This document shows positions 1 to 64,000 of a stretch of 64,000 nucleotides of DNA, piece by piece. Position 1 is the first letter of the stretch, and every line of letters starts with the position of its first letter. This stretch comes from a virus. The notes under the pieces are model-generated. The model was not told the DNA's origin and ran no database searches. It worked only from the letters and a program-made list of their open reading frames with translations. The translations under genes and the position numbers were made by a program. The DNA is taken from IMG/VR virus record IMGVR_UViG_3300028423_000586, positions 4,943 through 68,942 of that record. One strand, given 5' to 3'.

Positions 1-432
1 ACCTTGGAAGAAGAGCAGTATCGTGCTTTTGCTAAGAACCTTGCTTATTGGTTACCTGTAGAAGTAGACTTACCTGCTTTACAACGTGAACGTAAATACC
101 GCCATTACAAAGGCTCTAAAGTCTTTCATAAGTTAGATGGTGAGTGCATTGAAGTAATGCCTTACTACCCTAATACACAGCAATCAGAAGACCTTGAAAC
201 AACCAAAGGTAAGATGGTTTCTGTCAGTGGTATGAAACGTTGGGTAATCCGTACTGCAACAGAAGGTCAACGTAATCATACGTTGTATCGTTATGCTGCA
301 TTCCTTAAAGAGAATAAGGTAAGTAAAGACAATATCGTTAAATCACTTAACGAAGTTAATAACTTACTAGATGACCCTCTAACTGAACAAGAGCTAGAAG
401 GTACTATTCTTAAGTCAATCAATAGGGATTAA
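1..432 (+). CDS. DNA primase, C-terminal part (N4 gp43-like; PriCT-type helical domain), truncated by window edge
   Basis: Open from the window start; EGQRNHTLYRYA...PLTEQELEGTI resembles the primase C-terminal domain; sits before AAA ATPase and SSB as in N4 gp43-44-45. Confidence 0.75.
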   Translation, partial: TLEEEQYRAFAKNLAYWLPVEVDLPALQRERKYRHYKGSKVFHKLDGECIEVMPYYPNTQQSEDLETTKGKMVSVSGMKRWVIRTATEGQRNHTLYRYAAFLKENKVSKDNIVKSLNEVNNLLDDPLTEQELEGTILKSINRD

Positions 433-435
433 GAC

Positions 436-1158
436 ATGGCTAATAACCTGATAGTTGCTGTAGTTGGTTTAGCTGGTAATGGTAAATCAGCTTCTTTGGA
501 ATCTATTCCTAATCAACCTTCATGGTTGTACTTGAACTGCGAGACTAATAAACCATTACCTTTTAAGCATTCGTTTAATGAGAAAGTGGTTACCAGTCCT
601 TCTAAATTAAAGCAGCTTATTAAAGCAGGTGCTTCTAACGACAAGTGTAAGGGTATCATTGTAGATACCCTAACCTCTGCATTAGATATGCAAGAGATGC
701 ACGCTAAGAAGACAGCAGAAGATAAGTACAAGATTTGGGATAACTACCGTGATTACATTCTTGACCTTTTCCAAGGGGCAGTAGCAGAGTGTAATAAACC
801 TATTATTTTCTTGTGTCACGTAGAAATGACCAAGGATATTAAAGGTCGTTCTAAACTTGCCATCTCGGTTAAGGGTTCTACTGCTAACCGAGGTATTGAG
901 TCTTTCTTTACCAATATCGTTTACGCTGATTACGTTGAGCTAGATGATTTGGAAGACTACAGAAATGACATGCTTACTATTACCGAAGATGAACAAATCG
1001 ACGAAGGTAAGTATGTTTTCCAAACACGTAAAACAGCTATGGGCGTTGGCTTAAATATTCGCTCAACCCGTGGTCTATGGACTCGCGATGAAACATACAT
1101 AGACAACAATATCATGCATGTAATTAACAAACTGAAAAATCTGTACGGAGATAAGTAA
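436..1158 (+). CDS. AAA ATPase, N4 gp44 / Sak4-like
   Basis: Walker A GLAGNGKS, Walker B IIVDT; synteny between primase and SSB. Confidence 0.8.
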   Translation: MANNLIVAVVGLAGNGKSASLESIPNQPSWLYLNCETNKPLPFKHSFNEKVVTSPSKLKQLIKAGASNDKCKGIIVDTLTSALDMQEMHAKKTAEDKYKIWDNYRDYILDLFQGAVAECNKPIIFLCHVEMTKDIKGRSKLAISVKGSTANRGIESFFTNIVYADYVELDDLEDYRNDMLTITEDEQIDEGKYVFQTRKTAMGVGLNIRSTRGLWTRDETYIDNNIMHVINKLKNLYGDK

Positions 1159-1970
1159 TGTCACAAGAAATTAACTTTGGTGGTAATGACGTAGTTGATA
1201 ACCAAGAAACAGTAGGTGGTGGCTGGACTGCTGATGACTCTGGTACACAACTAGTAGTTCTAACTGAAGCGTACCTTACTGAATCAGCTAAAGGTGCTCT
1301 TGCTTTTAACCTTAATACTAAAGATAAAGAAGGTAACGAACGTGCTTACCAGATTTACTTTACTAACCGAAATAAAGAAGTTTTCTACACAGATAAGAAA
1401 ACTCAAGAAAAACGTAAATTGCCGGGCTACCAGATGGTTGACAACATCTGTAAAGCAGCTTGCGGTAAAACGTTTATGGAAGTCAACAAGACTGCCAAAA
1501 AGAAAGTTATCGACTTGTATGACTTTGAATCTCGTAAAGAAATCCCAACTGAAGTTAAAGCATTCCCTGCTGTACTGAAGAAACCACTTATCCTTGGTAT
1601 CATTAAGATTATCAAGAATAAGTTTAAAAACGGTAAAGAAACCAGCGAGAAAATCGAAGTAAACGAAATTCACATGGTTTTCCGTAAAGAAGATAAACGT
1701 ACACCTAAAGAAGTAGATAATGGTGTAACGGAACCTAAGAACCATGAGAAGTGGGTTAAGTACTGGGATGGTCGAGTCAAAGACGAATATAAAGAAGTCG
1801 AAGACGAAGAAGAAAACACCGGTGAAAACCCATTCGGTGAAGACTCATCTGATGATTCAGATTTGTTTGGTGGTGATGATGAATCATCTGAAGAGCCAGA
1901 AAAAGAAGAAGATACTTCATCTGAACCTGATTTAGACGATGAAGATGAAGAAGACCCATTTGCTGACTAA
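1158..1970 (+). CDS. Single-stranded DNA-binding protein (N4 gp45-like)
   Basis: AYLTESAKGA and KRKLPGY motifs typical of N4-like SSBs; very acidic C-terminal tail; synteny. Confidence 0.8.
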   Translation: MSQEINFGGNDVVDNQETVGGGWTADDSGTQLVVLTEAYLTESAKGALAFNLNTKDKEGNERAYQIYFTNRNKEVFYTDKKTQEKRKLPGYQMVDNICKAACGKTFMEVNKTAKKKVIDLYDFESRKEIPTEVKAFPAVLKKPLILGIIKIIKNKFKNGKETSEKIEVNEIHMVFRKEDKRTPKEVDNGVTEPKNHEKWVKYWDGRVKDEYKEVEDEEENTGENPFGEDSSDDSDLFGGDDESSEEPEKEEDTSSEPDLDDEDEEDPFAD

Positions 1971-1991
1971 TCACTAATAACCAACTAAGAT

Positions 1992-2017
1992 AAAGCCCTA
2001 ACAAGGGCTTTTCTTTT
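1992..2017 (+). terminator. Rho-independent terminator after SSB
   Basis: AAAGCCCT-AACA-AGGGCTTT followed by TCTTTT. Confidence 0.8.
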
Positions 2018-2028
2018 AGGGGGTTATT

Positions 2029-2436
2029 GTGGCAAAGGTATACAAAGTCACTTCGCCTTTATGGTTACCTCAAACCAAAACGACAGGTAAGAAATTTTAT
2101 TTAAATTTAAACATCTATCGTAATGCACACCATATGACTCTAAATAATATGAAACGTGCGTATACCGAAAGGATGTTACCTTTATTGAAAGGCTTACCTG
2201 TGTTTGAAAATCCAATCATACTTAAGTTTGTTTTATACCCATCCAACAAACGGTTATGTGATGTGGATAATGTCTGTAGTATTCATGCTAAGTTTTTCCA
2301 AGATGCTTTAGTCAAAGCAGGAAAAATTGAGGACGATAACTACTTGTTCATTAAAGAGACTAGACACGCTATAGGGGAAGTGGATAAGGAAAACCCTAGA
2401 GTAGTAGTCTATCTAAAAGAATTAGGAAAAGATTGA
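2029..2436 (+). CDS. RusA-like Holliday junction resolvase
   Basis: DVDN...KFFQDALVKAGKIEDDN motif of the RusA family. Confidence 0.8.
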   Translation: MAKVYKVTSPLWLPQTKTTGKKFYLNLNIYRNAHHMTLNNMKRAYTERMLPLLKGLPVFENPIILKFVLYPSNKRLCDVDNVCSIHAKFFQDALVKAGKIEDDNYLFIKETRHAIGEVDKENPRVVVYLKELGKD

Positions 2437-2822
2437 TGTTTAAAGTAGAACATAGTGTAAAAATTAATATTGACGAAGCAGGTCTAAAGCAGCTCATTAT
2501 TGATGAGATTGCTCGTCAAAACCCTACTATCCAAGTAGATGACATCACCTTTACTCAACGCCGTAAACCAAGCACAGAAATCGAAGTTTCTGTAAGTGGT
2601 CATGTAGAAGGTGATGCTCCGGTACACACTCCTGTTAACGTAGAAGTAGAAGAAGAAGTTACTGAAGAAACTCCTACTGAACCTGAAACAGAAGAAGAAG
2701 AAGAAACAGACCTAGACCCTGCTAGTCAACTACTAGCTGATGAATCTTCTGACGACGTTGACGACCTTCTTGCTGATGAAGAAGAAGAAGAGCTAGACGA
2801 AGACGACCCATTCGCTGATTAA
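2436..2822 (+). CDS. Acidic protein ending in the same DPFAD tail as the SSB
   Basis: ORF with SD; acidic low-complexity C-terminus EEELDEDDPFAD. Confidence 0.75.
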   Translation: MFKVEHSVKINIDEAGLKQLIIDEIARQNPTIQVDDITFTQRRKPSTEIEVSVSGHVEGDAPVHTPVNVEVEEEVTEETPTEPETEEEEETDLDPASQLLADESSDDVDDLLADEEEEELDEDDPFAD

Positions 2823-2833
2823 GTAGGTGGTGT

Positions 2834-3016
2834 ATGAGCTTTATTAAGCGACTTAAGACTAAGCTGCTTGCATTGCTCATAACATTAGGGGTAATAGGAT
2901 GTTTCTTCCTATTACCCCTAATTGTTAGCCTATTTATATTTATAGGCGTAGGTGCTTTAGTCTACATATTCGTCTTATCTGTATTACATGAAACAGATGA
3001 AGACGAAAATACTTAG
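2834..3016 (+). CDS. Small membrane protein
   Basis: Long hydrophobic stretch after a basic N-terminus; converges on the vRNAP stop. Confidence 0.65.
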   Translation: MSFIKRLKTKLLALLITLGVIGCFFLLPLIVSLFIFIGVGALVYIFVLSVLHETDEDENT

Positions 3017-6000
3017 TAGAATTGGGCTATTGGGTGAGCATTAGTACCCATACTAATACCATCCATAAGCCCTATCTTAGCTCCCAAATCAACTGATGGT
3101 GCAAAAGAATTTAATGGACTATCCACATCAATAGCCATTAAGTTTTGAGCAGCTAAGAAAGCAAGAATCCTAGCCGGTTTATCTCTAAAGGCATTAAGAA
3201 TCACTTTCTGAATACGAATAAAGTATTTAAAGAACCATGTGATACCAACATCATTCATATACTGCATTGCTTTATGAGGTGGTAAGTCATAGTTGATAAA
3301 TGCTTCAGTAATAGCAGTAAGTGCATTCTCCTGTGTATAACCTTCATTCTTGGTTAAGTGATTAAACAATGCAAAACGTGCTGCAAAGTCAGATAACTGA
3401 GTAGCTTGGCTTAGAGCATCATATGTAATAGAACCTTGAGATATAGTAATCTGCTTAACACCTTCAACCAAAGTATCAGGAAGCATACTAGTAACACTGC
3501 TTACTTTACTTGCTAGACTGTGTTTGTATGAGTAGATACTATCCTGCGCATCTGAATCCTCAATAATGGTTTGAAGCATACCTGCATCCATAAGAGGTTT
3601 AACTGGATTACGTTGCTGGTCTTGGTTAAGTCTTACTAAACGGTTTTCCATAGCAGGAGTACCTAAACCGGCATCAATCTTAGTCTGTAAGTCAAATATC
3701 TCTTCTGAGTTTTTACGGTATTCAGATGCAGCAGTAAATGCAGTTATCTGGTCAGTAATAGTCTTTATAGGACTTACACCATGTAATACAGGAAGCTGCA
3801 TTGTGTTAGAAATAGCGTTACCTAGCATGACGATAACAGACTTGATAACCACTATATCTTTCACTTCTTTTACAAATTCTTGTAAACCTCTTTCACCTCT
3901 AGCTACATAGTTAGCAATCTTATTACCATACACACTACTAGCCATTTTAACTGCCATGTCTTTAATAAGAGCAGGGTACTCACTATCAGGGTTCCACAAG
4001 TCAGTTAAAGACCATTTACGGTAACCAAAAGCTACGTTCACTAAGTCATTTCTGACATACACACCTTCAATACCAAACTTATTTTTTGCTTTACGTTTAG
4101 CTTCTTCAGGTAGGAGATTCCAAGTTTCACGTAGTTGTTTATCTTTGGAGTTAGCCTCTACTAACACATAACGGTCTAAGTTATTTGAATCTCTATCCTC
4201 TATGTACTGCTCATGTAAGGCATCAATCAAACGATTGTTAATCTCCTCACTGTTTACTTTAAGGGTGATACCTGCTGCCATAGCACCAAAGACTTCATCA
4301 ACACGGTTATCCTTACGTAGTAAGCTATCCTTCATTGACTCGCTCATTACATAACGGTAATCCACTACTTGACCTGCTTTATTCGTAGTAGGTACAAGAG
4401 GGTTAAATACAGTCTTAGGTTTATTAGTGAATAGACTACCCATTGAAGCTTCTTTACTACGTGCTATCTGAGCGATGACTTCAGGTTTTCTGGCATTAGG
4501 TAATGCATTACCTGCTTGTGCAAAACGGTCAATAACACTAAAGCCTTTAGCTGCTTTATTAGCAGTCGAAAGAATACTCTGTAAGTAAGAAATCTCACCG
4601 CCGTATTCAGAAACATATAAGAACATAGGTTTCTTAACAGGGTCATTCTTATCTGCATTTAATGGTCTATTGATACGGACATAACCTTGTAATTTAAGCT
4701 CTGATTCAGCCTCTAATGGAGCTACTTGAACACTACGGTAAGGGTCTACTATCTCTCTAATGTAGCCTTTCTGGAAGTTGTGCTCTGCATTAACAAAATT
4801 CTTAGTTAGAGCATCCTTCTTATTACGGTTATGTAGAGCCATCAAGAAGTAAGCACCATTACGGTTATCTGTTCTTGCTGCTTCTTTAGCCATAACACGG
4901 GATACTCTACGTTTATCAGAAAACTGAGTCATCTTAAGAGCTTGTAGTGTAACTAAACTATCCACTCGATTGCGTACAGCAGTACTAACATTAGGGTTAG
5001 TTTTACCAGTACCGTGTAAAGATACAATAGCATCTGTGTTGAACACCATTCCATCTACAGTAGCTTCACCTCTAGCCATGTATCTACCTAATGATTTACC
5101 CATATTAGTAAAGTAGTAGTACAGGTCTTGTGGAACATCTTGACGTAATTGAGCAGTTAACTTAGTAATCTCTTTGTTAAGGAGCTCTTTATCAGCTATG
5201 AGGTTTTGGATAGTAGTCAAGTCATATCCATTCTCTAGTAGACTACTCACATCTGCTTTAAGTAAAACTTTTGTCATAGCAAAGCTATCTTTTTCTTCAA
5301 GAGGTTCTATAAACTCATCACGTACCATACGTGCAGTATGTTGTTTAATATGTACGTTTTCTTGGTCTACCATTTTATTTTTGATAGCCAATAATTGATG
5401 GATTCTTTGGTTACCTGAATTAGTGCCTTTTAGGTCTGACCATAATGCAGATATAAATCCTTCTCTCCCTTGTGCTCTCAGGCTCTGTACACGGTCTAAA
5501 CCAATTGCAAAGGTGTTTGCACGTTCTTCACTTAGAAGGACCCCTGCTAAACGTACAGAAGCATTTAGGACAGCTCTCTCTTTGACTGCTTTTTGGGATG
5601 CCTCTAAAGCTTTATCAATACGCTCTTTACCCCAATTGTTTATACGGTTAAGAGTATTAGAAGCAAAACCTCCAATCCTTTCAGCATCCTTAGCTAATTT
5701 AGATTTCTCAGCTAATTCTTTGTAGCGGATGTTCTTAGAGAGAGTATCTAGTTTACCTAGTACAGTAGATTCATGAGAACGGGTAATAGCAAAATCATTC
5801 AACCAATTAATGATTGCAGTCATCACGTTATCAATAGTCTCACGAACTGTATCCCCTTTAAGACTCTTACTTAACAAACGTGGTGTTTCCAAATTAGCTA
5901 AACGTTCACGGAAAGATTCGTTGGTTACAGCTAATGCAAGGAAATTACGTAGATAATCATTCACACCTGTTCCTGCATTATTAAATACAGCATCATAACG

Positions 6001-9000
6001 AGATTGAGCTAAAGCTTTAGATTGCTCAATATCTTCAGGTGTATTAAGTACAGACGAGTCATCAACGAAGTCTTCCCAAGTCATATTTTTTTCAGCATGG
6101 TCGTACATACGTCTGATTTCACGAGTATTCCAACCAAAGTCATTAAGTGCTGAATCAATAACATGACTGTACATACCGTAAACAAATCGCTCTTGCTCAC
6201 TCATACGGAAGTTAAGACCAGATAAAACTGTAAGAGTATCGTTAACACTTGGGTCTAATCTATTTAGTAAAAGAGCATCTTCTGTAGCCAATCCTTGGTT
6301 AGCATCTGTAGTAACCAACAATGCAGGGTCAATCACTTTAGATACTGCTTCATCTAAAACTGTTCTAAGATGAGTATCATGCTCATTGGTTATTTGAACT
6401 GTATTACGTCGAGCAACACCATCATATACTTGAGATAGGGTTAAACGTTTAATAGAGTCCTCTGCTCTATGAGGTAGTGTTTTAGGGTTACCTGTAATTG
6501 AGTTATCTACTCTCTTACCGTAAGTACTTAGTGTGAATGCCTTATCAAGTAATTGAATCAGTGCATTGTTGTCAGCATCGGTCATACCTAGCATCTGTTT
6601 AACTAATCTAGTAACAGAATTAGCTAGTGCTCTTAGACGAGTTTTACTCTTAGATAACTCTGATTTAGCTTGGTTATTAGTTAATCCCCAAGCAACAAAT
6701 TCATAGATATTCTCTAATGCATTAGCCGGTAAGGTATTACGCTTAACTGCATCATCGTATAATTTCTGAATATCACGTACAGCTTTAAGTTGGGCTTTGG
6801 TTAGTCCTAAATCAACACCGGTACGTAACTGCTCTAATCCATTGAATAAAGCATCACTTGTAGCTATATGTACTAGCTCATGGAATAACGTCTCTGTGGT
6901 GAAACCAGTATTAATTTTATCTTCAGCGTTAAGATAAATAACGTTATCGGTAGTAGATGCATAACCATGTAGTAACTCAGTGTTTTCTTTACCTTGGTTA
7001 GTCACTACATCATGATTATCAGTACCACGTAATACTCTTACTGTTACCCCACCTGTATTAGCAATATTAGCTAACAAAGCATCATAGATAACACGGGTTG
7101 TTGTAGGTATTTCTAAAGTACTTACTAAGTCTCTTAAGTCAGTAACACTAGCTTCAGACCTACCTTTAAAGAAATCAGCGATAGGTGTCTCAGCATCAGG
7201 ATTAACATAACCAGTAGATAGGCTCTCACTCACATTACGCTCTATTGATGCCAGTGTAGTGTCTATATTTTCTGTTTCTGGTAGCTGTTGTGTAGCAGTG
7301 AGCAGCTTCTGCTCAGAGTTAACAATAGCCTCGGTAATCATCTCTGGAGTTAGCTCTACTCCTTTCTTAACTTCACCATTGTTAAAACGTACACCTGTAC
7401 CCAAAGCTTCAAACTGGTTAAAGGTGAGTTCTTTTTTCAGTAAGGTTTTTGCTTCGTTGTTATTCTCTAATGCAAGTTCATTTTTAGCTGCAACAATACT
7501 CAAGTACTTGTTAAGCATATTTTCATCAATCATTGAGACTACTTGCTCATCATTGAATGTAGTTGAGCTATTACCTTTAAATAAGGTTGCCTTACCTTTA
7601 ACTACCTTACCGCCTTGGAAATATGCAACTGCATAGTGCTTTAGTTGAATTACACTAGGGTCGTTTGAGTCTAACTCAGTATTACTAAATGCTTTATAAG
7701 AAGCTGCAAAACGCTCATTGACTGTTTCTAGAATACTATGCTCTGCAACTGCTTCATAGGCAGAACGGTTAAGAGAGAATGCTGATTCTACAACACTGTT
7801 TATAGGTGCAATACGAGCATCAAATACGTTTAAACCAATGTTCTTAGTAGAGTATTGAGTAGCTCTAGCCATAGTTGTAGCATCGCCGTTAGCGATGTTT
7901 AGCATAGCCATAGTACTAGCAGCAGGAGCTGTGTAAGTAGGTAAATATGAAGGAGTTAAACTAAACCCTTTCATAGTATCGCCAATAGTAAACAAGCTCT
8001 TAACTTCATCAGGTACTTGGTTAGTCTCTGCAAAGTTTGCTGTTTGAATACCGTTGTTTACATCACCGTAGTAACTGCGATATACCGGCATAGTCTCAAT
8101 GAGCTCTTTCTTAACCTCGTTAAGTTGTTGCTCACTTAGATATTCATAAGAGCTCAATACACCTGAGTTGCGTAGTTCAGCAATACGGTCATTTACTGCT
8201 TTATCGTACATGGCTTTAAACATAAAGAAGATAACGTTACTAGATTCAGTAACTAAATCAGTATTTTCTATTTGAGTTTCAAAGTTTTCTCGAATAGCTT
8301 TATTAACCATGTTACCTAGTGTCTCACGTACCGTTTTATTCATGGTTTTCACCATGTTTGGTGTGAATTCAAAATCAGACGGAGACATAGAAGTAATAGA
8401 GTTATCCCCTGTTAGGAAGATAATGTCATTAGCAATCTCGTTTAGCTTTTGAGTATTGTTAGACTCTACAGCAGCTTGTAAATCTTCTAGGATATTACTG
8501 CGAATTGATTCAGCAATCTTATTACTAATAGATGCTTCACCCGCAGCATAAACCGTTACCGTAACAGGGTTCTTAGTTAGTTTACGTCCTTTAGAGGTAA
8601 CACTAATTAAATCACCTGTATCTTCATCTACAGATACAATCTCACCTACATACTTTTTAAGTACAGGATAACGCTGCTTAGATAACAAAGTTACTTCATC
8701 ATTAATGATGTTAGGGTTAAGTAACTCTTGTTCATACTGACCTATAGTAGCAGCAGTGGTTTGATAGATATCCCAGTTACTTGGATTACTAATCCAGTCA
8801 GTATATGACTGAGTACCATCCAAGAATAAACCACCTTGAGCCATACGTTGGATGCTATCGTCTGTGACCTTACCGTTTACTACTTGTAAGCCCATTTGTA
8901 TATGTGCATTAAATGGACCATTCGTAATACCATCAATCTCGTAGGTAACTGTAGTATCAAAAGGCTTACCATTAGCTAAGCGCAATTCCGCTAAACCAAC

Positions 9001-12000
9001 CAATGATTTTAATGAATGGGTATTCTCTCCACCTTTAGCTACAGCAGCAGTAATAGCCGATACATCTGCTTCTTGGCTAGATAGTAATTTAGTAAGCTCA
9101 GTTACACCTGAATCAATAACAGGGTCATTAATAAGTTGTTCGTATTCATACAAGCTCTTAGCTAACGTTTGCTTATCAATGTCGATACCCATACCTTGAG
9201 CCACACCTAGTTTAAAGGTGACGTAACTAGCATTAGTGTTATCGCTAGGGTCAATACGGCTAGGTTCCATTGCAGTCAAGTAACGATGTAGTTTAGATGT
9301 TTGATAGTTAATATCAGAACCAATAGCAGATAAACGAAGTTGTTTACCAAAACGATAGTTGTAGAAAAACGGAGCATTAAGATTACCTTCCTGCTTTAGC
9401 ATACGGTTTCTAAATTCTTTGAATGTTCGGATATCTCTACGTACTGTTCGATTCTTACCTACTACTTTAGGAAGTAATCCTTTGATTACTCCTTCTTCTG
9501 ATTTCTCCCCTAAAATCTCAGCAATAACGTCATCACCTAAAGCATCAAAAACAGTGTTCATATTAGCGTCAATATAATGAGGTACGTCTGCATCTTTATT
9601 AGCACCTTCTACAAACTTTTTAGATGCTACCTGACCACCAGAACGTCTTACCTGATTACTAACCTTGCTAGTACGTTTACCAATCTCAGCCTTATGTGGT
9701 TCCTTGGTTACAGAGGTTAATGATTCAATAAACCCATCCAGAGCACCAAACAACTCAAGTGAATCAGTACCAAAACCAGTATCCAATGATTTAAGGTTTA
9801 CTTTTGAACTACGTATTACCGCCTTATCGTTTGTGTAGTTACCGCCTAACTCATTTAGCTGTTGACCTGTGAATGTCTCAGTCTCAATAACATTCATATC
9901 TTCTAAAGCACGATAAATAACACGACCTAAATCCATCTCAATCTTGCTTTGAATATTGATAGGCATATCAGTATTACGTTTAAGACCTACATTCTTAAGT
10001 GCTGTTCGACCTAATGCTTTTACTACTTCTAAGTAAGGAGAACCTGCATTACCTAAAGCACTTAATTGTTGAGATGTAGGAGTAAAGTTACTTGAATCAA
10101 CATTCAACAATGTAGCCATACCGGTATTGCTGATAGAGTTTAACTGAGATGCATTGTTCTCTAGGTACTCCATTGCTGTAATACCTAATGTCTCTAACAA
10201 CTCATCTGAGTATGTACCGTCTTCTCTTGAGAAGTAATCAAAAGGGAATCTATGTTGAAAACCTCTTCGAGCCAAGATTTCAGCAGGGGTCTTGAGATTA
10301 TTAGTAATACTGTCAGCTACTTGAGAACTAAAACTACCTAGTACACTCAATAAAGTATTTTCAGAAGGTAGTAAGTCTCTACCCAACTCTAATGCAACTT
10401 CTTCCGTATTCGTGATATCAATAGAATCAATCAATCCACGTCGGGTATTAGTAAATACCACGTTTACTTGGTTAGTTGATAAGAAATTCTTATCAGCTCC
10501 TTCATACGTTTTGTTCTTTGATTGTGGTTCAGCACCAGTATTCAATTCATCAAGAACACCTGATTGAGAAGGTGCAGAAGTTACATCACCCTCATCATTG
10601 AAAACATAATCACGAGACTCAAGCTCTTCTTTTGCATCCAGAGTAGTAATGTCTTTACGAGAATCTGTCTCTAAGTTGTGGACAGCTAATAGCTCAATAT
10701 CAGTAGCAGACGATGCTGGATTTACTACATTTTCATCTGTTGTTTCCTGTACCGCTTCAGGGGTTGCCTCAGTAGTAGGGGTATCAGTTACTTCAGTAGT
10801 TTCTACATCTGTAGATGCTTCAGTAGTGATTTCTTCATTAACATCTGTTGTATTAGTAGGAGTAGATGCAGTAAGTAGTTCAGGGTTACTAAACCCTGCT
10901 ACTTGGTTATTTAGATTTTGTAATGTCTGTGCAGATAATTGAGCTTCCACACTGATATCATTAACCAACTTGTCAGCATTAGCGTCTACTGTAGCTTGGG
11001 AGCCATCAAGCTTAAGGAAACCTTCTACGGGTACTCTTGTACCTGCCGGAGAAGCCTTAGCCTGTTCTAGAGCATTCTGATAAGCAGTAGCTTTGTTGCT
11101 TAGGTGGTTAGCAAAGTTACCCAACAGCGATAACTGATTCTTAGCTTGTTGAGTACTACCCATGTTAAGCATAGTGCCAATACGTTGCTGATATTGTCTT
11201 AAACCAATAAATCCTTTACCGCCATTCACAATATCATTATGAACAGCATCAGTAGATTTAAGAGTGTCATTCAACTCAGCAGTAAGACGCAACTGATTAG
11301 CCCTTTGAGGACTTACGTTAGGGTTGTTAGAAGCTTGAATAAGCTCTTCGCTAGTTACTTGGTCAGTAGTGATTGCAGCTTCATTTAATAGAGCAGCATC
11401 TTTATCAATACGTGCTTGATTGAAACCGTCAGCATCATTAGCCAATGAACTAGTCTCTGATTCAATATCTAAAATACGAGACTTAATTTCATTAACTTTA
11501 TCAGGACTAGTAGCAATAGCATTAAAGGTATTTTCTACTTGTTGTGAGTAAGTATCACGTACTTTTTCAAGACGAGTCAGTTCCTGTTTCGTCTCTTTTT
11601 GGTTTCGTTTGATTTCTTCACGACTAGTCTCATTAAGACCTTCTTGCTGAGCCATAGCATCTAACTCATCAAGCATCACCTCAGCATTTTCAATACGTGA
11701 GTTAACAATGTTAAGGGTGTTCTTAGCTAATAAGGCTGCATCTTCTTTAGTAGTTTCTAAAGTAGACTCTTGTTTCTGAAGATTAGTAGCATTACGTAAT
11801 ACTTTTGCTAAGTCTGATGCTTTATCGTAACTAGCTTCAGAAACTGATTCACGTACAGTGTCATCCGAAATAATAGAATTATCTAAGTTGACTTCAGCAG
11901 TACCCGTATTTACTTTCTCTGTTACGTTTTGTTTAGTCTCTAAACCCTTACGTAAGTTATTTACTTTTTCTACAGATGTAACACCACCTGCTAAAGCAGC

Positions 12001-13197
12001 ACCAGAACCAAAGCCAAATAAACCTGCTGTGAATATCTCATCACCTGATAAACGTTCAGTATCCTGAAGACCTGCATAAGCTGTTAAGGCTTCTTCAGTG
12101 GATTCAGTAATACCTTCTGCTACAGCACCTGTAGCAGCTCTAGGAACCACGTTTGATACTTGGTTAGGTACTAGTCGAGCACCAGTTGCTAAGAATCGGT
12201 CTGAGTATGTACCTACAATACCTGCTAAAGCTGAGTAAGCTTGAGTAGTTTTACGTTCATCCCCTACTGGAATATCCCCATACTCTTTCTCAAACTCATC
12301 TAAAGCTTGTTGGTAGTTCTGGTTAGCTAAAGCTGTTGTACCTACTGCAATACTTCTAGCAGCAGTCAACATAGCAGGAATAGACTCAACAGTAACTTGA
12401 GCTACAGCTTGTGGGTTAGAGAATAGTGTGTAAAGCCCTTCAGCAGTGAAATCTTTAGCACCTTCTATCAAGTCTTCAATCCCGCTTAAATCATCAGCCT
12501 GTAGTTTCTCAATACCTTGGTTAATAGTACCTATATTGTTATTGAATACGTCAGCAGCTTCATTAAATGCAGTTTCAGTCTTAGCAGTGTTAACCAACTC
12601 TTCGCCAGAACTAAAAACATCATTAAATTCTTTGAGGCGTTCACTATTAGAAAAGAAACGGTCTAGTATCTCTTTTTTAGGTTCCATAGCCACTGAAGGG
12701 GTAGTTGCTTCTCTACCTGAATCGGCTAGCAAAGCAGAAGCATATTGAGCATATGGTTGGTCATCTACATTACGTTGACGTTCCCAAGGCTGTAGTAAAG
12801 CTTGCTCTTCAGGAGTGTATTCAACATCCTGTCCTTCAGAAGCTAGTTTTTCTTTCTCTTGAATAGAACGGTAGGTAACCAAGTCTTGAGCAGTAAAATC
12901 ACCACGACTGACATCAAACTCATTTAACGCAGTTGGTATAGCAGATAGGATATTACCTACTTGCTGTAAAGCCTTACTACCTAAAGAGATACCAATGTTA
13001 GTTGCTGCTCCTAACGGGTTCTCCAACTCACTATCAGACACAATAGCATCAGGACTTGTACTACGGTCACGGTCAATAGAACTGATAGCATTTAGCCGTT
13101 CCTGTTGAGAACGGCTAGTTGATAGTAGTTGGTTTTTGTAATCTTGGGTTGCTTGCTCTAACGCAATAGCTGTAGAAGACTTAGGGTCTATTGCCAT
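3013..13197 (-). CDS. Virion-encapsidated RNA polymerase (N4 gp50-like)
   Basis: 3394 aa; motif A EIDGITNGP, motif B RKLTKNPVTVTVYAAG, motif C NVFDA; no cysteine seen by eye; HELVH zincin motif in the C-terminal part. Confidence 0.97.
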   Translation of the reverse strand: MAIDPKSSTAIALEQATQDYKNQLLSTSRSQQERLNAISSIDRDRSTSPDAIVSDSELENPLGAATNIGISLGSKALQQVGNILSAIPTALNEFDVSRGDFTAQDLVTYRSIQEKEKLASEGQDVEYTPEEQALLQPWERQRNVDDQPYAQYASALLADSGREATTPSVAMEPKKEILDRFFSNSERLKEFNDVFSSGEELVNTAKTETAFNEAADVFNNNIGTINQGIEKLQADDLSGIEDLIEGAKDFTAEGLYTLFSNPQAVAQVTVESIPAMLTAARSIAVGTTALANQNYQQALDEFEKEYGDIPVGDERKTTQAYSALAGIVGTYSDRFLATGARLVPNQVSNVVPRAATGAVAEGITESTEEALTAYAGLQDTERLSGDEIFTAGLFGFGSGAALAGGVTSVEKVNNLRKGLETKQNVTEKVNTGTAEVNLDNSIISDDTVRESVSEASYDKASDLAKVLRNATNLQKQESTLETTKEDAALLAKNTLNIVNSRIENAEVMLDELDAMAQQEGLNETSREEIKRNQKETKQELTRLEKVRDTYSQQVENTFNAIATSPDKVNEIKSRILDIESETSSLANDADGFNQARIDKDAALLNEAAITTDQVTSEELIQASNNPNVSPQRANQLRLTAELNDTLKSTDAVHNDIVNGGKGFIGLRQYQQRIGTMLNMGSTQQAKNQLSLLGNFANHLSNKATAYQNALEQAKASPAGTRVPVEGFLKLDGSQATVDANADKLVNDISVEAQLSAQTLQNLNNQVAGFSNPELLTASTPTNTTDVNEEITTEASTDVETTEVTDTPTTEATPEAVQETTDENVVNPASSATDIELLAVHNLETDSRKDITTLDAKEELESRDYVFNDEGDVTSAPSQSGVLDELNTGAEPQSKNKTYEGADKNFLSTNQVNVVFTNTRRGLIDSIDITNTEEVALELGRDLLPSENTLLSVLGSFSSQVADSITNNLKTPAEILARRGFQHRFPFDYFSREDGTYSDELLETLGITAMEYLENNASQLNSISNTGMATLLNVDSSNFTPTSQQLSALGNAGSPYLEVVKALGRTALKNVGLKRNTDMPINIQSKIEMDLGRVIYRALEDMNVIETETFTGQQLNELGGNYTNDKAVIRSSKVNLKSLDTGFGTDSLELFGALDGFIESLTSVTKEPHKAEIGKRTSKVSNQVRRSGGQVASKKFVEGANKDADVPHYIDANMNTVFDALGDDVIAEILGEKSEEGVIKGLLPKVVGKNRTVRRDIRTFKEFRNRMLKQEGNLNAPFFYNYRFGKQLRLSAIGSDINYQTSKLHRYLTAMEPSRIDPSDNTNASYVTFKLGVAQGMGIDIDKQTLAKSLYEYEQLINDPVIDSGVTELTKLLSSQEADVSAITAAVAKGGENTHSLKSLVGLAELRLANGKPFDTTVTYEIDGITNGPFNAHIQMGLQVVNGKVTDDSIQRMAQGGLFLDGTQSYTDWISNPSNWDIYQTTAATIGQYEQELLNPNIINDEVTLLSKQRYPVLKKYVGEIVSVDEDTGDLISVTSKGRKLTKNPVTVTVYAAGEASISNKIAESIRSNILEDLQAAVESNNTQKLNEIANDIIFLTGDNSITSMSPSDFEFTPNMVKTMNKTVRETLGNMVNKAIRENFETQIENTDLVTESSNVIFFMFKAMYDKAVNDRIAELRNSGVLSSYEYLSEQQLNEVKKELIETMPVYRSYYGDVNNGIQTANFAETNQVPDEVKSLFTIGDTMKGFSLTPSYLPTYTAPAASTMAMLNIANGDATTMARATQYSTKNIGLNVFDARIAPINSVVESAFSLNRSAYEAVAEHSILETVNERFAASYKAFSNTELDSNDPSVIQLKHYAVAYFQGGKVVKGKATLFKGNSSTTFNDEQVVSMIDENMLNKYLSIVAAKNELALENNNEAKTLLKKELTFNQFEALGTGVRFNNGEVKKGVELTPEMITEAIVNSEQKLLTATQQLPETENIDTTLASIERNVSESLSTGYVNPDAETPIADFFKGRSEASVTDLRDLVSTLEIPTTTRVIYDALLANIANTGGVTVRVLRGTDNHDVVTNQGKENTELLHGYASTTDNVIYLNAEDKINTGFTTETLFHELVHIATSDALFNGLEQLRTGVDLGLTKAQLKAVRDIQKLYDDAVKRNTLPANALENIYEFVAWGLTNNQAKSELSKSKTRLRALANSVTRLVKQMLGMTDADNNALIQLLDKAFTLSTYGKRVDNSITGNPKTLPHRAEDSIKRLTLSQVYDGVARRNTVQITNEHDTHLRTVLDEAVSKVIDPALLVTTDANQGLATEDALLLNRLDPSVNDTLTVLSGLNFRMSEQERFVYGMYSHVIDSALNDFGWNTREIRRMYDHAEKNMTWEDFVDDSSVLNTPEDIEQSKALAQSRYDAVFNNAGTGVNDYLRNFLALAVTNESFRERLANLETPRLLSKSLKGDTVRETIDNVMTAIINWLNDFAITRSHESTVLGKLDTLSKNIRYKELAEKSKLAKDAERIGGFASNTLNRINNWGKERIDKALEASQKAVKERAVLNASVRLAGVLLSEERANTFAIGLDRVQSLRAQGREGFISALWSDLKGTNSGNQRIHQLLAIKNKMVDQENVHIKQHTARMVRDEFIEPLEEKDSFAMTKVLLKADVSSLLENGYDLTTIQNLIADKELLNKEITKLTAQLRQDVPQDLYYYFTNMGKSLGRYMARGEATVDGMVFNTDAIVSLHGTGKTNPNVSTAVRNRVDSLVTLQALKMTQFSDKRRVSRVMAKEAARTDNRNGAYFLMALHNRNKKDALTKNFVNAEHNFQKGYIREIVDPYRSVQVAPLEAESELKLQGYVRINRPLNADKNDPVKKPMFLYVSEYGGEISYLQSILSTANKAAKGFSVIDRFAQAGNALPNARKPEVIAQIARSKEASMGSLFTNKPKTVFNPLVPTTNKAGQVVDYRYVMSESMKDSLLRKDNRVDEVFGAMAAGITLKVNSEEINNRLIDALHEQYIEDRDSNNLDRYVLVEANSKDKQLRETWNLLPEEAKRKAKNKFGIEGVYVRNDLVNVAFGYRKWSLTDLWNPDSEYPALIKDMAVKMASSVYGNKIANYVARGERGLQEFVKEVKDIVVIKSVIVMLGNAISNTMQLPVLHGVSPIKTITDQITAFTAASEYRKNSEEIFDLQTKIDAGLGTPAMENRLVRLNQDQQRNPVKPLMDAGMLQTIIEDSDAQDSIYSYKHSLASKVSSVTSMLPDTLVEGVKQITISQGSITYDALSQATQLSDFAARFALFNHLTKNEGYTQENALTAITEAFINYDLPPHKAMQYMNDVGITWFFKYFIRIQKVILNAFRDKPARILAFLAAQNLMAIDVDSPLNSFAPSVDLGAKIGLMDGISMGTNAHPIAQFY

Positions 13198-13199
13198 GG

Positions 13200-14465
13200 T
13201 TATAGATTCCTATTATTGGAGTTACCTTTACGGAATTCCTCTCTTGCCTCCTGAATCAATCTTAGTTGCTCTACCTGAGCATTATTGATTTGAGTCTGAA
13301 GTAAGCGTTTTTCCGCATCCATCAATGCTTTCTTTTCATTAAGCTTACCATAGATTTCTAAGTTCTTACGTACAGATTTCTCCAAATTACTTACTTGAGA
13401 ACCAGTTAAATCACCTTTACCCCAATCCGTAATGTCATACCAAGATGGGTCAACTACTGTCATCTCTTGTAAGGATTGCTGTACTACCCATTTAGGTAGA
13501 GATGTATAGGTATACTCATTACCTTGAGAATCAGTGAAGGTATTCTCTTTCAGTGCATCAGTGATGTCATTATGTACTTCATAGACGTCTACATCATCTC
13601 GGTCTTGACTAGCTATGAAAGAACTAACAGCATCAGATGCAGTACCACTCTGAATAACATCATCAAAGTTATCCGGTAACTGATACTTCTTAGGCAACTC
13701 AGCCAATTGGTTAGTAGCACTGTTTATCGTTTGCTGAGTTTCTAGTTTAGGGAAGTAGGTCTCAGTACGAGTAGTACCATCAGGGCTAGTAACAGTTCGA
13801 GTACGTTCTGGATTAAAGTCTTTGATAGCTCTTTGTTCCAAATTGTAAACACGGTCTTCTTGACCTTGTTGAAACTGAATACGCTCTCTATTTCTCTGTT
13901 CTGCTTGGTTAGCCTGATTGAGTAGCATTTGCTTATAATCAACAGCAGATTTAACAGCAGCAGTCTGACCTTGTTCAGATAAACCAAGATTCTCTATAGT
14001 ACCTAATAAATCATCTACCTGACTTACAGAAGTAGCATTAAATAAGTCTTGGGTGAATTGATTAGCTATAGGTGTGTCTTTACGTACACGTAGATTATTC
14101 TCATACTCTAGGCGTGTATTTTCTTGGTTTTGGATAGTGTCATCCTGAGCTAGAAGAGCATTACGTATTTGAGCAACATCTATATTGCCGTTGTACGTAT
14201 CATCTAACTTTTCCAAATCAAATTGACCTGAATCAACAGCAGAGGAGTAATCTTCCATAGACTGCAAACCATATATCTGATTCAGTACATCCTCAGTGTT
14301 ATCTTGTTTAAGTTGCTGCTCTTCAGCACGTATATTAGATGCTTGACCTTCTGCAATGGCTCTAAGACCTTCAATACCTTCAGAGATACGATTACCTGCT
14401 GATTGGCTTAATAGGTTAGAAGCACCAAAGGAAGGAGCATTAATATTTTTCCAAGATATAGTCAT
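13200..14465 (-). CDS. Internal virion/ejection protein (N4 gp51-like)
   Basis: MTISWKNINAP N-terminus, Gln-rich helical sequence, directly upstream of vRNAP. Confidence 0.7.
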   Translation of the reverse strand: MTISWKNINAPSFGASNLLSQSAGNRISEGIEGLRAIAEGQASNIRAEEQQLKQDNTEDVLNQIYGLQSMEDYSSAVDSGQFDLEKLDDTYNGNIDVAQIRNALLAQDDTIQNQENTRLEYENNLRVRKDTPIANQFTQDLFNATSVSQVDDLLGTIENLGLSEQGQTAAVKSAVDYKQMLLNQANQAEQRNRERIQFQQGQEDRVYNLEQRAIKDFNPERTRTVTSPDGTTRTETYFPKLETQQTINSATNQLAELPKKYQLPDNFDDVIQSGTASDAVSSFIASQDRDDVDVYEVHNDITDALKENTFTDSQGNEYTYTSLPKWVVQQSLQEMTVVDPSWYDITDWGKGDLTGSQVSNLEKSVRKNLEIYGKLNEKKALMDAEKRLLQTQINNAQVEQLRLIQEAREEFRKGNSNNRNL

Positions 14466-14476
14466 ATTAAGACTCC

Positions 14477-14923
14477 TTATGAGTTAGGGGCTTCACCAGT
14501 AGATGCAATAGCTCTACGTCTAGCAGCTTCCTCTCGGTCAGCTACTTGTTGGTTATAGTTAGCCCAGAATGCCTCTTTAGTGAATGCTAATTGGTCTTCT
14601 GCTTGCCCTAGCTGCTCGAAACCAAGGAAGATGTTACCTATAGACGCTGCTGCACCTAAACCCTGACCAATACCTTCCCATGTACCTGCATTACTCCAAA
14701 AACTATTAGCATCTGGTGTATTTAGTGCATTGAAACTAGTACCTTCTAAACCGGCAATAGTACTAGGGTCGTTATTGGTTGCTAAACCAGTAATAGGGTT
14801 AATACCTTGTGGGGTCGATTGATTCCAAAAGTTATTAGGAGTCAACTGGTTATTAACCCTCGGTAATCCAGTAATAGGGTTAGTTTGGGTATTAGTGTTG
14901 TTACCCCAAAATATATCTGTCAT
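14477..14923 (-). CDS. Internal virion/ejection protein (N4 gp52-like)
   Basis: 148 aa, Gly/Ala amphipathic segment, AFWANYNQQ motif; synteny. Confidence 0.65.
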   Translation of the reverse strand: MTDIFWGNNTNTQTNPITGLPRVNNQLTPNNFWNQSTPQGINPITGLATNNDPSTIAGLEGTSFNALNTPDANSFWSNAGTWEGIGQGLGAAASIGNIFLGFEQLGQAEDQLAFTKEAFWANYNQQVADREEAARRRAIASTGEAPNS

Positions 14924-14932
14924 GACTGCCTC

Positions 14933-17083
14933 TTATATCTCTAAGTTAATGTCGTTAGTAGGAATATCAAACCTCAATAATTTTTCAACAAAGGTAGATG
15001 GTCCCTCTAAAGCAAGTACACCGATGTTATCATTATATGTGGTTCTAAACATAAATTCCTCTGGAGTTTCGTTAGCTCGCATACTATTTCTTACTATATC
15101 CAAGGAATTAAAGTCTAATAGTAAATCCCTTTCTTCTTCCTCTAACTCATCAGTTAGTTCTTCAGCATAAGTTAAGAATTCATTAATCTCATCAATGACT
15201 GCCTGTACCTCATCCTGAACTATATTTTCATATTCCTGTAATGCAACATTAGTTACCTGTAAGAAGTCAATTGCAGTAGGTAATTCGTATGAAGCAATAC
15301 TACCAATTTCAGGAATATTACCTGTGTAAGCAGCAGCAGCAATAGCCAAGATAACAATCAAAGCACCTTCTAACCCAATTACATTCACTAGGAAATCAAG
15401 GGCATAGTTAACAGCAATACTGATTAGTACTGCCTGTATTATTACTTGAGCAACAGCAACAACCCCAACAGCAGCAGCAGCTATTAAAGCTTGACCTACT
15501 TGGTATAAGCCATAAACAGTAAGGACTATCGCTACTACTTTAATAAAGAATTGGAAGAAACCTGTTTCATACCACTTAATCTTTTTCTTTATCTTGCTGT
15601 TAAAAACAATACGAATTGAGTAATACATAAGCTCGTTAGAGAAAAGACGGCTAACATTGTCAGTAACATCCACATTAAGAGGAATAAGAAAATTGTTTTT
15701 CTCGTCTTCTGTATCAAAGGCATCTTTGAGGGACGTATCGACAGTATCATTCGGGTAAACGTAGTTGATATGATATAAGCCATGGACTGTAATCTCTTGG
15801 TAGAAGTTAGTAGTCAATTGCTTACGTATAATGTACTTGCTCGTCTCATATGCAAAAAACTCACGTACATCTCTTTCCGTAGCAATCACTTCCCTCTCAA
15901 AAGTATCGACGTCACCTATAGAACCTTGTATGACTTCAGCTTGAATATAGTTATATGACAAGTTCATACGATAACCAAAGTCTCGTATTGATATTATATT
16001 AACTGGAGGTGCTTCGTTGGCATCCAGACTGTTAGCTACCCAATTATCATAATCATTCTTATCAAACTCAGATGTATTACTCAGGTAAATAAAGTACTCA
16101 TATAGATAGTTTAGTACAGCCTGTGAATCATCTGCTATATCTACAGCAGTAATCACATAAGCATGGTCTACATCACCGATATCAGGAGATGCATTAATAC
16201 CTTCAGCTAAACCATCAATATCTATACCCCACATATCTAGCATACGTTTACTAGTTTTAAATAGGTCATCCTCTCTGTAACTACCTTGAGTTAAATCGAC
16301 CTTACTTCTACGTATAGGTATAACAGGGTAGTACTGACTTGATTGCTCTAGGTCTTCAGGTATATCCAAGGAAGGGTAAACGTGTGTGCTAGGGTCATAA
16401 GACCAGTATTGCTGCTCACCTACAATAACCTCTTCTTCTTCCCCTTGCTCGTTTGTTGTTGTCTCTGTTTCAAAGTATACAACATAGTAATAAAGGTTAT
16501 CTCTTTGTACAGGGTCATGGGTATAAATCTCGGTATAGTAATAGGTATTTATTTCAGTATTGCCCGTACTTGGGTCATACTCTTGTACCGTGTAAACATA
16601 CTCGATTGATGTCTGGGTATCTGATGTGTAGTAAGCATCATTAAACTCTACCGGACTTGCATTGATAGGAGGTGTAAACGGGGGATTAGATACAATATTA
16701 GTATTACTATCCCAACCACGTACATTAGTAAGGTAAGGCAGGATAAAGCGAGTAGCAGAAGCAATATCAATTACAGTACTCACAACCAATACAGTGATAC
16801 CTAAATCCTGTTCAAGAATAGGCTTCATTACTTGGTTATTAGGGGCAGGGTAATTAAGTGTACCTTCAGGTAAACCAAGAGGGTAATTGTCTATAGCGTA
16901 CTGTCTCATACGTCTACCTTTGATGTAGAGACTTCCTATGTAATTACCTACAAGTTCATTAGGTATATTCTTATTATTAAGTACCGAAGTAATAATAGTG
17001 TCTTTAACTAGGTTAGGGGTTTCTTCCAAAAGTATCTGGGAAGACGATTCAATGAATGTTTTGGTTGTACTAAATAATCCCAT
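14933..17083 (-). CDS. Virion protein with membrane segments (N4 gp53-like)
   Basis: MGLFS start, KWYETGFF followed by long hydrophobic region; synteny. Confidence 0.75.
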   Translation of the reverse strand: MGLFSTTKTFIESSSQILLEETPNLVKDTIITSVLNNKNIPNELVGNYIGSLYIKGRRMRQYAIDNYPLGLPEGTLNYPAPNNQVMKPILEQDLGITVLVVSTVIDIASATRFILPYLTNVRGWDSNTNIVSNPPFTPPINASPVEFNDAYYTSDTQTSIEYVYTVQEYDPSTGNTEINTYYYTEIYTHDPVQRDNLYYYVVYFETETTTNEQGEEEEVIVGEQQYWSYDPSTHVYPSLDIPEDLEQSSQYYPVIPIRRSKVDLTQGSYREDDLFKTSKRMLDMWGIDIDGLAEGINASPDIGDVDHAYVITAVDIADDSQAVLNYLYEYFIYLSNTSEFDKNDYDNWVANSLDANEAPPVNIISIRDFGYRMNLSYNYIQAEVIQGSIGDVDTFEREVIATERDVREFFAYETSKYIIRKQLTTNFYQEITVHGLYHINYVYPNDTVDTSLKDAFDTEDEKNNFLIPLNVDVTDNVSRLFSNELMYYSIRIVFNSKIKKKIKWYETGFFQFFIKVVAIVLTVYGLYQVGQALIAAAAVGVVAVAQVIIQAVLISIAVNYALDFLVNVIGLEGALIVILAIAAAAYTGNIPEIGSIASYELPTAIDFLQVTNVALQEYENIVQDEVQAVIDEINEFLTYAEELTDELEEEERDLLLDFNSLDIVRNSMRANETPEEFMFRTTYNDNIGVLALEGPSTFVEKLLRFDIPTNDINLEI

Positions 17084-17086
17084 AAT

Positions 17087-17109
17087 AAAAAAGGGAGCTA
17101 ATGCTCCCT
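17087..17109 (-). terminator. Rho-independent terminator
   Basis: AGGGAGC-TAAT-GCTCCCT with U-tract on the minus strand. Confidence 0.75.
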
Positions 17110-17137
17110 CCTCCTATACTCATCAGCTATCCTAAGT

Positions 17138-17893
17138 TTAAGGTGTAAACGTAGGAGCACCAATACCTTGTTTAGCAATATTTAGAACATTATTAATTTC
17201 TGCATCACCTAAACCATTGTTAAGAGTATCAGCACCGTCTGTGGTTTGACGAACTGTCCAAGTATCAATCATCATCTTGGCTAGCTTCTGTTCAGCGTTA
17301 CGGTCAAAGCCTTCAGACTGTTTCTTAACAAGCTCCATCTGCTTACCAAGTACACCACCTACAGTTGATTCATCACCTTCAGTTTGAGCAATCTCAGTAA
17401 CAAGTTTTTGCTCCAATAGAGCATTCTCTTTGTCTACTTTTTCTTGTTGCTTGGTGATTAAGATGAACTGGTTTTCAGCATTCAGTTTCTGTTGATTAAT
17501 AAGCTCAATATTAGCTCTTGTTGCATCTACGTTTGCTTGGCTCTCTGCAATTTGAGATGTAATCAGCTCAAGCTGTTTAACAGATATAGCAGTATCAGCT
17601 TCTAACTTATCTATCTGAGCATTCACTAGAGAAGTATTTGCATCTACATTGAGTATCTGCTTATCCAATAACTCTAATTGCTTATCAAGTTGCTTAGATT
17701 GCAATAAGAAGTTTGATGCTTGGCTAAGAACAGCAGTGAGAGAACCAAGGTAAACATTAGCATAATCAGCACCGGTAATACGGGAATTCTTGTATTGACG
17801 TTCAACATGCTCTGTAACAGAAGTCATGAGCTTATCGAACGTACCATCACCGTTTATACTACCGTCTGTTAAATCTTCAATCTGAATAGTCAT
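17138..17893 (-). CDS. Structural protein (N4 gp54-like)
   Basis: GDGTFDKLM...RITGADYANVY motif plus coiled coil; synteny. Confidence 0.75.
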   Translation of the reverse strand: MTIQIEDLTDGSINGDGTFDKLMTSVTEHVERQYKNSRITGADYANVYLGSLTAVLSQASNFLLQSKQLDKQLELLDKQILNVDANTSLVNAQIDKLEADTAISVKQLELITSQIAESQANVDATRANIELINQQKLNAENQFILITKQQEKVDKENALLEQKLVTEIAQTEGDESTVGGVLGKQMELVKKQSEGFDRNAEQKLAKMMIDTWTVRQTTDGADTLNNGLGDAEINNVLNIAKQGIGAPTFTP

Positions 17894-17914
17894 CTACTTA
17901 CCTTGGTTACAGTC

Positions 17915-18478
17915 TTACAGACCGCCTTTAGCTTGTTGTGCTTTAGATAGCTCTGCTAACTCTTGTTCTGTAAGAGGTGGTAGAACTTCGATTGCAAACT
18001 CGTTAATCAATACTGATTCTTGAGTCTTTTCACCGTTATCATGTTTTACTTCACGGAAGAACTGATATTTACGGTTCTTAAGTGATTGATACAGTGCATT
18101 AGGAATATGATAACCGTCTTCGTGTGTAGAAGGGCTATAAGGAATAAACTTCTTGTGAGTACCAATTACTTTATTACCTACAGAGAAGATTTCACCTTGC
18201 ATGTTTTTCTTAGCAGGGTTCATACAAGTAATACGACAACGAACTAACTTGGTAGCTTCATCACGAATACGTTTATGACGTTGACGTGTTGTTTCTTTAT
18301 CAGTTGGTGTTTGTGCCGTAGGTTCATTACCTGCTAGTTTTTCAGCTACTAGCTGACGTAGAGACTCTACTGATAGGTTGCCCTGAACAGGAATACCTAA
18401 CTTCTTACATTGTTGCTTAAGAAGTGTTTTCTCATCTACATGTGTTTCAGGGTTTTGGTTTTCTTCTGACATGTTCAT
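17915..18478 (-). CDS. Conserved protein (N4 gp55-like)
   Basis: KLVRCRITCMNPAK and EVLPPLTEQEL motifs; downstream of MCP. Confidence 0.75.
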   Translation of the reverse strand: MNMSEENQNPETHVDEKTLLKQQCKKLGIPVQGNLSVESLRQLVAEKLAGNEPTAQTPTDKETTRQRHKRIRDEATKLVRCRITCMNPAKKNMQGEIFSVGNKVIGTHKKFIPYSPSTHEDGYHIPNALYQSLKNRKYQFFREVKHDNGEKTQESVLINEFAIEVLPPLTEQELAELSKAQQAKGGL

Positions 18479-18512
18479 TTCCTTTTAAAGTGGGTGGAAC
18501 CACATAAATGAT

Positions 18513-18536
18513 GGGACTCCCTTCATAGAGAGTCCC
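18513..18536 (-). terminator. Hairpin after the MCP gene (terminator or stabiliser)
   Basis: GGGACTC...GAGTCCC inverted repeat; weak U-tract. Confidence 0.5.
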
Positions 18537-18544
18537 GATTAATA

Positions 18545-19735
18545 TTACATACGTGCTACAGATTTCATCAAGCCAATACGTTCAGAACGTTCGATAAGAG
18601 TACCATACCACCATTGGATAGAAGTGAAACCAATTTTACCATATGGGTTATTACGGTCTGCAACTTTTTCACCCGGCAATTTAGTGATTACTTCAAACTT
18701 GTTGGTCTTACCATCGTATTGGAAACCGATAGTAGTGAATGAACCACCACCAACAGCAAGTAGAGGGTAAATGTTGTAGTTACTGCCGTTATCTAGGTAA
18801 CCACCGTTAGTTGTTACTGCTGCACCTGCACCTGCCCAATGCTGCATTTCAGGAACTACGATGATACGGAATTGGTCAATAGTACCTACTTCACCACGCA
18901 TTACGTTACCTGCTGCTGCATAGTGAGCCACAGGAATAAAGGCTGCATTACCGAACGGGTCAACCATGTTACGTAGTGTAGGAAGCATTTCATGACCTAC
19001 ATACAATGGGAAACCATCAGAGATAACACGAGTATCAGTTAGACGTGAGCCAGTGATAATCTTAGTTTTAACCGGAGTACGGTTAGCACGAAGGTCAATA
19101 GCCAAACGCATGAAGTCATCATAATCAACTTCAGATACTACAGCACCATCTTCACCTGTTACTTCTGAGTCTTGTGTAGCTTCACCACCAAAACGAATAA
19201 CACCTGCTGCGTTAAGAAGGTCAATCTGTAGCGCATCTTCTGAGATTTCATTCGCTGCATACATCATCTCACGGCGGAAGTGCATACGGATATCATCTTC
19301 AGAATCAAAATCTACTGAGTCACGAGTGAACTCATCGAAGAAACCAAGCTGAGTGATAGAGGCTTCAATTTCAATACGTGTGTAACCGATACGGTTAACA
19401 CGACCACCTGCTTCACCCAAAACAGGAAGTTTACCAGAAATAGTACCTACGTCTTTAGATGAACCATAAAGGTTACCGTTAGCGTATTGAGCACCACTAG
19501 CGTCAAGACCTTGGTCATTTTGGTTACGGTCATCTAGTACCGGAATCCAAACATACTTCTTGATTGTCTTACCGTAATGCTTAGGCATCTTAGTAGTATC
19601 AGACATCTGAGTGAAGTACTGCTCTTTTTGCATCTCAATCAGGGATTGTCTGTCCCAGTAGTAGAGATTCATTTGTGAACCTACAGATGATGGAGTACCA
19701 CCGGCAGGGTCATTGTATTTAATTTCGTCAGCCAT
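18545..19735 (-). CDS. Major capsid protein (N4 gp56 family)
   Basis: MPKHYGKTIK, LDDRN.NDQGLDA, GNLYGSSKDVG, GGRVNR motifs; 396 aa. Confidence 0.95.
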   Translation of the reverse strand: MADEIKYNDPAGGTPSSVGSQMNLYYWDRQSLIEMQKEQYFTQMSDTTKMPKHYGKTIKKYVWIPVLDDRNQNDQGLDASGAQYANGNLYGSSKDVGTISGKLPVLGEAGGRVNRIGYTRIEIEASITQLGFFDEFTRDSVDFDSEDDIRMHFRREMMYAANEISEDALQIDLLNAAGVIRFGGEATQDSEVTGEDGAVVSEVDYDDFMRLAIDLRANRTPVKTKIITGSRLTDTRVISDGFPLYVGHEMLPTLRNMVDPFGNAAFIPVAHYAAAGNVMRGEVGTIDQFRIIVVPEMQHWAGAGAAVTTNGGYLDNGSNYNIYPLLAVGGGSFTTIGFQYDGKTNKFEVITKLPGEKVADRNNPYGKIGFTSIQWWYGTLIERSERIGLMKSVARM

Positions 19736-19749
19736 AATTTAGCTCCTAG

Positions 19750-20883
19750 TTAAAGATATTTACTTGCTGATTTCAAAAAGTCTTCATCGGACAGTTTAGC
19801 TAATTCATCAATGCTAGACGGTGTACGATTTGTACTTGGTTTTTTAGCCTTTGGGCTTGCCAATTTTCTACGGTCTGAAACCGCATTAGAGTCTTTAGGT
19901 TTACGTTGTGCAGACTTAGGCTTGTCTTTGACAGTGGCTTCAGCTTGCATCATCTGCATACCTACTTTCTCATATGCTTCTACATCAGAAAGACTTTGTG
20001 GCAACTTACCTACCATACGTTGCTTGGTCACTTCAGCATTGATACGGTCAAATAAACCATTTGCCTTATGTACTACAAGTGTTTCAATACGTGTTGGGTT
20101 AGCTACTAAGATTTCTTTACTGGAGCTGTCCCACTGATTAGTTACGATATCCATCGTGTCCTTAAATGATGGGTTATCTTGAACACGTTCAAGTACTTCA
20201 TCTAAGTTTACAGATTCTTCACTAACAGTGTGCTTTACAGGAGAATAATCTTCGTCTTCTTTTGTTTCCAAATCCAATGGGTCAATAGACGCATCTCGCA
20301 TTAATTTCGAAATTGCTTGTTTATTACCAGAGGTAACGTCAATTAAGAAATTAATTTTATCTTCGTCTAATAATTTATTTTTTTCAAGTGTTTTAAGTAA
20401 ACGCATGTGAGGTTTAATGGTATGCATCTTTTTATGGTAATTAGCACCCATGCGCATTAAATCAATCGCTTCTTCTACACTGTCTACTTTAATTTGAGTA
20501 CCGTTAGCAGCAAAAGGAGATAATAACTTTTCCATATCATCACGGAGTTTCTGAATATCTTCAGACTCATCCGTAGTTTGGTTATCTTCGTTATCATCAT
20601 CTGAATCATCATCTGTATTATCAGAATCATCAGTATCTGGATTATCTACGTCTTCTTCATCTGCTTCTGGAACATCCACATTGTCCTGTGTGCTCTCTTC
20701 AGATTCAGCGTCTGTAGCTTCTTGCGTATCTTCCTGTGCTGCGTTTTCATCAGTAGTAACACCTTCATTACTTTCATCAGTATCGGTACTATCTGATTCT
20801 GGTGTACTCATTAGAGAGGGTGCCTGACTTAGAAAATCATCATCAGACATATTAGCCATTTGGTCTAAGGTGATATCACTCAT
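19750..20883 (-). CDS. N4 gp57-like protein (scaffold-like; often annotated tape measure)
   Basis: Acidic N-terminus, PFAANG...LMRMGANY motif; upstream of MCP. Confidence 0.8.
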   Translation of the reverse strand: MSDITLDQMANMSDDDFLSQAPSLMSTPESDSTDTDESNEGVTTDENAAQEDTQEATDAESEESTQDNVDVPEADEEDVDNPDTDDSDNTDDDSDDDNEDNQTTDESEDIQKLRDDMEKLLSPFAANGTQIKVDSVEEAIDLMRMGANYHKKMHTIKPHMRLLKTLEKNKLLDEDKINFLIDVTSGNKQAISKLMRDASIDPLDLETKEDEDYSPVKHTVSEESVNLDEVLERVQDNPSFKDTMDIVTNQWDSSSKEILVANPTRIETLVVHKANGLFDRINAEVTKQRMVGKLPQSLSDVEAYEKVGMQMMQAEATVKDKPKSAQRKPKDSNAVSDRRKLASPKAKKPSTNRTPSSIDELAKLSDEDFLKSASKYL

Positions 20884-20897
20884 CGGTTATCTCCTTA

Positions 20898-21275
20898 TTA
20901 CTCGTTAATGTAATCGTGTTCGTCATCAGCATCTTGCTGTACTAACTCTTCACGAATTTCATCAATGGCTCTACGGCTCTCATTAATACGGAGTTCTGCT
21001 TGATTACCCATACTAATAACAGCTTTGAAGTGATTACGTAAATAACCAATAGAGTCAATACCTTTCAGAATTTCATTCTGACGTGATTCTTCTTGGTTCT
21101 CTTGGTCTGCTTTAAGCATAACCAAACGAGTGGCTTCATCACGGAATAATCCGTTATCAATGATACGTTTGAAGTCTCGATTACGCATTAAACGTACAAG
21201 AGCTTCTTTATCTTTACGTTTAACTTCTTGCTCAGTAATAAATTCTTCAAGCAATTGGATTTCTGGTTGACTCAT
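20898..21275 (-). CDS. Conserved protein (N4 gp58-like)
   Basis: AL.RL..NRDFKRII motif; between portal and gp57. Confidence 0.75.
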   Translation of the reverse strand: MSQPEIQLLEEFITEQEVKRKDKEALVRLMRNRDFKRIIDNGLFRDEATRLVMLKADQENQEESRQNEILKGIDSIGYLRNHFKAVISMGNQAELRINESRRAIDEIREELVQQDADDEHDYINE

Positions 21276-23430
21276 TGTCTACTCCTGTGTCCTGCGGCGT
21301 TACCCGTTCAGTAGGTACGGTTGGTTGTTGGTTATTAAGGGCATTCTTAACTAGCTCTAACTTCATATTACCTTCAGCTTGTGACTGATGTAATTCCTTA
21401 GCTCGTTCTTGAGTAACCCCAGTTTCTTGCTCAACAAAATCAAGTATTCTCTGTCTAGTATCTGCATCAAGATTACTTGCTTTAGCTGATTTCAATATAG
21501 CTTCTGCCCTAGCTTCAACTGACTTACCTCGTTCATTTGCTATTTGTGCTTGTAACAACTCTAGTTCTAATTGCTGCTTATATTGAGCAATAGGGTCAGG
21601 TTGAGGAGCATAATTAGCAAGTTTCTTAGCTAAAGTTGGCATTTTGCGTAAAGTAGCTATGTCTTCTAAGATTAACTTAGTTACATCAAAAGGTACACTA
21701 TTTCCTAGAGTTTGTAGCATAAATTCCAAACGGTTAGCTTTATTTTCATCTTCTTCAGCAGTACTGATGGATAATTTTAAATCAAAGTTACCGTATAAAT
21801 CATCTCTACGTACTGGAACAAATGTAGTATCTGTTACTCGAATAATCTCTTCGTCTGATAAAAACTCAGCATTAAGAGCCATTACTTTACGAGCTACTTT
21901 AATTAAACCATTAGCCAAACGATTTAATATACTCAGGTCACGTTTAGATGTTGCATCTAATGCACCTTTAATACCTGCTGCTACATCCCCTAATGCTTGG
22001 CTACCAATACCTGAACCATATGATTTAACACCTGACATTGATTCAGCTTCATTGTTTTGTAGCTGTAACATATATTGGGCTGATTGAGGTACTTCAGGGG
22101 AGGTGAAATTAACTACACCCTGTCGGGCATCAACCATAGGGTTATATTCAAAATCATCACCTCGTTCATATTTACGGCGGTTAACAGCATCAAGCATGTC
22201 TTGGCGAATACCTTTCTGTCCATTGGCTGTTTTACCCAGAATATCAATCATACTACGCATAGTAGCACCATAGATTGCTTGGTTTTCTTCTAGTATTTCA
22301 GCATCAGGTTCACCGTAAATAGAATCTTTCGTAGGTGTATATACTGAGTTAACAAAAGGATGTTTTTTATCTGGGAATGGGTTACGTTCCATACGGACAA
22401 TAGTATTACCTACCCATGTAATTAATACCGGCTCTACAATACCCGTACCATCAATATCCCAATTACCCCAATACTCATAAGCAGTAATACGTTTTAAGGC
22501 ATCATCTGAGTAATTAAAATTGATACCTGCTTCTATCTGAGCATCTGTTAATGAGGCTGCTTCAGTAACACCTAAATCAATAGCTTCTAAGTTTTGGTAA
22601 TTACTGTCTTTACGTAGCTCACTTAATGAAGTGTCAAAAGCATAAACAATGAACTCAGCTTTATCTAAGTCACCCATAGCATTTGGGTCAACATAAAGCC
22701 TACGGTAATCTACAATATCAATAGTAGGTTGGTTCTTGACTACTGCTTCTTCTGTTTCAGTAATCACCTCTCCCGTATCTACAGCCATTACTGGCTTACC
22801 TAATTGAGCAGACATATCAAGAGAAATCTTCACATGCTCAGGAACCAAGGCTTTATATTTATCAGGGTCAGATTGTTGAAGAGCTACAGCTTGTTGTAAG
22901 ACAAACATATCTTCAGGTGTAGCATCTGGATACTCGTAGACAACAGTTTCTACTTCTTGTTGTCTGGTTTCATATTCCCATCCAACACGTAAAAATACTG
23001 TACCTTCACTAGCTGCTGTACGAACATAGGTATCAATAAAGGGTATTTTATCTATGACAGTATTGAACTGGTAGTTAAGTAGTAATTCATTCTGTTTAGC
23101 TGCCCATCTATCCTCTGCTGTTCTAGGACTAACATTGAATAGTTCCTCAGTACTTGTAAACGGTGCTGTAAGGGATGGTATACGCCATTCGAGTTGCTTA
23201 CGTATTAGTTTAGGCTGAACGTTAGAACGTCCTCTAATCTTTTTGCGTTTAGCTGTGCCTCTTACATAAAGAAGGTCTAACCAACGGTCTATATTTTCTA
23301 TGTGTTTACTCTGATGCTGAACCACATTAGCCATATCTTCTTTTAGCATGGCTAAGGTAGGTGGATTTTTCCATCCAGTGTCTATGGATTTAGTATCTGA
23401 GTTCTCTGTAATAGGGTCTTTAGTACTCAC
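21247..23430 (-). CDS. Portal protein (N4 gp59-like)
   Basis: GRSNVQPKLIRKQLEW, EYWGNWDIDG motifs; 727 aa. Confidence 0.93.
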   Translation of the reverse strand: MSTKDPITENSDTKSIDTGWKNPPTLAMLKEDMANVVQHQSKHIENIDRWLDLLYVRGTAKRKKIRGRSNVQPKLIRKQLEWRIPSLTAPFTSTEELFNVSPRTAEDRWAAKQNELLLNYQFNTVIDKIPFIDTYVRTAASEGTVFLRVGWEYETRQQEVETVVYEYPDATPEDMFVLQQAVALQQSDPDKYKALVPEHVKISLDMSAQLGKPVMAVDTGEVITETEEAVVKNQPTIDIVDYRRLYVDPNAMGDLDKAEFIVYAFDTSLSELRKDSNYQNLEAIDLGVTEAASLTDAQIEAGINFNYSDDALKRITAYEYWGNWDIDGTGIVEPVLITWVGNTIVRMERNPFPDKKHPFVNSVYTPTKDSIYGEPDAEILEENQAIYGATMRSMIDILGKTANGQKGIRQDMLDAVNRRKYERGDDFEYNPMVDARQGVVNFTSPEVPQSAQYMLQLQNNEAESMSGVKSYGSGIGSQALGDVAAGIKGALDATSKRDLSILNRLANGLIKVARKVMALNAEFLSDEEIIRVTDTTFVPVRRDDLYGNFDLKLSISTAEEDENKANRLEFMLQTLGNSVPFDVTKLILEDIATLRKMPTLAKKLANYAPQPDPIAQYKQQLELELLQAQIANERGKSVEARAEAILKSAKASNLDADTRQRILDFVEQETGVTQERAKELHQSQAEGNMKLELVKNALNNQQPTVPTERVTPQDTGVDNESTRNPIA

Positions 23431-23601
23431 GTTACATCCTCGTTAGTCTGTATATCGTCAATATATAGTATTTACCCAACAGTATAAACCAATCACTATA
23501 AAACTTAATCATAGCCTTATATTTAGTTTATTTATTTTGTGTTACCTCTATGTCAATATGTATACTAATACTAAATTATTACTAACTTTTAAGGTGCTAC
23601 T

Positions 23602-23991
23602 GTGAAGACTGAGGGCATAACAATAGAAAGGCTATCTATAGGATGGTTACAGATATTAGTTGGGGTATTTGCTTTAGGTGGTTTTGCATACACCACTACT
23701 CAAATGTACACAACTGTAAGTGAAGTCAAAACTAAACAAGATGAGCTTTATAAGACTTATGTTCCTATGATTACCAAGGTAAATAGTGAATCCAGTACAA
23801 CCAATAAAGCAATCATTGACCTGACTACCACTATCCAACAATTTAATACTAACCTGACTACTATCCTTGCTCTACGTAAAAAAGAAGAAGCAGACCAAGC
23901 AGAGTTAGTAAAAAAAGTCGATAAACTCACTGATGAGGTTACCGACATTAAAATTCGAATCAGTTCTCTTGATGGTAAAATAAAAGATTAG
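23602..23991 (+). CDS. Single-pass membrane protein with coiled coil, antisense to the late block
   Basis: SD AAGG, one TM helix, heptad-rich C-terminus; TATACT box at 23561. Confidence 0.65.
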   Translation: MKTEGITIERLSIGWLQILVGVFALGGFAYTTTQMYTTVSEVKTKQDELYKTYVPMITKVNSESSTTNKAIIDLTTTIQQFNTNLTTILALRKKEEADQAELVKKVDKLTDEVTDIKIRISSLDGKIKD

Positions 23992-24229
23992 TTTCTTGAT
24001 ACCATACTTGCCATCCATATACTTTCTGTAACCAAGAATTAGCACACTTCCAGTTTCTCTCGTCCTGTAGCAATATTTCTTTACTCGTTGTTACAGGACT
24101 TGTATCTAACTCACATGATTCACTTAGTAAGTTCTGGTCTGGTATTGGCAGATTCGAGTATACGTTGTTTGAGACGCAACCACTCATCATCAAGAGTGAT
24201 ATCAGCATTAGAACTTTGTACATAATCAT
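23960..24229 (-). CDS. Outer-membrane spanin (Rz1-like lipoprotein)
   Basis: Lipobox LMMSG-C; overlaps the i-spanin 3' end. Confidence 0.75.
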   Translation of the reverse strand: MIMYKVLMLISLLMMSGCVSNNVYSNLPIPDQNLLSESCELDTSPVTTSKEILLQDERNWKCANSWLQKVYGWQVWYQETNLLFYHQEN

Positions 24230-24473
24230 CTACATCCTTCTCTATCTGAGTATTAGTTTGATTAGTCTTAGCTTGAGCTAAAAGCAGTTCTTTGTTTACC
24301 TTACTTAACCTAGCTTCATACTTAAGCCTTTCTTCAGCTTGTTTTTCTACTAGCTCAAGTCTCTTGAGTTCCGCTTTCTCTTCAGCCTCTGAATAACCAT
24401 AGAGATAGGAACCATAGAGGATGCCTAATATAGTCCCTAGCATGGCTCCATACTTAAGAAGAATTGCTTGCAT
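24120..24473 (-). CDS. Inner-membrane spanin (Rz-like)
   Basis: N-terminal TM helix then coiled coil, inside the lysis cassette. Confidence 0.75.
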   Translation of the reverse strand: MQAILLKYGAMLGTILGILYGSYLYGYSEAEEKAELKRLELVEKQAEERLKYEARLSKVNKELLLAQAKTNQTNTQIEKDVDDYVQSSNADITLDDEWLRLKQRILESANTRPELTK

Positions 24474-24651
24474 TATTTACAATCCCCTTTTGATACATAT
24501 TTACCCCAATGTAAGAAGTGAAAGTAAGTGTAGTTACAGTCACATACTCACCCCCTGTTAGTGTTTGAGTAAAGAGAGCTATGGTGTTAATTAACTGTAT
24601 ACAACAAACAAGTATAAACTTCCTACTTCTTACTTTCTCTTCAAACGTCAT
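24454..24651 (-). CDS. Putative holin
   Basis: 65 aa, SRKF followed by two hydrophobic segments, adjacent to endolysin. Confidence 0.7.
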   Translation of the reverse strand: MTFEEKVRSRKFILVCCIQLINTIALFTQTLTGGEYVTVTTLTFTSYIGVNMYQKGIVNNASNSS

Positions 24652-24655
24652 AAAC

Positions 24656-25207
24656 CTACCCCTTAAAGTATTTATCCACTGCTACAGCATAAGCTTCAGC
24701 TAAGAACTTCATACGTGTTAGAGCTTTGTTCAAGGATGCAAGGTTATCAATAAAGAAAGGTTCAGCAATAACAACAGGCATTGAAGTCTTTTCTACTAAC
24801 CAACCACCTCTATCACCTTGGTTACCTGTATGGTCATAGTCAATAGGTTTGATACCCCTGTCAGACTCCGACATTACTTTAACAATCTCGGTCTGTAATA
24901 CTTTGGCTAACTTAGCTCCTTTTGAGCTTGAATGATGATAGAGCACTTCTGCTCCTGAAGCCTTACCATTAAAAGCATTGCAATGTAATGAAATAGCAAT
25001 GTCAGGTGCTATCTTATTTACCTTGTTAGGTAAGCCCGAATAAGTATCACGGTATATGATAACTGGGTCATATCCTTTACTAATAAGACACTCAGCAATA
25101 ATAGAAGCTAATTTATTATTGAAGTCAAATTCGTACATACTTTTTGCTTTGTTACCTGCTCCTTTAGATGTGGGTTTGTGACCAACAATTAAGCCTACTT
25201 TTTTCAT
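24656..25207 (-). CDS. Endolysin, N-acetylmuramoyl-L-alanine amidase (Amidase_3)
   Basis: VGH, E.DFN, ISLHCNA, IAEPFFIDN Zn-amidase motifs. Confidence 0.92.
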   Translation of the reverse strand: MKKVGLIVGHKPTSKGAGNKAKSMYEFDFNNKLASIIAECLISKGYDPVIIYRDTYSGLPNKVNKIAPDIAISLHCNAFNGKASGAEVLYHHSSSKGAKLAKVLQTEIVKVMSESDRGIKPIDYDHTGNQGDRGGWLVEKTSMPVVIAEPFFIDNLASLNKALTRMKFLAEAYAVAVDKYFKG

Positions 25208-25301
25208 AATTTATCCTATAAAGGAGAACCTCATAATAGCAGTACACATTACTGTTATTATAGAGTTCTCCAAGTTAGATGTAAGATGAAGATTTATGAG
25301 G

Positions 25302-26690
25302 TTATACAGCTACCCAAGATGTCCCATCCCATTTTACCGGATAATCTTGAGTAATATCCCACGCTATAGCCCTATCATTACCTCCCAGTGTTGGGAGGTC
25401 AAGGGTAGTGTATTTTTTAAGTTTTAACACCCCGTTTGCATAAACACCGGCACCATCATCAGAAGACGGTCTTAAGTTCAAGTCACCTGCACCGGCGTCT
25501 ATATTGGAGCTAGTTGGTCCGGTTAATATTCTTACTGTACCGTCATTTGCTGTATTTAGGTCTAGAATCAACCCATCTGTACCAAAAGCACCACTACTAA
25601 ACAACCTAAACTGAGGTTGCCCGTTAGGAGCTCGACGTATATACATTAAATCATTACCGTTAGATGACCATTTTTGCACTAGTTCCATAGCTCTATAACA
25701 TGAAGTTATAAAGGCAAATCCATCATTATCACTAGGGTCTAAATCAGATAAGAACTTAGCAACTTGACGCCGCTTATAGACAAACTCAACTTCAGGTGAT
25801 ATGAAAAACCTCTCTGAGCCTGCACCTACAAAACCTTCAGTACCTAGTGATAAAAACTTACCCTGACCTACATAGTCTGATGCTTTATCAGGACGTCTTC
25901 CGGGATTTTGTGCGTTCTTTAGATACAGCATTGTGCCATCACCAACGTTATCCCACTGGTGCATGATACCGTCTGTGTAATGGTGGTGTATCCATCCTGT
26001 AGGAGCCGATGAACCTTGCTCCTGTCCAGCGAAGTTTGCAATATCCTCTATGGCATCGGTGAAGTCTGGGTTATTTACCAACTTTCTACTTCCATATTGT
26101 AACAATGGCGAGTCAACTATTTCGGAAAGTTCATTCCTCAATGATTCTATTGTTGTTTTTTCGTAAGCCTCACCACCTCGATAAGACAAAGGCTTAAAGT
26201 CGGTTATAGAAAACCCAGAACCAGATACATGCTTAAATGTAGTATCAAGAACAATACAAACATCATCAATTTCAGACCTGACAGGTATTCCGGCTAGCAT
26301 ATTTGCAATACTATCAAATCTAAGAGTAAATGAAGATTTATCAGGAATATCTTGTTTATCTATAAATACTACCCAAACATTAGATTCGTTAAGTATATAA
26401 GTACCTACACCATCAGAACCAAATGAGCCACCAAACCAATTGTCAGTTCCGTTGTAGTTTAATATTGTACCTTTCTGTACTTCCCATACGTCTCCATTAT
26501 CATCAACACATGTGTTATTACCTGTATCAGTAAATGACTGATTAGGTGTACCTACGTTACCTGTTCGAACCAAAGTTAAGGCACCGCCATCACCTACTTG
26601 GTTAATACCCTCAACTTCTATGATTGCATACTTACTGCTGACTTTACCGTGAAGTATAAAGTCAGATACAGTAGTCCATTGTTTTTTCAT
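25302..26690 (-). CDS. Secondary tail fibre / receptor-binding protein
   Basis: GDGGA head-binding-type motif, beta-rich body, C-terminal KWDGTSWVAV; next to the main fibre. Confidence 0.7.
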   Translation of the reverse strand: MKKQWTTVSDFILHGKVSSKYAIIEVEGINQVGDGGALTLVRTGNVGTPNQSFTDTGNNTCVDDNGDVWEVQKGTILNYNGTDNWFGGSFGSDGVGTYILNESNVWVVFIDKQDIPDKSSFTLRFDSIANMLAGIPVRSEIDDVCIVLDTTFKHVSGSGFSITDFKPLSYRGGEAYEKTTIESLRNELSEIVDSPLLQYGSRKLVNNPDFTDAIEDIANFAGQEQGSSAPTGWIHHHYTDGIMHQWDNVGDGTMLYLKNAQNPGRRPDKASDYVGQGKFLSLGTEGFVGAGSERFFISPEVEFVYKRRQVAKFLSDLDPSDNDGFAFITSCYRAMELVQKWSSNGNDLMYIRRAPNGQPQFRLFSSGAFGTDGLILDLNTANDGTVRILTGPTSSNIDAGAGDLNLRPSSDDGAGVYANGVLKLKKYTTLDLPTLGGNDRAIAWDITQDYPVKWDGTSWVAV

Positions 26691-26759
26691 AATAGCCTCT
26701 TATAAAAAGTACTTTTACTCAGTATAAATAATATAAGACCTAAAGGCGAGGAATGCAGA

Positions 26760-26780
26760 AAAGCCCCATAAAGGGGCTTT
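26760..26780. terminator. Terminator between the two RBP genes (possibly bidirectional)
   Basis: AAAGCCCC-ATAAA-GGGGCTTT. Confidence 0.75.
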
Positions 26781-26799
26781 GTACTGGTGTTCTTAAAAA

Positions 26800-29448
26800 T
26801 CACCTAACAGTGTAATTAAACTGAACAAAGTATTCATTTCCTGTATTTGCGTCATTAGCAAACACCCTTACTATGGCGCTACTGCCCGTATTGTTTTTCC
26901 ACGAAACCTCTTCAAAAGAACCTGCGCCAAACAAATTAGATATAGTCTGCCAAGTTGCTCCATCCCAATATTGCACCTCCAATCCTGCACTGTCTGGGGT
27001 GCTACTTCCGACCGGAAATGTTGCTCTGAATCCTTTGTTTATTGTGAAAGTTTCACCAGCCAAAACATTTCTTTTTACAATCTCATTATCTGTTGGGCCT
27101 GTACCTTTAATGCACACCGGATATGATTGAGATACCTCATCAACATCATGCCAACTAAATATAGATGCATTTATACGCTCACTAACGCCAGTGACAGTAG
27201 AGCTGGAAGATACGCCATTGTTACCGAATCTCATCCCGCGCTTAAGGTTAGGGTCGAATTCAATATCGCCTTGGAACTCGTTACCTTCAACAATCCCCGG
27301 CATTATTACTGACGTAAAACCAGCTAAATTATTCTCTATCTTAAAGTCTAAAGGTGAGCCTAAAAATTTGTTGCCAGTTATGTGTTTATATGAATCAGTG
27401 TTAGCGTTTGCTCCTCTGTTTCTAATCCAAAGAGATGATGGGTAGTCACCACCAATAACATCACCGTTCTTTTCTAGAGTGCAACTAGTAAGTTTTAATG
27501 GGTTCGTGTGCCCCACAGCAATACCACCGTAACCATTCTCTGAAATGCTTGAACCAAACACACCCAGATCAAAAGTCTGGCTTACAATATCCATAGCTTG
27601 CCTATTACCAATAAAGTCTGTGCCAAATATTCTAGCCTGACCGCCCGCTTCAAACTGATAGGTGCTGGTTAATCCTAAATTACAGTCTGTGACGTTACCA
27701 CCAATCCATTTAAGTAGGTAGCATCTGCCGTAAAACGGATAAGCCACATCAAAGTTATCAACGTTAACATTGATGAACTGCATACTCCTAATATGGTAAT
27801 CACCACCGTTAACTTGGTTTATGTGGAATAAGTCACCAGCTCTGTCGCCAAAACCCCTTAGTTTTAAATCCTCTAATGTAAAGCCAAGTGTGGCAAACTG
27901 ACCAGCGAAATAATCCCCTGAAACAGCGCCATCTATAGGGTTAAATATAAATATTGGCGTTCCAGATTGATTTACTGTTACGAAGTTATCGTTAGTTATA
28001 TCTTTTATTGGGTTGCCTGAGCCGTAACCTTTTATGTGTATGGGCTTTTCAATTATCAACGAGTCCGATAGAACCTCGTTATAAAGCGTGACACTGCCAC
28101 CCTTCGGACAGGCATTTATAGCCGCTTGATTACTATCGAAATCCTCAGCTCTTATGTCTGAATAACTCCTCTGTCTGTTAAAGTACGGTGCTTTTTCCCC
28201 AATTTGTGAATGAAGGGTTAGGTCATCATTCCCAATTGTTACAGAGTAAGGTTTAGTGGACGTATTGAGGTTAGAAACTAGACCTGTCGGATTTTTGAAA
28301 GCTACTTCATCTTTAAAGCAAAAGGAAATCGTAGGTTTACCACCAACCAAAACGCGAAGGTGTGTAGTTCCCGCTGGTACTACATCACCATTCTGAACAT
28401 ACTCACCATTCGAGCCCTTAAATATTGAACCATCAACGATGTCGTTTTGAGATTCAGTAATACCCTCACTCAACTCTTCTTTAGTAGCTTTCTTACCTAA
28501 TGCTTGCTCAACAGTATCGCCTGACGTAGTACTGATAGCACTAGCAGGGTGTGCATTAGCAGAACCTCGGTTAGCTTGCTTAGTATGGTCACCATAAAGC
28601 TGTTCAGCTTCTTGTTTTTTGATATAAGTATCACTGTTCTGTCCTATATCTTCAAAAACAATAGTAAGCTTAGAACCAACTGGGTAAGTATCTAACAGCA
28701 CAATCTGATTACTAGAATTGGTTGTATAATCATACACAACGTCTAGCTTATGACGTTCACCACTAGCAGCATCCCATAAGTAAACCACAAAGTTAGTAAG
28801 CTCTGACTGAGCATCTACTATAACCTGACCATCTGTTAGGTACGTAGTCTCTTCATAAGTGTATAACTGAGCAGTAGCTGTGTATGCACGTAAATTAGGG
28901 TCATCACTAGGGTGTGAATAAGTAGTAGAATTTACGGTGTAAGGTAAAGCAACACTCTCTTCTACCTTCCACAAAGTAATACCTGCTGTACCACGTCCAT
29001 AAACCACATAATCTGTGATGACGTTAAACGTAGGGTCATCAGTGTAATCACCAATATCTGTACCTGAAGTATAAGACTTAGCTTTATCTGCTGCTTCTAC
29101 AGCCTCATCCTTAGCCTGTACTGCTGTATTAGCTGAATCTAAAGCTGTTTGAGCTGCTGCCTTAAGTTCTTCAGGGTCAACTTTAGTCCACGATTGGTCA
29201 GAAGCCTCATAGTAGTAGACTGCTTTATTATCGTAGTAAAAGTCACCAGACTCTAAAGGGTCACCATTAGGTCTCTTTGTAGGTGGTGTGTCACTTTCAC
29301 CTAAGTAAGTATTTAGGTAAGTCACTTGGTCTGCTACAGCTTTGATAGTATCTAGGTTTTGTGCAACCAATAAAATTGTATCGTAAGCTGTGTTTATGTA
29401 TTTATTTATAGCAATCGGTATAGCATTGCCTAAAGGCTTTCTACTCAT
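26800..29448 (-). CDS. Tail fibre / tailspike with probable beta-helix (pectin-lyase-like) domain
   Basis: N4-like anchor (INKYINTAYD), DSNQAAINACPKGGSV...IHIKGYG beta-helix entry, Asn/Gly-rich repeats. Confidence 0.8.
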   Translation of the reverse strand: MSRKPLGNAIPIAINKYINTAYDTILLVAQNLDTIKAVADQVTYLNTYLGESDTPPTKRPNGDPLESGDFYYDNKAVYYYEASDQSWTKVDPEELKAAAQTALDSANTAVQAKDEAVEAADKAKSYTSGTDIGDYTDDPTFNVITDYVVYGRGTAGITLWKVEESVALPYTVNSTTYSHPSDDPNLRAYTATAQLYTYEETTYLTDGQVIVDAQSELTNFVVYLWDAASGERHKLDVVYDYTTNSSNQIVLLDTYPVGSKLTIVFEDIGQNSDTYIKKQEAEQLYGDHTKQANRGSANAHPASAISTTSGDTVEQALGKKATKEELSEGITESQNDIVDGSIFKGSNGEYVQNGDVVPAGTTHLRVLVGGKPTISFCFKDEVAFKNPTGLVSNLNTSTKPYSVTIGNDDLTLHSQIGEKAPYFNRQRSYSDIRAEDFDSNQAAINACPKGGSVTLYNEVLSDSLIIEKPIHIKGYGSGNPIKDITNDNFVTVNQSGTPIFIFNPIDGAVSGDYFAGQFATLGFTLEDLKLRGFGDRAGDLFHINQVNGGDYHIRSMQFINVNVDNFDVAYPFYGRCYLLKWIGGNVTDCNLGLTSTYQFEAGGQARIFGTDFIGNRQAMDIVSQTFDLGVFGSSISENGYGGIAVGHTNPLKLTSCTLEKNGDVIGGDYPSSLWIRNRGANANTDSYKHITGNKFLGSPLDFKIENNLAGFTSVIMPGIVEGNEFQGDIEFDPNLKRGMRFGNNGVSSSSTVTGVSERINASIFSWHDVDEVSQSYPVCIKGTGPTDNEIVKRNVLAGETFTINKGFRATFPVGSSTPDSAGLEVQYWDGATWQTISNLFGAGSFEEVSWKNNTGSSAIVRVFANDANTGNEYFVQFNYTVR

Positions 29449-29449
29449 C

Positions 29450-30178
29450 TTATGCCCATCCGTTAGTGTCTAATAAATCTGTTAACCCTGCACCGCCATT
29501 ATTAACCATGTTTCTGCGTTCTACTTCTTGACAACGTTGGTTAAACTGTTGGTAGTAAACTAAAGAGTCTGCTCTGGCTTCTTGGTTATGCCTTGCCTTA
29601 TGAACACGATAAGCTATGTAGTAGAGTAAAGCCTCGTACAAGTAAGGAGGAATTAATATATTAACTGCATTGGCATCCATTCCATCAATGTAGGTTATTA
29701 CTGGATGTCTTGCTCTGTATATTAAGGTTAATGCAATTTCTTCTTCAGCAAAAGGTACTTGGATACTTTTATAGTCAGGGGTGAATATACTGTAATCTCT
29801 AGAAGGTTCATTAATATACAACTCTTCCCCAATTTCTGAATGACAGCTTTCTACCCTTAAGACATCATCAGTAAAAGGGTAATACTCAGAATCAATTATA
29901 TATTTAATAGGTTCAAGAGAAGCTGTATTGGCTACTGCGAAATTACTATCCAGATGATAGTGAGTCAGCTCAGGGTATAGCTGTACTACTACTTCTTTTT
30001 CTAGTAGTGGGAATTTAGTATAGAGTTCTACTAAACCTAAATTAAGGTGGCTTACAATTGTTTTCTTAGCTTGTAAGCCTAACCCTGTTTCTTCGGAGTC
30101 TTCCCCATTAAGATTTACTTGGCTTAGTTCGCCCATCAATAAATCATCAAAAACTCTCTGTAGTGTATATGTATTCAT
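29450..30178 (-). CDS. Head-tail adaptor (N4 gp67-like)
   Basis: GELSQ, NLGLVELYTKFPL, EALLYYIAYR motifs; follows terminase. Confidence 0.8.
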   Translation of the reverse strand: MNTYTLQRVFDDLLMGELSQVNLNGEDSEETGLGLQAKKTIVSHLNLGLVELYTKFPLLEKEVVVQLYPELTHYHLDSNFAVANTASLEPIKYIIDSEYYPFTDDVLRVESCHSEIGEELYINEPSRDYSIFTPDYKSIQVPFAEEEIALTLIYRARHPVITYIDGMDANAVNILIPPYLYEALLYYIAYRVHKARHNQEARADSLVYYQQFNQRCQEVERRNMVNNGGAGLTDLLDTNGWA

Positions 30179-30209
30179 TGTAAGCTCCTATGAATGCTTA
30201 CATTAAATT

Positions 30210-31826
30210 TTACACTACATAAGAATTAATACTAGCGTCATCCTCGTTGTCTGAGCCATAGCTGAGAGGTGAACCCCATTGGCTATTAGAGCCTGTAAAA
30301 CCTTCAGTCATATTAGCACTTGGTCGCCATGCATTCATGACAGTTAACTGACTAAGCAAGTCAAGGGCATCATCTTGGGCTGATTTGAAACCACCGACTG
30401 TAGCTGATTGGAGTTCTTCTACCATTTCCACTACTAATGGGTGGTCTTGCATGTCTTCAGGTAAGTGAATAACCCCTTGCTTGAACCATGGAACAACGTT
30501 CATATGGAAACGGTCAAACTTTTGGGCTGTTGGTCTTATGCCCGGCTTACCACCATTATTGTCTGAAGCCAAATTGAAGAAGCAATTTCTCTCCATCATG
30601 CTTTGACCTAATAAGCTTATGAAACCTCCTTGCTGTCCTGATACCTCAATACCAACACTTAATGGGGAGTACTGTTGTACAAGTCTAAATAGGTCATCTA
30701 TGTTTTTATCCATAGTTTGGCGTCTACAGATACCATCTACTAAGAACCATTGACCTATATGGTTTACAGCAAAAACACCTATTGTACTAAAGTCAGCTTT
30801 AGCTTCACCGGATGTAGCAAAGTCAGTCGTGATGTATACATTAAAGTTACTAATAGCCGGTAATAAGTGAGCACGTTTATACCACTTAATATCACTATCT
30901 AACACAATACGGTCTTCATCAGATGAGATTTTAAGCATCAGCTCTTGGTTAAATGCGTCTATCTGACCGGCGTCTTTAAGGGATTCATACTCAGCTTTAA
31001 TAAAGTCATAACTGAATCGGTCTTCCCATGCACCTCTAAAGTCCTCTCGTGTACAAGGGAACTTCTCACATATAGGGTACACACGGGTATTCCATGCTTT
31101 ACTACCTGCTGCTTTATATAAAGGGTCTTTCTTGTTAAAAGGTGTACCTGTCCAGACAACTTTACGTTTCTTAGGGTGCATTGCCTGTCTTGCAGCTTTA
31201 TATATGATGTTAGTTATATCTTTAACGATAGTAGGTGATTCAGCATTTTTATCAGACATTAAGTCATCAAAACCACACCAAGTAGGACGTTTACCATACT
31301 CTTTAAAACCACGAACACCTGTATTAGCACCAAAACCACGAACACAGAACTTGTGTCCTTCTAGGTTAATAAATTCCCATCGAACATCAGTAAAGTTAGC
31401 TTCAGGTATATACTTCTGTAGAAACTCAGAATTCTCATAACGGAATTGTAGGTTTTTACGCATACTCTTAACACCATTATCAATGGTATCTGAAACATAC
31501 ATAGCTACTTCTACATTACCGAAGTCAAAGAATTCACCGTAAGTACCCATATAAAGGAAAGCGTACTCATGCAATGCTGTTGTTTTGGCTGTACCACGGG
31601 CAGCAACAAATAAGTTGTTATCCTTAGCTATAGCGTTATCAAGCATATCTAAGTGAATAACAGGGGATTTGTTTTCTTCCCCCTCTACACCATTAACCAT
31701 TTTGATAAAGTTAATAAACTCGATAGCATTAGCACTTGGTTTATACTGGGTATTCATAAAAGCATAGTCTACTTCAGAAAGTAGTTTCTCTAAGCTTCTA
31801 TTAATACCATCTGTCTTAGTTGCCAT
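30210..31826 (-). CDS. Terminase large subunit (N4 gp68-like)
   Basis: ARGTAKTT Walker A, GFDDL Walker B, ITTDFATS nuclease motif, QDDALD. Confidence 0.95.
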   Translation of the reverse strand: MATKTDGINRSLEKLLSEVDYAFMNTQYKPSANAIEFINFIKMVNGVEGEENKSPVIHLDMLDNAIAKDNNLFVAARGTAKTTALHEYAFLYMGTYGEFFDFGNVEVAMYVSDTIDNGVKSMRKNLQFRYENSEFLQKYIPEANFTDVRWEFINLEGHKFCVRGFGANTGVRGFKEYGKRPTWCGFDDLMSDKNAESPTIVKDITNIIYKAARQAMHPKKRKVVWTGTPFNKKDPLYKAAGSKAWNTRVYPICEKFPCTREDFRGAWEDRFSYDFIKAEYESLKDAGQIDAFNQELMLKISSDEDRIVLDSDIKWYKRAHLLPAISNFNVYITTDFATSGEAKADFSTIGVFAVNHIGQWFLVDGICRRQTMDKNIDDLFRLVQQYSPLSVGIEVSGQQGGFISLLGQSMMERNCFFNLASDNNGGKPGIRPTAQKFDRFHMNVVPWFKQGVIHLPEDMQDHPLVVEMVEELQSATVGGFKSAQDDALDLLSQLTVMNAWRPSANMTEGFTGSNSQWGSPLSYGSDNEDDASINSYVV

Positions 31827-32520
31827 CAGCTACCTCTGTACATTCACCATCAAAAATACGTGTTTCTGCTATCTCTTTAGAGGTAGAAGTACCGTTATTG
31901 ACTAAATCAGCTTGTTGAGCTGCTATCTGTCTTTGTAGGTTTTTAAGTTCAGTAAGCGTATCTGACTCTTTAATACCTACATCAAGTTCAACTTTAGCCG
32001 GTTCAGGACGTTTAAGATGGTTAAGAATACTGTTAGCTGCATCACTACGTACTTTTGGACTAACACTATTATCTCGCATAATTTCCATTTGAGTATTAAT
32101 AGCTTCTTGATAGTTAGCAGCATTCAATACATAAGTAGGTACTAATGATTGCTCTAGTATTAAGTTAACTAGTTTATTTTTGTTGTAAGCAGTTACATAG
32201 CTTGCAATGTCTTTTTTACTTACACCCCGTTTTACATAATCATTATACTTATCAGGGAATGTCTTAACGAAAGCAACCATATTGGTATTGCCCATTAGTT
32301 TATAACTAACGTAACGAACAGCATCAATATAGCTAGTTACTTTAAATCTACCTTCTTTTAATACGTCTGTATAACCAATGATGTTATCTCTCATCATTTC
32401 AGCAGTATCAGGGTCTGATAGTACTTGGTTTACTTTATCTACAACATCAATATTAATGCGATTGTGCATCTGTTTAGGTAAACAACGTTTGAATTCTTCT
32501 GGAGTTAGTGTAACACTCAT
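31816..32520 (-). CDS. N4 gp69-like protein (probable terminase small subunit)
   Basis: VLKEGRFK, AVRYVSYKLMG, KVRSDAANSIL motifs. Confidence 0.8.
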   Translation of the reverse strand: MSVTLTPEEFKRCLPKQMHNRINIDVVDKVNQVLSDPDTAEMMRDNIIGYTDVLKEGRFKVTSYIDAVRYVSYKLMGNTNMVAFVKTFPDKYNDYVKRGVSKKDIASYVTAYNKNKLVNLILEQSLVPTYVLNAANYQEAINTQMEIMRDNSVSPKVRSDAANSILNHLKRPEPAKVELDVGIKESDTLTELKNLQRQIAAQQADLVNNGTSTSKEIAETRIFDGECTEVADGN

Positions 32521-32584
32521 ATTACCCTTACCTTACCTAGTTAGTGTATAGGGCTAATATAGTAAAACTCATGAGGAAAGTACA

Positions 32585-32770
32585 ATGCCAGAAACTAAAG
32601 ACCCTGTTGAAAATACAAAAGTTGTAGAAGAAGCGAAAGAGTCAAAAGGTAAACCTACTTATCAAGCAGAACGTGTTACTACACAAGCTGCTCAAAAGAA
32701 GGTAGAGGAGTCACGACGTAAAGCACCTAATATTGACCCTCTAGCCCCACCTACTCGATATAAGAAGTAA
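32585..32770 (+). CDS. Hypothetical protein
   Basis: SD GAGGA, followed by a terminator. Confidence 0.7.
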   Translation: MPETKDPVENTKVVEEAKESKGKPTYQAERVTTQAAQKKVEESRRKAPNIDPLAPPTRYKK

Positions 32771-32788
32771 ATCTTAGATAGCTATAAC

Positions 32789-32817
32789 AAACCCCTACTT
32801 ATAGGGGTTTTCTTTTT
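32789..32817 (+). terminator. Rho-independent terminator
   Basis: AAACCCCTA-CTTA-TAGGGGTTT-TCTTTTT. Confidence 0.8.
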
Positions 32818-32843
32818 GGTTTTATATAAATAAGGAAACACCT

Positions 32844-33062
32844 ATGGCTACAGATTACAATACGCTGCTATTAAACATCGCCTCTGCTTTACCTGATACC
32901 CAAATTAATATTGATATAGAACTCCTCGAAGGTGTATTAGGTTACCCCGTAGATACAGATAATCCTGCTGAACTTTATGATACTTTAATTAATATCCAAG
33001 CAAAAACCCGTATCGACATAGCAAAAAAACTAATTGAACTATCTGAAGTGGAGAAAAAGTAA
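32844..33062 (+). CDS. Hypothetical protein
   Basis: SD AAGGA; start of a tightly packed operon. Confidence 0.7.
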   Translation: MATDYNTLLLNIASALPDTQINIDIELLEGVLGYPVDTDNPAELYDTLINIQAKTRIDIAKKLIELSEVEKK

Positions 33063-33437
33063 ATGAATTACGTACCTAAACCAGAATGGGCTAAATGGGC
33101 AGTTGGTGCCTTGGTAACCAAAGTAAGAGGTTCTTCTTGGACAGGACACATTGTAGGTTACTACTCAACTGGTCTAACTGAAGTAGGTTACTGTGTGGAA
33201 TCCGTAACAGAAAAAGGCAGTGTTCAAATCTACCCTGAATCAGCCTTGGAGTTAGTTCCTGCTTACCCTACAGAGTCTAAACCTGTATTGGCTGTTATTA
33301 CGCATCAAGGGTGCTTAGGTGCTCATACATGGAAAGAAGTTGTGTACTACGACACTGAAGCTAAGGCATGGAAATCATACCAAGGCAGCAAAACGTTTGA
33401 AGATGGCGAACAAGTATTAGGATGGTATTACGTATGA
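33063..33437 (+). CDS. DfrB/R67-type (type II) dihydrofolate reductase domain fused to an unknown C-terminal domain
   Basis: VTKVRGSSWTGHIVGYYSTGLTEVGYCVES...GSVQIYPESALE aligns by eye with R67 DHFR [30 protein letters not shown]...GSVQIYPVAALE. Confidence 0.85.
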   Translation: MNYVPKPEWAKWAVGALVTKVRGSSWTGHIVGYYSTGLTEVGYCVESVTEKGSVQIYPESALELVPAYPTESKPVLAVITHQGCLGAHTWKEVVYYDTEAKAWKSYQGSKTFEDGEQVLGWYYV

Positions 33438-34180
33438 TTTATACCGGAATAGGGAGTAGAGATACTCCTAAGGATATTCAATGGATTATGTCTCGTATTG
33501 GTTATGGTATGGCTAAACGTGGTCATACCTTACGTTCAGGCAGAGCAGATGGGGCAGACCAAGCCTTTGAAAAGGGTTTTTTCTCTTATCACGATGATGT
33601 TAACAAGTACTACAAAGTGAGACCCTCTCATGTAACCCCTATGCAAGAGTTAGCAGAGCTATATAAACCATGGCGTAACTTTGCCTACGTGCCTTCTGTA
33701 TGGGATATCTTACCTACCGATGACCCTAAATTGTGGTCTAAGGCTTTACAGATAGTAAGAGATATACATCCTAATCCAGATGCTTTAACAGACGCAGCTA
33801 AGCTCCTACACGGCAGGAATGTATTTCAAGTATTAGGTAAAGACTTACTGACTCCCTCTGATTTCGTTATTTACTGGGCTAAAACAGATAAGTACGGTAC
33901 TCCTGTAGGCGGTACACGTACAGCAGTTAGGTTAGCCCAACTTAACAACATACCTACAATCAATATGCTTGACCCTGACTGGAATGCTCATTTTAAGGAG
34001 TTAGTTAACCTATCTGGAAAAAAGCCTAAGTCTTGTGAGGATATGACCTTTACTCAATATAACCCAAAAGGTAAATCTCTTTTAGATGAGCTTAAAAACT
34101 ACAACCCCACTAAAACTAACGAAGAGAATCCCCGAACTGCATTTTTTAATGCATGGGGTTCTGTATGGGATGAACTATGA
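33434..34180 (+). CDS. SLOG/DprA-like nucleotide-binding protein
   Basis: YTGIGSR.TP, LRSGRADGADQAFE, RNVFQVLG, GGTRTAVRLA motifs. Confidence 0.75.
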   Translation: MIYTGIGSRDTPKDIQWIMSRIGYGMAKRGHTLRSGRADGADQAFEKGFFSYHDDVNKYYKVRPSHVTPMQELAELYKPWRNFAYVPSVWDILPTDDPKLWSKALQIVRDIHPNPDALTDAAKLLHGRNVFQVLGKDLLTPSDFVIYWAKTDKYGTPVGGTRTAVRLAQLNNIPTINMLDPDWNAHFKELVNLSGKKPKSCEDMTFTQYNPKGKSLLDELKNYNPTKTNEENPRTAFFNAWGSVWDEL

Positions 34181-34548
34181 AACTTACTGATGAACAATGG
34201 TGGGCTATATCTGATTATGCATCTCAGCCCATTCCATTAAGAGATGCTGACCTCACTAGACCTTTTCTTTATGTTAGAGGTTACGGGGTTTTCTATATTG
34301 ATATGGGATGTCACCAGTTAGTTAGTGCTCTTATTTACACATGGATGCAAGGGAAACTCGACATCTTTGACTTAGTAGATGAAGGTGTATTAGAAGCTAC
34401 TTCTTGTTATGAGGTAGCTGCAACTAGACTGACTGAATTAGACGGTGTTGCCTCTCTATCTAATGTAGGTAGAGATATAATTTACGCATCTAAACTTAAT
34501 TACGCAGAAAAAACTTATATCAAAGAATATGAGCCTTACATTCATTAA
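34177..34548 (+). CDS. Hypothetical protein
   Basis: ATGA overlap with the upstream stop. Confidence 0.7.
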   Translation: MKLTDEQWWAISDYASQPIPLRDADLTRPFLYVRGYGVFYIDMGCHQLVSALIYTWMQGKLDIFDLVDEGVLEATSCYEVAATRLTELDGVASLSNVGRDIIYASKLNYAEKTYIKEYEPYIH

Positions 34549-34558
34549 AGGACACTAT

Positions 34559-34747
34559 ATGAATTTAATTGATTTAGAAGTAATTGAGGTTCTCTCAGAA
34601 CCTGAAAAACATACCTTTTCTCTAGGTGAGTACTGGACAGTAGATGTTAAAGTTACCGCTTATGGAAGAGTAGGTAAAAGCCAAGTTATGTGCAAAACCA
34701 AAGAAGAAGCAGATAACATCAAAGTTGGATACAAGTATCAAGGATAA
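34559..34747 (+). CDS. Hypothetical small beta-rich protein
   Basis: SD AAGGA before ATG 34559. Confidence 0.65.
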   Translation: MNLIDLEVIEVLSEPEKHTFSLGEYWTVDVKVTAYGRVGKSQVMCKTKEEADNIKVGYKYQG

Positions 34748-34750
34748 CTT

Positions 34751-34948
34751 ATGCATAAATCCAGAAGTCAAGCTGCTATAGAAGAAGACACATTCAAACA
34801 TATAGCTAATTGTGATAGTTCGGTAAGAACTATAAATGATATACACAAATACATATCCAATAAGGAAAGTAGTATTGTTTCTTGTATGCAGCAACAAGAA
34901 GCTCTATATCAACACTTACAGCTTATTGGTTATGTAGCTTTTAGGTAG
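34751..34948 (+). CDS. Hypothetical protein
   Basis: Packed operon, SD AAGGA. Confidence 0.6.
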   Translation: MHKSRSQAAIEEDTFKHIANCDSSVRTINDIHKYISNKESSIVSCMQQQEALYQHLQLIGYVAFR

Positions 34949-34955
34949 GATAGCC

Positions 34956-35246
34956 ATGGAATATATTCAGTTTGTACAGACCCGTAAAATTAAGTGTAAA
35001 TATGGGGATGCCATTGAAACTAACGCAATGGATGTAGGTTCTTTTATAGGTTCTATTACACACTTCCCTACAATAGCCAATGGGACTAAACAAGGTGAGA
35101 TTGTAGCTGAAATCAAAACTAAAGCTGGGTATGTTCACGCACATATCAATGATTACATAGTTAGAAATAACGATGGCAGTTTTAGTGTCTTCAGTCCTAT
35201 TGAGTTTAACAATCAAGTAAAGGAAGTTAATCAATGGCTTGGTTAG
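34956..35246 (+). CDS. Small phage protein with (G/N)DYIV...G.F...P..F motif (PGDYG-like)
   Basis: INDYIVRNNDGSFSVFSPIEF. Confidence 0.6.
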   Translation: MEYIQFVQTRKIKCKYGDAIETNAMDVGSFIGSITHFPTIANGTKQGEIVAEIKTKAGYVHAHINDYIVRNNDGSFSVFSPIEFNNQVKEVNQWLG

Positions 35247-35506
35247 AAAAGATAGATATGATTCTTCATTATCAAGATGGTACTACTATTTCTAAACCTA
35301 ATATTCCTTTTTGGGGTTTAAGATATAGGCATGAAAAGAAATACGTAGGTAACCATAAAAGAAGACCTATTAGGATATCTATACAGGGTTCATTTTCTTT
35401 AGATTCAGAAAGAATGGAATGGTTACTTAAGTATGAGAATCAAGTATTACATCCTATCTTATCTAAAGGCATATGGGTTAATGGGGTTAAGTTATCTAAT
35501 AAGTAA
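35234..35506 (+). CDS. Hypothetical protein
   Basis: Last ORF before the AT-rich non-coding region. Confidence 0.6.
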   Translation: MAWLEKIDMILHYQDGTTISKPNIPFWGLRYRHEKKYVGNHKRRPIRISIQGSFSLDSERMEWLLKYENQVLHPILSKGIWVNGVKLSNK

Positions 35507-35520
35507 CTAGTATTTACGTA

Positions 35521-35539
35521 ATTGAGAATTATTCTTATT
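35521..35539. promoter_or_regulatory. Fur-box-like palindrome
   Basis: ATTGAGAAT-T-ATTCTTATT, two mismatches from the 9-1-9 form AATGAGAATNATTCTCATT. Confidence 0.45.
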
Positions 35540-35555
35540 TACAAAAAGGTCTGAT

Positions 35556-35645
35556 AGATTTTTATAATATGAGTACTGATGTAGTTAAGATTTATTATAA
35601 TTTGATACTGATGTGTAATTTATGATTTTTATTATTTTGAGGTTG
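35556..35645. repeat. Degenerate 32-35 bp tandem repeat, about 2.5 copies
   Basis: AGATTTTTATAATATGAGTACTGATGT / AGATTTATTATAATTTGATACTGATGT / TGATTTTTATTATTTTGA. Confidence 0.55.
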
Positions 35646-35723
35646 AGTGAAAAATAGCTATATTAGTATTGATGCAGTACTACCTAGTTGAATCAACTAA
35701 AAACTAAACTATCCCCCCCATAC

Positions 35724-35743
35724 TCGCTTTGCTCGGTAAACGG
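35724..35743 (+). promoter_or_regulatory. Candidate early (vRNAP) promoter 1
   Basis: TCGCTTTGCTC-N7-GG, identical 11-mer and spacing at three early intergenic sites. Confidence 0.65.
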
Positions 35744-35769
35744 TAATTACAAACATAGGATACATACCC

Positions 35770-36003
35770 ATGGTTAACGTTAACTTAGTTGCAGCTTGTC
35801 GTTCATTCTTCTCATTCATTACTACGTTCTTCTCAGCTATGGAACGTAACGCTAAGACATTCGATAACATTTCGAAACTTGGTGAACAATGGTCAGACCA
35901 TCAGGTTAAGGAACAAGACATCCTTAATGAGCAACGCTTAGCTGACATGAAATCTAAAGCAGAGAAGAAGTACGAGAACGAAAAGAAACAGTGGAATCTG
36001 TAA
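35770..36003 (+). CDS. First early gene (positional equivalent of N4 gp1)
   Basis: SD AGGA, flanked by candidate promoter and terminator. Confidence 0.75.
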   Translation: MVNVNLVAACRSFFSFITTFFSAMERNAKTFDNISKLGEQWSDHQVKEQDILNEQRLADMKSKAEKKYENEKKQWNL

Positions 36004-36010
36004 TATAACC

Positions 36011-36030
36011 AAGGACTCTTCGGAGTCCTT
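36011..36030 (+). terminator. Terminator hairpin with cUUCGg tetraloop
   Basis: AAGGACTC-TTCG-GAGTCCTT. Confidence 0.8.
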
Positions 36031-36197
36031 ATTCCTTTTAACACAACACAAACACAACACATCCAGATAGTCAGATAGATAAGAGTATATAGCTCTATAT
36101 CAAATCCTCAGCTTCTCTAAGCATGTTCTCATACCTTACTCATCCAATCATACTCTGTAGGTATATCTCCTCTTAGAATGCGTTAGAGAGCTTCTGA

Positions 36198-36260
36198 TTC
36201 CTTATAACCAAATGTTATTAGACATTCCGTTCCTTATAACAAATCGTTATTGGACTTTGT
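36198..36260. repeat. Two imperfect 31-32 bp direct repeats, each with an internal ATAAC/GTTAT palindrome
   Basis: TTCCTTATAACCAAATGTTATTAGACATT / TTCCTTATAACAAATCGTTATTGGACTTT. Confidence 0.7.
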
Positions 36261-36573
36261 CCTTGACAAGAACCAAGATATTAATACTCCATAATCAATC
36301 ATTCATTACCCATCAGGGATGATGGTATTAGTATTAATATATTTATTAGTCTCTTATACATACGTAAGAGAGTAGAGATAGAGGTACTACATTTTACTGT
36401 TATACTCTCTATCTCTGTATTCATACTTTCCTCTTCCTATATCCTAATCACATTCCCTTCAAATCTATACCTTACCTAAATACTATCTCTTACCCTTACA
36501 TTTCCTTAACTATGTAAACTCATATTCTTTTCCAATTTACTATCTGTATATTTAAACAGTTCTGTACTCTTTG

Positions 36574-36593
36574 TCGCTTTGCTCCGTTTTTGG
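36574..36593 (+). promoter_or_regulatory. Candidate early (vRNAP) promoter 2
   Basis: TCGCTTTGCTC-CGTTTTT-GG upstream of the gp2-like gene. Confidence 0.65.
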
Positions 36594-36641
36594 ATATTGT
36601 GTCCTTTTTATTAATTAACTAAACAGTACGGAGTACTTATT

Positions 36642-36965
36642 ATGTCTAAAGAATCAATCTGGAACTCAAACGAAACTGAAGCAACTAACCAAACTGACGT
36701 TTACCTAAACGTTGAACTTCAAGTTGCTGAAGATGTAACAATTCGTATGCCTCTTAACTGTCCTGTCAGTGAAGACATTAAAGGTATGTCAGCTAACCAA
36801 CGTAAGCTAATGGAATTGCTGTTGGCTAAAGTTGATGAAGCTATGGAGCTTCCTGAAGGTGATGAGCGTAATGCAGCATTGACAATCAATGTGCCTGTTA
36901 AATGTACGCTATTCAAACGTGGCAGCAAAGAAGCTGATACAACTGGTTGGGCAGCTAACCTGTAA
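36642..36965 (+). CDS. N4 gp2-like ssDNA-binding activator of RNAP II
   Basis: VYLNVE..IRMPLNCPV..NQRKLMELLL resembles the N4 gp2 pattern (FWLNIG..ISLPTGIPL..QNDLLEQL); second early transcription unit. Confidence 0.65.
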   Translation: MSKESIWNSNETEATNQTDVYLNVELQVAEDVTIRMPLNCPVSEDIKGMSANQRKLMELLLAKVDEAMELPEGDERNAALTINVPVKCTLFKRGSKEADTTGWAANL

Positions 36966-36974
36966 TACTCAGTT

Positions 36975-37005
36975 AATCCCTGACTCATTTGAGTTGGGGA
37001 TTTTT
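36975..37005 (+). terminator. Rho-independent terminator
   Basis: AATCCCTGACTC-ATTT-GAGTTGGGATT plus T-tract. Confidence 0.75.
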
Positions 37006-37040
37006 ATTTACTAATAGATAACCAACAGAGGTATCCACCA

Positions 37041-37208
37041 ATGATTACAGAAGCCTTGTCATTCCCTTTGAAGACTATCCATAAAGACACAGAAATTGTT
37101 GACGCTAATGGTGAACTAGTACTTATAGCTGCTGATGATTCAGTAAATATGGTAGCTATTTGTGAAGCCTTAAATAAGCAAGCAAGTAAGGAACTTAACA
37201 ATGAATAA
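37041..37208 (+). CDS. Small early protein (55 aa, not in ORF track)
   Basis: SD GAGGT; MITEALSFPLKTIH...; stop overlaps the next gene. Confidence 0.65.
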   Translation: MITEALSFPLKTIHKDTEIVDANGELVLIAADDSVNMVAICEALNKQASKELNNE

Positions 37209-37599
37209 AGTAGTAATTCACTTATACGCTGAAGGTGATACTTTCGGAGTAGTACTAAACCCTAACAATACTATTAAAGCTGATAACTCAATATCTAAAT
37301 GTATTGCAGACTATGCAAACACTGTAGATGAGTACAAGAGTAGAAATGATATCACTTGGACTACATCCCTATCATTATTCAAACTTGTAATGGAATCATC
37401 CGTAGCAGTAACAGCAGTAGACGGTGATGTATTTCTACAGATGATGAATAAGCGTACTCATTATGTAAAGAAAGTAGGTAACCAAGCTTGTCCCTTATCT
37501 ATATCTGAATTAACCAAAGAAGAGATTGAACCTTACTTAAAAGACTGTATCAGTCTCAAAACAGGTCAAATTATGGAGTGGAATTTAAATGCAAACTAA
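37201..37599 (+). CDS. Hypothetical early protein
   Basis: SD AAGGA. Confidence 0.7.
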   Translation: MNKVVIHLYAEGDTFGVVLNPNNTIKADNSISKCIADYANTVDEYKSRNDITWTTSLSLFKLVMESSVAVTAVDGDVFLQMMNKRTHYVKKVGNQACPLSISELTKEEIEPYLKDCISLKTGQIMEWNLNAN

Positions 37600-37762
37600 A
37601 TGGGTATTAGAAGATTTTGATTATGAATCGGGTTGTTGGGTAATTGTAGCTATTGCTGACAATGAAGAACAACTAGAAACTGATGAAGGTTACACCTATG
37701 TAGGTAGTAATTATAATTCGCAGTTCACAACTCGAACTAGAGAAATAGCTTGGATAAACTAA
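37589..37762 (+). CDS. Small early protein (57 aa, not in ORF track)
   Basis: SD GGAG; MQTKWVLEDFDYESGCW...; fills the gap exactly. Confidence 0.65.
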   Translation: MQTKWVLEDFDYESGCWVIVAIADNEEQLETDEGYTYVGSNYNSQFTTRTREIAWIN

Positions 37763-37771
37763 GAGGTTAAT

Positions 37772-38032
37772 ATGAAATCTGCAATTGAAATACAAGCTAT
37801 GCTTGACGAATTAAGTAAAAACCCTATCGTAGATAATCCTCAGTATACCTGTCACGAAAAAAGCGGTTTTGAAGTCATAACAATAACTGTAGATAAGTGT
37901 CAGTATAGTATTGACAATGAAGGTGACGTTAAACTGGATTCAGATTATTACCGAATTCCAGTAGTACATATAAATACCTTAAATAAAGTAGTACCTATAC
38001 TTAATGATATTCACTCAAAATACTTTAACTAA
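37772..38032 (+). CDS. Hypothetical early protein
   Basis: SD GAGG. Confidence 0.7.
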   Translation: MKSAIEIQAMLDELSKNPIVDNPQYTCHEKSGFEVITITVDKCQYSIDNEGDVKLDSDYYRIPVVHINTLNKVVPILNDIHSKYFN

Positions 38033-38062
38033 ATCTATTCCCCAAACAAAGAGACTAATATT

Positions 38063-38191
38063 ATGCTTCAACTAAAACAAAACCAATTCGATACTATGGA
38101 TGAGTTAATGGAATTCGTTAACGAGTTACTATTATCTCACAGAGAACCAGAAGAAGAACATACCAATCCAGTAATCATTAACGGTATGTAA
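38063..38191 (+). CDS. Small acidic early protein (42 aa, not in ORF track)
   Basis: MLQLKQNQFDTMDELMEF...; leader nearly identical to that of ORF 38563. Confidence 0.6.
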   Translation: MLQLKQNQFDTMDELMEFVNELLLSHREPEEEHTNPVIINGM

Positions 38192-38200
38192 GGAACTATT

Positions 38201-38413
38201 ATGATTGATTATCTAATAGCAGGTATGGGCACTCTAATAACGGTAGTGTTCTCTTATGCACTGGGTGATAATGTATTAGGTGAAGACCTTTACTCTAAAC
38301 CTATTATGTGGGCACTACTTAAATTAGGTCTAGGTCTTATATTACTAACATTTATAGTAGGTATAGCAGCAGCTATAATAGGTATATTTATAACCATACA
38401 TAGTAACCTATGA
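38201..38413 (+). CDS. Small membrane protein
   Basis: Two hydrophobic segments; SD AAGGA. Confidence 0.7.
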   Translation: MIDYLIAGMGTLITVVFSYALGDNVLGEDLYSKPIMWALLKLGLGLILLTFIVGIAAAIIGIFITIHSNL

Positions 38414-38505
38414 ATCCCTTAGTTATAGAAGTAATTAAAGGTGGAACAATCGGTATCGGTTGTTTCGCCTTACTTTACTTAATTATATATCTAGGTAATA
38501 GATAG
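38410..38505 (+). CDS. 31-aa membrane peptide (not in ORF track)
   Basis: ATGA overlap; MNPLVIEVIKGGTIGIGCFALLYLIIYLGNR. Confidence 0.5.
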   Translation: MNPLVIEVIKGGTIGIGCFALLYLIIYLGNR

Positions 38506-38562
38506 TCTTTGTTTATTACCTTGTCTTCTCCCTTCGATTCCCTAACCAAAGAGATAGTTATT

Positions 38563-38955
38563 ATGAATATTGTAATCCTAGAAGAACTTAAAACAAATGC
38601 ACTCTACTTAATACATAACCAAAGTAATAGGTTTGATATTTATGACTTTTATACTTGTTTAATACTTCATGATTTAAGTAAGTATGCCCCTAAATACACA
38701 CTTAGTATACTTGATGTGTTTAAAGTAGATTTTGTAAAACTTCATAATATACCTGATGAAGTAGCTCGTTATAATACCTTTATTAATAAATGGTGTGAGC
38801 CTTCCGTTGGTACTTGTCTTGATTTTAATAGTACCAACAAAGGTAACTTAACCTTATGGCGTAAGTGTTGGCTTTACTTCATTGTAAACAAATGCGATGC
38901 AATACTTAAATCCAAAAAAGGACTTACTAATGTGGATGAAAATAGTAACCCGTAA
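38563..38955 (+). CDS. Hypothetical early protein
   Basis: ATG 38563 preceded by the conserved leader. Confidence 0.65.
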   Translation: MNIVILEELKTNALYLIHNQSNRFDIYDFYTCLILHDLSKYAPKYTLSILDVFKVDFVKLHNIPDEVARYNTFINKWCEPSVGTCLDFNSTNKGNLTLWRKCWLYFIVNKCDAILKSKKGLTNVDENSNP

Positions 38956-39103
38956 TGGAGTCGTAGTAGATATAAATAAAAATCAAATAGCCCTTATTGA
39001 ACCAACAGATAAGGGTTACTGTTTATTTATGACTAACGGAACAGAAATAACTCTAGACAAGATAGAGTACCTACGTATTTGTGAAGAACTCTATGAAAAA
39101 TAG
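38930..39103 (+). CDS. Hypothetical early protein
   Basis: SD AAGGA before ATG 38930. Confidence 0.6.
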   Translation: MWMKIVTRNGVVVDINKNQIALIEPTDKGYCLFMTNGTEITLDKIEYLRICEELYEK

Positions 39104-39108
39104 AGTCT

Positions 39109-39128
39109 TCGCTTTGCTCTGTTTTGGG
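39109..39128 (+). promoter_or_regulatory. Candidate early (vRNAP) promoter 3
   Basis: TCGCTTTGCTC-TGTTTTG-GG upstream of the RNAP II operon. Confidence 0.65.
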
Positions 39129-39151
39129 TGTTTGTAATAAGGAAATAACCA

Positions 39152-39376
39152 ATGTTAAAGAGCAGTAAGAAAGTCGATAGTGTAGCTATATGGGGTGTTA
39201 TTCTACTTCTTATTATATCTACATATACCATGCATGAATTCTTAGTTATGTATAAAGAAGAGAAACGTGTATGGGAACAGGAAAACCAATGTGTAAGAAC
39301 GTTAGTAGCTAAAGGTATTGAACGTAGATACATAGCTACTGGTGGTGGAACATGTTGGTCAATTGAACCTAAATAA
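39152..39376 (+). CDS. Small membrane-anchored protein
   Basis: One TM helix, C-terminal Cys pair. Confidence 0.7.
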   Translation: MLKSSKKVDSVAIWGVILLLIISTYTMHEFLVMYKEEKRVWEQENQCVRTLVAKGIERRYIATGGGTCWSIEPK

Positions 39377-39397
39377 AGTACTAAGGATTCCCCAATT

Positions 39398-40285
39398 ATG
39401 AACTTAGAGAAATTAGCTAAAGACCATGAATTAGATTTATTACGTCATGGCTTTGATGAATTAACTAAAGCTCCATTAAAGTACTTAAACGAAATAGACT
39501 TAGATAGCGTAAACCTAGAAGATGAAGAACGTAGTGAACTATTTGATTGGTTACATCAAGATAAGCTAGATGAAATTGTATATAAGCTAGTAGCTAGGGT
39601 AGTTATGGATGGTTCTGTAACTGCTCAAGCACTAGTAGGTATGATGTTTAATAAAATTAGATACCTTAAATCTAGGCAACATATCCTTGATATTATGCTT
39701 AATGCTGTATCTAGTAATAAATTCATAGAAGTTAAACGAGTAGGTATGTACCTAATGTTTACTTGTAAGAATAAACTACCTAAAGAAATAGCTGATAAGC
39801 GTAAGAAACTAAGTTATGTATTACCTAGTATTGATATTCCTCTGAAAGTAACTAATAACTCAATGATTGGTTATAGGACTATCAACCAAAGTATTATTTG
39901 TGGTGGTGTACTTAAACATCATGATAAACCTTTAAACCTTAATCATATCAACCGAGTTAATAGAACTCCTTACCGATTAGAAAACCGTATTCAATTCCTA
40001 GTTAAACCTCAATTTGATTCTGAACCAAAGATGAAAGATGACGGTAATATGGAAACAGAAAAAGATGTATCTAAACGCTTTGAAACATGGACTCAGTTAA
40101 TGACTGAAATCCCAGAAAAAGCAAAGATTATGGTAGAGAACGGTAACCGTTTCTATATACACCACAGATTCGATAATGGAGGTAGATGCTATACCAAAGC
40201 ATTTCATTTTAATTATCAGGGCATAGCTTATTGTAAGGCTATGGTACAAGCGTATAACCGCGAAATAGTAGAACCGGAGTTTTAA
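39398..40285 (+). CDS. RNA polymerase II subunit 1 (N4 gp15-like)
   Basis: NRFYIHHRFDNGGRCY...NYQG (variant of the DxRGR motif of T7-type RNAPs). Confidence 0.88.
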   Translation: MNLEKLAKDHELDLLRHGFDELTKAPLKYLNEIDLDSVNLEDEERSELFDWLHQDKLDEIVYKLVARVVMDGSVTAQALVGMMFNKIRYLKSRQHILDIMLNAVSSNKFIEVKRVGMYLMFTCKNKLPKEIADKRKKLSYVLPSIDIPLKVTNNSMIGYRTINQSIICGGVLKHHDKPLNLNHINRVNRTPYRLENRIQFLVKPQFDSEPKMKDDGNMETEKDVSKRFETWTQLMTEIPEKAKIMVENGNRFYIHHRFDNGGRCYTKAFHFNYQGIAYCKAMVQAYNREIVEPEF

Positions 40286-40287
40286 TT

Positions 40288-40641
40288 ATGAATAACCCAC
40301 CAAGCAGTGTATTACTAATGAGCATCATTAGTATATTAGTTAAGCATTACCACCCAGTATCTTTGGAGTATAACCATGAAGCAGGTACAGTAATGTATCG
40401 CTTACATACAGGTCATAAGTCAGATATTACTCTACATATGGAAGGTAATATTTTAATAGTTTTAACTAGATACAACGGTAGAGATGAAATCAATACTCTA
40501 GATGACTTACTAGATATTCATAGCTACTGGTTTAATGATGCTACTAGTAGAGGTTGGGGTAAGATTTACTGCTCTGACGGATTTAAAGCACTGTATGCTG
40601 TAGCACTACGTGATTACCCAGAGGACACTAGTAATGATTAG
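40288..40641 (+). CDS. Hypothetical protein between the RNAP subunits
   Basis: Packed ORF. Confidence 0.7.
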   Translation: MNNPPSSVLLMSIISILVKHYHPVSLEYNHEAGTVMYRLHTGHKSDITLHMEGNILIVLTRYNGRDEINTLDDLLDIHSYWFNDATSRGWGKIYCSDGFKALYAVALRDYPEDTSND

Positions 40642-41065
40642 ACATGGTACAGAGCCTTACTTAGAGTGTTCAACCAAAGGTGATAAAAGGTTTAGTGCCT
40701 TTTGTGCTCGAATAAAATCAGCTAAAAACAAATCAATAGAGGAATTATATCAAGCAAGTAAAGTATTTCCTGATGGTACTACCGGTTTAACTTGGCGTGA
40801 AGCCAAAGGTAAGAAAGCCGTTAATATGAAAGAATGTAATAAGTATTACTCAGCACTATGGGTATATTACATTGTATGTGAAAACCCTAATTTACTTGAT
40901 GTGTTAAAACAAGCTTCAGGACTATCGGATATATTCGGACAAAAACACAGATGTTGTCAGGCTACAGAGTTATGGGACATCAGAAACAAGTATATATCCG
41001 GTAAAGATATGAATTTAGTACTACAAGATGCTAAAGAAGTAATCTACCTGATGAACCGAAAATAA
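40634..41065 (+). CDS. NADAR-like (DarG1-type) ADP-ribosyl hydrolase candidate
   Basis: LECSTKG..FSAF..SIEELYQASKVF...CQA resembles DarT1-associated NADAR motifs. Confidence 0.55.
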   Translation: MIRHGTEPYLECSTKGDKRFSAFCARIKSAKNKSIEELYQASKVFPDGTTGLTWREAKGKKAVNMKECNKYYSALWVYYIVCENPNLLDVLKQASGLSDIFGQKHRCCQATELWDIRNKYISGKDMNLVLQDAKEVIYLMNRK

Positions 41066-41094
41066 TTGATTCCCCAAATCAAAGGAAACCTACT

Positions 41095-42357
41095 ATGAAA
41101 CCATTATTCACTGCGGCTCAATGGAGCTTAATTGATTTAGCAAACCAATTTGGTTTAGACAAGAAACCATTTGAAGTACGTCTTCAGTGGGGTAGAGAGC
41201 AATTAGTTAAAATACGTAAATGCGCAGGTATGTTAGACCTAAGTAAGCATTTCGATGACATTATTAAGAAAGCTGATGAGCCTGAACTATTTACTGCTGC
41301 TCTACTTAATGTATGGGATATAGTTAATGGTCGTCCTTCAGGTCACTTTATTGAATTGGATGCTGCTGCTAGTGGTCCTCAGTTATTATCCGTAGCTACT
41401 CGTTGTATACGTGGTATGACTATTACAGGTGCTATCAGTGATAATGTACCAGACCTATATACAACGATATTTGGTATCATGCGTGAAGAAGTACCTAACA
41501 TGGCTGTAATCAAACGAACCAACGTTAAGAAAGCAACAGTACCTTATGTATATGGCTCTGGTAAAGCACCTAAAACGGTATTTGGTGACTTCCATAATCT
41601 ATTCACAGAAGCTTATTACAAAGCAGTACCAAGAGCTGAAGTAGTTAAGAACCTGTTAATTAATGCATGGGACTCTAATGCTACTTACTATGAATGGGAA
41701 TTACCTGATGGTCATACAGCTCATATCAAAGTAATCCGTGATGAAAGTGAAGTCTTCTACTACAACGGTAAACGTTTTACCTATGTATATGAAGACTTAG
41801 GTGCTAAGAAGAAAGGTGAAGAAGGAACCAAGGCATTAGCTGCTAGGGTTACTCACTCATTCGATGCTTACGTATTACGTGAAACTGATGCTCGTACTGA
41901 CTATAACCTTCATCAAATGTTAGTAGCTAAAGAAGCATTAGAAGCTTACTTAGCAGGTGAAACTCAAATAGGAACCATGACTGAAGTAAAACGATTAGAA
42001 CGTCTATCTAAGAAATTTAAGATGGTATCTATTCGTGGTGCCGAAGAAATCAAACGTGGTTACTTAGATGGTATCGACAAGATGTACGCTAGGGAACTTC
42101 TAGAAATTGTTAATATCACTCTAAATGAAGATGAACCTGCACAGCTTAAGCTTATTCATGATGGCTATGGTGCTCTACCTAACCATGTGAATACCTGTAA
42201 GACTCACTACAACAACCTACTAGCTGAAACCTATATCGGTGAATGGTTACCCAAAGTAGTAGAGCAACTAACCGGTATTAATATGCTTAAAGATATGGAA
42301 CCGCCTAAAGCAGAAATCATCCGTAAACTACGTAATAGCAAATATGCTATTTCATAA
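41095..42357 (+). CDS. RNA polymerase II subunit 2 (N4 gp16-like)
   Basis: Motif A LDAAASGPQ, motif B R..VKKATVPYVYGS, THSFDA, motif C IHDGY. Confidence 0.92.
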   Translation: MKPLFTAAQWSLIDLANQFGLDKKPFEVRLQWGREQLVKIRKCAGMLDLSKHFDDIIKKADEPELFTAALLNVWDIVNGRPSGHFIELDAAASGPQLLSVATRCIRGMTITGAISDNVPDLYTTIFGIMREEVPNMAVIKRTNVKKATVPYVYGSGKAPKTVFGDFHNLFTEAYYKAVPRAEVVKNLLINAWDSNATYYEWELPDGHTAHIKVIRDESEVFYYNGKRFTYVYEDLGAKKKGEEGTKALAARVTHSFDAYVLRETDARTDYNLHQMLVAKEALEAYLAGETQIGTMTEVKRLERLSKKFKMVSIRGAEEIKRGYLDGIDKMYARELLEIVNITLNEDEPAQLKLIHDGYGALPNHVNTCKTHYNNLLAETYIGEWLPKVVEQLTGINMLKDMEPPKAEIIRKLRNSKYAIS

Positions 42358-42372
42358 TTCGCAATAAGACTG

Positions 42373-42406
42373 TAAACTCACCTAAATTTAGGTGAGTTTA
42401 TTTTTT
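42373..42406 (+). terminator. Rho-independent terminator
   Basis: TAAACTCACCTA-AATT-TAGGTGAGTTTA-TTTTTT. Confidence 0.85.
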
Positions 42407-42528
42407 ATTCTTTCGTGAATATGTACCGATATTCTAACTTTCTAAATTGACCAAAAAGGTACTATAGATAGGCGATAGTCTATACCTCCTTTTTTCGGTC
42501 TTTTCTATAGCCTAACTGGATACTAACT

Positions 42529-42900
42529 ATGTTTACTCATAATCACTCAGTGAATAAAGCATTAGCACTACACATTCAAGCTTCATTTAAAATTGAAAAA
42601 GCTATGCAATGGAAGCCGAAAGGCATCATTTAATTCAATTTACTTTTTATAAAACTAATTAGTTACATCATGGTTTACGTTGTTCTATACCCTGATGTTG
42701 ATAGTCATATCATGTGGTACGTTGGTCATTTCTTTGTGGTATTGGTATTAGGTACTATTGTACATAGGACAATGTGTACTCTATATCTAAGTTGGTTAAA
42801 AGAAATACCTAAGATACCTCAAGAATTACTTCGTGATGCAGGTTATACAGAAACCCACATAAGCAGGTTGGATAAGTCATGGTTCAGGAAACACATATAA
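42529..42900 (+). pseudogene. Membrane-protein gene interrupted by an in-frame TAA (42631-42633)
   Basis: ATG 42529 with SD is in frame with ORF 42670..42900; a single stop; hydrophobic residues continue across it. Confidence 0.55.
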
Positions 42901-43265
42901 ACAAAAATACACAAAAAGCTTTAGAAAACTTTATGCGTACTAATTGGAACAAAGTGTACACCTTAGACCAATTGCATAATCTAGGCTTTGGTGAAAAATC
43001 TACTATCGTATCTCGTATTAAAGTAAGTAATATTATTTACCGTGTATCCAGAGGTAAGTATCAATTCACACCTTGGAAAAGAGATAGTGCTAAACCAGCT
43101 AAAGTAGTAGTGCAGGAACTACTAGAGAATAATCCTGTCATTACTCTTTCTGAATTATCTAAGCAAGGTAACATCAGTATTGATACTGCACGAAAAGCGG
43201 TAGACCATCTAAGAGCAGACGGTAAATGCATAGTAAGAGAAGCGTCCTTCCGGTTAGTAGAATGA
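42879..43265 (+). CDS. Putative DNA-binding protein (tandem winged HTH)
   Basis: ITLSELSKQGNISIDTARKAVDHL HTH pattern. Confidence 0.6.
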   Translation: MVQETHINKNTQKALENFMRTNWNKVYTLDQLHNLGFGEKSTIVSRIKVSNIIYRVSRGKYQFTPWKRDSAKPAKVVVQELLENNPVITLSELSKQGNISIDTARKAVDHLRADGKCIVREASFRLVE

Positions 43266-43369
43266 TTAAACGTTTATACAGATATCAGTATTTACACTCT
43301 GATATTCTTAGTCTCTGGGTAGCTATAGTCTTATTGGTTGTAGCTACCTTCTTTTTTTGGTTCTCTTAA
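43262..43369 (+). CDS. 35-aa membrane peptide (not in ORF track)
   Basis: ATGA overlap; single hydrophobic helix. Confidence 0.45.
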   Translation: MIKRLYRYQYLHSDILSLWVAIVLLVVATFFFWFS

Positions 43370-43381
43370 AAGGAATAACCA

Positions 43382-43774
43382 ATGGATAACGTAACTGATT
43401 TTCCTTTATTCAATACTCTTTTTGCTACTCACAACATTAACCAAGTAGAGATAGTCACTACAAGACACGGTAACCCTAAAGTAGTATTCACTTCTGACTT
43501 TGATGAAAATGCTTGGTCTACTACACACCATATCCCTGTTACAACAGCACTTGATATTCTTAATGATTCCTTAAAACAGATATCAAGTCTCTACGCAGTT
43601 CAAGACACGTTAGGTGATTTGATGGTTAAGCACTATGGTAATAAAGCAGGTGTTGCTCGTTACTTAGGGCTAAATAGAACCACCGTAAGAACGGCTTGTG
43701 ATATAGGTGATGCAGGTCTCCTTGTGGTAAATAATGTTATTTACCGTTCTACCCAAAAACGTGTAAAAGGTTAG
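43382..43774 (+). CDS. Protein with C-terminal NinH-like HTH
   Basis: TLGDLMVKHYGNKAGVARYLGLNRTTVR resembles lambda NinH. Confidence 0.6.
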   Translation: MDNVTDFPLFNTLFATHNINQVEIVTTRHGNPKVVFTSDFDENAWSTTHHIPVTTALDILNDSLKQISSLYAVQDTLGDLMVKHYGNKAGVARYLGLNRTTVRTACDIGDAGLLVVNNVIYRSTQKRVKG

Positions 43775-43844
43775 TTTTCACCTCGTTTTTGTGGTTGTTT
43801 TGACAGCAGATGTAAAGTAACCCCATCTAAAATAAACTTTTCTG

Positions 43845-43873
43845 TTGCAATAGATTTAGATTTAATCTAACTT
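43845..43873 (+). promoter_or_regulatory. sigma70-type promoter of the sRNA/tRNA cluster
   Basis: TTGCAA-17 bp-TAACTT with AT-rich upstream sequence. Confidence 0.65.
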
Positions 43874-43880
43874 AATTAAA

Positions 43881-43950
43881 GTACTTTGATTGGGGAATCA
43901 AGGTAAGGGTATTAAGGTATCCTTGAATACTCCTTAACGGGAGTATTCTA
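43881..43950 (+). ncRNA. Candidate antisense small RNA / structured tRNA leader
   Basis: 10-bp hairpin with GGGG loop (43882-43905) plus two further hairpins; complementary to several RBS regions. Confidence 0.55.
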
Positions 43951-43954
43951 AACT

Positions 43955-44030
43955 GGTTACTTAGCTCAGTTGGTAGAGCAGGAGCGTCATGAGCTTCAGG
44001 TCATTGGTTCAAATCCAGTAGTAACCACCA
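43955..44030 (+). tRNA. tRNA with CAT anticodon (Met or Ile2), atypical anticodon loop
   Basis: Full cloverleaf, GGTTACT/AGTAACC acceptor stem, encoded CCA. Confidence 0.9.
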
Positions 44031-44031
44031 T

Positions 44032-44108
44032 AGCAGATTAGCCAAGTGGTCTAAGGCATCGGACTTTGATTCCGACATTCATAGGTTCGAATCCTATATC
44101 TGCTTCCA
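44032..44108 (+). tRNA. tRNA-Gln (TTG)
   Basis: AGCAGAT/ATCTGCT acceptor stem, loop CTTTGAT, TTCGAAT, CCA. Confidence 0.92.
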
Positions 44109-44116
44109 AATTTAAT

Positions 44117-44194
44117 GAGGGGGTAGCTCCAATTGGTTAGAGCGACGGATTCCAAATCCGTAGGTTCTTGGTTCGAATCCAAGTCCCTTTGCCA
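44117..44194 (+). tRNA. tRNA-Trp (CCA)
   Basis: ACGGA-TTCCAAA-TCCGT anticodon arm, G73, CCA; G-U-rich acceptor stem. Confidence 0.9.
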
Positions 44195-44196
44195 AA

Positions 44197-44667
44197 TACT
44201 CTATTCATCCTAAAGAGACTTGCATACGTCAGACTTTAAAGAATAGTGTATAGCTTCTAGTTAGATGTATACACTTAGGGCATCAAAGCTAATACCAATC
44301 CTAGTGAGTGTACGGAGAGGTAAAGTGGAGGAACACACTGAAGCAAATAACCACAATTTACGTACCAAACATTGGTATAAGACAAGGTGAGCAGAGGTTC
44401 GTTTGTAGGGAATTACACCTTGTCTATTTTGTTTAGTGCTTTAGTTTTATTGATTACGATACGTGTAAGGTAAGATAGTCAGTACTAGAGCACTAACCAG
44501 AATGAAGAATCCTACTCAGATATCTATGTAATTACCACTGCACCTTAGATGTCTGATTTGCCCAATGAGTAGTAGGATAATCGTGCCTCTGGGTTATTCT
44601 TGAATGATGCCTATCAAGCATACGATACGAGATAATCCGGTCAACAGACCCCTCATTGGGCATTTTT
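44197..44667 (+). ncRNA. Highly structured non-coding region after the tRNAs
   Basis: At least five long inverted repeats, no convincing ORF. Confidence 0.5.
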
Positions 44668-44685
44668 AACACAACAAGGATAGGT

Positions 44686-44871
44686 ATGACTGCACTATTG
44701 ATTGAACTAAAAAAGCTATTACTTCCATTCATGGCATTAATGGTTTTGATAGGAATGACACCTATCTTAATCGCAGCTTCACTCTATGAGTTATACATGC
44801 TCATTGCCCCAAAACCGATAGGCAATAAACCTCTACTTAAGAGAAGCACAGAGCTTTGGACTCTGGTATAA
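44686..44871 (+). CDS. Small membrane protein
   Basis: SD AAGGA/AGGT; hydrophobic. Confidence 0.6.
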   Translation: MTALLIELKKLLLPFMALMVLIGMTPILIAASLYELYMLIAPKPIGNKPLLKRSTELWTLV

Positions 44872-44877
44872 ATAAGA

Positions 44878-45102
44878 GTGAAGAATCAAGGACTAGAAAA
44901 CCCACCATGTGTGGGTTTTCGCACATCTGTAGGTAAGCCTATGGTTTCTAAAATACCAACAACCAAAGTACGTATCTCTCTGGTTATTACAGTACCTTCA
45001 AGTAAGGTAACTACTTTCCACCAAGATTTAATCAAACGTATGCATAAGTACTTAGCTAAATACGCAGTTAAAGTACATGCTGTTGATTCAATAATCGAAT
45101 AG
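44878..45102 (+). CDS. Hypothetical protein
   Basis: Fills the operon gap. Confidence 0.55.
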   Translation: MKNQGLENPPCVGFRTSVGKPMVSKIPTTKVRISLVITVPSSKVTTFHQDLIKRMHKYLAKYAVKVHAVDSIIE

Positions 45103-45127
45103 TATTCCCCAACAAAGTGAGAAATTT

Positions 45128-47128
45128 ATGAACTTCCAGAAATTCCGTGATGCTGTGTCAGCTCAGATTAACCGTATGGTTAACCAAAGTCCTGTACTAT
45201 TAGTAGTTTCTTTGGATAAAGAAGCTTTGTATTCTACCTACCTATCGGCTTTTCCTGAAGGTACTAACCCGCTATTTCGTGAACGTACAGAACATGACTG
45301 CAATTGCTGTAAAGGTTTTATCCGTAAGCTAGGTAACGTAGTTTCTGTAATTGATGGTGAGCTAGTATCTATCTGGGATATTGATATCACTGATGTAGAC
45401 CCTGCATATGCCACGGTTGCTAAAGCATTAAGTAAGTTTGTTAAGTCTCATAAAGTAGACAATGTATTACGTCTTGAGATCGTTACTGTAGGCGTTAAAA
45501 AGAACTTTGACTTACAAACTAATGACCAGTATGACCATTTCTTCCAAGAGATGCCATGTGGTTATGTAATTGATGTTCCTAATCATCCGCTTAACCTAGT
45601 AACCAACCATAAAACAGCATTGTCTAACTCTATGCAGATAGACAAAACCGCTATTGAGTTGGTACTAGAACTAGCTGAATCTGGTTCTCTTTACCGTGGT
45701 GAAGAAAAGATTCCTATGCTTAAAAAGTGGCTAGAGCTTAAAGGTCTTTACGATAATGTAGTACCTTCTTTGATTGATGCTTGGTTATTCGAAACCGCAC
45801 ACTTCTTAGGTGATTTCTCTAACCTACGTGGAAGTTCAATCGGTACTCTTGTAGAAGATATCTTTAAGGGAGTAGATATCAATGAAGCTGTATCTAAATA
45901 CGAGCGTATTGTAGCTCCTGAGAACTATAAACGTTCTTCTGCTCCTGTTACCCAAGCAATGATTAATAACGCTATGGAGACAGTTAATAAGCTTGGTATC
46001 GAAGAATCTCTAAAACGCCGTTTTGCTACATCAGATGACTTAACCATCAACAATGTACTATTTGCTGACTACTCAGTTAAACCTTCTATGGGTGTGTTTG
46101 ACGCTATTAAACCTACTGCTACTAACGTAGTACCTAACTTGGATAAGTTAGAGGAAGTACCTTTGGAAGTCTTCCTAAGCAAAATTCTACCTAAAGCAGA
46201 AAAGCTTGAAGTAATGGTATCTAATAACCAAGTGAATAACTTTGTTAGTCTAGTGGCTCCTGTAAATCCTGATGCCTCTAACATTCTTAAATGGGGTAAC
46301 AACTTCTCTTGGTCTTACAACGGCGATGTTACTGACTCGCTAATGAAAGAACGTGTGAAAGCAGCAGGGGGTAAAGTCGATGGTGACTTACGATTCTCTA
46401 TCCAGTGGAATGAAAATTTCAATGACTGTGATGTGGATTTGGATGCCCATGCTATTACACCTGACGCTCATATCTATTACATGAATGAGCATGATTCTCA
46501 TGGTGGTATGCTTGACATAGATATCCGTGTACCTCGACGTAAAGTAGCAGTAGAAAATATTACTTGGGCTGATAAAGATAAGCTGCCTGATGGTAAATAC
46601 CAGTTTTATGTGAATAACTATTCTGGTTTTTGTCAAGGCGGGTTTAAAGCTGAAATCTCATTCTTAGGTGAAACCTATGAGTATGTATACTCTAAGTCTA
46701 TCAACCACGGTAAGAATGTACCTGTATCTGAAGTCACTATCCTGAATGGCAAAGCAACCTTTAAGCACTTGATTGATTCCTCAACTTCTTCTCTTGAAGT
46801 TTGGGGTGTAAAAACTAATGAATTTATACCTGTTGAAACAGTATTAAATTCACCTAACCATTGGGACGGTGAAAAGACTGGTCTTAAGCATGTATTCTTT
46901 ATGCTGAAAGGTTGTGTTAACCCTAACCCTGTTCGTGGTTTATACAATGAGTTCCTATCGAACGACTTACACAAACATCGTAAAGTGTTCGAGCTACTAG
47001 GTACTAGACTACGTGCTGAGCACTCAGATAAACAACTAAGCGGTGTAGGATTCTCTACAGGTAAGTCAAATGAGCTTATCTGTAAAGTAACCGGCTCTTA
47101 CTCCCGTACAATCAAAATCATCTTTTAA
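45128..47128 (+). CDS. Large conserved phage protein with C-terminal YfaP/DUF2135-like domain
   Basis: HDCNCCK metal motif; W..DVDLDAH...GGMLDIDI...VENITW. Confidence 0.7.
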   Translation: MNFQKFRDAVSAQINRMVNQSPVLLVVSLDKEALYSTYLSAFPEGTNPLFRERTEHDCNCCKGFIRKLGNVVSVIDGELVSIWDIDITDVDPAYATVAKALSKFVKSHKVDNVLRLEIVTVGVKKNFDLQTNDQYDHFFQEMPCGYVIDVPNHPLNLVTNHKTALSNSMQIDKTAIELVLELAESGSLYRGEEKIPMLKKWLELKGLYDNVVPSLIDAWLFETAHFLGDFSNLRGSSIGTLVEDIFKGVDINEAVSKYERIVAPENYKRSSAPVTQAMINNAMETVNKLGIEESLKRRFATSDDLTINNVLFADYSVKPSMGVFDAIKPTATNVVPNLDKLEEVPLEVFLSKILPKAEKLEVMVSNNQVNNFVSLVAPVNPDASNILKWGNNFSWSYNGDVTDSLMKERVKAAGGKVDGDLRFSIQWNENFNDCDVDLDAHAITPDAHIYYMNEHDSHGGMLDIDIRVPRRKVAVENITWADKDKLPDGKYQFYVNNYSGFCQGGFKAEISFLGETYEYVYSKSINHGKNVPVSEVTILNGKATFKHLIDSSTSSLEVWGVKTNEFIPVETVLNSPNHWDGEKTGLKHVFFMLKGCVNPNPVRGLYNEFLSNDLHKHRKVFELLGTRLRAEHSDKQLSGVGFSTGKSNELICKVTGSYSRTIKIIF

Positions 47129-47137
47129 GAGGTCACT

Positions 47138-47467
47138 ATGACTAAACATGGTGGTATTGGTTTAGCTGCTAATCAAGTAGGTGTCTTAAAACGTATCATT
47201 GTAATGAAAGTACCTAAGTACAAAGGGTGTGTTATCAATCCTGTTATTACTCGACATGTTAAGAACACTATCGTAAGTACTGAAGGCTGTCTATCTGTAC
47301 CCGGTAAAAGAGTAGACATGAGAAGGTACAATAAAATTGTACTGGAGGGTTTCGATGAAAATTGGAATCCTCTTAAGCTAGACCTTAATGGTAAGTCTGC
47401 TTTTTGTGCACAGCATGAGATTGACCATTTAAATGGTATTACCATAGATAACCAAAAGGAAGATTAA
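47138..47467 (+). CDS. def: Peptide deformylase (N-terminally short)
   Basis: GIGLAANQVG, EGCLS, QHEIDHLNG. Confidence 0.9.
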   Translation: MTKHGGIGLAANQVGVLKRIIVMKVPKYKGCVINPVITRHVKNTIVSTEGCLSVPGKRVDMRRYNKIVLEGFDENWNPLKLDLNGKSAFCAQHEIDHLNGITIDNQKED

Positions 47468-47469
47468 CT

Positions 47470-48054
47470 GTGAAAGTACCGACGTTTAATAATAAACCTA
47501 ACGAATGTGTAACACTTGCTGACGGTAGAACAGTCTTTCTATCCCGTTCTACAGCAGTGTGTGTAGCAGTTACTGCTCTAGTTAATGGGAAACTTTATAC
47601 TCTCGTATCTCATAGAGGTAAAGGAGTACCTAACTATCAATACCATCAAAACCTTATTTGTGGTTACCTAGATTATAACGAAACTCTACATGAAGCTGCT
47701 TTACGGGAAGTCTGGGAAGAAACAGGTTTTGATATCTCTTCAATTAATAAAGGGATTGTGTATGGTATTCAAAACCCTCCTTGGGCTATCTCTGATTTAC
47801 CTAAAGGTAAAGTTCAAAACATTACTCATCGTTATGGTTTTGTTTTTAAAGTAGACTCCCTAGATGACTTACCTACCTTATCTAACGCATATTCAGAAAA
47901 AGATGAAGTCATCACTTCTGAATGGGTAAGTCATAAAGACCTTCTATTGTTACTTGATAACAATCCAGAAGAGCCTGAAAAGTCTTGGGCGTTTAACCAC
48001 TTTTTCGTTTACCGTGAATGGGTTTCTCTCATTAAGGGGTTTGTATGCACTTAG
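47470..48054 (+). CDS. Nudix hydrolase
   Basis: Nudix box GYLDYNETLHEAALREVWEETG. Confidence 0.9.
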   Translation: MKVPTFNNKPNECVTLADGRTVFLSRSTAVCVAVTALVNGKLYTLVSHRGKGVPNYQYHQNLICGYLDYNETLHEAALREVWEETGFDISSINKGIVYGIQNPPWAISDLPKGKVQNITHRYGFVFKVDSLDDLPTLSNAYSEKDEVITSEWVSHKDLLLLLDNNPEEPEKSWAFNHFFVYREWVSLIKGFVCT

Positions 48055-48518
48055 TAAATAAGTTACTAACGTACCCAAAAGAGATACCTGAAAAACATGT
48101 TTATATGTTTACTGGTAATAAGACTGTAATGCGTAATGGTGAGCTTATTATGGGTGGGGGTAATGCTCTTGCTTTTAGGAAAGCGTATCCTGAAAGCCCT
48201 ATAGCTTTTGGTAATATCTTTACTCTTAAGAAAGTAGACCGAGATACAGTCCTCAACTACTTCTTAGACGCATCTCGTTTTAAAGCAGGTAATGGTCTAT
48301 TAGGCTGTATGTTTACTAAGGTTAACCCTAAAGACCCAAGCCCTTTAAAGATGGTGATAGAAGCTATTGAGGATTTGAAAATAACAGCCACTACTCATGG
48401 TCGTAATTTTACCTTCCATCTTCCTTATCCCTCTATTGGGTTAGGTGGTCTAAAACGAGAAGATTTAGACCCCTATATAGAACAGCTACCTGACAATGTA
48501 TATGTATACGTGGTTTAG
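48045..48518 (+). CDS. Macrodomain-like (ADP-ribose processing) protein
   Basis: TGN...IMGGGNALAFRKAYP and LPYPSIGLGGL loops. Confidence 0.7.
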   Translation: MHLVNKLLTYPKEIPEKHVYMFTGNKTVMRNGELIMGGGNALAFRKAYPESPIAFGNIFTLKKVDRDTVLNYFLDASRFKAGNGLLGCMFTKVNPKDPSPLKMVIEAIEDLKITATTHGRNFTFHLPYPSIGLGGLKREDLDPYIEQLPDNVYVYVV

Positions 48519-49219
48519 TTAGCATACTTAGCCAGTGTGAGGTTAGCATTACCTAATGTGAGTGTTCCTCCTAAGTTTGATGCTACCCACACTGATAATT
48601 TATCACCTGCCTTTAACCTAGCTTGCCCACCCCCTGATATTGTTTGTAAATCATTACCATTAGGCTGTTCACTAGACGTAGGACGTGGGCTGAATGTTAT
48701 ATTAGTACCATCGTCTATACCGAGTACAAACGCTACTGTAGCGTTGTTCTGGGAATGTCTGAAGGAACCCCACCCTACATTGATGATATACAAACCATCT
48801 TCAGCAATAACCAATTCTGAATTACTTACCGTAATACCTTCCAGCTCACCTTCAGCTACAAATCCTGTTGCCTTAACATAACCACCACCTGATAACGAAC
48901 CAGATGCCAATGTTACCGGTGGATTAAGCGTATCATTACCTGATGGGTGTGCTGTCATAGTATATAAATTGGGTGATGGGTCATTTATATCTTTCTGACT
49001 TATAGCCATAGAACCATATTGAGGAAAGAATAAACTATGCAGTAAGCTATTTAGTGTATCTGCGTCATAACCTGTTTCCTTGGTATAAGTAACCAAGGCT
49101 TCAGCAACTGCTTCCACTTCTTTCTGTCTTACCCCCTTTATCCTAAATACCCTATCAACTACCTTCTTAATACTCTCTACGTCCGGTTCACGGAACAAAC
49201 TAAACCAGTTAATTTTCAT
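48515..49219 (-). CDS. Probable virion decoration/fibre protein with C1q/TNF-like beta domain, inverted within the middle region
   Basis: LVIAEDGLYIIN...LKAGDKLSVWV pattern; on the late strand. Confidence 0.55.
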   Translation of the reverse strand: MKINWFSLFREPDVESIKKVVDRVFRIKGVRQKEVEAVAEALVTYTKETGYDADTLNSLLHSLFFPQYGSMAISQKDINDPSPNLYTMTAHPSGNDTLNPPVTLASGSLSGGGYVKATGFVAEGELEGITVSNSELVIAEDGLYIINVGWGSFRHSQNNATVAFVLGIDDGTNITFSPRPTSSEQPNGNDLQTISGGGQARLKAGDKLSVWVASNLGGTLTLGNANLTLAKYAN

Positions 49220-49264
49220 GCTATTACCCTTTTCCTTTGGTTTTTCATAATCGAGGATATCCCC

Positions 49265-49645
49265 ATGTCAAGTGTACAACCAAACGATGACTTAGCCTAT
49301 AGAGAGGCTTGTGACCTTGCTTTAGCAATAGAAAGGGACTTCTACCCTGAACCTCCTAAGCTTGAGCTGCTTGATACTACTGATGGTGTCTTGACCCAGA
49401 TAGACAACATGTATGCAGGTATTCGTAGTAAATACGAAAAGCAAGTAAAATTAACTAAAACATACGAAATGCTCATTCGTCGCTTTCTTACTCAGTCCGA
49501 ATTCCATTATTCTATCTTCCCTGAAATTCGCATTCATTGGAGTGAAGCTTTGATGCGAGAAGCATTAGAGACAGTTCCTGATGATGTTCGAGAAACATTA
49601 TTCCCTGACCTCAATAAGATGGAGGAGTTCAAATGCAGGTATTAA
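49265..49645 (+). CDS. Hypothetical protein
   Basis: SD GAGGA. Confidence 0.7.
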   Translation: MSSVQPNDDLAYREACDLALAIERDFYPEPPKLELLDTTDGVLTQIDNMYAGIRSKYEKQVKLTKTYEMLIRRFLTQSEFHYSIFPEIRIHWSEALMREALETVPDDVRETLFPDLNKMEEFKCRY

Positions 49646-50523
49646 CTGCTGAAATAAATACATACGACCAATTGCTTGAGCATGTAGTACGTGAAGCACT
49701 ACCAGTACATAATCAAACAAACAACATTATGACTTACGTTGTCCCTAATGTTGTGGCTATTTTAAAGCCTGATATTTTCCCAATCTGTACTACCCGAAAG
49801 TCCTATTGGAAATCTGCTATCCGTGAATTTGTTTGTTACCTTCGTGGTTATGACCGGTTAGAGCAGTTTCAAGCCATGGGTGTAAAAACTTGGAATAAGA
49901 ATGGACTAAACCCTAACTGGTTAGATAGTCCTTATTGTTCTGAAGAAGGGGATTTAGGTCGTATATATGGTGTACAAATGCGTAATTGGCAAAACACTGA
50001 AAACGTTAAATATGACCAACTCACTAAAGTAATCCATAACCTTAAACGAGGTATTGATGACCGTGGGGAGATTATCACTATGTGGAATCCCGGTGAGCAT
50101 CATATGGGGTGTTTACGTCCTTGTATGTACTCACATACGTTTTCATTGGTAAATGGTACTTTGCACTTAGCGAGTGTTCAACGCAGTGCTGACGTTCCTT
50201 TAGGAAGTAATTACAACTTAGTTCAAGCTTGGTTCTTCCTATGGTGGATGTCTACTGTCACAGGACATAAACAAGGTGATGTTACTCTTCTTATGAATAA
50301 TGCTCACATTTACGATAACCAACTGGCATTAGCTAAAGAGCAGATTGAACGAGTACCTTACGTAGCCCCTAACTTTGTTACTTCCAATTTGCATCCTATT
50401 GCATGGCAGCACCTTGTACTCAATACTGATGAAGACCCTACAGAACATATACTTCTTGATGGGTATGAATGTCATCCACCTATTGAGTATCCTTTCACTA
50501 CTACAGCAGGAGTAAAAGCATGA
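49633..50523 (+). CDS. thyA: Thymidylate synthase
   Basis: DLGRIYGVQ.R, LRPC, QRSADVPLG..YN, NAHIY. Confidence 0.95.
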   Translation: MQVLTAEINTYDQLLEHVVREALPVHNQTNNIMTYVVPNVVAILKPDIFPICTTRKSYWKSAIREFVCYLRGYDRLEQFQAMGVKTWNKNGLNPNWLDSPYCSEEGDLGRIYGVQMRNWQNTENVKYDQLTKVIHNLKRGIDDRGEIITMWNPGEHHMGCLRPCMYSHTFSLVNGTLHLASVQRSADVPLGSNYNLVQAWFFLWWMSTVTGHKQGDVTLLMNNAHIYDNQLALAKEQIERVPYVAPNFVTSNLHPIAWQHLVLNTDEDPTEHILLDGYECHPPIEYPFTTTAGVKA

Positions 50524-50702
50524 CTTTACAAGAGCAAGTAGAGCTTCTTAAAAAAGAACGTGATGAATTACGTGAAGCTCTTAGTGATATGGTGGATGGT
50601 TATGACTCATATGAGTTAATCGAGATGACAGGGTTATCTCATTCTCGTTGTCAAAAAATCATACTTTTAAGTAAGGAACCTGATGATGGAAGACAAAACT
50701 AA
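50520..50702 (+). CDS. Hypothetical protein
   Basis: Overlapping operon ORF. Confidence 0.65.
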   Translation: MTLQEQVELLKKERDELREALSDMVDGYDSYELIEMTGLSHSRCQKIILLSKEPDDGRQN

Positions 50703-50943
50703 AGTAGCTGAAATCACCATATCTTTTTACGTAGATAACAACGACATTCGTAATGTTTTTGTAGAACGTAAAGCAAACGCCTTAACTGATGAAATGTGTA
50801 AAGACCTTCTTGAATGTGAAGAACTCAATGAAGGTACAGATAAGGCAATGGCTGTTGTAGTACACGGGGTATTCAAAAAGAATAATATGGATACAGAAGG
50901 TACTCTTGAAGAACTACCAAGTAACGTAACACGACTTCACTAG
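50683..50943 (+). CDS. Hypothetical protein
   Basis: SD AAGGA. Confidence 0.65.
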   Translation: MMEDKTKVAEITISFYVDNNDIRNVFVERKANALTDEMCKDLLECEELNEGTDKAMAVVVHGVFKKNNMDTEGTLEELPSNVTRLH

Positions 50944-50950
50944 GTGATTT

Positions 50951-51157
50951 ATGTCTAAACATTACGTACATAAATTTAAGTACAAACATGATAGACGTAG
51001 ACAGTATTTCTCTAATTTAATCAAACAAAATAAAGCATCTGTTATTGAAAATGGCAGGTGCTATTTTGTTGTTGATACAGGTGATACTGACTACCGTATT
51101 TCCCGTAAGGGAAGGGTTATAAAGGTCAATCATGGACAACAAACAAATCCAAATTAA
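50951..51157 (+). CDS. Hypothetical basic protein
   Basis: SD AGGTG. Confidence 0.65.
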   Translation: MSKHYVHKFKYKHDRRRQYFSNLIKQNKASVIENGRCYFVVDTGDTDYRISRKGRVIKVNHGQQTNPN

Positions 51158-51341
51158 ATTTCATGGTTTACTCCTAAATGTTTATTACGGGGTACTCCCT
51201 GAAGAAACTCGTAATCACGGTCACCCTGATAATAGACTTCCTGATGAAGAACTAGACATTTGTGTAACCAATGTGAGTATTGAAGATTTCAGCCCTGACT
51301 GGTTAGAGCAACTAGTTAAGGAAGAACTAACTAAACAATAG
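51132..51341 (+). CDS. Hypothetical protein
   Basis: SD AAGG. Confidence 0.65.
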   Translation: MDNKQIQIKFHGLLLNVYYGVLPEETRNHGHPDNRLPDEELDICVTNVSIEDFSPDWLEQLVKEELTKQ

Positions 51342-51349
51342 GATAGCTT

Positions 51350-51709
51350 ATGGTAGAGAATCAACTTTCCTTCAACTTTGACTCATCTACCTTACCTGAT
51401 TTATCAGATAGAGAGTTAGAAGGTATTCGTAAAGCAATATCCTTAAGGTGGAAAGGAATGGCAAATAGGGCTAATTACCAAGATATTAATGAAGCTGTAG
51501 GTATAGCTTTACGTAAAACTACGCTTTCTGTAGATGATAAACGCGAATTTGCTATTAACTTCTCTAATGAGCTACATGGTCGATTTCGTTATGTAGTCAG
51601 AGATATGACTGTAGACCATGTATGTCGTTTAGCAGGGGTGCCTTTTGAACGTATTGAGAGTGCATTAAATACAGGTGAGCGTTATGCGTATCGAGGGTTC
51701 ATGATATGA
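51350..51709 (+). CDS. Hypothetical protein
   Basis: SD AGGA. Confidence 0.65.
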   Translation: MVENQLSFNFDSSTLPDLSDRELEGIRKAISLRWKGMANRANYQDINEAVGIALRKTTLSVDDKREFAINFSNELHGRFRYVVRDMTVDHVCRLAGVPFERIESALNTGERYAYRGFMI

Positions 51710-52119
51710 ATAAAACTCAATCAAATAGACGTTTATCTATTATTGAACGTATTGAATCACGATGTGAAATTGTTGATTTAGGTTACGTAATTAATGGTAA
51801 ACCTTCTCCCTGTCATATATGGCAAGGAGGTGATTCAGGTAAAGGTGATGGTGCAGGAAGAGGTTACGGTAGGGTATCTATAAGCGGTCAAACCTGTGCT
51901 ACCCATATTGCTGTGTTTACCCATTACTATGGTTATATCCCTTCTAAGAAACAAGTAGACCATCTGTGTAATAACCGCCTGTGTTGTAACCCTGCTCACC
52001 TAGAGCTAGTTACAGCAAAAGAGAATCACCGTAGACGTGTTAAACGAGCAAAAGGTTTACTAGCTACGGCAGGTTCATTAACCAAAGAAGCAAAGAGACT
52101 TAAAAATGAAAAAGTTTAA
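51706..52119 (+). CDS. HNH endonuclease
   Basis: CHIWQG...VDHLCNNRLCCNPAHLELVT..EN. Confidence 0.9.
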   Translation: MNKTQSNRRLSIIERIESRCEIVDLGYVINGKPSPCHIWQGGDSGKGDGAGRGYGRVSISGQTCATHIAVFTHYYGYIPSKKQVDHLCNNRLCCNPAHLELVTAKENHRRRVKRAKGLLATAGSLTKEAKRLKNEKV

Positions 52120-52810
52120 ATGCGTTAAAGAAGTGCTAGCCAAACCTATGACACGAGGTGAGTATAATGCTTACCGTGGTTGGGCTATTCCAGATACTGA
52201 AAACCCAGAAGATGAAGGTTATCTTGTAGAATATCCTGATTCCCCTTCTGATGATATGCCTCATGGTCATAAGTGTTACATCTCATGGTCACCTAAAGAG
52301 GTGTTTGAGAAAGGGTATTACGCTACTCACACTTACCACGAACGTCTATCACTTGAGTACAGTGAATTAGTAGAGCGTATCCCTAAACTCTTCAATTTCA
52401 TCACTGCTGATGAATCTCCTTACCATTCATTAGATACATCTGAACAGTTAGCATTACGCAAACAGTATACTGCTATGACAGCATATGCTCTTATGTTAGC
52501 TCAACGTATGCAAATTGACTTTGAATACAAGCGTTTACCTTTAGTGAAAGTAGAGTACAACGAAGTAAAAGCTTTAGTTGCCTTAGCGAAGCCTATCTTT
52601 ACTGTTATTGAAGGTACTTCTAAAACTACTTGTGATTTACAAATGCCTAACGGTTATTTGATTGGTTCCGGTGAGAGTAACTGCATTAATCCTGATGACT
52701 TTAATAAAGAGCTAGGTGAGCAGATGAGTTACAACCGTGCTGTAGAAAACGCAATTCAGAACACATTCCGATGTGAAGCATATGCCCGTGTTATTGGGTA
52801 CACTGCTTAA
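52106..52810 (+). CDS. Three-domain protein with C-terminal N4 gp49/Sf6 gp66-like domain; putative anti-defence
   Basis: KPMTRGEYN...YISWSPKEVF; helical ERL..EY.EL..RI.KL; TTCDL.MPNG...GESNCINPDDFNKELG. Confidence 0.6.
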   Translation: MKKFKCVKEVLAKPMTRGEYNAYRGWAIPDTENPEDEGYLVEYPDSPSDDMPHGHKCYISWSPKEVFEKGYYATHTYHERLSLEYSELVERIPKLFNFITADESPYHSLDTSEQLALRKQYTAMTAYALMLAQRMQIDFEYKRLPLVKVEYNEVKALVALAKPIFTVIEGTSKTTCDLQMPNGYLIGSGESNCINPDDFNKELGEQMSYNRAVENAIQNTFRCEAYARVIGYTA

Positions 52811-52819
52811 AAACAACGT

Positions 52820-52850
52820 AGGCACCCGTATTAGGGTGCCTTTTTCTTTT
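52820..52850 (+). terminator. Rho-independent terminator
   Basis: AGGCACCC-GTATTA-GGGTGCCT-TTTTCTTTT. Confidence 0.85.
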
Positions 52851-52880
52851 GGTATTAACTAACTAATTAAGGATTCCCCA

Positions 52881-55403
52881 ATGGAAGTTACTCACGTAAA
52901 AGACCATGTAACCAATGCATCAATTGGTTATTCAAAAGTAGAAGAAATGGGTATTGATAACAGTCCTGAATTCTTCCACATTCTTTCTTCTTCACTTTAT
53001 CAATACCAAACTCTGGCTATGGTACGTGAAGTACTCTCAAACGCAGCAGACGCTCATACAGATGCAGGTAACCCACAACCAATTGAAGTGACGGTTACAT
53101 CTGAATCCGTTAGTTTTAGGGACTTTGGCTCAGGTATTCTTCCTGAACTAATTAAACCTGTTTACGGCACTTATGGTAGTGGTACTAAACGCAATAACGA
53201 AAATGCCATTGGTGGTTTTGGTTTGGGCTGTAAATCACCTTTTGCTTATACGGATAACTTTGAAGTAACTTCATGTTACCAAGGAACCAAGACTATCTAC
53301 CGTATGTCTAAAGCATCTAAAGCGGGTAATGGTAAACCTTCTATTATTACTATGCTTTCTGTGCCTTGTGGTGAAGAGACAGGTATTACAGTTACTATCC
53401 CTATTGAAGAGAAAGACCAGTACAGTATTACTCAGATGATTAAAGGGTATGCTTACTACGGTGAATTTGAAGTAGTGCTTAACGGTGAACTATGTGAAAC
53501 CATGTGTATGAGTATGGAGCCTTATTCATATAAATTTGCTGAATTTCGTAGCTCATACCTATCACCTCTAAGTAACATCTCAAATAAAAGTATGCTAGTA
53601 AGATATGCAAACATCTTATACCCATTACCTGAGCCGACTTCCGATAGTCCTAGTCAGTATCGTGTTCTATTTGACCGTCTTAAAACATTTTTGAATAAAT
53701 TTAATGAACAGCCTTATGTGTATGCTAATTTCATTGTTCAAGCACCGGCTAATTCATTATCAGTACAACCAAGCCGAGAAGGTCTTACTGAGACTGAATA
53801 TACCTATGCAGGTTTAATAGATACTTTACAAAGAGTTTACGATGACCTGAATGCTAAGGTAAATAAAGCGGTAAAAGCTAAACTACCTGTAATTCTAAAG
53901 AAAGCATCTGAATTAGAATTAGATGATTTAGGTAACTGTTCGTGGTTTAGTGAACTAGTGTATGTATGTGGTTCAGCCGAAGATACATATCATCCAGTAG
54001 CATTAATAGATAATTATGTTCAGAACATACCTCTAACTTGTTCTGAAACCAATGTTATCTATAAAGAAGTATTGAAGCGTACTCAACAGGTGATGGGATT
54101 AAGTAAAGATTTTACTTATATGTTACAAAAAGAGTTTAACTCTATTAGTGACCAACAAACTAGATTTAAAACTGATTTAGTTTCCTCACATTACTATGAT
54201 GCTTCAGGGTTTTTAGTTAAATGGTATCGTAAGTTACTTACACCATTAATTAATCCTAAACGTCTGTATGTATACAGCCACGGATTTATTACCCGACAAG
54301 GGTTATGTAATAAGAAGGTCGATGATGTATATACGATATCTGACTTCCATCTCAAACACCCACATTACTTAACAGTATTTCGTAACAGACCCATAATCCT
54401 AACAACTAACTTGCGTAAAACATCTGAGCGTGTAAGTAGTTACAATGCACATTATACAGATATACCTGACCTACACGGTGCTTTGGTTTACCACGTACCT
54501 AATGGTAAGAAAAATGTTGAGATTGCTCGTTATGCTCTAGAGCAAAGCGGTTATGCAGTATACGATTTTACTGTTCAGCTACCTTGGGAAAAGAACTACA
54601 ACCTAAGTACTAAGAAATCAGTATCATCAACTACTGCATTACCCAGAGTAAGCAGTAATGTTGCTAAAGACTCAATCCCTGCTTTAAGTTCCATCATAAC
54701 TGATTCAGGTAACATCAATACGTTACTGTCTTGCCAGCCTGATGCAGTAAGGGTATCTAAACCAATAAGTAATTTACTCATCTACATTAATAAAAACACA
54801 TCTACTACTACAGTAGATATGTATAGTAATGATTTTATTAAAGAAGTAGCTAAGTACTATGGTGACCAAATTGGTATTGTTGGTACTGTAACCCAGAAAA
54901 ATAAATGGGATGCAATAGGTAATAAGAGTCTCTATTTATTAATGATGGAGTTAGTTGTTACTAAATTCAAAGCAGTTAAGAAGGAGTATATTAAATATAC
55001 CTCCACTAGTGATGATTGTATGAGTAAAGTGTGTAATTCACTAAGTAATAATGCTTGGAGAACTAAACGATTTGTAGAAGCTCTACAACAGAATACTGAC
55101 TTACTACCTTATAAAAAGTACCCAAAAAGTAAAGAACTCACAGAGTTTTTATATCTGTACAATGCTGTATTGGATGAGGTTGCCTATCGCCACCATGGGG
55201 ATAAAGCAGTGGTTTATGACACGCTTAAAGAGCTTATCCCTGACCCTGTTCCTTCGGTAGCAATGACTAAGTTCATTAAACAAGTAAGTAACTACCCTGC
55301 TTTAGCTATGATAAACCTAGATGAAGCAGAAAGTCTTAATGAACCTGAAGCTGCTAGTTTAGCTAAACATGTGATTTCACAAATAAGGAAAATCAAAGTA
55401 TGA
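52881..55403 (+). CDS. rIIA: rIIA-like protein
   Basis: GHKL ATPase motifs REVLSNAADAH, RDFGSGI, GGFGLGCKSPFAY. Confidence 0.9.
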   Translation: MEVTHVKDHVTNASIGYSKVEEMGIDNSPEFFHILSSSLYQYQTLAMVREVLSNAADAHTDAGNPQPIEVTVTSESVSFRDFGSGILPELIKPVYGTYGSGTKRNNENAIGGFGLGCKSPFAYTDNFEVTSCYQGTKTIYRMSKASKAGNGKPSIITMLSVPCGEETGITVTIPIEEKDQYSITQMIKGYAYYGEFEVVLNGELCETMCMSMEPYSYKFAEFRSSYLSPLSNISNKSMLVRYANILYPLPEPTSDSPSQYRVLFDRLKTFLNKFNEQPYVYANFIVQAPANSLSVQPSREGLTETEYTYAGLIDTLQRVYDDLNAKVNKAVKAKLPVILKKASELELDDLGNCSWFSELVYVCGSAEDTYHPVALIDNYVQNIPLTCSETNVIYKEVLKRTQQVMGLSKDFTYMLQKEFNSISDQQTRFKTDLVSSHYYDASGFLVKWYRKLLTPLINPKRLYVYSHGFITRQGLCNKKVDDVYTISDFHLKHPHYLTVFRNRPIILTTNLRKTSERVSSYNAHYTDIPDLHGALVYHVPNGKKNVEIARYALEQSGYAVYDFTVQLPWEKNYNLSTKKSVSSTTALPRVSSNVAKDSIPALSSIITDSGNINTLLSCQPDAVRVSKPISNLLIYINKNTSTTTVDMYSNDFIKEVAKYYGDQIGIVGTVTQKNKWDAIGNKSLYLLMMELVVTKFKAVKKEYIKYTSTSDDCMSKVCNSLSNNAWRTKRFVEALQQNTDLLPYKKYPKSKELTEFLYLYNAVLDEVAYRHHGDKAVVYDTLKELIPDPVPSVAMTKFIKQVSNYPALAMINLDEAESLNEPEAASLAKHVISQIRKIKV

Positions 55404-56932
55404 GTACCGTTAAAATCATAGGTGCTATTGTAGACACCAAACGTATCACTCTATACAAGCATGATGGCACTACGATTACTATTCAACAAGGCACTGAAAA
55501 AGTGCCTTTTATTGTTGAGACAGTAATCCCTGCTATCAAAGCAGACGGGTATTACGAAGGTGAACTACGTAGTATCAAACACAATCCTTATGCTGATTAT
55601 GAATCTAAATCCAGTGTGGTTAAGTTCTTCAGCATTGCCCGTAAAAAGCTTGCTAACCTCTTTTCTGCTAAAACAGCAGAGCCAACAGAAGTGGGTAGTA
55701 CTACTACAGATAATGCTGTAAGTGAATCGACAGATGACGGTTTGTCCGAAGTTATGGCTCATGCTGTACCTGCATCAGATTCTAACTTTGATAGTGATGA
55801 ATTTGGTAAGCCTGATATTAACGATGCAGTAGATAACTGTATTAACGATAATCAAGAGAGTGAGAATACCTTGATTGCCGTGGTTGGTGATAAAGTTATT
55901 CCTGATGCACAACGTTTACGTAATTACGTATTTGCAAGTAACATCACAGCTTCATCTGAAGGGCTTGATAACTTCTTTAAACGTATTGCTAACGTAATTG
56001 ACGACAGACTGCACTCTGTTGAAGATTTGCTTGTCTTCTTAGAAAGAGCAGAACTTCCTATCTCTAATGATGGGCGTATTATCTGTTATAAGGCTCTAGA
56101 CTTACTTGATAGTAAAGAAGGGCGTATATTTGTTGATAGCCATACAGGTATGGTAAAACAGCGTGTAGGCTCTATCGTAGAGACTGCTGTTAATAACGTA
56201 GACCCAGATAGACGACGTGACTGTTCTAACGGTCTTCATCTTGCTAGACGCAGTTACTTGAGTTCATTCCCGTGTAATACTTGTACCTTGTGTTACTTAG
56301 ACCCTGCTGATGTAATTGCTGTACCTAAAGGTACGGGTTCTAAGATACGTGTAACCAAGTACGAGATTCTTGCTGAACTCACAGAAGCGCAATATCTAGC
56401 AGTTAAAAACAGTGGTGATATTACTAAAGCTGAAGGCGGTAAGGAACTACTTAACCGAGCTATCAATAATAGTTTCCCTGCACCTAAATATAAAACTTAT
56501 ATTGCCGGTAAGTGTGGAAACGATATTACCTACACTGTACTAGGTAAAGCTGAAACCAAGTCTAACACTTCTACTTCTACAAATACTGATGCTATTACTG
56601 TAGAGGAAGCACTTAAACAACAAGTGAAAAGTGAAAGTGTTGACCCTGTTAGTTTAGATGATGTTGCTAAAGCTCCTGTTACTGAGCCTAAAAAGACTTC
56701 TAAACCTAAAGCTAAACCTAAAGCTAAAATAAAAACCAAGACTAAGGCACCTACTAAAGCTAAAGGCGAATCACCTCGTGCTCAAATAGCTGCTATGCTA
56801 ACCCGTAAGAAACCTTCTGACTTGACTGAAGCAGATATCACTAAACTGAAAGCTCTGAAGAAGCAAGCTAAGAAAGGTTGGGGTGCACTTAATGTAGGTG
56901 CTGACTTTGTAGAAGTCATTGACAAGAAGTAA
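55400..56932 (+). CDS. rIIB: rIIB-like protein
   Basis: DGRIICYK...CSNGLH...DPADVIAVP...KIRV. Confidence 0.9.
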   Translation: MSTVKIIGAIVDTKRITLYKHDGTTITIQQGTEKVPFIVETVIPAIKADGYYEGELRSIKHNPYADYESKSSVVKFFSIARKKLANLFSAKTAEPTEVGSTTTDNAVSESTDDGLSEVMAHAVPASDSNFDSDEFGKPDINDAVDNCINDNQESENTLIAVVGDKVIPDAQRLRNYVFASNITASSEGLDNFFKRIANVIDDRLHSVEDLLVFLERAELPISNDGRIICYKALDLLDSKEGRIFVDSHTGMVKQRVGSIVETAVNNVDPDRRRDCSNGLHLARRSYLSSFPCNTCTLCYLDPADVIAVPKGTGSKIRVTKYEILAELTEAQYLAVKNSGDITKAEGGKELLNRAINNSFPAPKYKTYIAGKCGNDITYTVLGKAETKSNTSTSTNTDAITVEEALKQQVKSESVDPVSLDDVAKAPVTEPKKTSKPKAKPKAKIKTKTKAPTKAKGESPRAQIAAMLTRKKPSDLTEADITKLKALKKQAKKGWGALNVGADFVEVIDKK

Positions 56933-56935
56933 AGG

Positions 56936-56957
56936 AATCCCCTAGTAATAGGGGATT
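56936..56957 (+). terminator. Hairpin after rIIB
   Basis: AATCCCCTA-GTAA-TAGGGGATT (GNRA loop). Confidence 0.55.
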
Positions 56958-56965
56958 AATTTTAT

Positions 56966-57190
56966 ATGACAAACCAACTACATGAGGCTTTACATGCTGC
57001 CTTTAAAGCATTACCTGCCGATTGGGAATCTTACTTTAATGTAATCCCAAAGACAGATGAGGTTGAGTTACGTTTTAATGAGGATTATTCCTCATGGATT
57101 CCTCATTCTGGTTACGTGTATACTAGTGTCCCTAATTTAATCCTGTTAGTTTTAGCAGGATTTAACCAAGGTATTAAGACTAAGGATTAA
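56966..57190 (+). CDS. Hypothetical protein
   Basis: Packed ORF. Confidence 0.6.
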   Translation: MTNQLHEALHAAFKALPADWESYFNVIPKTDEVELRFNEDYSSWIPHSGYVYTSVPNLILLVLAGFNQGIKTKD

Positions 57191-57192
57191 GT

Positions 57193-57675
57193 ATGTCTTT
57201 GAACAAAATGATGGATGAGTTCAATAAGCAGTATGGTATTGAGCCGGTATCCATTACTCCAATTAATGTAGAAAAAGCTGCTAACTTTGCAAAGGCTGAA
57301 TCTGAAGAAGCACTAGAAGAAACTCAGCTATCTACATTTAGTCCAGAGAACTCAGTAAAAGAACTCTTAGACGTTATTTATGCTACATCACAGCAACTAC
57401 GTGGTATGGGCGTAGATATTGACTTAGGTTTATCTGAGCTTCATACAAGTAACATGTCTAAACTAGTTCCATATGAAGAACTTGCTAAAGAGATTCATAT
57501 TGCCCGTGAACGTTACTTTGATGTAGAAGCCATTGAAGTAGAAAAGGACTTATTCCGACTCTACTCACCTTCCCAAAATAAAGTAGTGAAACCTACTTGT
57601 TATCGCCCAGCTAACGTAAAAGGAGCTTTGCCTGAACATGAGCAAACAACGTTCGATACTATGCTTAAACTGTAA
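57193..57675 (+). CDS. MazG-like / all-alpha NTP pyrophosphohydrolase
   Basis: ESEE...KELLDVIY...LHTSNMSK...KVVKP. Confidence 0.8.
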   Translation: MSLNKMMDEFNKQYGIEPVSITPINVEKAANFAKAESEEALEETQLSTFSPENSVKELLDVIYATSQQLRGMGVDIDLGLSELHTSNMSKLVPYEELAKEIHIARERYFDVEAIEVEKDLFRLYSPSQNKVVKPTCYRPANVKGALPEHEQTTFDTMLKL

Positions 57676-58087
57676 TAACACAGTACGCAAAATACCTTTG
57701 GCTATCATGCTTTATAAAGCAACTGATTCTGAAGGAAGTCAGCACTTAGCAACTCTAAGTCAGCGTAAAGACGTAGAAGCTACTTTAGCTGAAGATGATA
57801 TTACACTTAGTAAGTGGACTCGTATTACTGCTAAAGAGATAGTACGTCAAGGCTTTTGTAAATGCTGTATTGATAACTTTGCTAAAGAAGCACAGAAAGT
57901 TATTGATGGTGGTATCTACTACCATTGCTCTGAATGTGGTTCTAAAGGTATTCTAGAAAAGTCTGATTACACTATGGCTATTCGTAAAGATGCCGGAGAG
58001 CAGTATTCTACTGCTAATGAACAGGGTCAATACCAACCATTACAAGGTGAGTTTGATTCATGTTCTAAGCATACTATTAAGCTGTAA
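57638..58087 (+). CDS. Zn-finger protein
   Basis: CLNC, CKCC, CSEC, CSKH. Confidence 0.65.
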   Translation: MSKQRSILCLNCNNTVRKIPLAIMLYKATDSEGSQHLATLSQRKDVEATLAEDDITLSKWTRITAKEIVRQGFCKCCIDNFAKEAQKVIDGGIYYHCSECGSKGILEKSDYTMAIRKDAGEQYSTANEQGQYQPLQGEFDSCSKHTIKL

Positions 58088-58316
58088 ATACCCATCGGTA
58101 TTCTTCTTCAGTAACATACCAGTACTTCTTGATTTGACCCATCTTACGAAGTTCTCTAAAACACTGACTACATACCCTTACATCACAGGTGCTAAGGGTA
58201 TCTTTCAGTTCACTGCTTGATACACCACCATATCGAGAAGCCAAACGTAGTATTTCTTTGGTTATACTAGGTTTGTCTTTTTGGTTGATATCCCCATTAA
58301 GAAAAATAATATCCAT
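58077..58316 (-). CDS. Small winged-HTH-like protein, antisense to the middle operon
   Basis: ILRLASRYGGVSSSELKDTL...FRELRKMGQI pattern; fills the gap between + ORFs. Confidence 0.5.
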   Translation of the reverse strand: MDIIFLNGDINQKDKPSITKEILRLASRYGGVSSSELKDTLSTCDVRVCSQCFRELRKMGQIKKYWYVTEEEYRWVFTA

Positions 58317-58468
58317 ATCCAAGTCCGGTTAGTTACTGGTATGAGTAATCAGTGAGTGATTATACCTCGGACTTGGTGGGTACTTCTATAGGTGTAATCA
58401 CATACTCACTTAACCCCTATTCCATCTGGTTTAGGGGTTATTTTAACTAACTAACTAAGGAGCCACCA

Positions 58469-59329
58469 ATGGCAAGTAAAATTCAATCTCAAGAGAATGC
58501 TATTAAGTTTGTTGATAAAGTACTTAGTAACTACATGGCATCTCAAGGTAAAGTACGTCCTCACTTTATCATCTCAGGACCAAGTGGTACTGGTAAATCC
58601 TTTATCCTTGAAAAGCTTTGCCGTAAACATGCAATGTCTTTTCTAAACATCAATGCTGCTCAGCTAACCCGTGAAGGTATTGCCGGTAATTCACTATCTA
58701 AAGCTCTAGAACCACTGAAGAAGCTTCAAGGTAAACCTGTAGTCGTCTTATGTGATGAGTTCGATAAACTCTTCCAAGGTGTGAATGGAGCAACAGGTGA
58801 TGAACGTGCAGGAGTTCAATCAGAAATCCTTCATATTGTTTCTTCAGGGGTAGCTCAGGTTATTGCTGATTACGGTCATTACCATGAGGTAAACACCAGT
58901 AATGTATTATTCATTTTTGCCGGTGCTTTCCAAGGTCAGACTAACCTAAGCCCTGAAAAGCTACTAAGCATGGGTATGTACCCTGAATTATTAGGTCGTG
59001 TGAACCTGCATATCGAACTGCCTAGTATTGAGTGTGATGAACTAATTAAAGCAATGAAGAAAGATGACTTGCTTCAGCATTACGCTAATATCCACAAGCT
59101 ATCTAAAGAGAAGCTTGAAGAAGCTACAGATTCTATTGCAGAGCAGATTCGTAAACAATTCCCTACCAATGTTATTGGTTATCGTTTAATTACCCGACTT
59201 ATTCACCAATACTTCTTATTTGATGGTGTATTCCCTGAATACAAAATGGAAGAAGGTGACGACTTACTTGGGGATGACTTAGATAAGCTCCAAGAAGAGT
59301 TAGGATTCGAAACACAAATCGGAGATTAA
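58469..59329 (+). CDS. AAA+ ATPase, ClpX/HslU-like
   Basis: GPSGTGKS, LCDEFDKL, GVQSEIL, LFIFAGAF, GMYPELLGRV. Confidence 0.85.
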   Translation: MASKIQSQENAIKFVDKVLSNYMASQGKVRPHFIISGPSGTGKSFILEKLCRKHAMSFLNINAAQLTREGIAGNSLSKALEPLKKLQGKPVVVLCDEFDKLFQGVNGATGDERAGVQSEILHIVSSGVAQVIADYGHYHEVNTSNVLFIFAGAFQGQTNLSPEKLLSMGMYPELLGRVNLHIELPSIECDELIKAMKKDDLLQHYANIHKLSKEKLEEATDSIAEQIRKQFPTNVIGYRLITRLIHQYFLFDGVFPEYKMEEGDDLLGDDLDKLQEELGFETQIGD

Positions 59330-59330
59330 G

Positions 59331-59645
59331 ATGTTCTTATTTCGTGTAGATAGACAGCAACTGGAAATTAAGTACAGTACTGACCCTACTGCTCATATCA
59401 CGGAAAAAACTGTAATCGTTAATGGTAAGAAACGGGATAGAGAAACAAAACGTTTCCTCTGGTGCGAAACCATAGAAGATGCAAGTGCTGAACTTGATAA
59501 AGCAGTAACTAAAGCTAAGCGTAACTTAGCTATCCAAATCGCAAACCTTAATCACCAACTTGAATCACTCGATGGTCATACCTTAGCTCAAACAGCTAAA
59601 GTACGTGATGCTATACGTGAGTATAACAACACCCATTGGGATTAA
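59331..59645 (+). CDS. Hypothetical protein
   Basis: SD GGAG. Confidence 0.7.
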   Translation: MFLFRVDRQQLEIKYSTDPTAHITEKTVIVNGKKRDRETKRFLWCETIEDASAELDKAVTKAKRNLAIQIANLNHQLESLDGHTLAQTAKVRDAIREYNNTHWD

Positions 59646-59659
59646 CTTGAGAGACAACT

Positions 59660-60742
59660 ATGATTCCTCAAATCGAACACAAAGATGTACACAATTGGTT
59701 TAACTACGTATTATCTACTGACCTATGTCCATTTCTTATTGGTGACGTAGGTAAAGGTAAAAGTCAGTTAGCCAAAAGCTATGCTAAACAAAAAGAGCTT
59801 ATGGTACACACCATTTATCTAGACTCTATGTATGAGATGGATGTTATTGGTTATGCAAGCCCTAACAAAGATACCGGTAAATTTGAATACCTTCCTTGTG
59901 ACCTATTTCCATTAGCAGGTGAAGAACTTCCTATTAATCCTGATACTAAGAAAAAGTATAAAGGTCATCTAATCATCTTTGAAGAGTTTGGTAACTGCCC
60001 TAAATCCATGCAAGTTGCTGCTCAACGAGTACTATTGGAAAAATCAATTGGTTCTCATCCATTACATGAGAAAGCACGTATTGTTTTGCTAGGTAACAAG
60101 GTATCTTCTGGTGCTAACGCAGTACCTATTTCTTCAGCTATCCGTAGTCGTTGTGGTATTGCTGAATTAGAAACCAAGAGTGTGTCAAGTGTTAATGGCT
60201 TCATTGACCATATGCAAGCAAGTAATTGGCATCCTGCTGTAGTGTCTTGGGCACAAGCAAACCCTGATGAGATTCGAGAATCAGACCCTAATCTAGTTCA
60301 TGATGGTGAATCACCGTTTACTACATGGCGTTGTTTAGAGGCTGTATCCGATATGCTTAAGCAGCTACAAGATGCAGCAGCTAAACGTCAAGTACCATTA
60401 ACTAACTTGGTTCGTAATAACCTAGTGGTGTTTCAATCAATCATGGGTTACACCAACGGTTCTGACTTCCACTCATCTCTAATGAATCCGAGTGTAGGAT
60501 TAGATGAAATTCTAGTTAATCCAGAATCAGCTCAAGTACCTAACAGTACTGCGGATATCCTTAAGATTTCCCAATACTTAGTATCTAATGTAACAACAGA
60601 AGATACAGTAGATACAATGCTTACTTACTTAGAGCGTCTTGACCCTGAAGCTAGGATGTCAGTTGCTAATAAAGTTTCTGCATCTTCTAACTTCTTGTCT
60701 AACCATCCTAAAGTGAAAAAGCTTTTTGAATTTCCATTCTAA
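59660..60742 (+). CDS. MoxR-like AAA ATPase (N4 gp24-like)
   Basis: GDVGKGKS, IIFEEF, LLGN, AIRSR. Confidence 0.85.
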   Translation: MIPQIEHKDVHNWFNYVLSTDLCPFLIGDVGKGKSQLAKSYAKQKELMVHTIYLDSMYEMDVIGYASPNKDTGKFEYLPCDLFPLAGEELPINPDTKKKYKGHLIIFEEFGNCPKSMQVAAQRVLLEKSIGSHPLHEKARIVLLGNKVSSGANAVPISSAIRSRCGIAELETKSVSSVNGFIDHMQASNWHPAVVSWAQANPDEIRESDPNLVHDGESPFTTWRCLEAVSDMLKQLQDAAAKRQVPLTNLVRNNLVVFQSIMGYTNGSDFHSSLMNPSVGLDEILVNPESAQVPNSTADILKISQYLVSNVTTEDTVDTMLTYLERLDPEARMSVANKVSASSNFLSNHPKVKKLFEFPF

Positions 60743-60750
60743 GGTAGCTT

Positions 60751-62025
60751 ATGAACAGCAAAGAAAAAGCCTATATTCTTAGCTGTATTGATACTTTGAT
60801 TAGCCGTGTTAGCACATGCTACTACGGCTGTATCCTAAGCCGTTTAGTGATTAAAGAAGTAAACCATATTTCTGAATTTGCAGTCAGTCCTCATGGTGAG
60901 CTTCTTTTTAATCCTTCAATCGAATCAATACAAAAGCAAGATGTTAATCGTACTTTACGTGACTTACTTCATGAAGCAGGGCATATAGCTTTAGAACACT
61001 TTGCACGTAAAGAAGCCCTTAAAGTAGAAGGTAAAAACCATGATGCTTTTAACATAGCTGCTGATTGTGCTATTGAAGCCATCATGGATAAAGACTTTCC
61101 TTTGTTGCCCGGTGACCCTAAGCATCATAGTGACTTAGAACAATATATACCTAGAGCTGCTTGGGATAATGCTTCCACTGAACAGATGTATGGTCGCTTG
61201 TATACTCCTAATGCTAAAGGTGATAACCCGAACCCTAATCACCTACCTATTCTATCAAGACAAGGCAAACAGGCTCTTCAAAGTGCTATGCACCAAGCAG
61301 CCCAAGAAGCCAAAGATAAGATGATAGAACATGCCGAAAAAGAAGCAGCTACTAATACTAACCGTGGTTGTCAGAAAGGTAGGGGAACCTCTTCTAAAAC
61401 AGAAGAACTACTAGGGCTATCTAACGACTTGTCGAATATCACTTCTCTAAATACCTTATCCCGTTTGTTTAAAAAAACCTACGGTAGAGGTGAAGCCTCA
61501 GATGATAGTGTGTTTAACCAAAGGCATGTACTTAGACGTGAGTTTAACGGTATGGCTTTAATGGGTAGACACCAAAGGTCAGCTATTGAGCAGTATGGTG
61601 AAGTTGAAGAATGGCATAACGATGTAGGTATTTACTGTGATATATCAGGCTCAATGGATAGAGGTGCTATTATCAATGCCTTTAAGCTTATTCTTAAATT
61701 CGCTGTTGAGTATGGTGTAGCTCCTGTAACAGTACACACCTATAACGGTTCTCCGGTTGAGTCTTTTGTTATTGATAAAAATACTAACCTTAACTCTCTG
61801 TCTATCAGAACAGGAGGAGGAACAAACATCAATAACGTAGTAAACCAAATACCCCCTAAAAACAAACTCGTATTTATTCTAACTGATATGGAAGACCGCC
61901 CTATTACTCAATGGGATTATGATGGTGAGTTAGTATGGTTAATCCATGATAATAGTCATACCAATCACGATAACTTTAAGTTAGGTCAGAAAATCTATAT
62001 CAACGACATTATAGGAAAAGTTTAA
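60751..62025 (+). CDS. Metallopeptidase-vWA protein (N4 gp25-like)
   Basis: HEAGH..LEH, NIAAD, MIDAS DISGS, GGGT, LTD. Confidence 0.88.
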   Translation: MNSKEKAYILSCIDTLISRVSTCYYGCILSRLVIKEVNHISEFAVSPHGELLFNPSIESIQKQDVNRTLRDLLHEAGHIALEHFARKEALKVEGKNHDAFNIAADCAIEAIMDKDFPLLPGDPKHHSDLEQYIPRAAWDNASTEQMYGRLYTPNAKGDNPNPNHLPILSRQGKQALQSAMHQAAQEAKDKMIEHAEKEAATNTNRGCQKGRGTSSKTEELLGLSNDLSNITSLNTLSRLFKKTYGRGEASDDSVFNQRHVLRREFNGMALMGRHQRSAIEQYGEVEEWHNDVGIYCDISGSMDRGAIINAFKLILKFAVEYGVAPVTVHTYNGSPVESFVIDKNTNLNSLSIRTGGGTNINNVVNQIPPKNKLVFILTDMEDRPITQWDYDGELVWLIHDNSHTNHDNFKLGQKIYINDIIGKV

Positions 62026-62027
62026 TA

Positions 62028-63329
62028 ATGACCCCTACCAAAAGCCAACTTGATGCCATTAATGAATTTGAGCAGTGGTTATCAACAGACGAGAAATATT
62101 TTACTCTAAGAGCAGGTGCAGGTAGGGGTAAAAGTTGGACTACCTTAAACGGCTTTATCCCTACACTAAATAATAAGGGAAAGGCATTTGATATCGTTGC
62201 TACTACTAAACAGGCATGTGACTCTTTAATTTCTATCCTTGGTTCCGGTAGTACCTTGAATCCTATGACCCTGCATAGCTATTTAGGATGTATTCCTACG
62301 ACTAAGGACATTGTTTGGGGAAACCCTAAACAATTCCGTAAAAGCAAATATTTTCTCAAAAATCAAATAGTTGTAGAAAATTCTAATATCTTACTGGTAG
62401 ACGAAGCTTTTAGAGTAGAGCAAGAATTACTTGATATTATTGATTACCTAATGCCTAACAAACGTATTGTATGGATAGGTGACCCTTTTCAAACTCCTCC
62501 TATTGGTTTTAGTAAGTCGCCTGTAGAAGATTTGACATCAAGGACAGTAACTCTTTATGAGTCTCCACGATTTAAACGTTTTTCACCATTAGCTGATTTA
62601 GTTAATAACTTACTTATGGCTGTTCAATTCGAAGAGAAAAACTACTTAGATTTATTGCCTTCTGAAAATACAGAAGGTATTAACCTAGTACCTAAAAAAC
62701 ATCTTCAGATAGAACTTAATAAACGTTTAGTGAGTGGTAATGCTATTGACTACAGAGAAATGTGTATTCTTTCAGCAACCCGAAAAAAGACGGATGACTA
62801 TAACAATTACTGTGTAAAAGTAAGAGCTAAGGTAGGTTTACCTATAATCCATCAATCTGAAAACATAGTTATTGATACCGCTATTGCTGAAGACCGTAAC
62901 CCTACTCTTTACTGGTTAAGAACCAATAATAAGTTACCAGTTCTTAAAGTTACTAAGCAGTTACATGATGATGCAGTTAGTTTTATCAAAGCTAGAGCAA
63001 TAGGTCATACTTCAACCTTACTGAAGGTTGCTACTCCTTTATGTGTTGAGGGTAATTGCATCATTTATCTACTTACAGGTGATGGGGGTAAAGGTTTATC
63101 TGGTTCTCAGATGAAAAACTTATGGGCTATACGCAGAGAGTTGGGGATAAATTTTATCTTTATAAGATTAAGTATTGCCAAAACTATTCACTTAGCTCAG
63201 GGTATTACCTCTCCTGACGTCTATATTGACATGGAATCTGTTGCCCGTTGGCATGATGATGACATGAAAAGACGTCTTTATTATACCGGTATATCTCGAT
63301 GTTCATCTAACCTGTACTTAATGAGGTAA
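62028..63329 (+). CDS. SF1 DNA helicase, Dda/RecD-like (N4 gp37-like)
   Basis: AGAGRGKS, LVDEA, GDPFQ, TIHLAQG, YTGISR. Confidence 0.9.
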   Translation: MTPTKSQLDAINEFEQWLSTDEKYFTLRAGAGRGKSWTTLNGFIPTLNNKGKAFDIVATTKQACDSLISILGSGSTLNPMTLHSYLGCIPTTKDIVWGNPKQFRKSKYFLKNQIVVENSNILLVDEAFRVEQELLDIIDYLMPNKRIVWIGDPFQTPPIGFSKSPVEDLTSRTVTLYESPRFKRFSPLADLVNNLLMAVQFEEKNYLDLLPSENTEGINLVPKKHLQIELNKRLVSGNAIDYREMCILSATRKKTDDYNNYCVKVRAKVGLPIIHQSENIVIDTAIAEDRNPTLYWLRTNNKLPVLKVTKQLHDDAVSFIKARAIGHTSTLLKVATPLCVEGNCIIYLLTGDGGKGLSGSQMKNLWAIRRELGINFIFIRLSIAKTIHLAQGITSPDVYIDMESVARWHDDDMKRRLYYTGISRCSSNLYLMR

Positions 63330-63331
63330 TC

Positions 63332-64000
63332 ATGAAGTTTCTTAACTTTACAGATAAGCCATCTGATATAAAGATGGCTTTTATTGTACATAAAAATGAA
63401 TTTAACAAACGTAATATACGTCTGAATTTACTCACCTTCATACCTAAAGAGTACCATAATAATGTATTAGTTTTGGCTTTAGAGGATGATGATACTAACT
63501 TAAGCGTTATCCCCAACCTACAAAAGCTACCACCTAACTGCGTTATTACTGTTACTGATGCACGTCTATACAAGCATTTAGTACATAAGAACAAATTACC
63601 TAAAGTAGTGGGTGTCTTATCACCTATATTTGGTGATAAACATGTACAGTACTTTAATTTCTCATCTAGAGCTTTGTACTTACATGCTAATCTAAACCAC
63701 AATCGTAAATGTTTAGAACATGTAGTTCATTTTGTTAAAACAGGTAAGTACCTAGTTACTCAAGTAGAGCGTAAGTTAATAACCCCTAAATCTTTAGCTG
63801 AAGTCAAAAAAGCTTTTAGATTTCTTATGTCTCAACCTATTATCGGTTCTGACATAGAAGCCACTGACTTAAAGTTTTACAAGGCTGAACTAGTATCTAT
63901 TAGCTTTGCTATAGACGACAGACGTGGATACACTTTCCATGTAAAGTACTGTGACTTTTTACCTTTACTGAAGCAGTTTTTCTTAAAATACCAAGGACGT
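63332..64000 (+). CDS. DNA polymerase (N4 gp39-like, family A), N-terminal part, truncated by window edge
   Basis: Open to the end; SD GAGG; ExoI motif IGSDIEAT...SISFA; follows the helicase as in N4-like phages. Confidence 0.8.
   Translation, partial: MKFLNFTDKPSDIKMAFIVHKNEFNKRNIRLNLLTFIPKEYHNNVLVLALEDDDTNLSVIPNLQKLPPNCVITVTDARLYKHLVHKNKLPKVVGVLSPIFGDKHVQYFNFSSRALYLHANLNHNRKCLEHVVHFVKTGKYLVTQVERKLITPKSLAEVKKAFRFLMSQPIIGSDIEATDLKFYKAELVSISFAIDDRRGYTFHVKYCDFLPLLKQFFLKYQGR

Follow-up and report, generated by a model that had tools for sequence, protein, structure and literature searches.

A conserved tRNA-operon leader complementary to the translation starts of selected early and middle genes in an N4-like phage: a possible antisense RNA

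N4-like phages (Schitoviridae) are the textbook example of temporal control through three successive RNA polymerases, and to our knowledge all the switches known in them act on transcription. We know of no earlier multi-target trans-antisense RNA that a lytic phage directs against its own genes, and in the literature on such phage RNAs we found only the putative sRNAs of LUZ7, which have no assigned role. In T4, the RegA protein reportedly acts late in infection on the start regions of many early mRNAs, that of rIIB among them, and represses them one by one; the tRNA cluster of the same phage is said to yield the stable species 1 and 2 RNAs, for which we know of no targets. In E. coli, 3'ETS-leuZ, a processing spacer of a tRNA operon, reportedly persists, base-pairs with RNAs and sponges sRNAs. 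The C4 RNA of phages P1 and P7 is about 77 nt long, has three stem-loops, is excised by the RNase P of the host from a longer transcript and, through its loops, base-pairs with an mRNA in such a way that a ribosome-binding site is hidden (PMC5320573). The promoters of N4 are described here after a review, according to which the minimal promoter of RNAP II extends from -7 to +2 and is AT-rich, this polymerase binds to DNA in single-stranded form, the template strand being the one it reads, and the transcripts that it initiates overlap one another across the leftmost half of the genome (PMC4496689). The early promoters of the N4 vRNAP, at the left end, consist of a 5-7-bp stem and a 3-nt loop whose middle base is a purine, on the template strand (PMC4496689, PMC6027278); in LUZ7 the middle promoters form hairpins in which a 3-4-nt loop tops a stem of no fewer than 6 bp (PMC9163698).

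Here we analysed a 64,000-nt window of the genome of an uncultured N4-like phage (positions 4,943 to 68,942 of the IMG/VR record IMGVR_UViG_3300028423_000586; coordinates below are those of the window). In this window a 74-nt leader with three hairpins directly abuts the 5' end of a tRNA, where cleavage by RNase P would be expected from tRNA biology; the Shine-Dalgarno sequences (SDs) of selected cistrons have beside them an element whose reverse complement is the first hairpin of this leader (GUACUUUGAUUGGGGAAUC...).

The plus-strand RNA structure of the tRNA-operon leader is conserved

The elements of the tRNA operon discussed here are the following:

43845..43873, + strand: sigma70-like promoter candidate (TTGCAA at 43845-43850, 17-nt spacer, TAACTT at 43868-43873)
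43881..43954, + strand: structured leader, a candidate RNA of 74 nt with three hairpins, 5' of tRNA-Met
43955..44194, + strand: tRNA-Met(CAT), tRNA-Gln(TTG) and tRNA-Trp(CCA), identified by ARAGORN (Rfam scores 63.6, 67.5 and 57 bits)

The predicted transcript start falls at about 43880-43881, and GTACTTTGATTGGGGAATCAAGGTA begins at 43881. The two hexamers match the sigma70 consensus at 4/6 and 3/6 positions, that is 7/12, and a promoter scan with a threshold of 9/12 therefore did not list the candidate. A search found no other TAACTT-type promoters, and the idea of a family of such promoters was rejected, since only one of the three TTG-N20-TAACTT matches, that of the tRNA leader, is intergenic and precedes an RNA gene.

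Hairpin 1 (43882-43905) has a 10-bp stem, including one U-G pair, and a GGGG loop, and it holds the anti-motif; hairpin 2 (43906-43923) and hairpin 3 (43925-43948) follow, with a 6-nt tail up to the 5' end of tRNA-Met. The promoter-like element, the sequence of the predicted transcript from 43881, the 10-bp stem and the GGGG loop had all been pointed out in a sequence-only reading of this DNA, and they are as it described them. The region 43876-43954 folds with a minimum free energy of -29.1 kcal/mol (z = -5.43), which none of 200 shuffles equalled in stability, compared with only -18.4 kcal/mol for the - strand of the leader. No Rfam family matched the leader, and neither ARAGORN nor Rfam recognised it as a tRNA or a tRNA-like cloverleaf, the three at 43955-44194 being the only tRNAs found. 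An intrinsic terminator was ruled out, all the hairpins being without a downstream U-run. When contigs of the relatives X1, X5, X6 and X7 were compared with 41000-45200, the indels listed included one within the leader: a low-depth contig of X5 lacks one nucleotide at 43929. The sequencing runs listed for 37001-47000 included no RNA run, which speaks neither for nor against a transcript. Just upstream of the leader, 43382..43774 encodes a 130-aa protein that is a candidate for a helix-turn-helix of NinH/Fis type.

Conservation was assessed in one relative, L007, an IMG/VR contig whose PF26675 protein and RNAP1 are 71% and 77% identical in amino acids to those of the window. This relative retains the inverted copy of the motif, the three hairpins and the TTGNNN-17-TAACTT geometry: its promoter-like region reads TTGATT, 17 nt, TAACTT, 7 nt, GTACTTTG, with a diverged spacer sequence, and the positions of both hexamers and their distance to GTAC are the same. 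Hairpin 1 is identical at 24 of 25 nt, hairpin 3 has been rewritten with its pairing retained, and the homologous leader folds at -30.9 kcal/mol (z -5.13). Over the 22 consensus pairs of the leader, the two phages differ by five one-sided changes that leave the bases paired and by one two-sided change, with no pair broken; the only substitution in hairpin 1, A to G, and the one in hairpin 2 are paired only as U-G on the + strand. The + strand RNA structure of the leader is conserved between the window and L007. Since the pairing-preserving changes hold for the + strand only and the + strand folds more strongly, it is the RNA hairpin displaying the anti-motif that appears to be under selection, and not a mere DNA word. 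The seed and the target cores are identical in L007, so there is no loop/target covariation between the two phages.

A nine-nucleotide motif at the starts of selected cistrons

The two RNAP II subunit genes and the sites complementary to the leader are listed by position, with the net energy gain of cofolding (ddG, in kcal/mol) and, for some sites, the rank among 54 translation start regions:

39398..40285: RNAP II small subunit (RNAP1) gene
41095..42357: RNAP II large subunit (RNAP2) gene
38037..38051, + strand: site before a 42-aa ORF, ATTCCCCAAACAAAG; ATG 38063; ddG -12.4
38536..38551, + strand: site before a 130-aa ORF, GATTCCCTAACCAAAG; ATG 38563; ddG -13.2; a C-to-T change would form a G-U pair
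39386..39396, + strand: RNAP1 site, GATTCCCCAAT between the SD AAGGA and ATG 39398; ddG -8.7, rank 7/54
41066..41084, + strand: RNAP2 site, TTGATTCCCCAAATCAAAG, adjoining the SD AAGGAA; ATG 41095; ddG -13.7, rank 2/54
45104..45118, + strand: site before a 666-aa PF26675/phrog_1735 protein, ATTCCCCAA-CAAAGT; ATG 45128; ddG -12.4
49259..49267, + strand: weak, degenerate site of a 126-aa ORF, AGGAT-ATCCCC-ATG (ATG 49265); ddG -9.9, rank 6/54
52872..52882, + strand: rIIA site, AAGG-ATTCCCCA-ATG (ATG 52881), 32 nt downstream of a terminator at 52820-52841; ddG -13.8, rank 1/54

The motif core, ATTCCCCAA, has six exact copies in the 68,942-bp genome against about 0.4 expected, at 38037, 39387, 41069, 45104 and 52873 on the + strand and at 43890 on the - strand; a copy with one mismatch lies at 38537, ahead of the 130-aa ORF. 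These five forward and one reverse occurrences compare with one and one for the backwards control word over the whole genome, with first-order Markov expectations of 0.21 and 0.16 per strand, and with a mean of 0.37 and a maximum of 4 in 300 dinucleotide shuffles counted on both strands. When one mismatch was allowed, 21 matches were obtained versus 11.08 +/- 3.27 expected, a number reached in 0/100 shuffles. All five + strand copies are intergenic and stand immediately 5' of start codons, at most 26 nt from them, in line with the enrichment at start codons that the sequence-only reading predicts. The genes with an exact sense copy are those of both RNAP II subunits, rIIA, the PF26675 protein and the 42-aa ORF.

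The sites are of two classes. At class I sites the motif starts 26, 26, 26 and 24 nt 5' of the ATGs at 38063, 38563 (the one-mismatch copy), 41095 and 45128, respectively, while at class II sites (RNAP1, ATG 39398; rIIA, ATG 52881) it occupies the spacer between SD and ATG. In 4/4 class II cases a conserved SD, 6-10 nt from the ATG, lies 5' of the motif, suggesting that class II sites are read within the mRNA and not as DNA alone. The inverted copy in hairpin 1 exceeds the 9-mer, as it matches the extended class I consensus GATTCCCCAATCAAAG, for which about 0 occurrences are expected; it is placed at the extreme 5' end of the conserved structured RNA next to the tRNAs, and no leftward start codon was found at the class I distance from it.

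Within the gene block from 32.5 to 64 kb, TTCCCCA is the commonest 7-mer across intergenic gaps, being present in 5 of the 17 gaps of at least 18 nt, and all five of its occurrences in the block are intergenic. Three early-promoter candidates apart, no other word is widely repeated between the genes of this block; these candidates are separate from the motif, at about 35727, 36574 and 39110. The motif is absent from the two genes that separate those of the RNAP II subunits, and the roughly 15 kb of replication genes downstream of rIIA hold no copy. Its core is A/T at 5/9 positions and includes four consecutive C, in a genome with 62% A+T.

L007 retains the motif at RNAP1, RNAP2, PF26675 and rIIA, that is at 4/4 large orthologous genes, with diverged flanks. 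Its RNAP2 site matches the leader perfectly over 16 nt, its rIIA site reads GAGG-ATTCCCC-ATG, and its PF26675 site is GTTCCCCAAT-AAAGT, with an A-to-G change that would form a G-U pair. It has no counterpart of the 38037 site, and at 38537 its orthologous leader retains CCAAAGAGATA without the core; the absence of these two sites counts against an antisense model. The leaders at 38037 and 38537 are near-duplicates of each other. In the contigs of the relatives X1, X6 and X7 (three runs of three studies), homology begins exactly at the RNAP2 motif site. Both internal core variants, CCCT in the window and GTTCCCC in L007, are compatible with G-U pairing; together with the stem changes, which pair in the + strand RNA only, they bear out the earlier remark that several deviations from the motif are G-U compatible.

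Cofolding ranked 54 translation start regions by the net gain after opening of the leader. The seven motif-bearing regions took ranks 1-7 of 54, at -13.8 to -8.7 kcal/mol against a median of -1.45, a ranking that is not independent of the motif count. Contiguous complementarity reaches 9-12 nt, and up to 18 nt with one bulge, at six start regions; at the RNAP2 site, hairpin 1 can pair along 12+6 nt interrupted by one bulge, and there, as in the 16-nt match of L007, the complementarity goes beyond the core. The weak site that had been added at 49259 (ATCCCCATG) is present in degenerate form, without an exact core, and its membership in the motif set is uncertain. The target regions are unstructured, all start regions other than 41066 folding at 0 to -2 kcal/mol. 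Pairing of the motif with its own SD was ruled out, with at most 4 bp possible and folds of 0 to -2.7 kcal/mol. By these energies, antisense pairing is predicted to be thermodynamically feasible; since the seed lies within a 10-bp stem and a 4-nt loop is small for a kissing start, it would need opening of the stem or a chaperone.

Searches of other genomes returned few relatives of this arrangement. In Logan assemblies, relatives of the PF26675 protein had 95, 71, 70, 66, 62, 56, 53 and 52% identity. The hairpin 1 15-mer was found in 81 IMG/VR stretches, of which only two, both from the L007 contig, were related, and the hairpin-2 pattern was found in that contig only; a 22-nt leader pattern gave one chance match in GTDB genomes, in a coding region of a Bacteroidetes MAG, and searches with RNAP2 and with the RNAP1 alignment returned nothing or the L007 contig alone. 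A metagenome scan yielded L134 (62%), which is not syntenic and has neither the motif nor a tRNA. In a k-mer screen of 46 IMG/VR loci, the upstream words were of SD type only, except in the window and L007; two unrelated motifs also appeared, one in L045 and one in L013, L046 and L051. Among 75 regions upstream of tRNA clusters in 32 loci, a non-SD complement to five start regions was found in the window alone, the matches of L008 (five genes) and of L038, L048 and L194 (four genes) being due to SD or ATG words; this screen missed the L007 leader because an ORF lies between the leader and the next tRNA. A covariance model of the leader (R1), run on 87 sources (1.59 Mb), retrieved the window and L007 only, the next best match having 17 bits (E 1.4). 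With no analogous leader and target pair in the other loci and sources screened, an antisense model has no support at the level of a family.

A proposed antisense RNA and the rival explanations

The explanation that we consider best for the pair of motif and anti-motif, and that we put forward tentatively, is that the leader is an antisense RNA silencing selected early and middle cistrons. The tRNA operon would be transcribed with its 74-nt, three-hairpin leader from a start at about 43881, directed by the conserved TTGNNN-17-TAACTT element, and a cut by RNase P at 43954/43955, the 5' end of tRNA-Met, would free the leader as a small RNA with hairpins at both ends. Its proposed targets are both RNAP II subunits, rIIA, the PF26675 protein and the small early ORFs: pairing at class I sites would hide the 5' half of the SD, at class II sites (RNAP1 and rIIA) the spacer between SD and ATG, in both cases preventing 30S binding and possibly forming a substrate for RNase III. 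As the tRNA operon transcript built up, the chosen early and middle proteins would be turned off cistron by cistron. That the leader is expressed late from a sigma70 promoter is a guess, given hexamers that match at 7/12 positions and the absence of other TAACTT-type promoters.

All the testable sequence-level predictions of the sequence-only reading, which had proposed such a switch, came out in its favour; what it overlooked is the main rival, namely that ATTCCCCAA is the middle promoter of the phage's heterodimeric RNAP II, read on a single-stranded template and producing overlapping rightward transcripts. This rival arises because the N4 minimal promoter is also about 9 nt long (-7 to +2), and we regard it as unlikely, yet to be taken seriously. 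On this view the inverted copy would either drive leftward transcription or serve, as an RNA copy, some separate purpose; however, it has no leftward gene and lies inside an RNA structure whose changes keep pairing on the + strand only. The distribution of the motif suits a promoter well, with a 9-nt core, unconserved upstream flanks, five of six copies in sense orientation and all of them at 38-53 kb of the window, in the early/middle block, where, early-promoter candidates apart, no further repeated intergenic word could serve as a middle promoter; yet the roughly 15 kb of replication genes past rIIA carry no copy. At 38537, 52873 and 49259 the site stands at the head of a gene block that follows a terminator or a change of strand, the homology of the relatives' contigs starts right at the motif, as it would at the edge of a module, and the fixed distance and the CAAAG of class I sites could reflect an initially transcribed sequence. 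At class II sites, by contrast, transcription starting at the motif or close to it would yield a leader of 0-4 nt and remove the conserved SD, and N4 promoters are AT-rich whereas the core here has four C. The N4-like word TTAAYTAA was weighed as another candidate for the middle promoter, but most of its occurrences in the window are intragenic; the N4 record has no promoter annotation. The 9-mer could also be the RNAP II promoter and the leader an RNA mimic, a decoy that titrates this phage polymerase of single-subunit type and ends middle transcription when expression of the tRNA operon becomes high, a combination that would explain at once why the motif is distributed like a promoter and why the + strand RNA hairpin is under selection. 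The template strand at every motif site reads 5'-TTGGGGAAT-3', and the hairpin 1 RNA shows the same letters in the same polarity; 6S RNA, which titrates the sigma70 holoenzyme, is the model for such a decoy, and we give this version very little credence.

Other rivals dispense with RNAP II. The motif, as a GATT-CCCC-AATC quasi-palindrome, could be a double-stranded DNA site recognised in either orientation by a phage regulator acting at position +10 of the tRNA promoter as well as at a number of gene starts, the candidate being the 130-aa product of 43382..43774. Orientation-blind recognition of the palindromic GATT and AATC arms would account for the inverted copy, which lies just 3' of a promoter, as roadblock operators typically do; but it is the asymmetric centre that is conserved and not the arms (the outer half-sites are retained in only two of six copies), every gene-proximal copy has its C on the sense strand, and neither the G-U-type tolerance nor the + strand-only conservation of the hairpin is predicted. 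The NinH (25.6 bits, cut-off 29.8) and HTH_8 matches of the candidate regulator, which favour this reading, are below the Pfam thresholds, and we think it improbable. Improbable, too, is a role of the motif as an RNA operator, at which a protein that represses or enhances translation would bind AUUCCCCAA beside the SD, with a logic like that of T4 RegA, or with a poly(C)-binding protein of the host or ribosomal protein S1 in that role. The cistron-specific sites, which adjoin the SD on either side and are missing from the two genes that stand between those of the RNAP II subunits, would suit such a protein. The genome has no homologue of RegA (PF01818; no matches at E <= 1 in a six-frame search) or CsrA (PF02599), and with the leader unrelated or a competitor only, the conserved 16-18-nt complementary copy in a conserved RNA hairpin is left unexplained. 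Finally, the repeats might be non-regulatory, either recombination or module-boundary sequences or leader cassettes copied along with the genes they precede, with the inverted copy as a by-product of such an exchange. A mosaic junction that coincides with the motif in three runs from three studies, the similarity of the 38037 and 38537 leaders and the different site content of the window and L007 agree with this, but the core is retained at four orthologous genes with diverged flanks and 71-77% protein identity, and the inverted copy lies within a selected RNA structure; we rate this the least probable of the explanations.

Significance and comparison with known systems

If the antisense explanation holds, a tRNA-linked sRNA that blocks translation of the RNAP II subunits, rIIA and others would add a post-transcriptional layer to the transcriptional control of these phages. 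If the motif is instead the RNAP II promoter, this would also be useful, middle promoters being described as very hard to define outside N4 (PMC9163698). Under either reading, the pair of motif and anti-motif is compact, mutable and tractable in E. coli.

Compared with the promoters of N4-like phages, the motif resembles that of N4 RNAP II in being short (about 9 nt), oriented and present in several copies 5' of genes of the early/middle half, and differs from it in its C-rich core, in the two sites between SD and ATG and in the inverted copy inside an RNA hairpin. Like the hairpin promoters, two of the copies, those at RNAP2 and in the leader, can fold into a stem of 6-10 bp with a 4-5-nt loop. 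Measured against the N4 vRNAP promoters, however, the motif loops are of 4-5 nt and only the 41066 and 43882 copies (2/6) form a stem; moreover, the two motif hairpins expose complementary loops for the same direction of transcription, and their stems are AT-rich and not GC-rich.

Among regulators of translation, the RegA network likewise takes in a set of early cistrons that includes an rII gene, with a protein as effector where an RNA is proposed here. The T4 species 1 and 2 RNAs are comparable as extra stable RNAs of a phage tRNA cluster, and 3'ETS-leuZ as a by-product of tRNA processing that base-pairs, although it is a sponge of sRNAs and not a repressor of mRNAs. C4 RNA (RF01695), also phage-encoded, agrees in length, three-stem-loop architecture, maturation by RNase P and mode of action with what is proposed for the leader. 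The two are without homology in sequence or structure, and the RF01695 covariance model gave no match at E <= 10 in the genome or in 43700-44700. C4 is the 3' product of an RNase P cut, whereas the RNA proposed here would be the 5' leader of a true tRNA; the seeds of C4 lie in open loops, that of the leader in a stem and tetraloop; and C4 acts on one operon (icd-ant) in the immunity of a temperate phage, whereas the proposed targets of the leader are six or more cistrons scattered over the genome of a lytic N4-like phage.

A nine-base word at gene starts of an N4-like phage

Judged from its genes, the virus behind this IMG/VR record (68,942 bp, with terminal repeats, of which the window is bases 4943-68942) is an N4-like podovirus.

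Genes of the phage
3013..13197, minus strand: ORF of 3,394 aa, the length of vRNAP (the N4-type early RNA polymerase)
39398..40285, plus strand: N4-like RNA polymerase family match, RNAP1, small RNAP II subunit (phrog_2166, 1.9e-41)
41095..42357, plus strand: N4-like RNA polymerase family match, RNAP2, large RNAP II subunit (phrog_2051, 7.1e-80)
45128..47128, plus strand: phrog_1735/PF26675 protein, 666 aa
52881..55403, plus strand: rIIA homologue

No close cultured relative was found by megablast, which returned tRNA-sized matches only, and named phage proteins were at best ~45% identical to those of the window; near-identical DNA came mostly from marine or aquatic metagenome runs.

The genome has six copies of the motif ATTCCCCAA, five on the plus strand and one on the minus strand, against an expectation of ~0.2 per strand (Markov model) or 0.37 for both strands together (300 dinucleotide shuffles). 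The sequence-only reading had placed it at translation starts, and on re-reading the sequence every one of its coordinates was correct, with all five plus-strand copies lying in short intergenic gaps immediately before start codons. In the early/middle gene block, which has 17 intergenic gaps, TTCCCCA is the 7-mer that the gaps share most widely, and within the genes of that block it has 0 occurrences. The observation is confirmed, and clearly non-random.

Sites of the motif
38037, plus strand: class I, starting 26 nt before the ATG
38537, plus strand: class I, one mismatch, 26 nt before the ATG
39387, plus strand: class II, before RNAP1, filling the spacer from a good SD (Shine-Dalgarno, AAGGA) to the ATG
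41069, plus strand: class I, 26 nt before the ATG
45104, plus strand: class I, 24 nt before the ATG
52873, plus strand: class II, before rIIA, filling the same spacer
43890-43898, minus strand: inverted sixth copy

At class I sites the motif is followed, after 0-2 nt, by CAAAG leading into the SD. Read with its flanks, the inverted copy complements the extended class I consensus GATTCCCCAATCAAAG; the chance expectation for this 16-mer is essentially zero. A one-mismatch likeness to the anti-motif, TTGGGGATT, on the plus strand in the 3' arm of a terminator hairpin (36975-37002, after gene 36642..36965), is probably chance. The motif's first eight letters would also be complementary to a universally conserved 16S rRNA stretch immediately 3' of the site of probe EUB338; since this stretch is base-paired inside the 30S subunit, we treated the match as coincidence.

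Other repeated elements were seen in the same region.

Intergenic elements before early units, CGCTTTGCTC(G/C/T)G followed by a T-run and GG
35724-35740
36571-36590
39107-39125, just ahead of the gene preceding RNAP1

The last of these is placed like N4's third early promoter, likewise before RNAP1 (N4 upstream sequences compared), and two of the three are conserved in the IMG/VR relative L007 (about 770-790 and 3395-3415). These copies, at which a 5-7-bp stem was not evident, are likely vRNAP early promoters. Across 35400-55000, sigma70-like promoter matches are depleted (27 vs 72.8 +/- 9.3 in shuffles) and terminator-like hairpins enriched (22 vs 9.7 +/- 3.4). Near-identical TTAACTAACTAA(T/C)TAAGGA strings follow a terminator-like or T-rich stretch at 52855-52872, before rIIA, and at 58443-58462, before 58469..59329, and would be either three-frame stop codons plus an SD or an AT-rich promoter. 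Among other phage loci found via the PF26675 protein, L045 has its own non-SD word of 14-15 nt before 5-8 genes, and L013, L046 and L051 have the non-SD word ATTTGATTG before 3 genes.

The tRNA-operon leader and its predicted pairing

A 74-nt leader (43881-43954) contains three adjacent hairpins, and the inverted copy makes up the loop and stem of hairpin 1. The hairpins stop six bases short of tRNA-Met, with which a row of three tRNAs begins. The predicted plus-strand RNA fold reaches -29.1 kcal/mol (z = -5.4) and that of the minus strand only -18.4 kcal/mol, because four of the plus-strand pairs are G-U. No U-run stands behind any hairpin, which rules them out as intrinsic terminators, so transcription would continue into the tRNAs. 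The leader matched no Rfam family, nor the model of C4, the antisense RNA of phages P1/P7 (RF01695).

Directly upstream, 43382-43774 encodes a 130-aa protein with sub-threshold matches to NinH (25.6 bits, cut-off 29.8) and, at residues 75-119, to a Fis-type HTH_8, making it a possible DNA-binding regulator. The ~490 bases 3' of the tRNAs (44195-44685) contain no convincing ORF, only frames of 41-42 aa, and gave no Rfam match (43700-44700 searched, E <= 10); they may contain further non-coding RNA.

When the leader was cofolded with the start region (-45..+25) of each of 54 plus-strand genes and the separate folds were subtracted, the best seven of the 54 were the seven motif-bearing regions (-13.8 to -8.7 kcal/mol; median -1.45), although these numbers are a consequence of the motif that the sites share and are no independent evidence. 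A duplex scan slid along the entire genome ranked the same sites top. The target regions alone are predicted to be unstructured, and the modelled energies show the pairing gain covering the cost of opening the 10-bp stem. The start by loop-loop kissing proposed in the sequence-only reading is doubtful, as the GGGG loop has only four bases; pairing would call for breathing of the stem, co-transcriptional contact or a chaperone.

Conservation in relatives

The comparison relies on one relative at a useful distance, the 47.6-kb contig L007 (71% identity for the PF26675 protein, 77% for RNAP1). There the motif is kept before RNAP1, RNAP2, PF26675 and rIIA while adjacent intergenic bases have changed and spacers carry indels; L007 has one additional site of its own and no counterparts of sites 38037 and 38537. 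Its RNAP2 site and its leader share 16 contiguous complementary bases. Upstream of that leader TTGNNN, 17 nt, TAACTT, 7 nt and GTAC are kept around a diverged spacer. Hairpin 1 is the same in 24 of 25 positions, the sole change turning U-A into U-G, which pairs in the plus-strand RNA only; the stem of hairpin 2 is kept, and hairpin 3 is rewritten, still as a hairpin. Across 22 consensus pairs, five changes are one-sided, one is two-sided and none breaks a pair, and the predicted fold of the L007 leader reaches -30.9 kcal/mol (z = -5.1).

In contigs of closer relatives (runs X1, X6 and X7, from three studies) homology starts at 41067/41068, the very position of the motif before RNAP2, and another gene stands upstream. 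Read from these alignments, the position is a mosaic junction, and the motif therefore travels with the RNAP2 cistron.

tRNA content is fluid across these sequences. In L007 (region 8452-9117) there follow, after the leader, a 5' fragment that is tRNA-like, an ORF of 119 aa without a Pfam match, a weak tRNA (39.7 bits) and tRNA-Met; in run X6, 325 other letters replace the tRNA-Gln (window 44031-44110), and one X1 contig skips 43980-44162. Among 75 tRNA-cluster upstream regions from 32 other loci, none showed an analogue of the leader/target pair, and a leader covariance model run on 87 sources gave none beyond this clade; by these searches the element is limited to this small clade.

An antisense RNA and its rivals

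Three facts need explaining: an oriented word adjoins the SD of chosen cistrons; its extended complement lies in a plus-strand RNA hairpin itself under selection; and a tRNA operon begins at its 5' end with this hairpin, preceded by a promoter-like element that is conserved. An antisense RNA acting in trans on the motif-bearing cistrons is preferred because it accounts for all three, and it is the single best reading, at somewhat less than an even chance. The leader would be released from the tRNA operon transcript by RNase P as a discrete small RNA and would pair beside the SD of its targets, altering their translation. This suits the class II sites well, since their conserved SD shows the motif being read as mRNA.

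The main rival, which we consider unlikely, is that the motif is an RNAP II (middle) promoter. The parts of PMC4496689 that deal with this enzyme in N4 describe a minimal promoter from -7 to +2, its template strand read as single-stranded DNA, and successive transcripts that overlap one another in the genome's left half. A motif of 9 nt that is oriented, leaves its flanks free and recurs serially before genes fits that description, and an intergenic word screen found no other candidate middle-promoter word. However, the motif core is C-rich where that of N4 is AT-rich; RNAs started at class II sites would have almost no leader and would lack the conserved SD; and the inverted copy has no gene in front of it and is embedded in an RNA structure for which a promoter has no need. 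The boldest reading is a hybrid, with the leader RNA as a mimic of the template-strand promoter that titrates RNAP II; it is very improbable. Other proposals explain part of the pattern only: an operator for an RNA-binding protein (the genome has no RegA or CsrA homologue), a dsDNA regulator site, for which the neighbouring HTH-like 130-aa protein speaks, or a mere recombination boundary.

The antisense interpretation of the sequence-only reading is partly supported. In the literature searched we found no description of a tRNA-leader antisense RNA in N4-like phages (Schitoviridae), the nearest being putative small RNAs of the N4-like phage LUZ7, given no known role in the relevant parts of PMC9163698. 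The class of mechanism is already known, comprising base-pairing RNAs, RNase P maturation and tRNA-precursor by-products. For the putative antisense leader, C4 of P1/P7 is a close functional precedent: the C4 portion of PMC5320573 describes an RNA of ~77 nt with three stem-loops, excised by RNase P, that occludes a ribosome-binding site.
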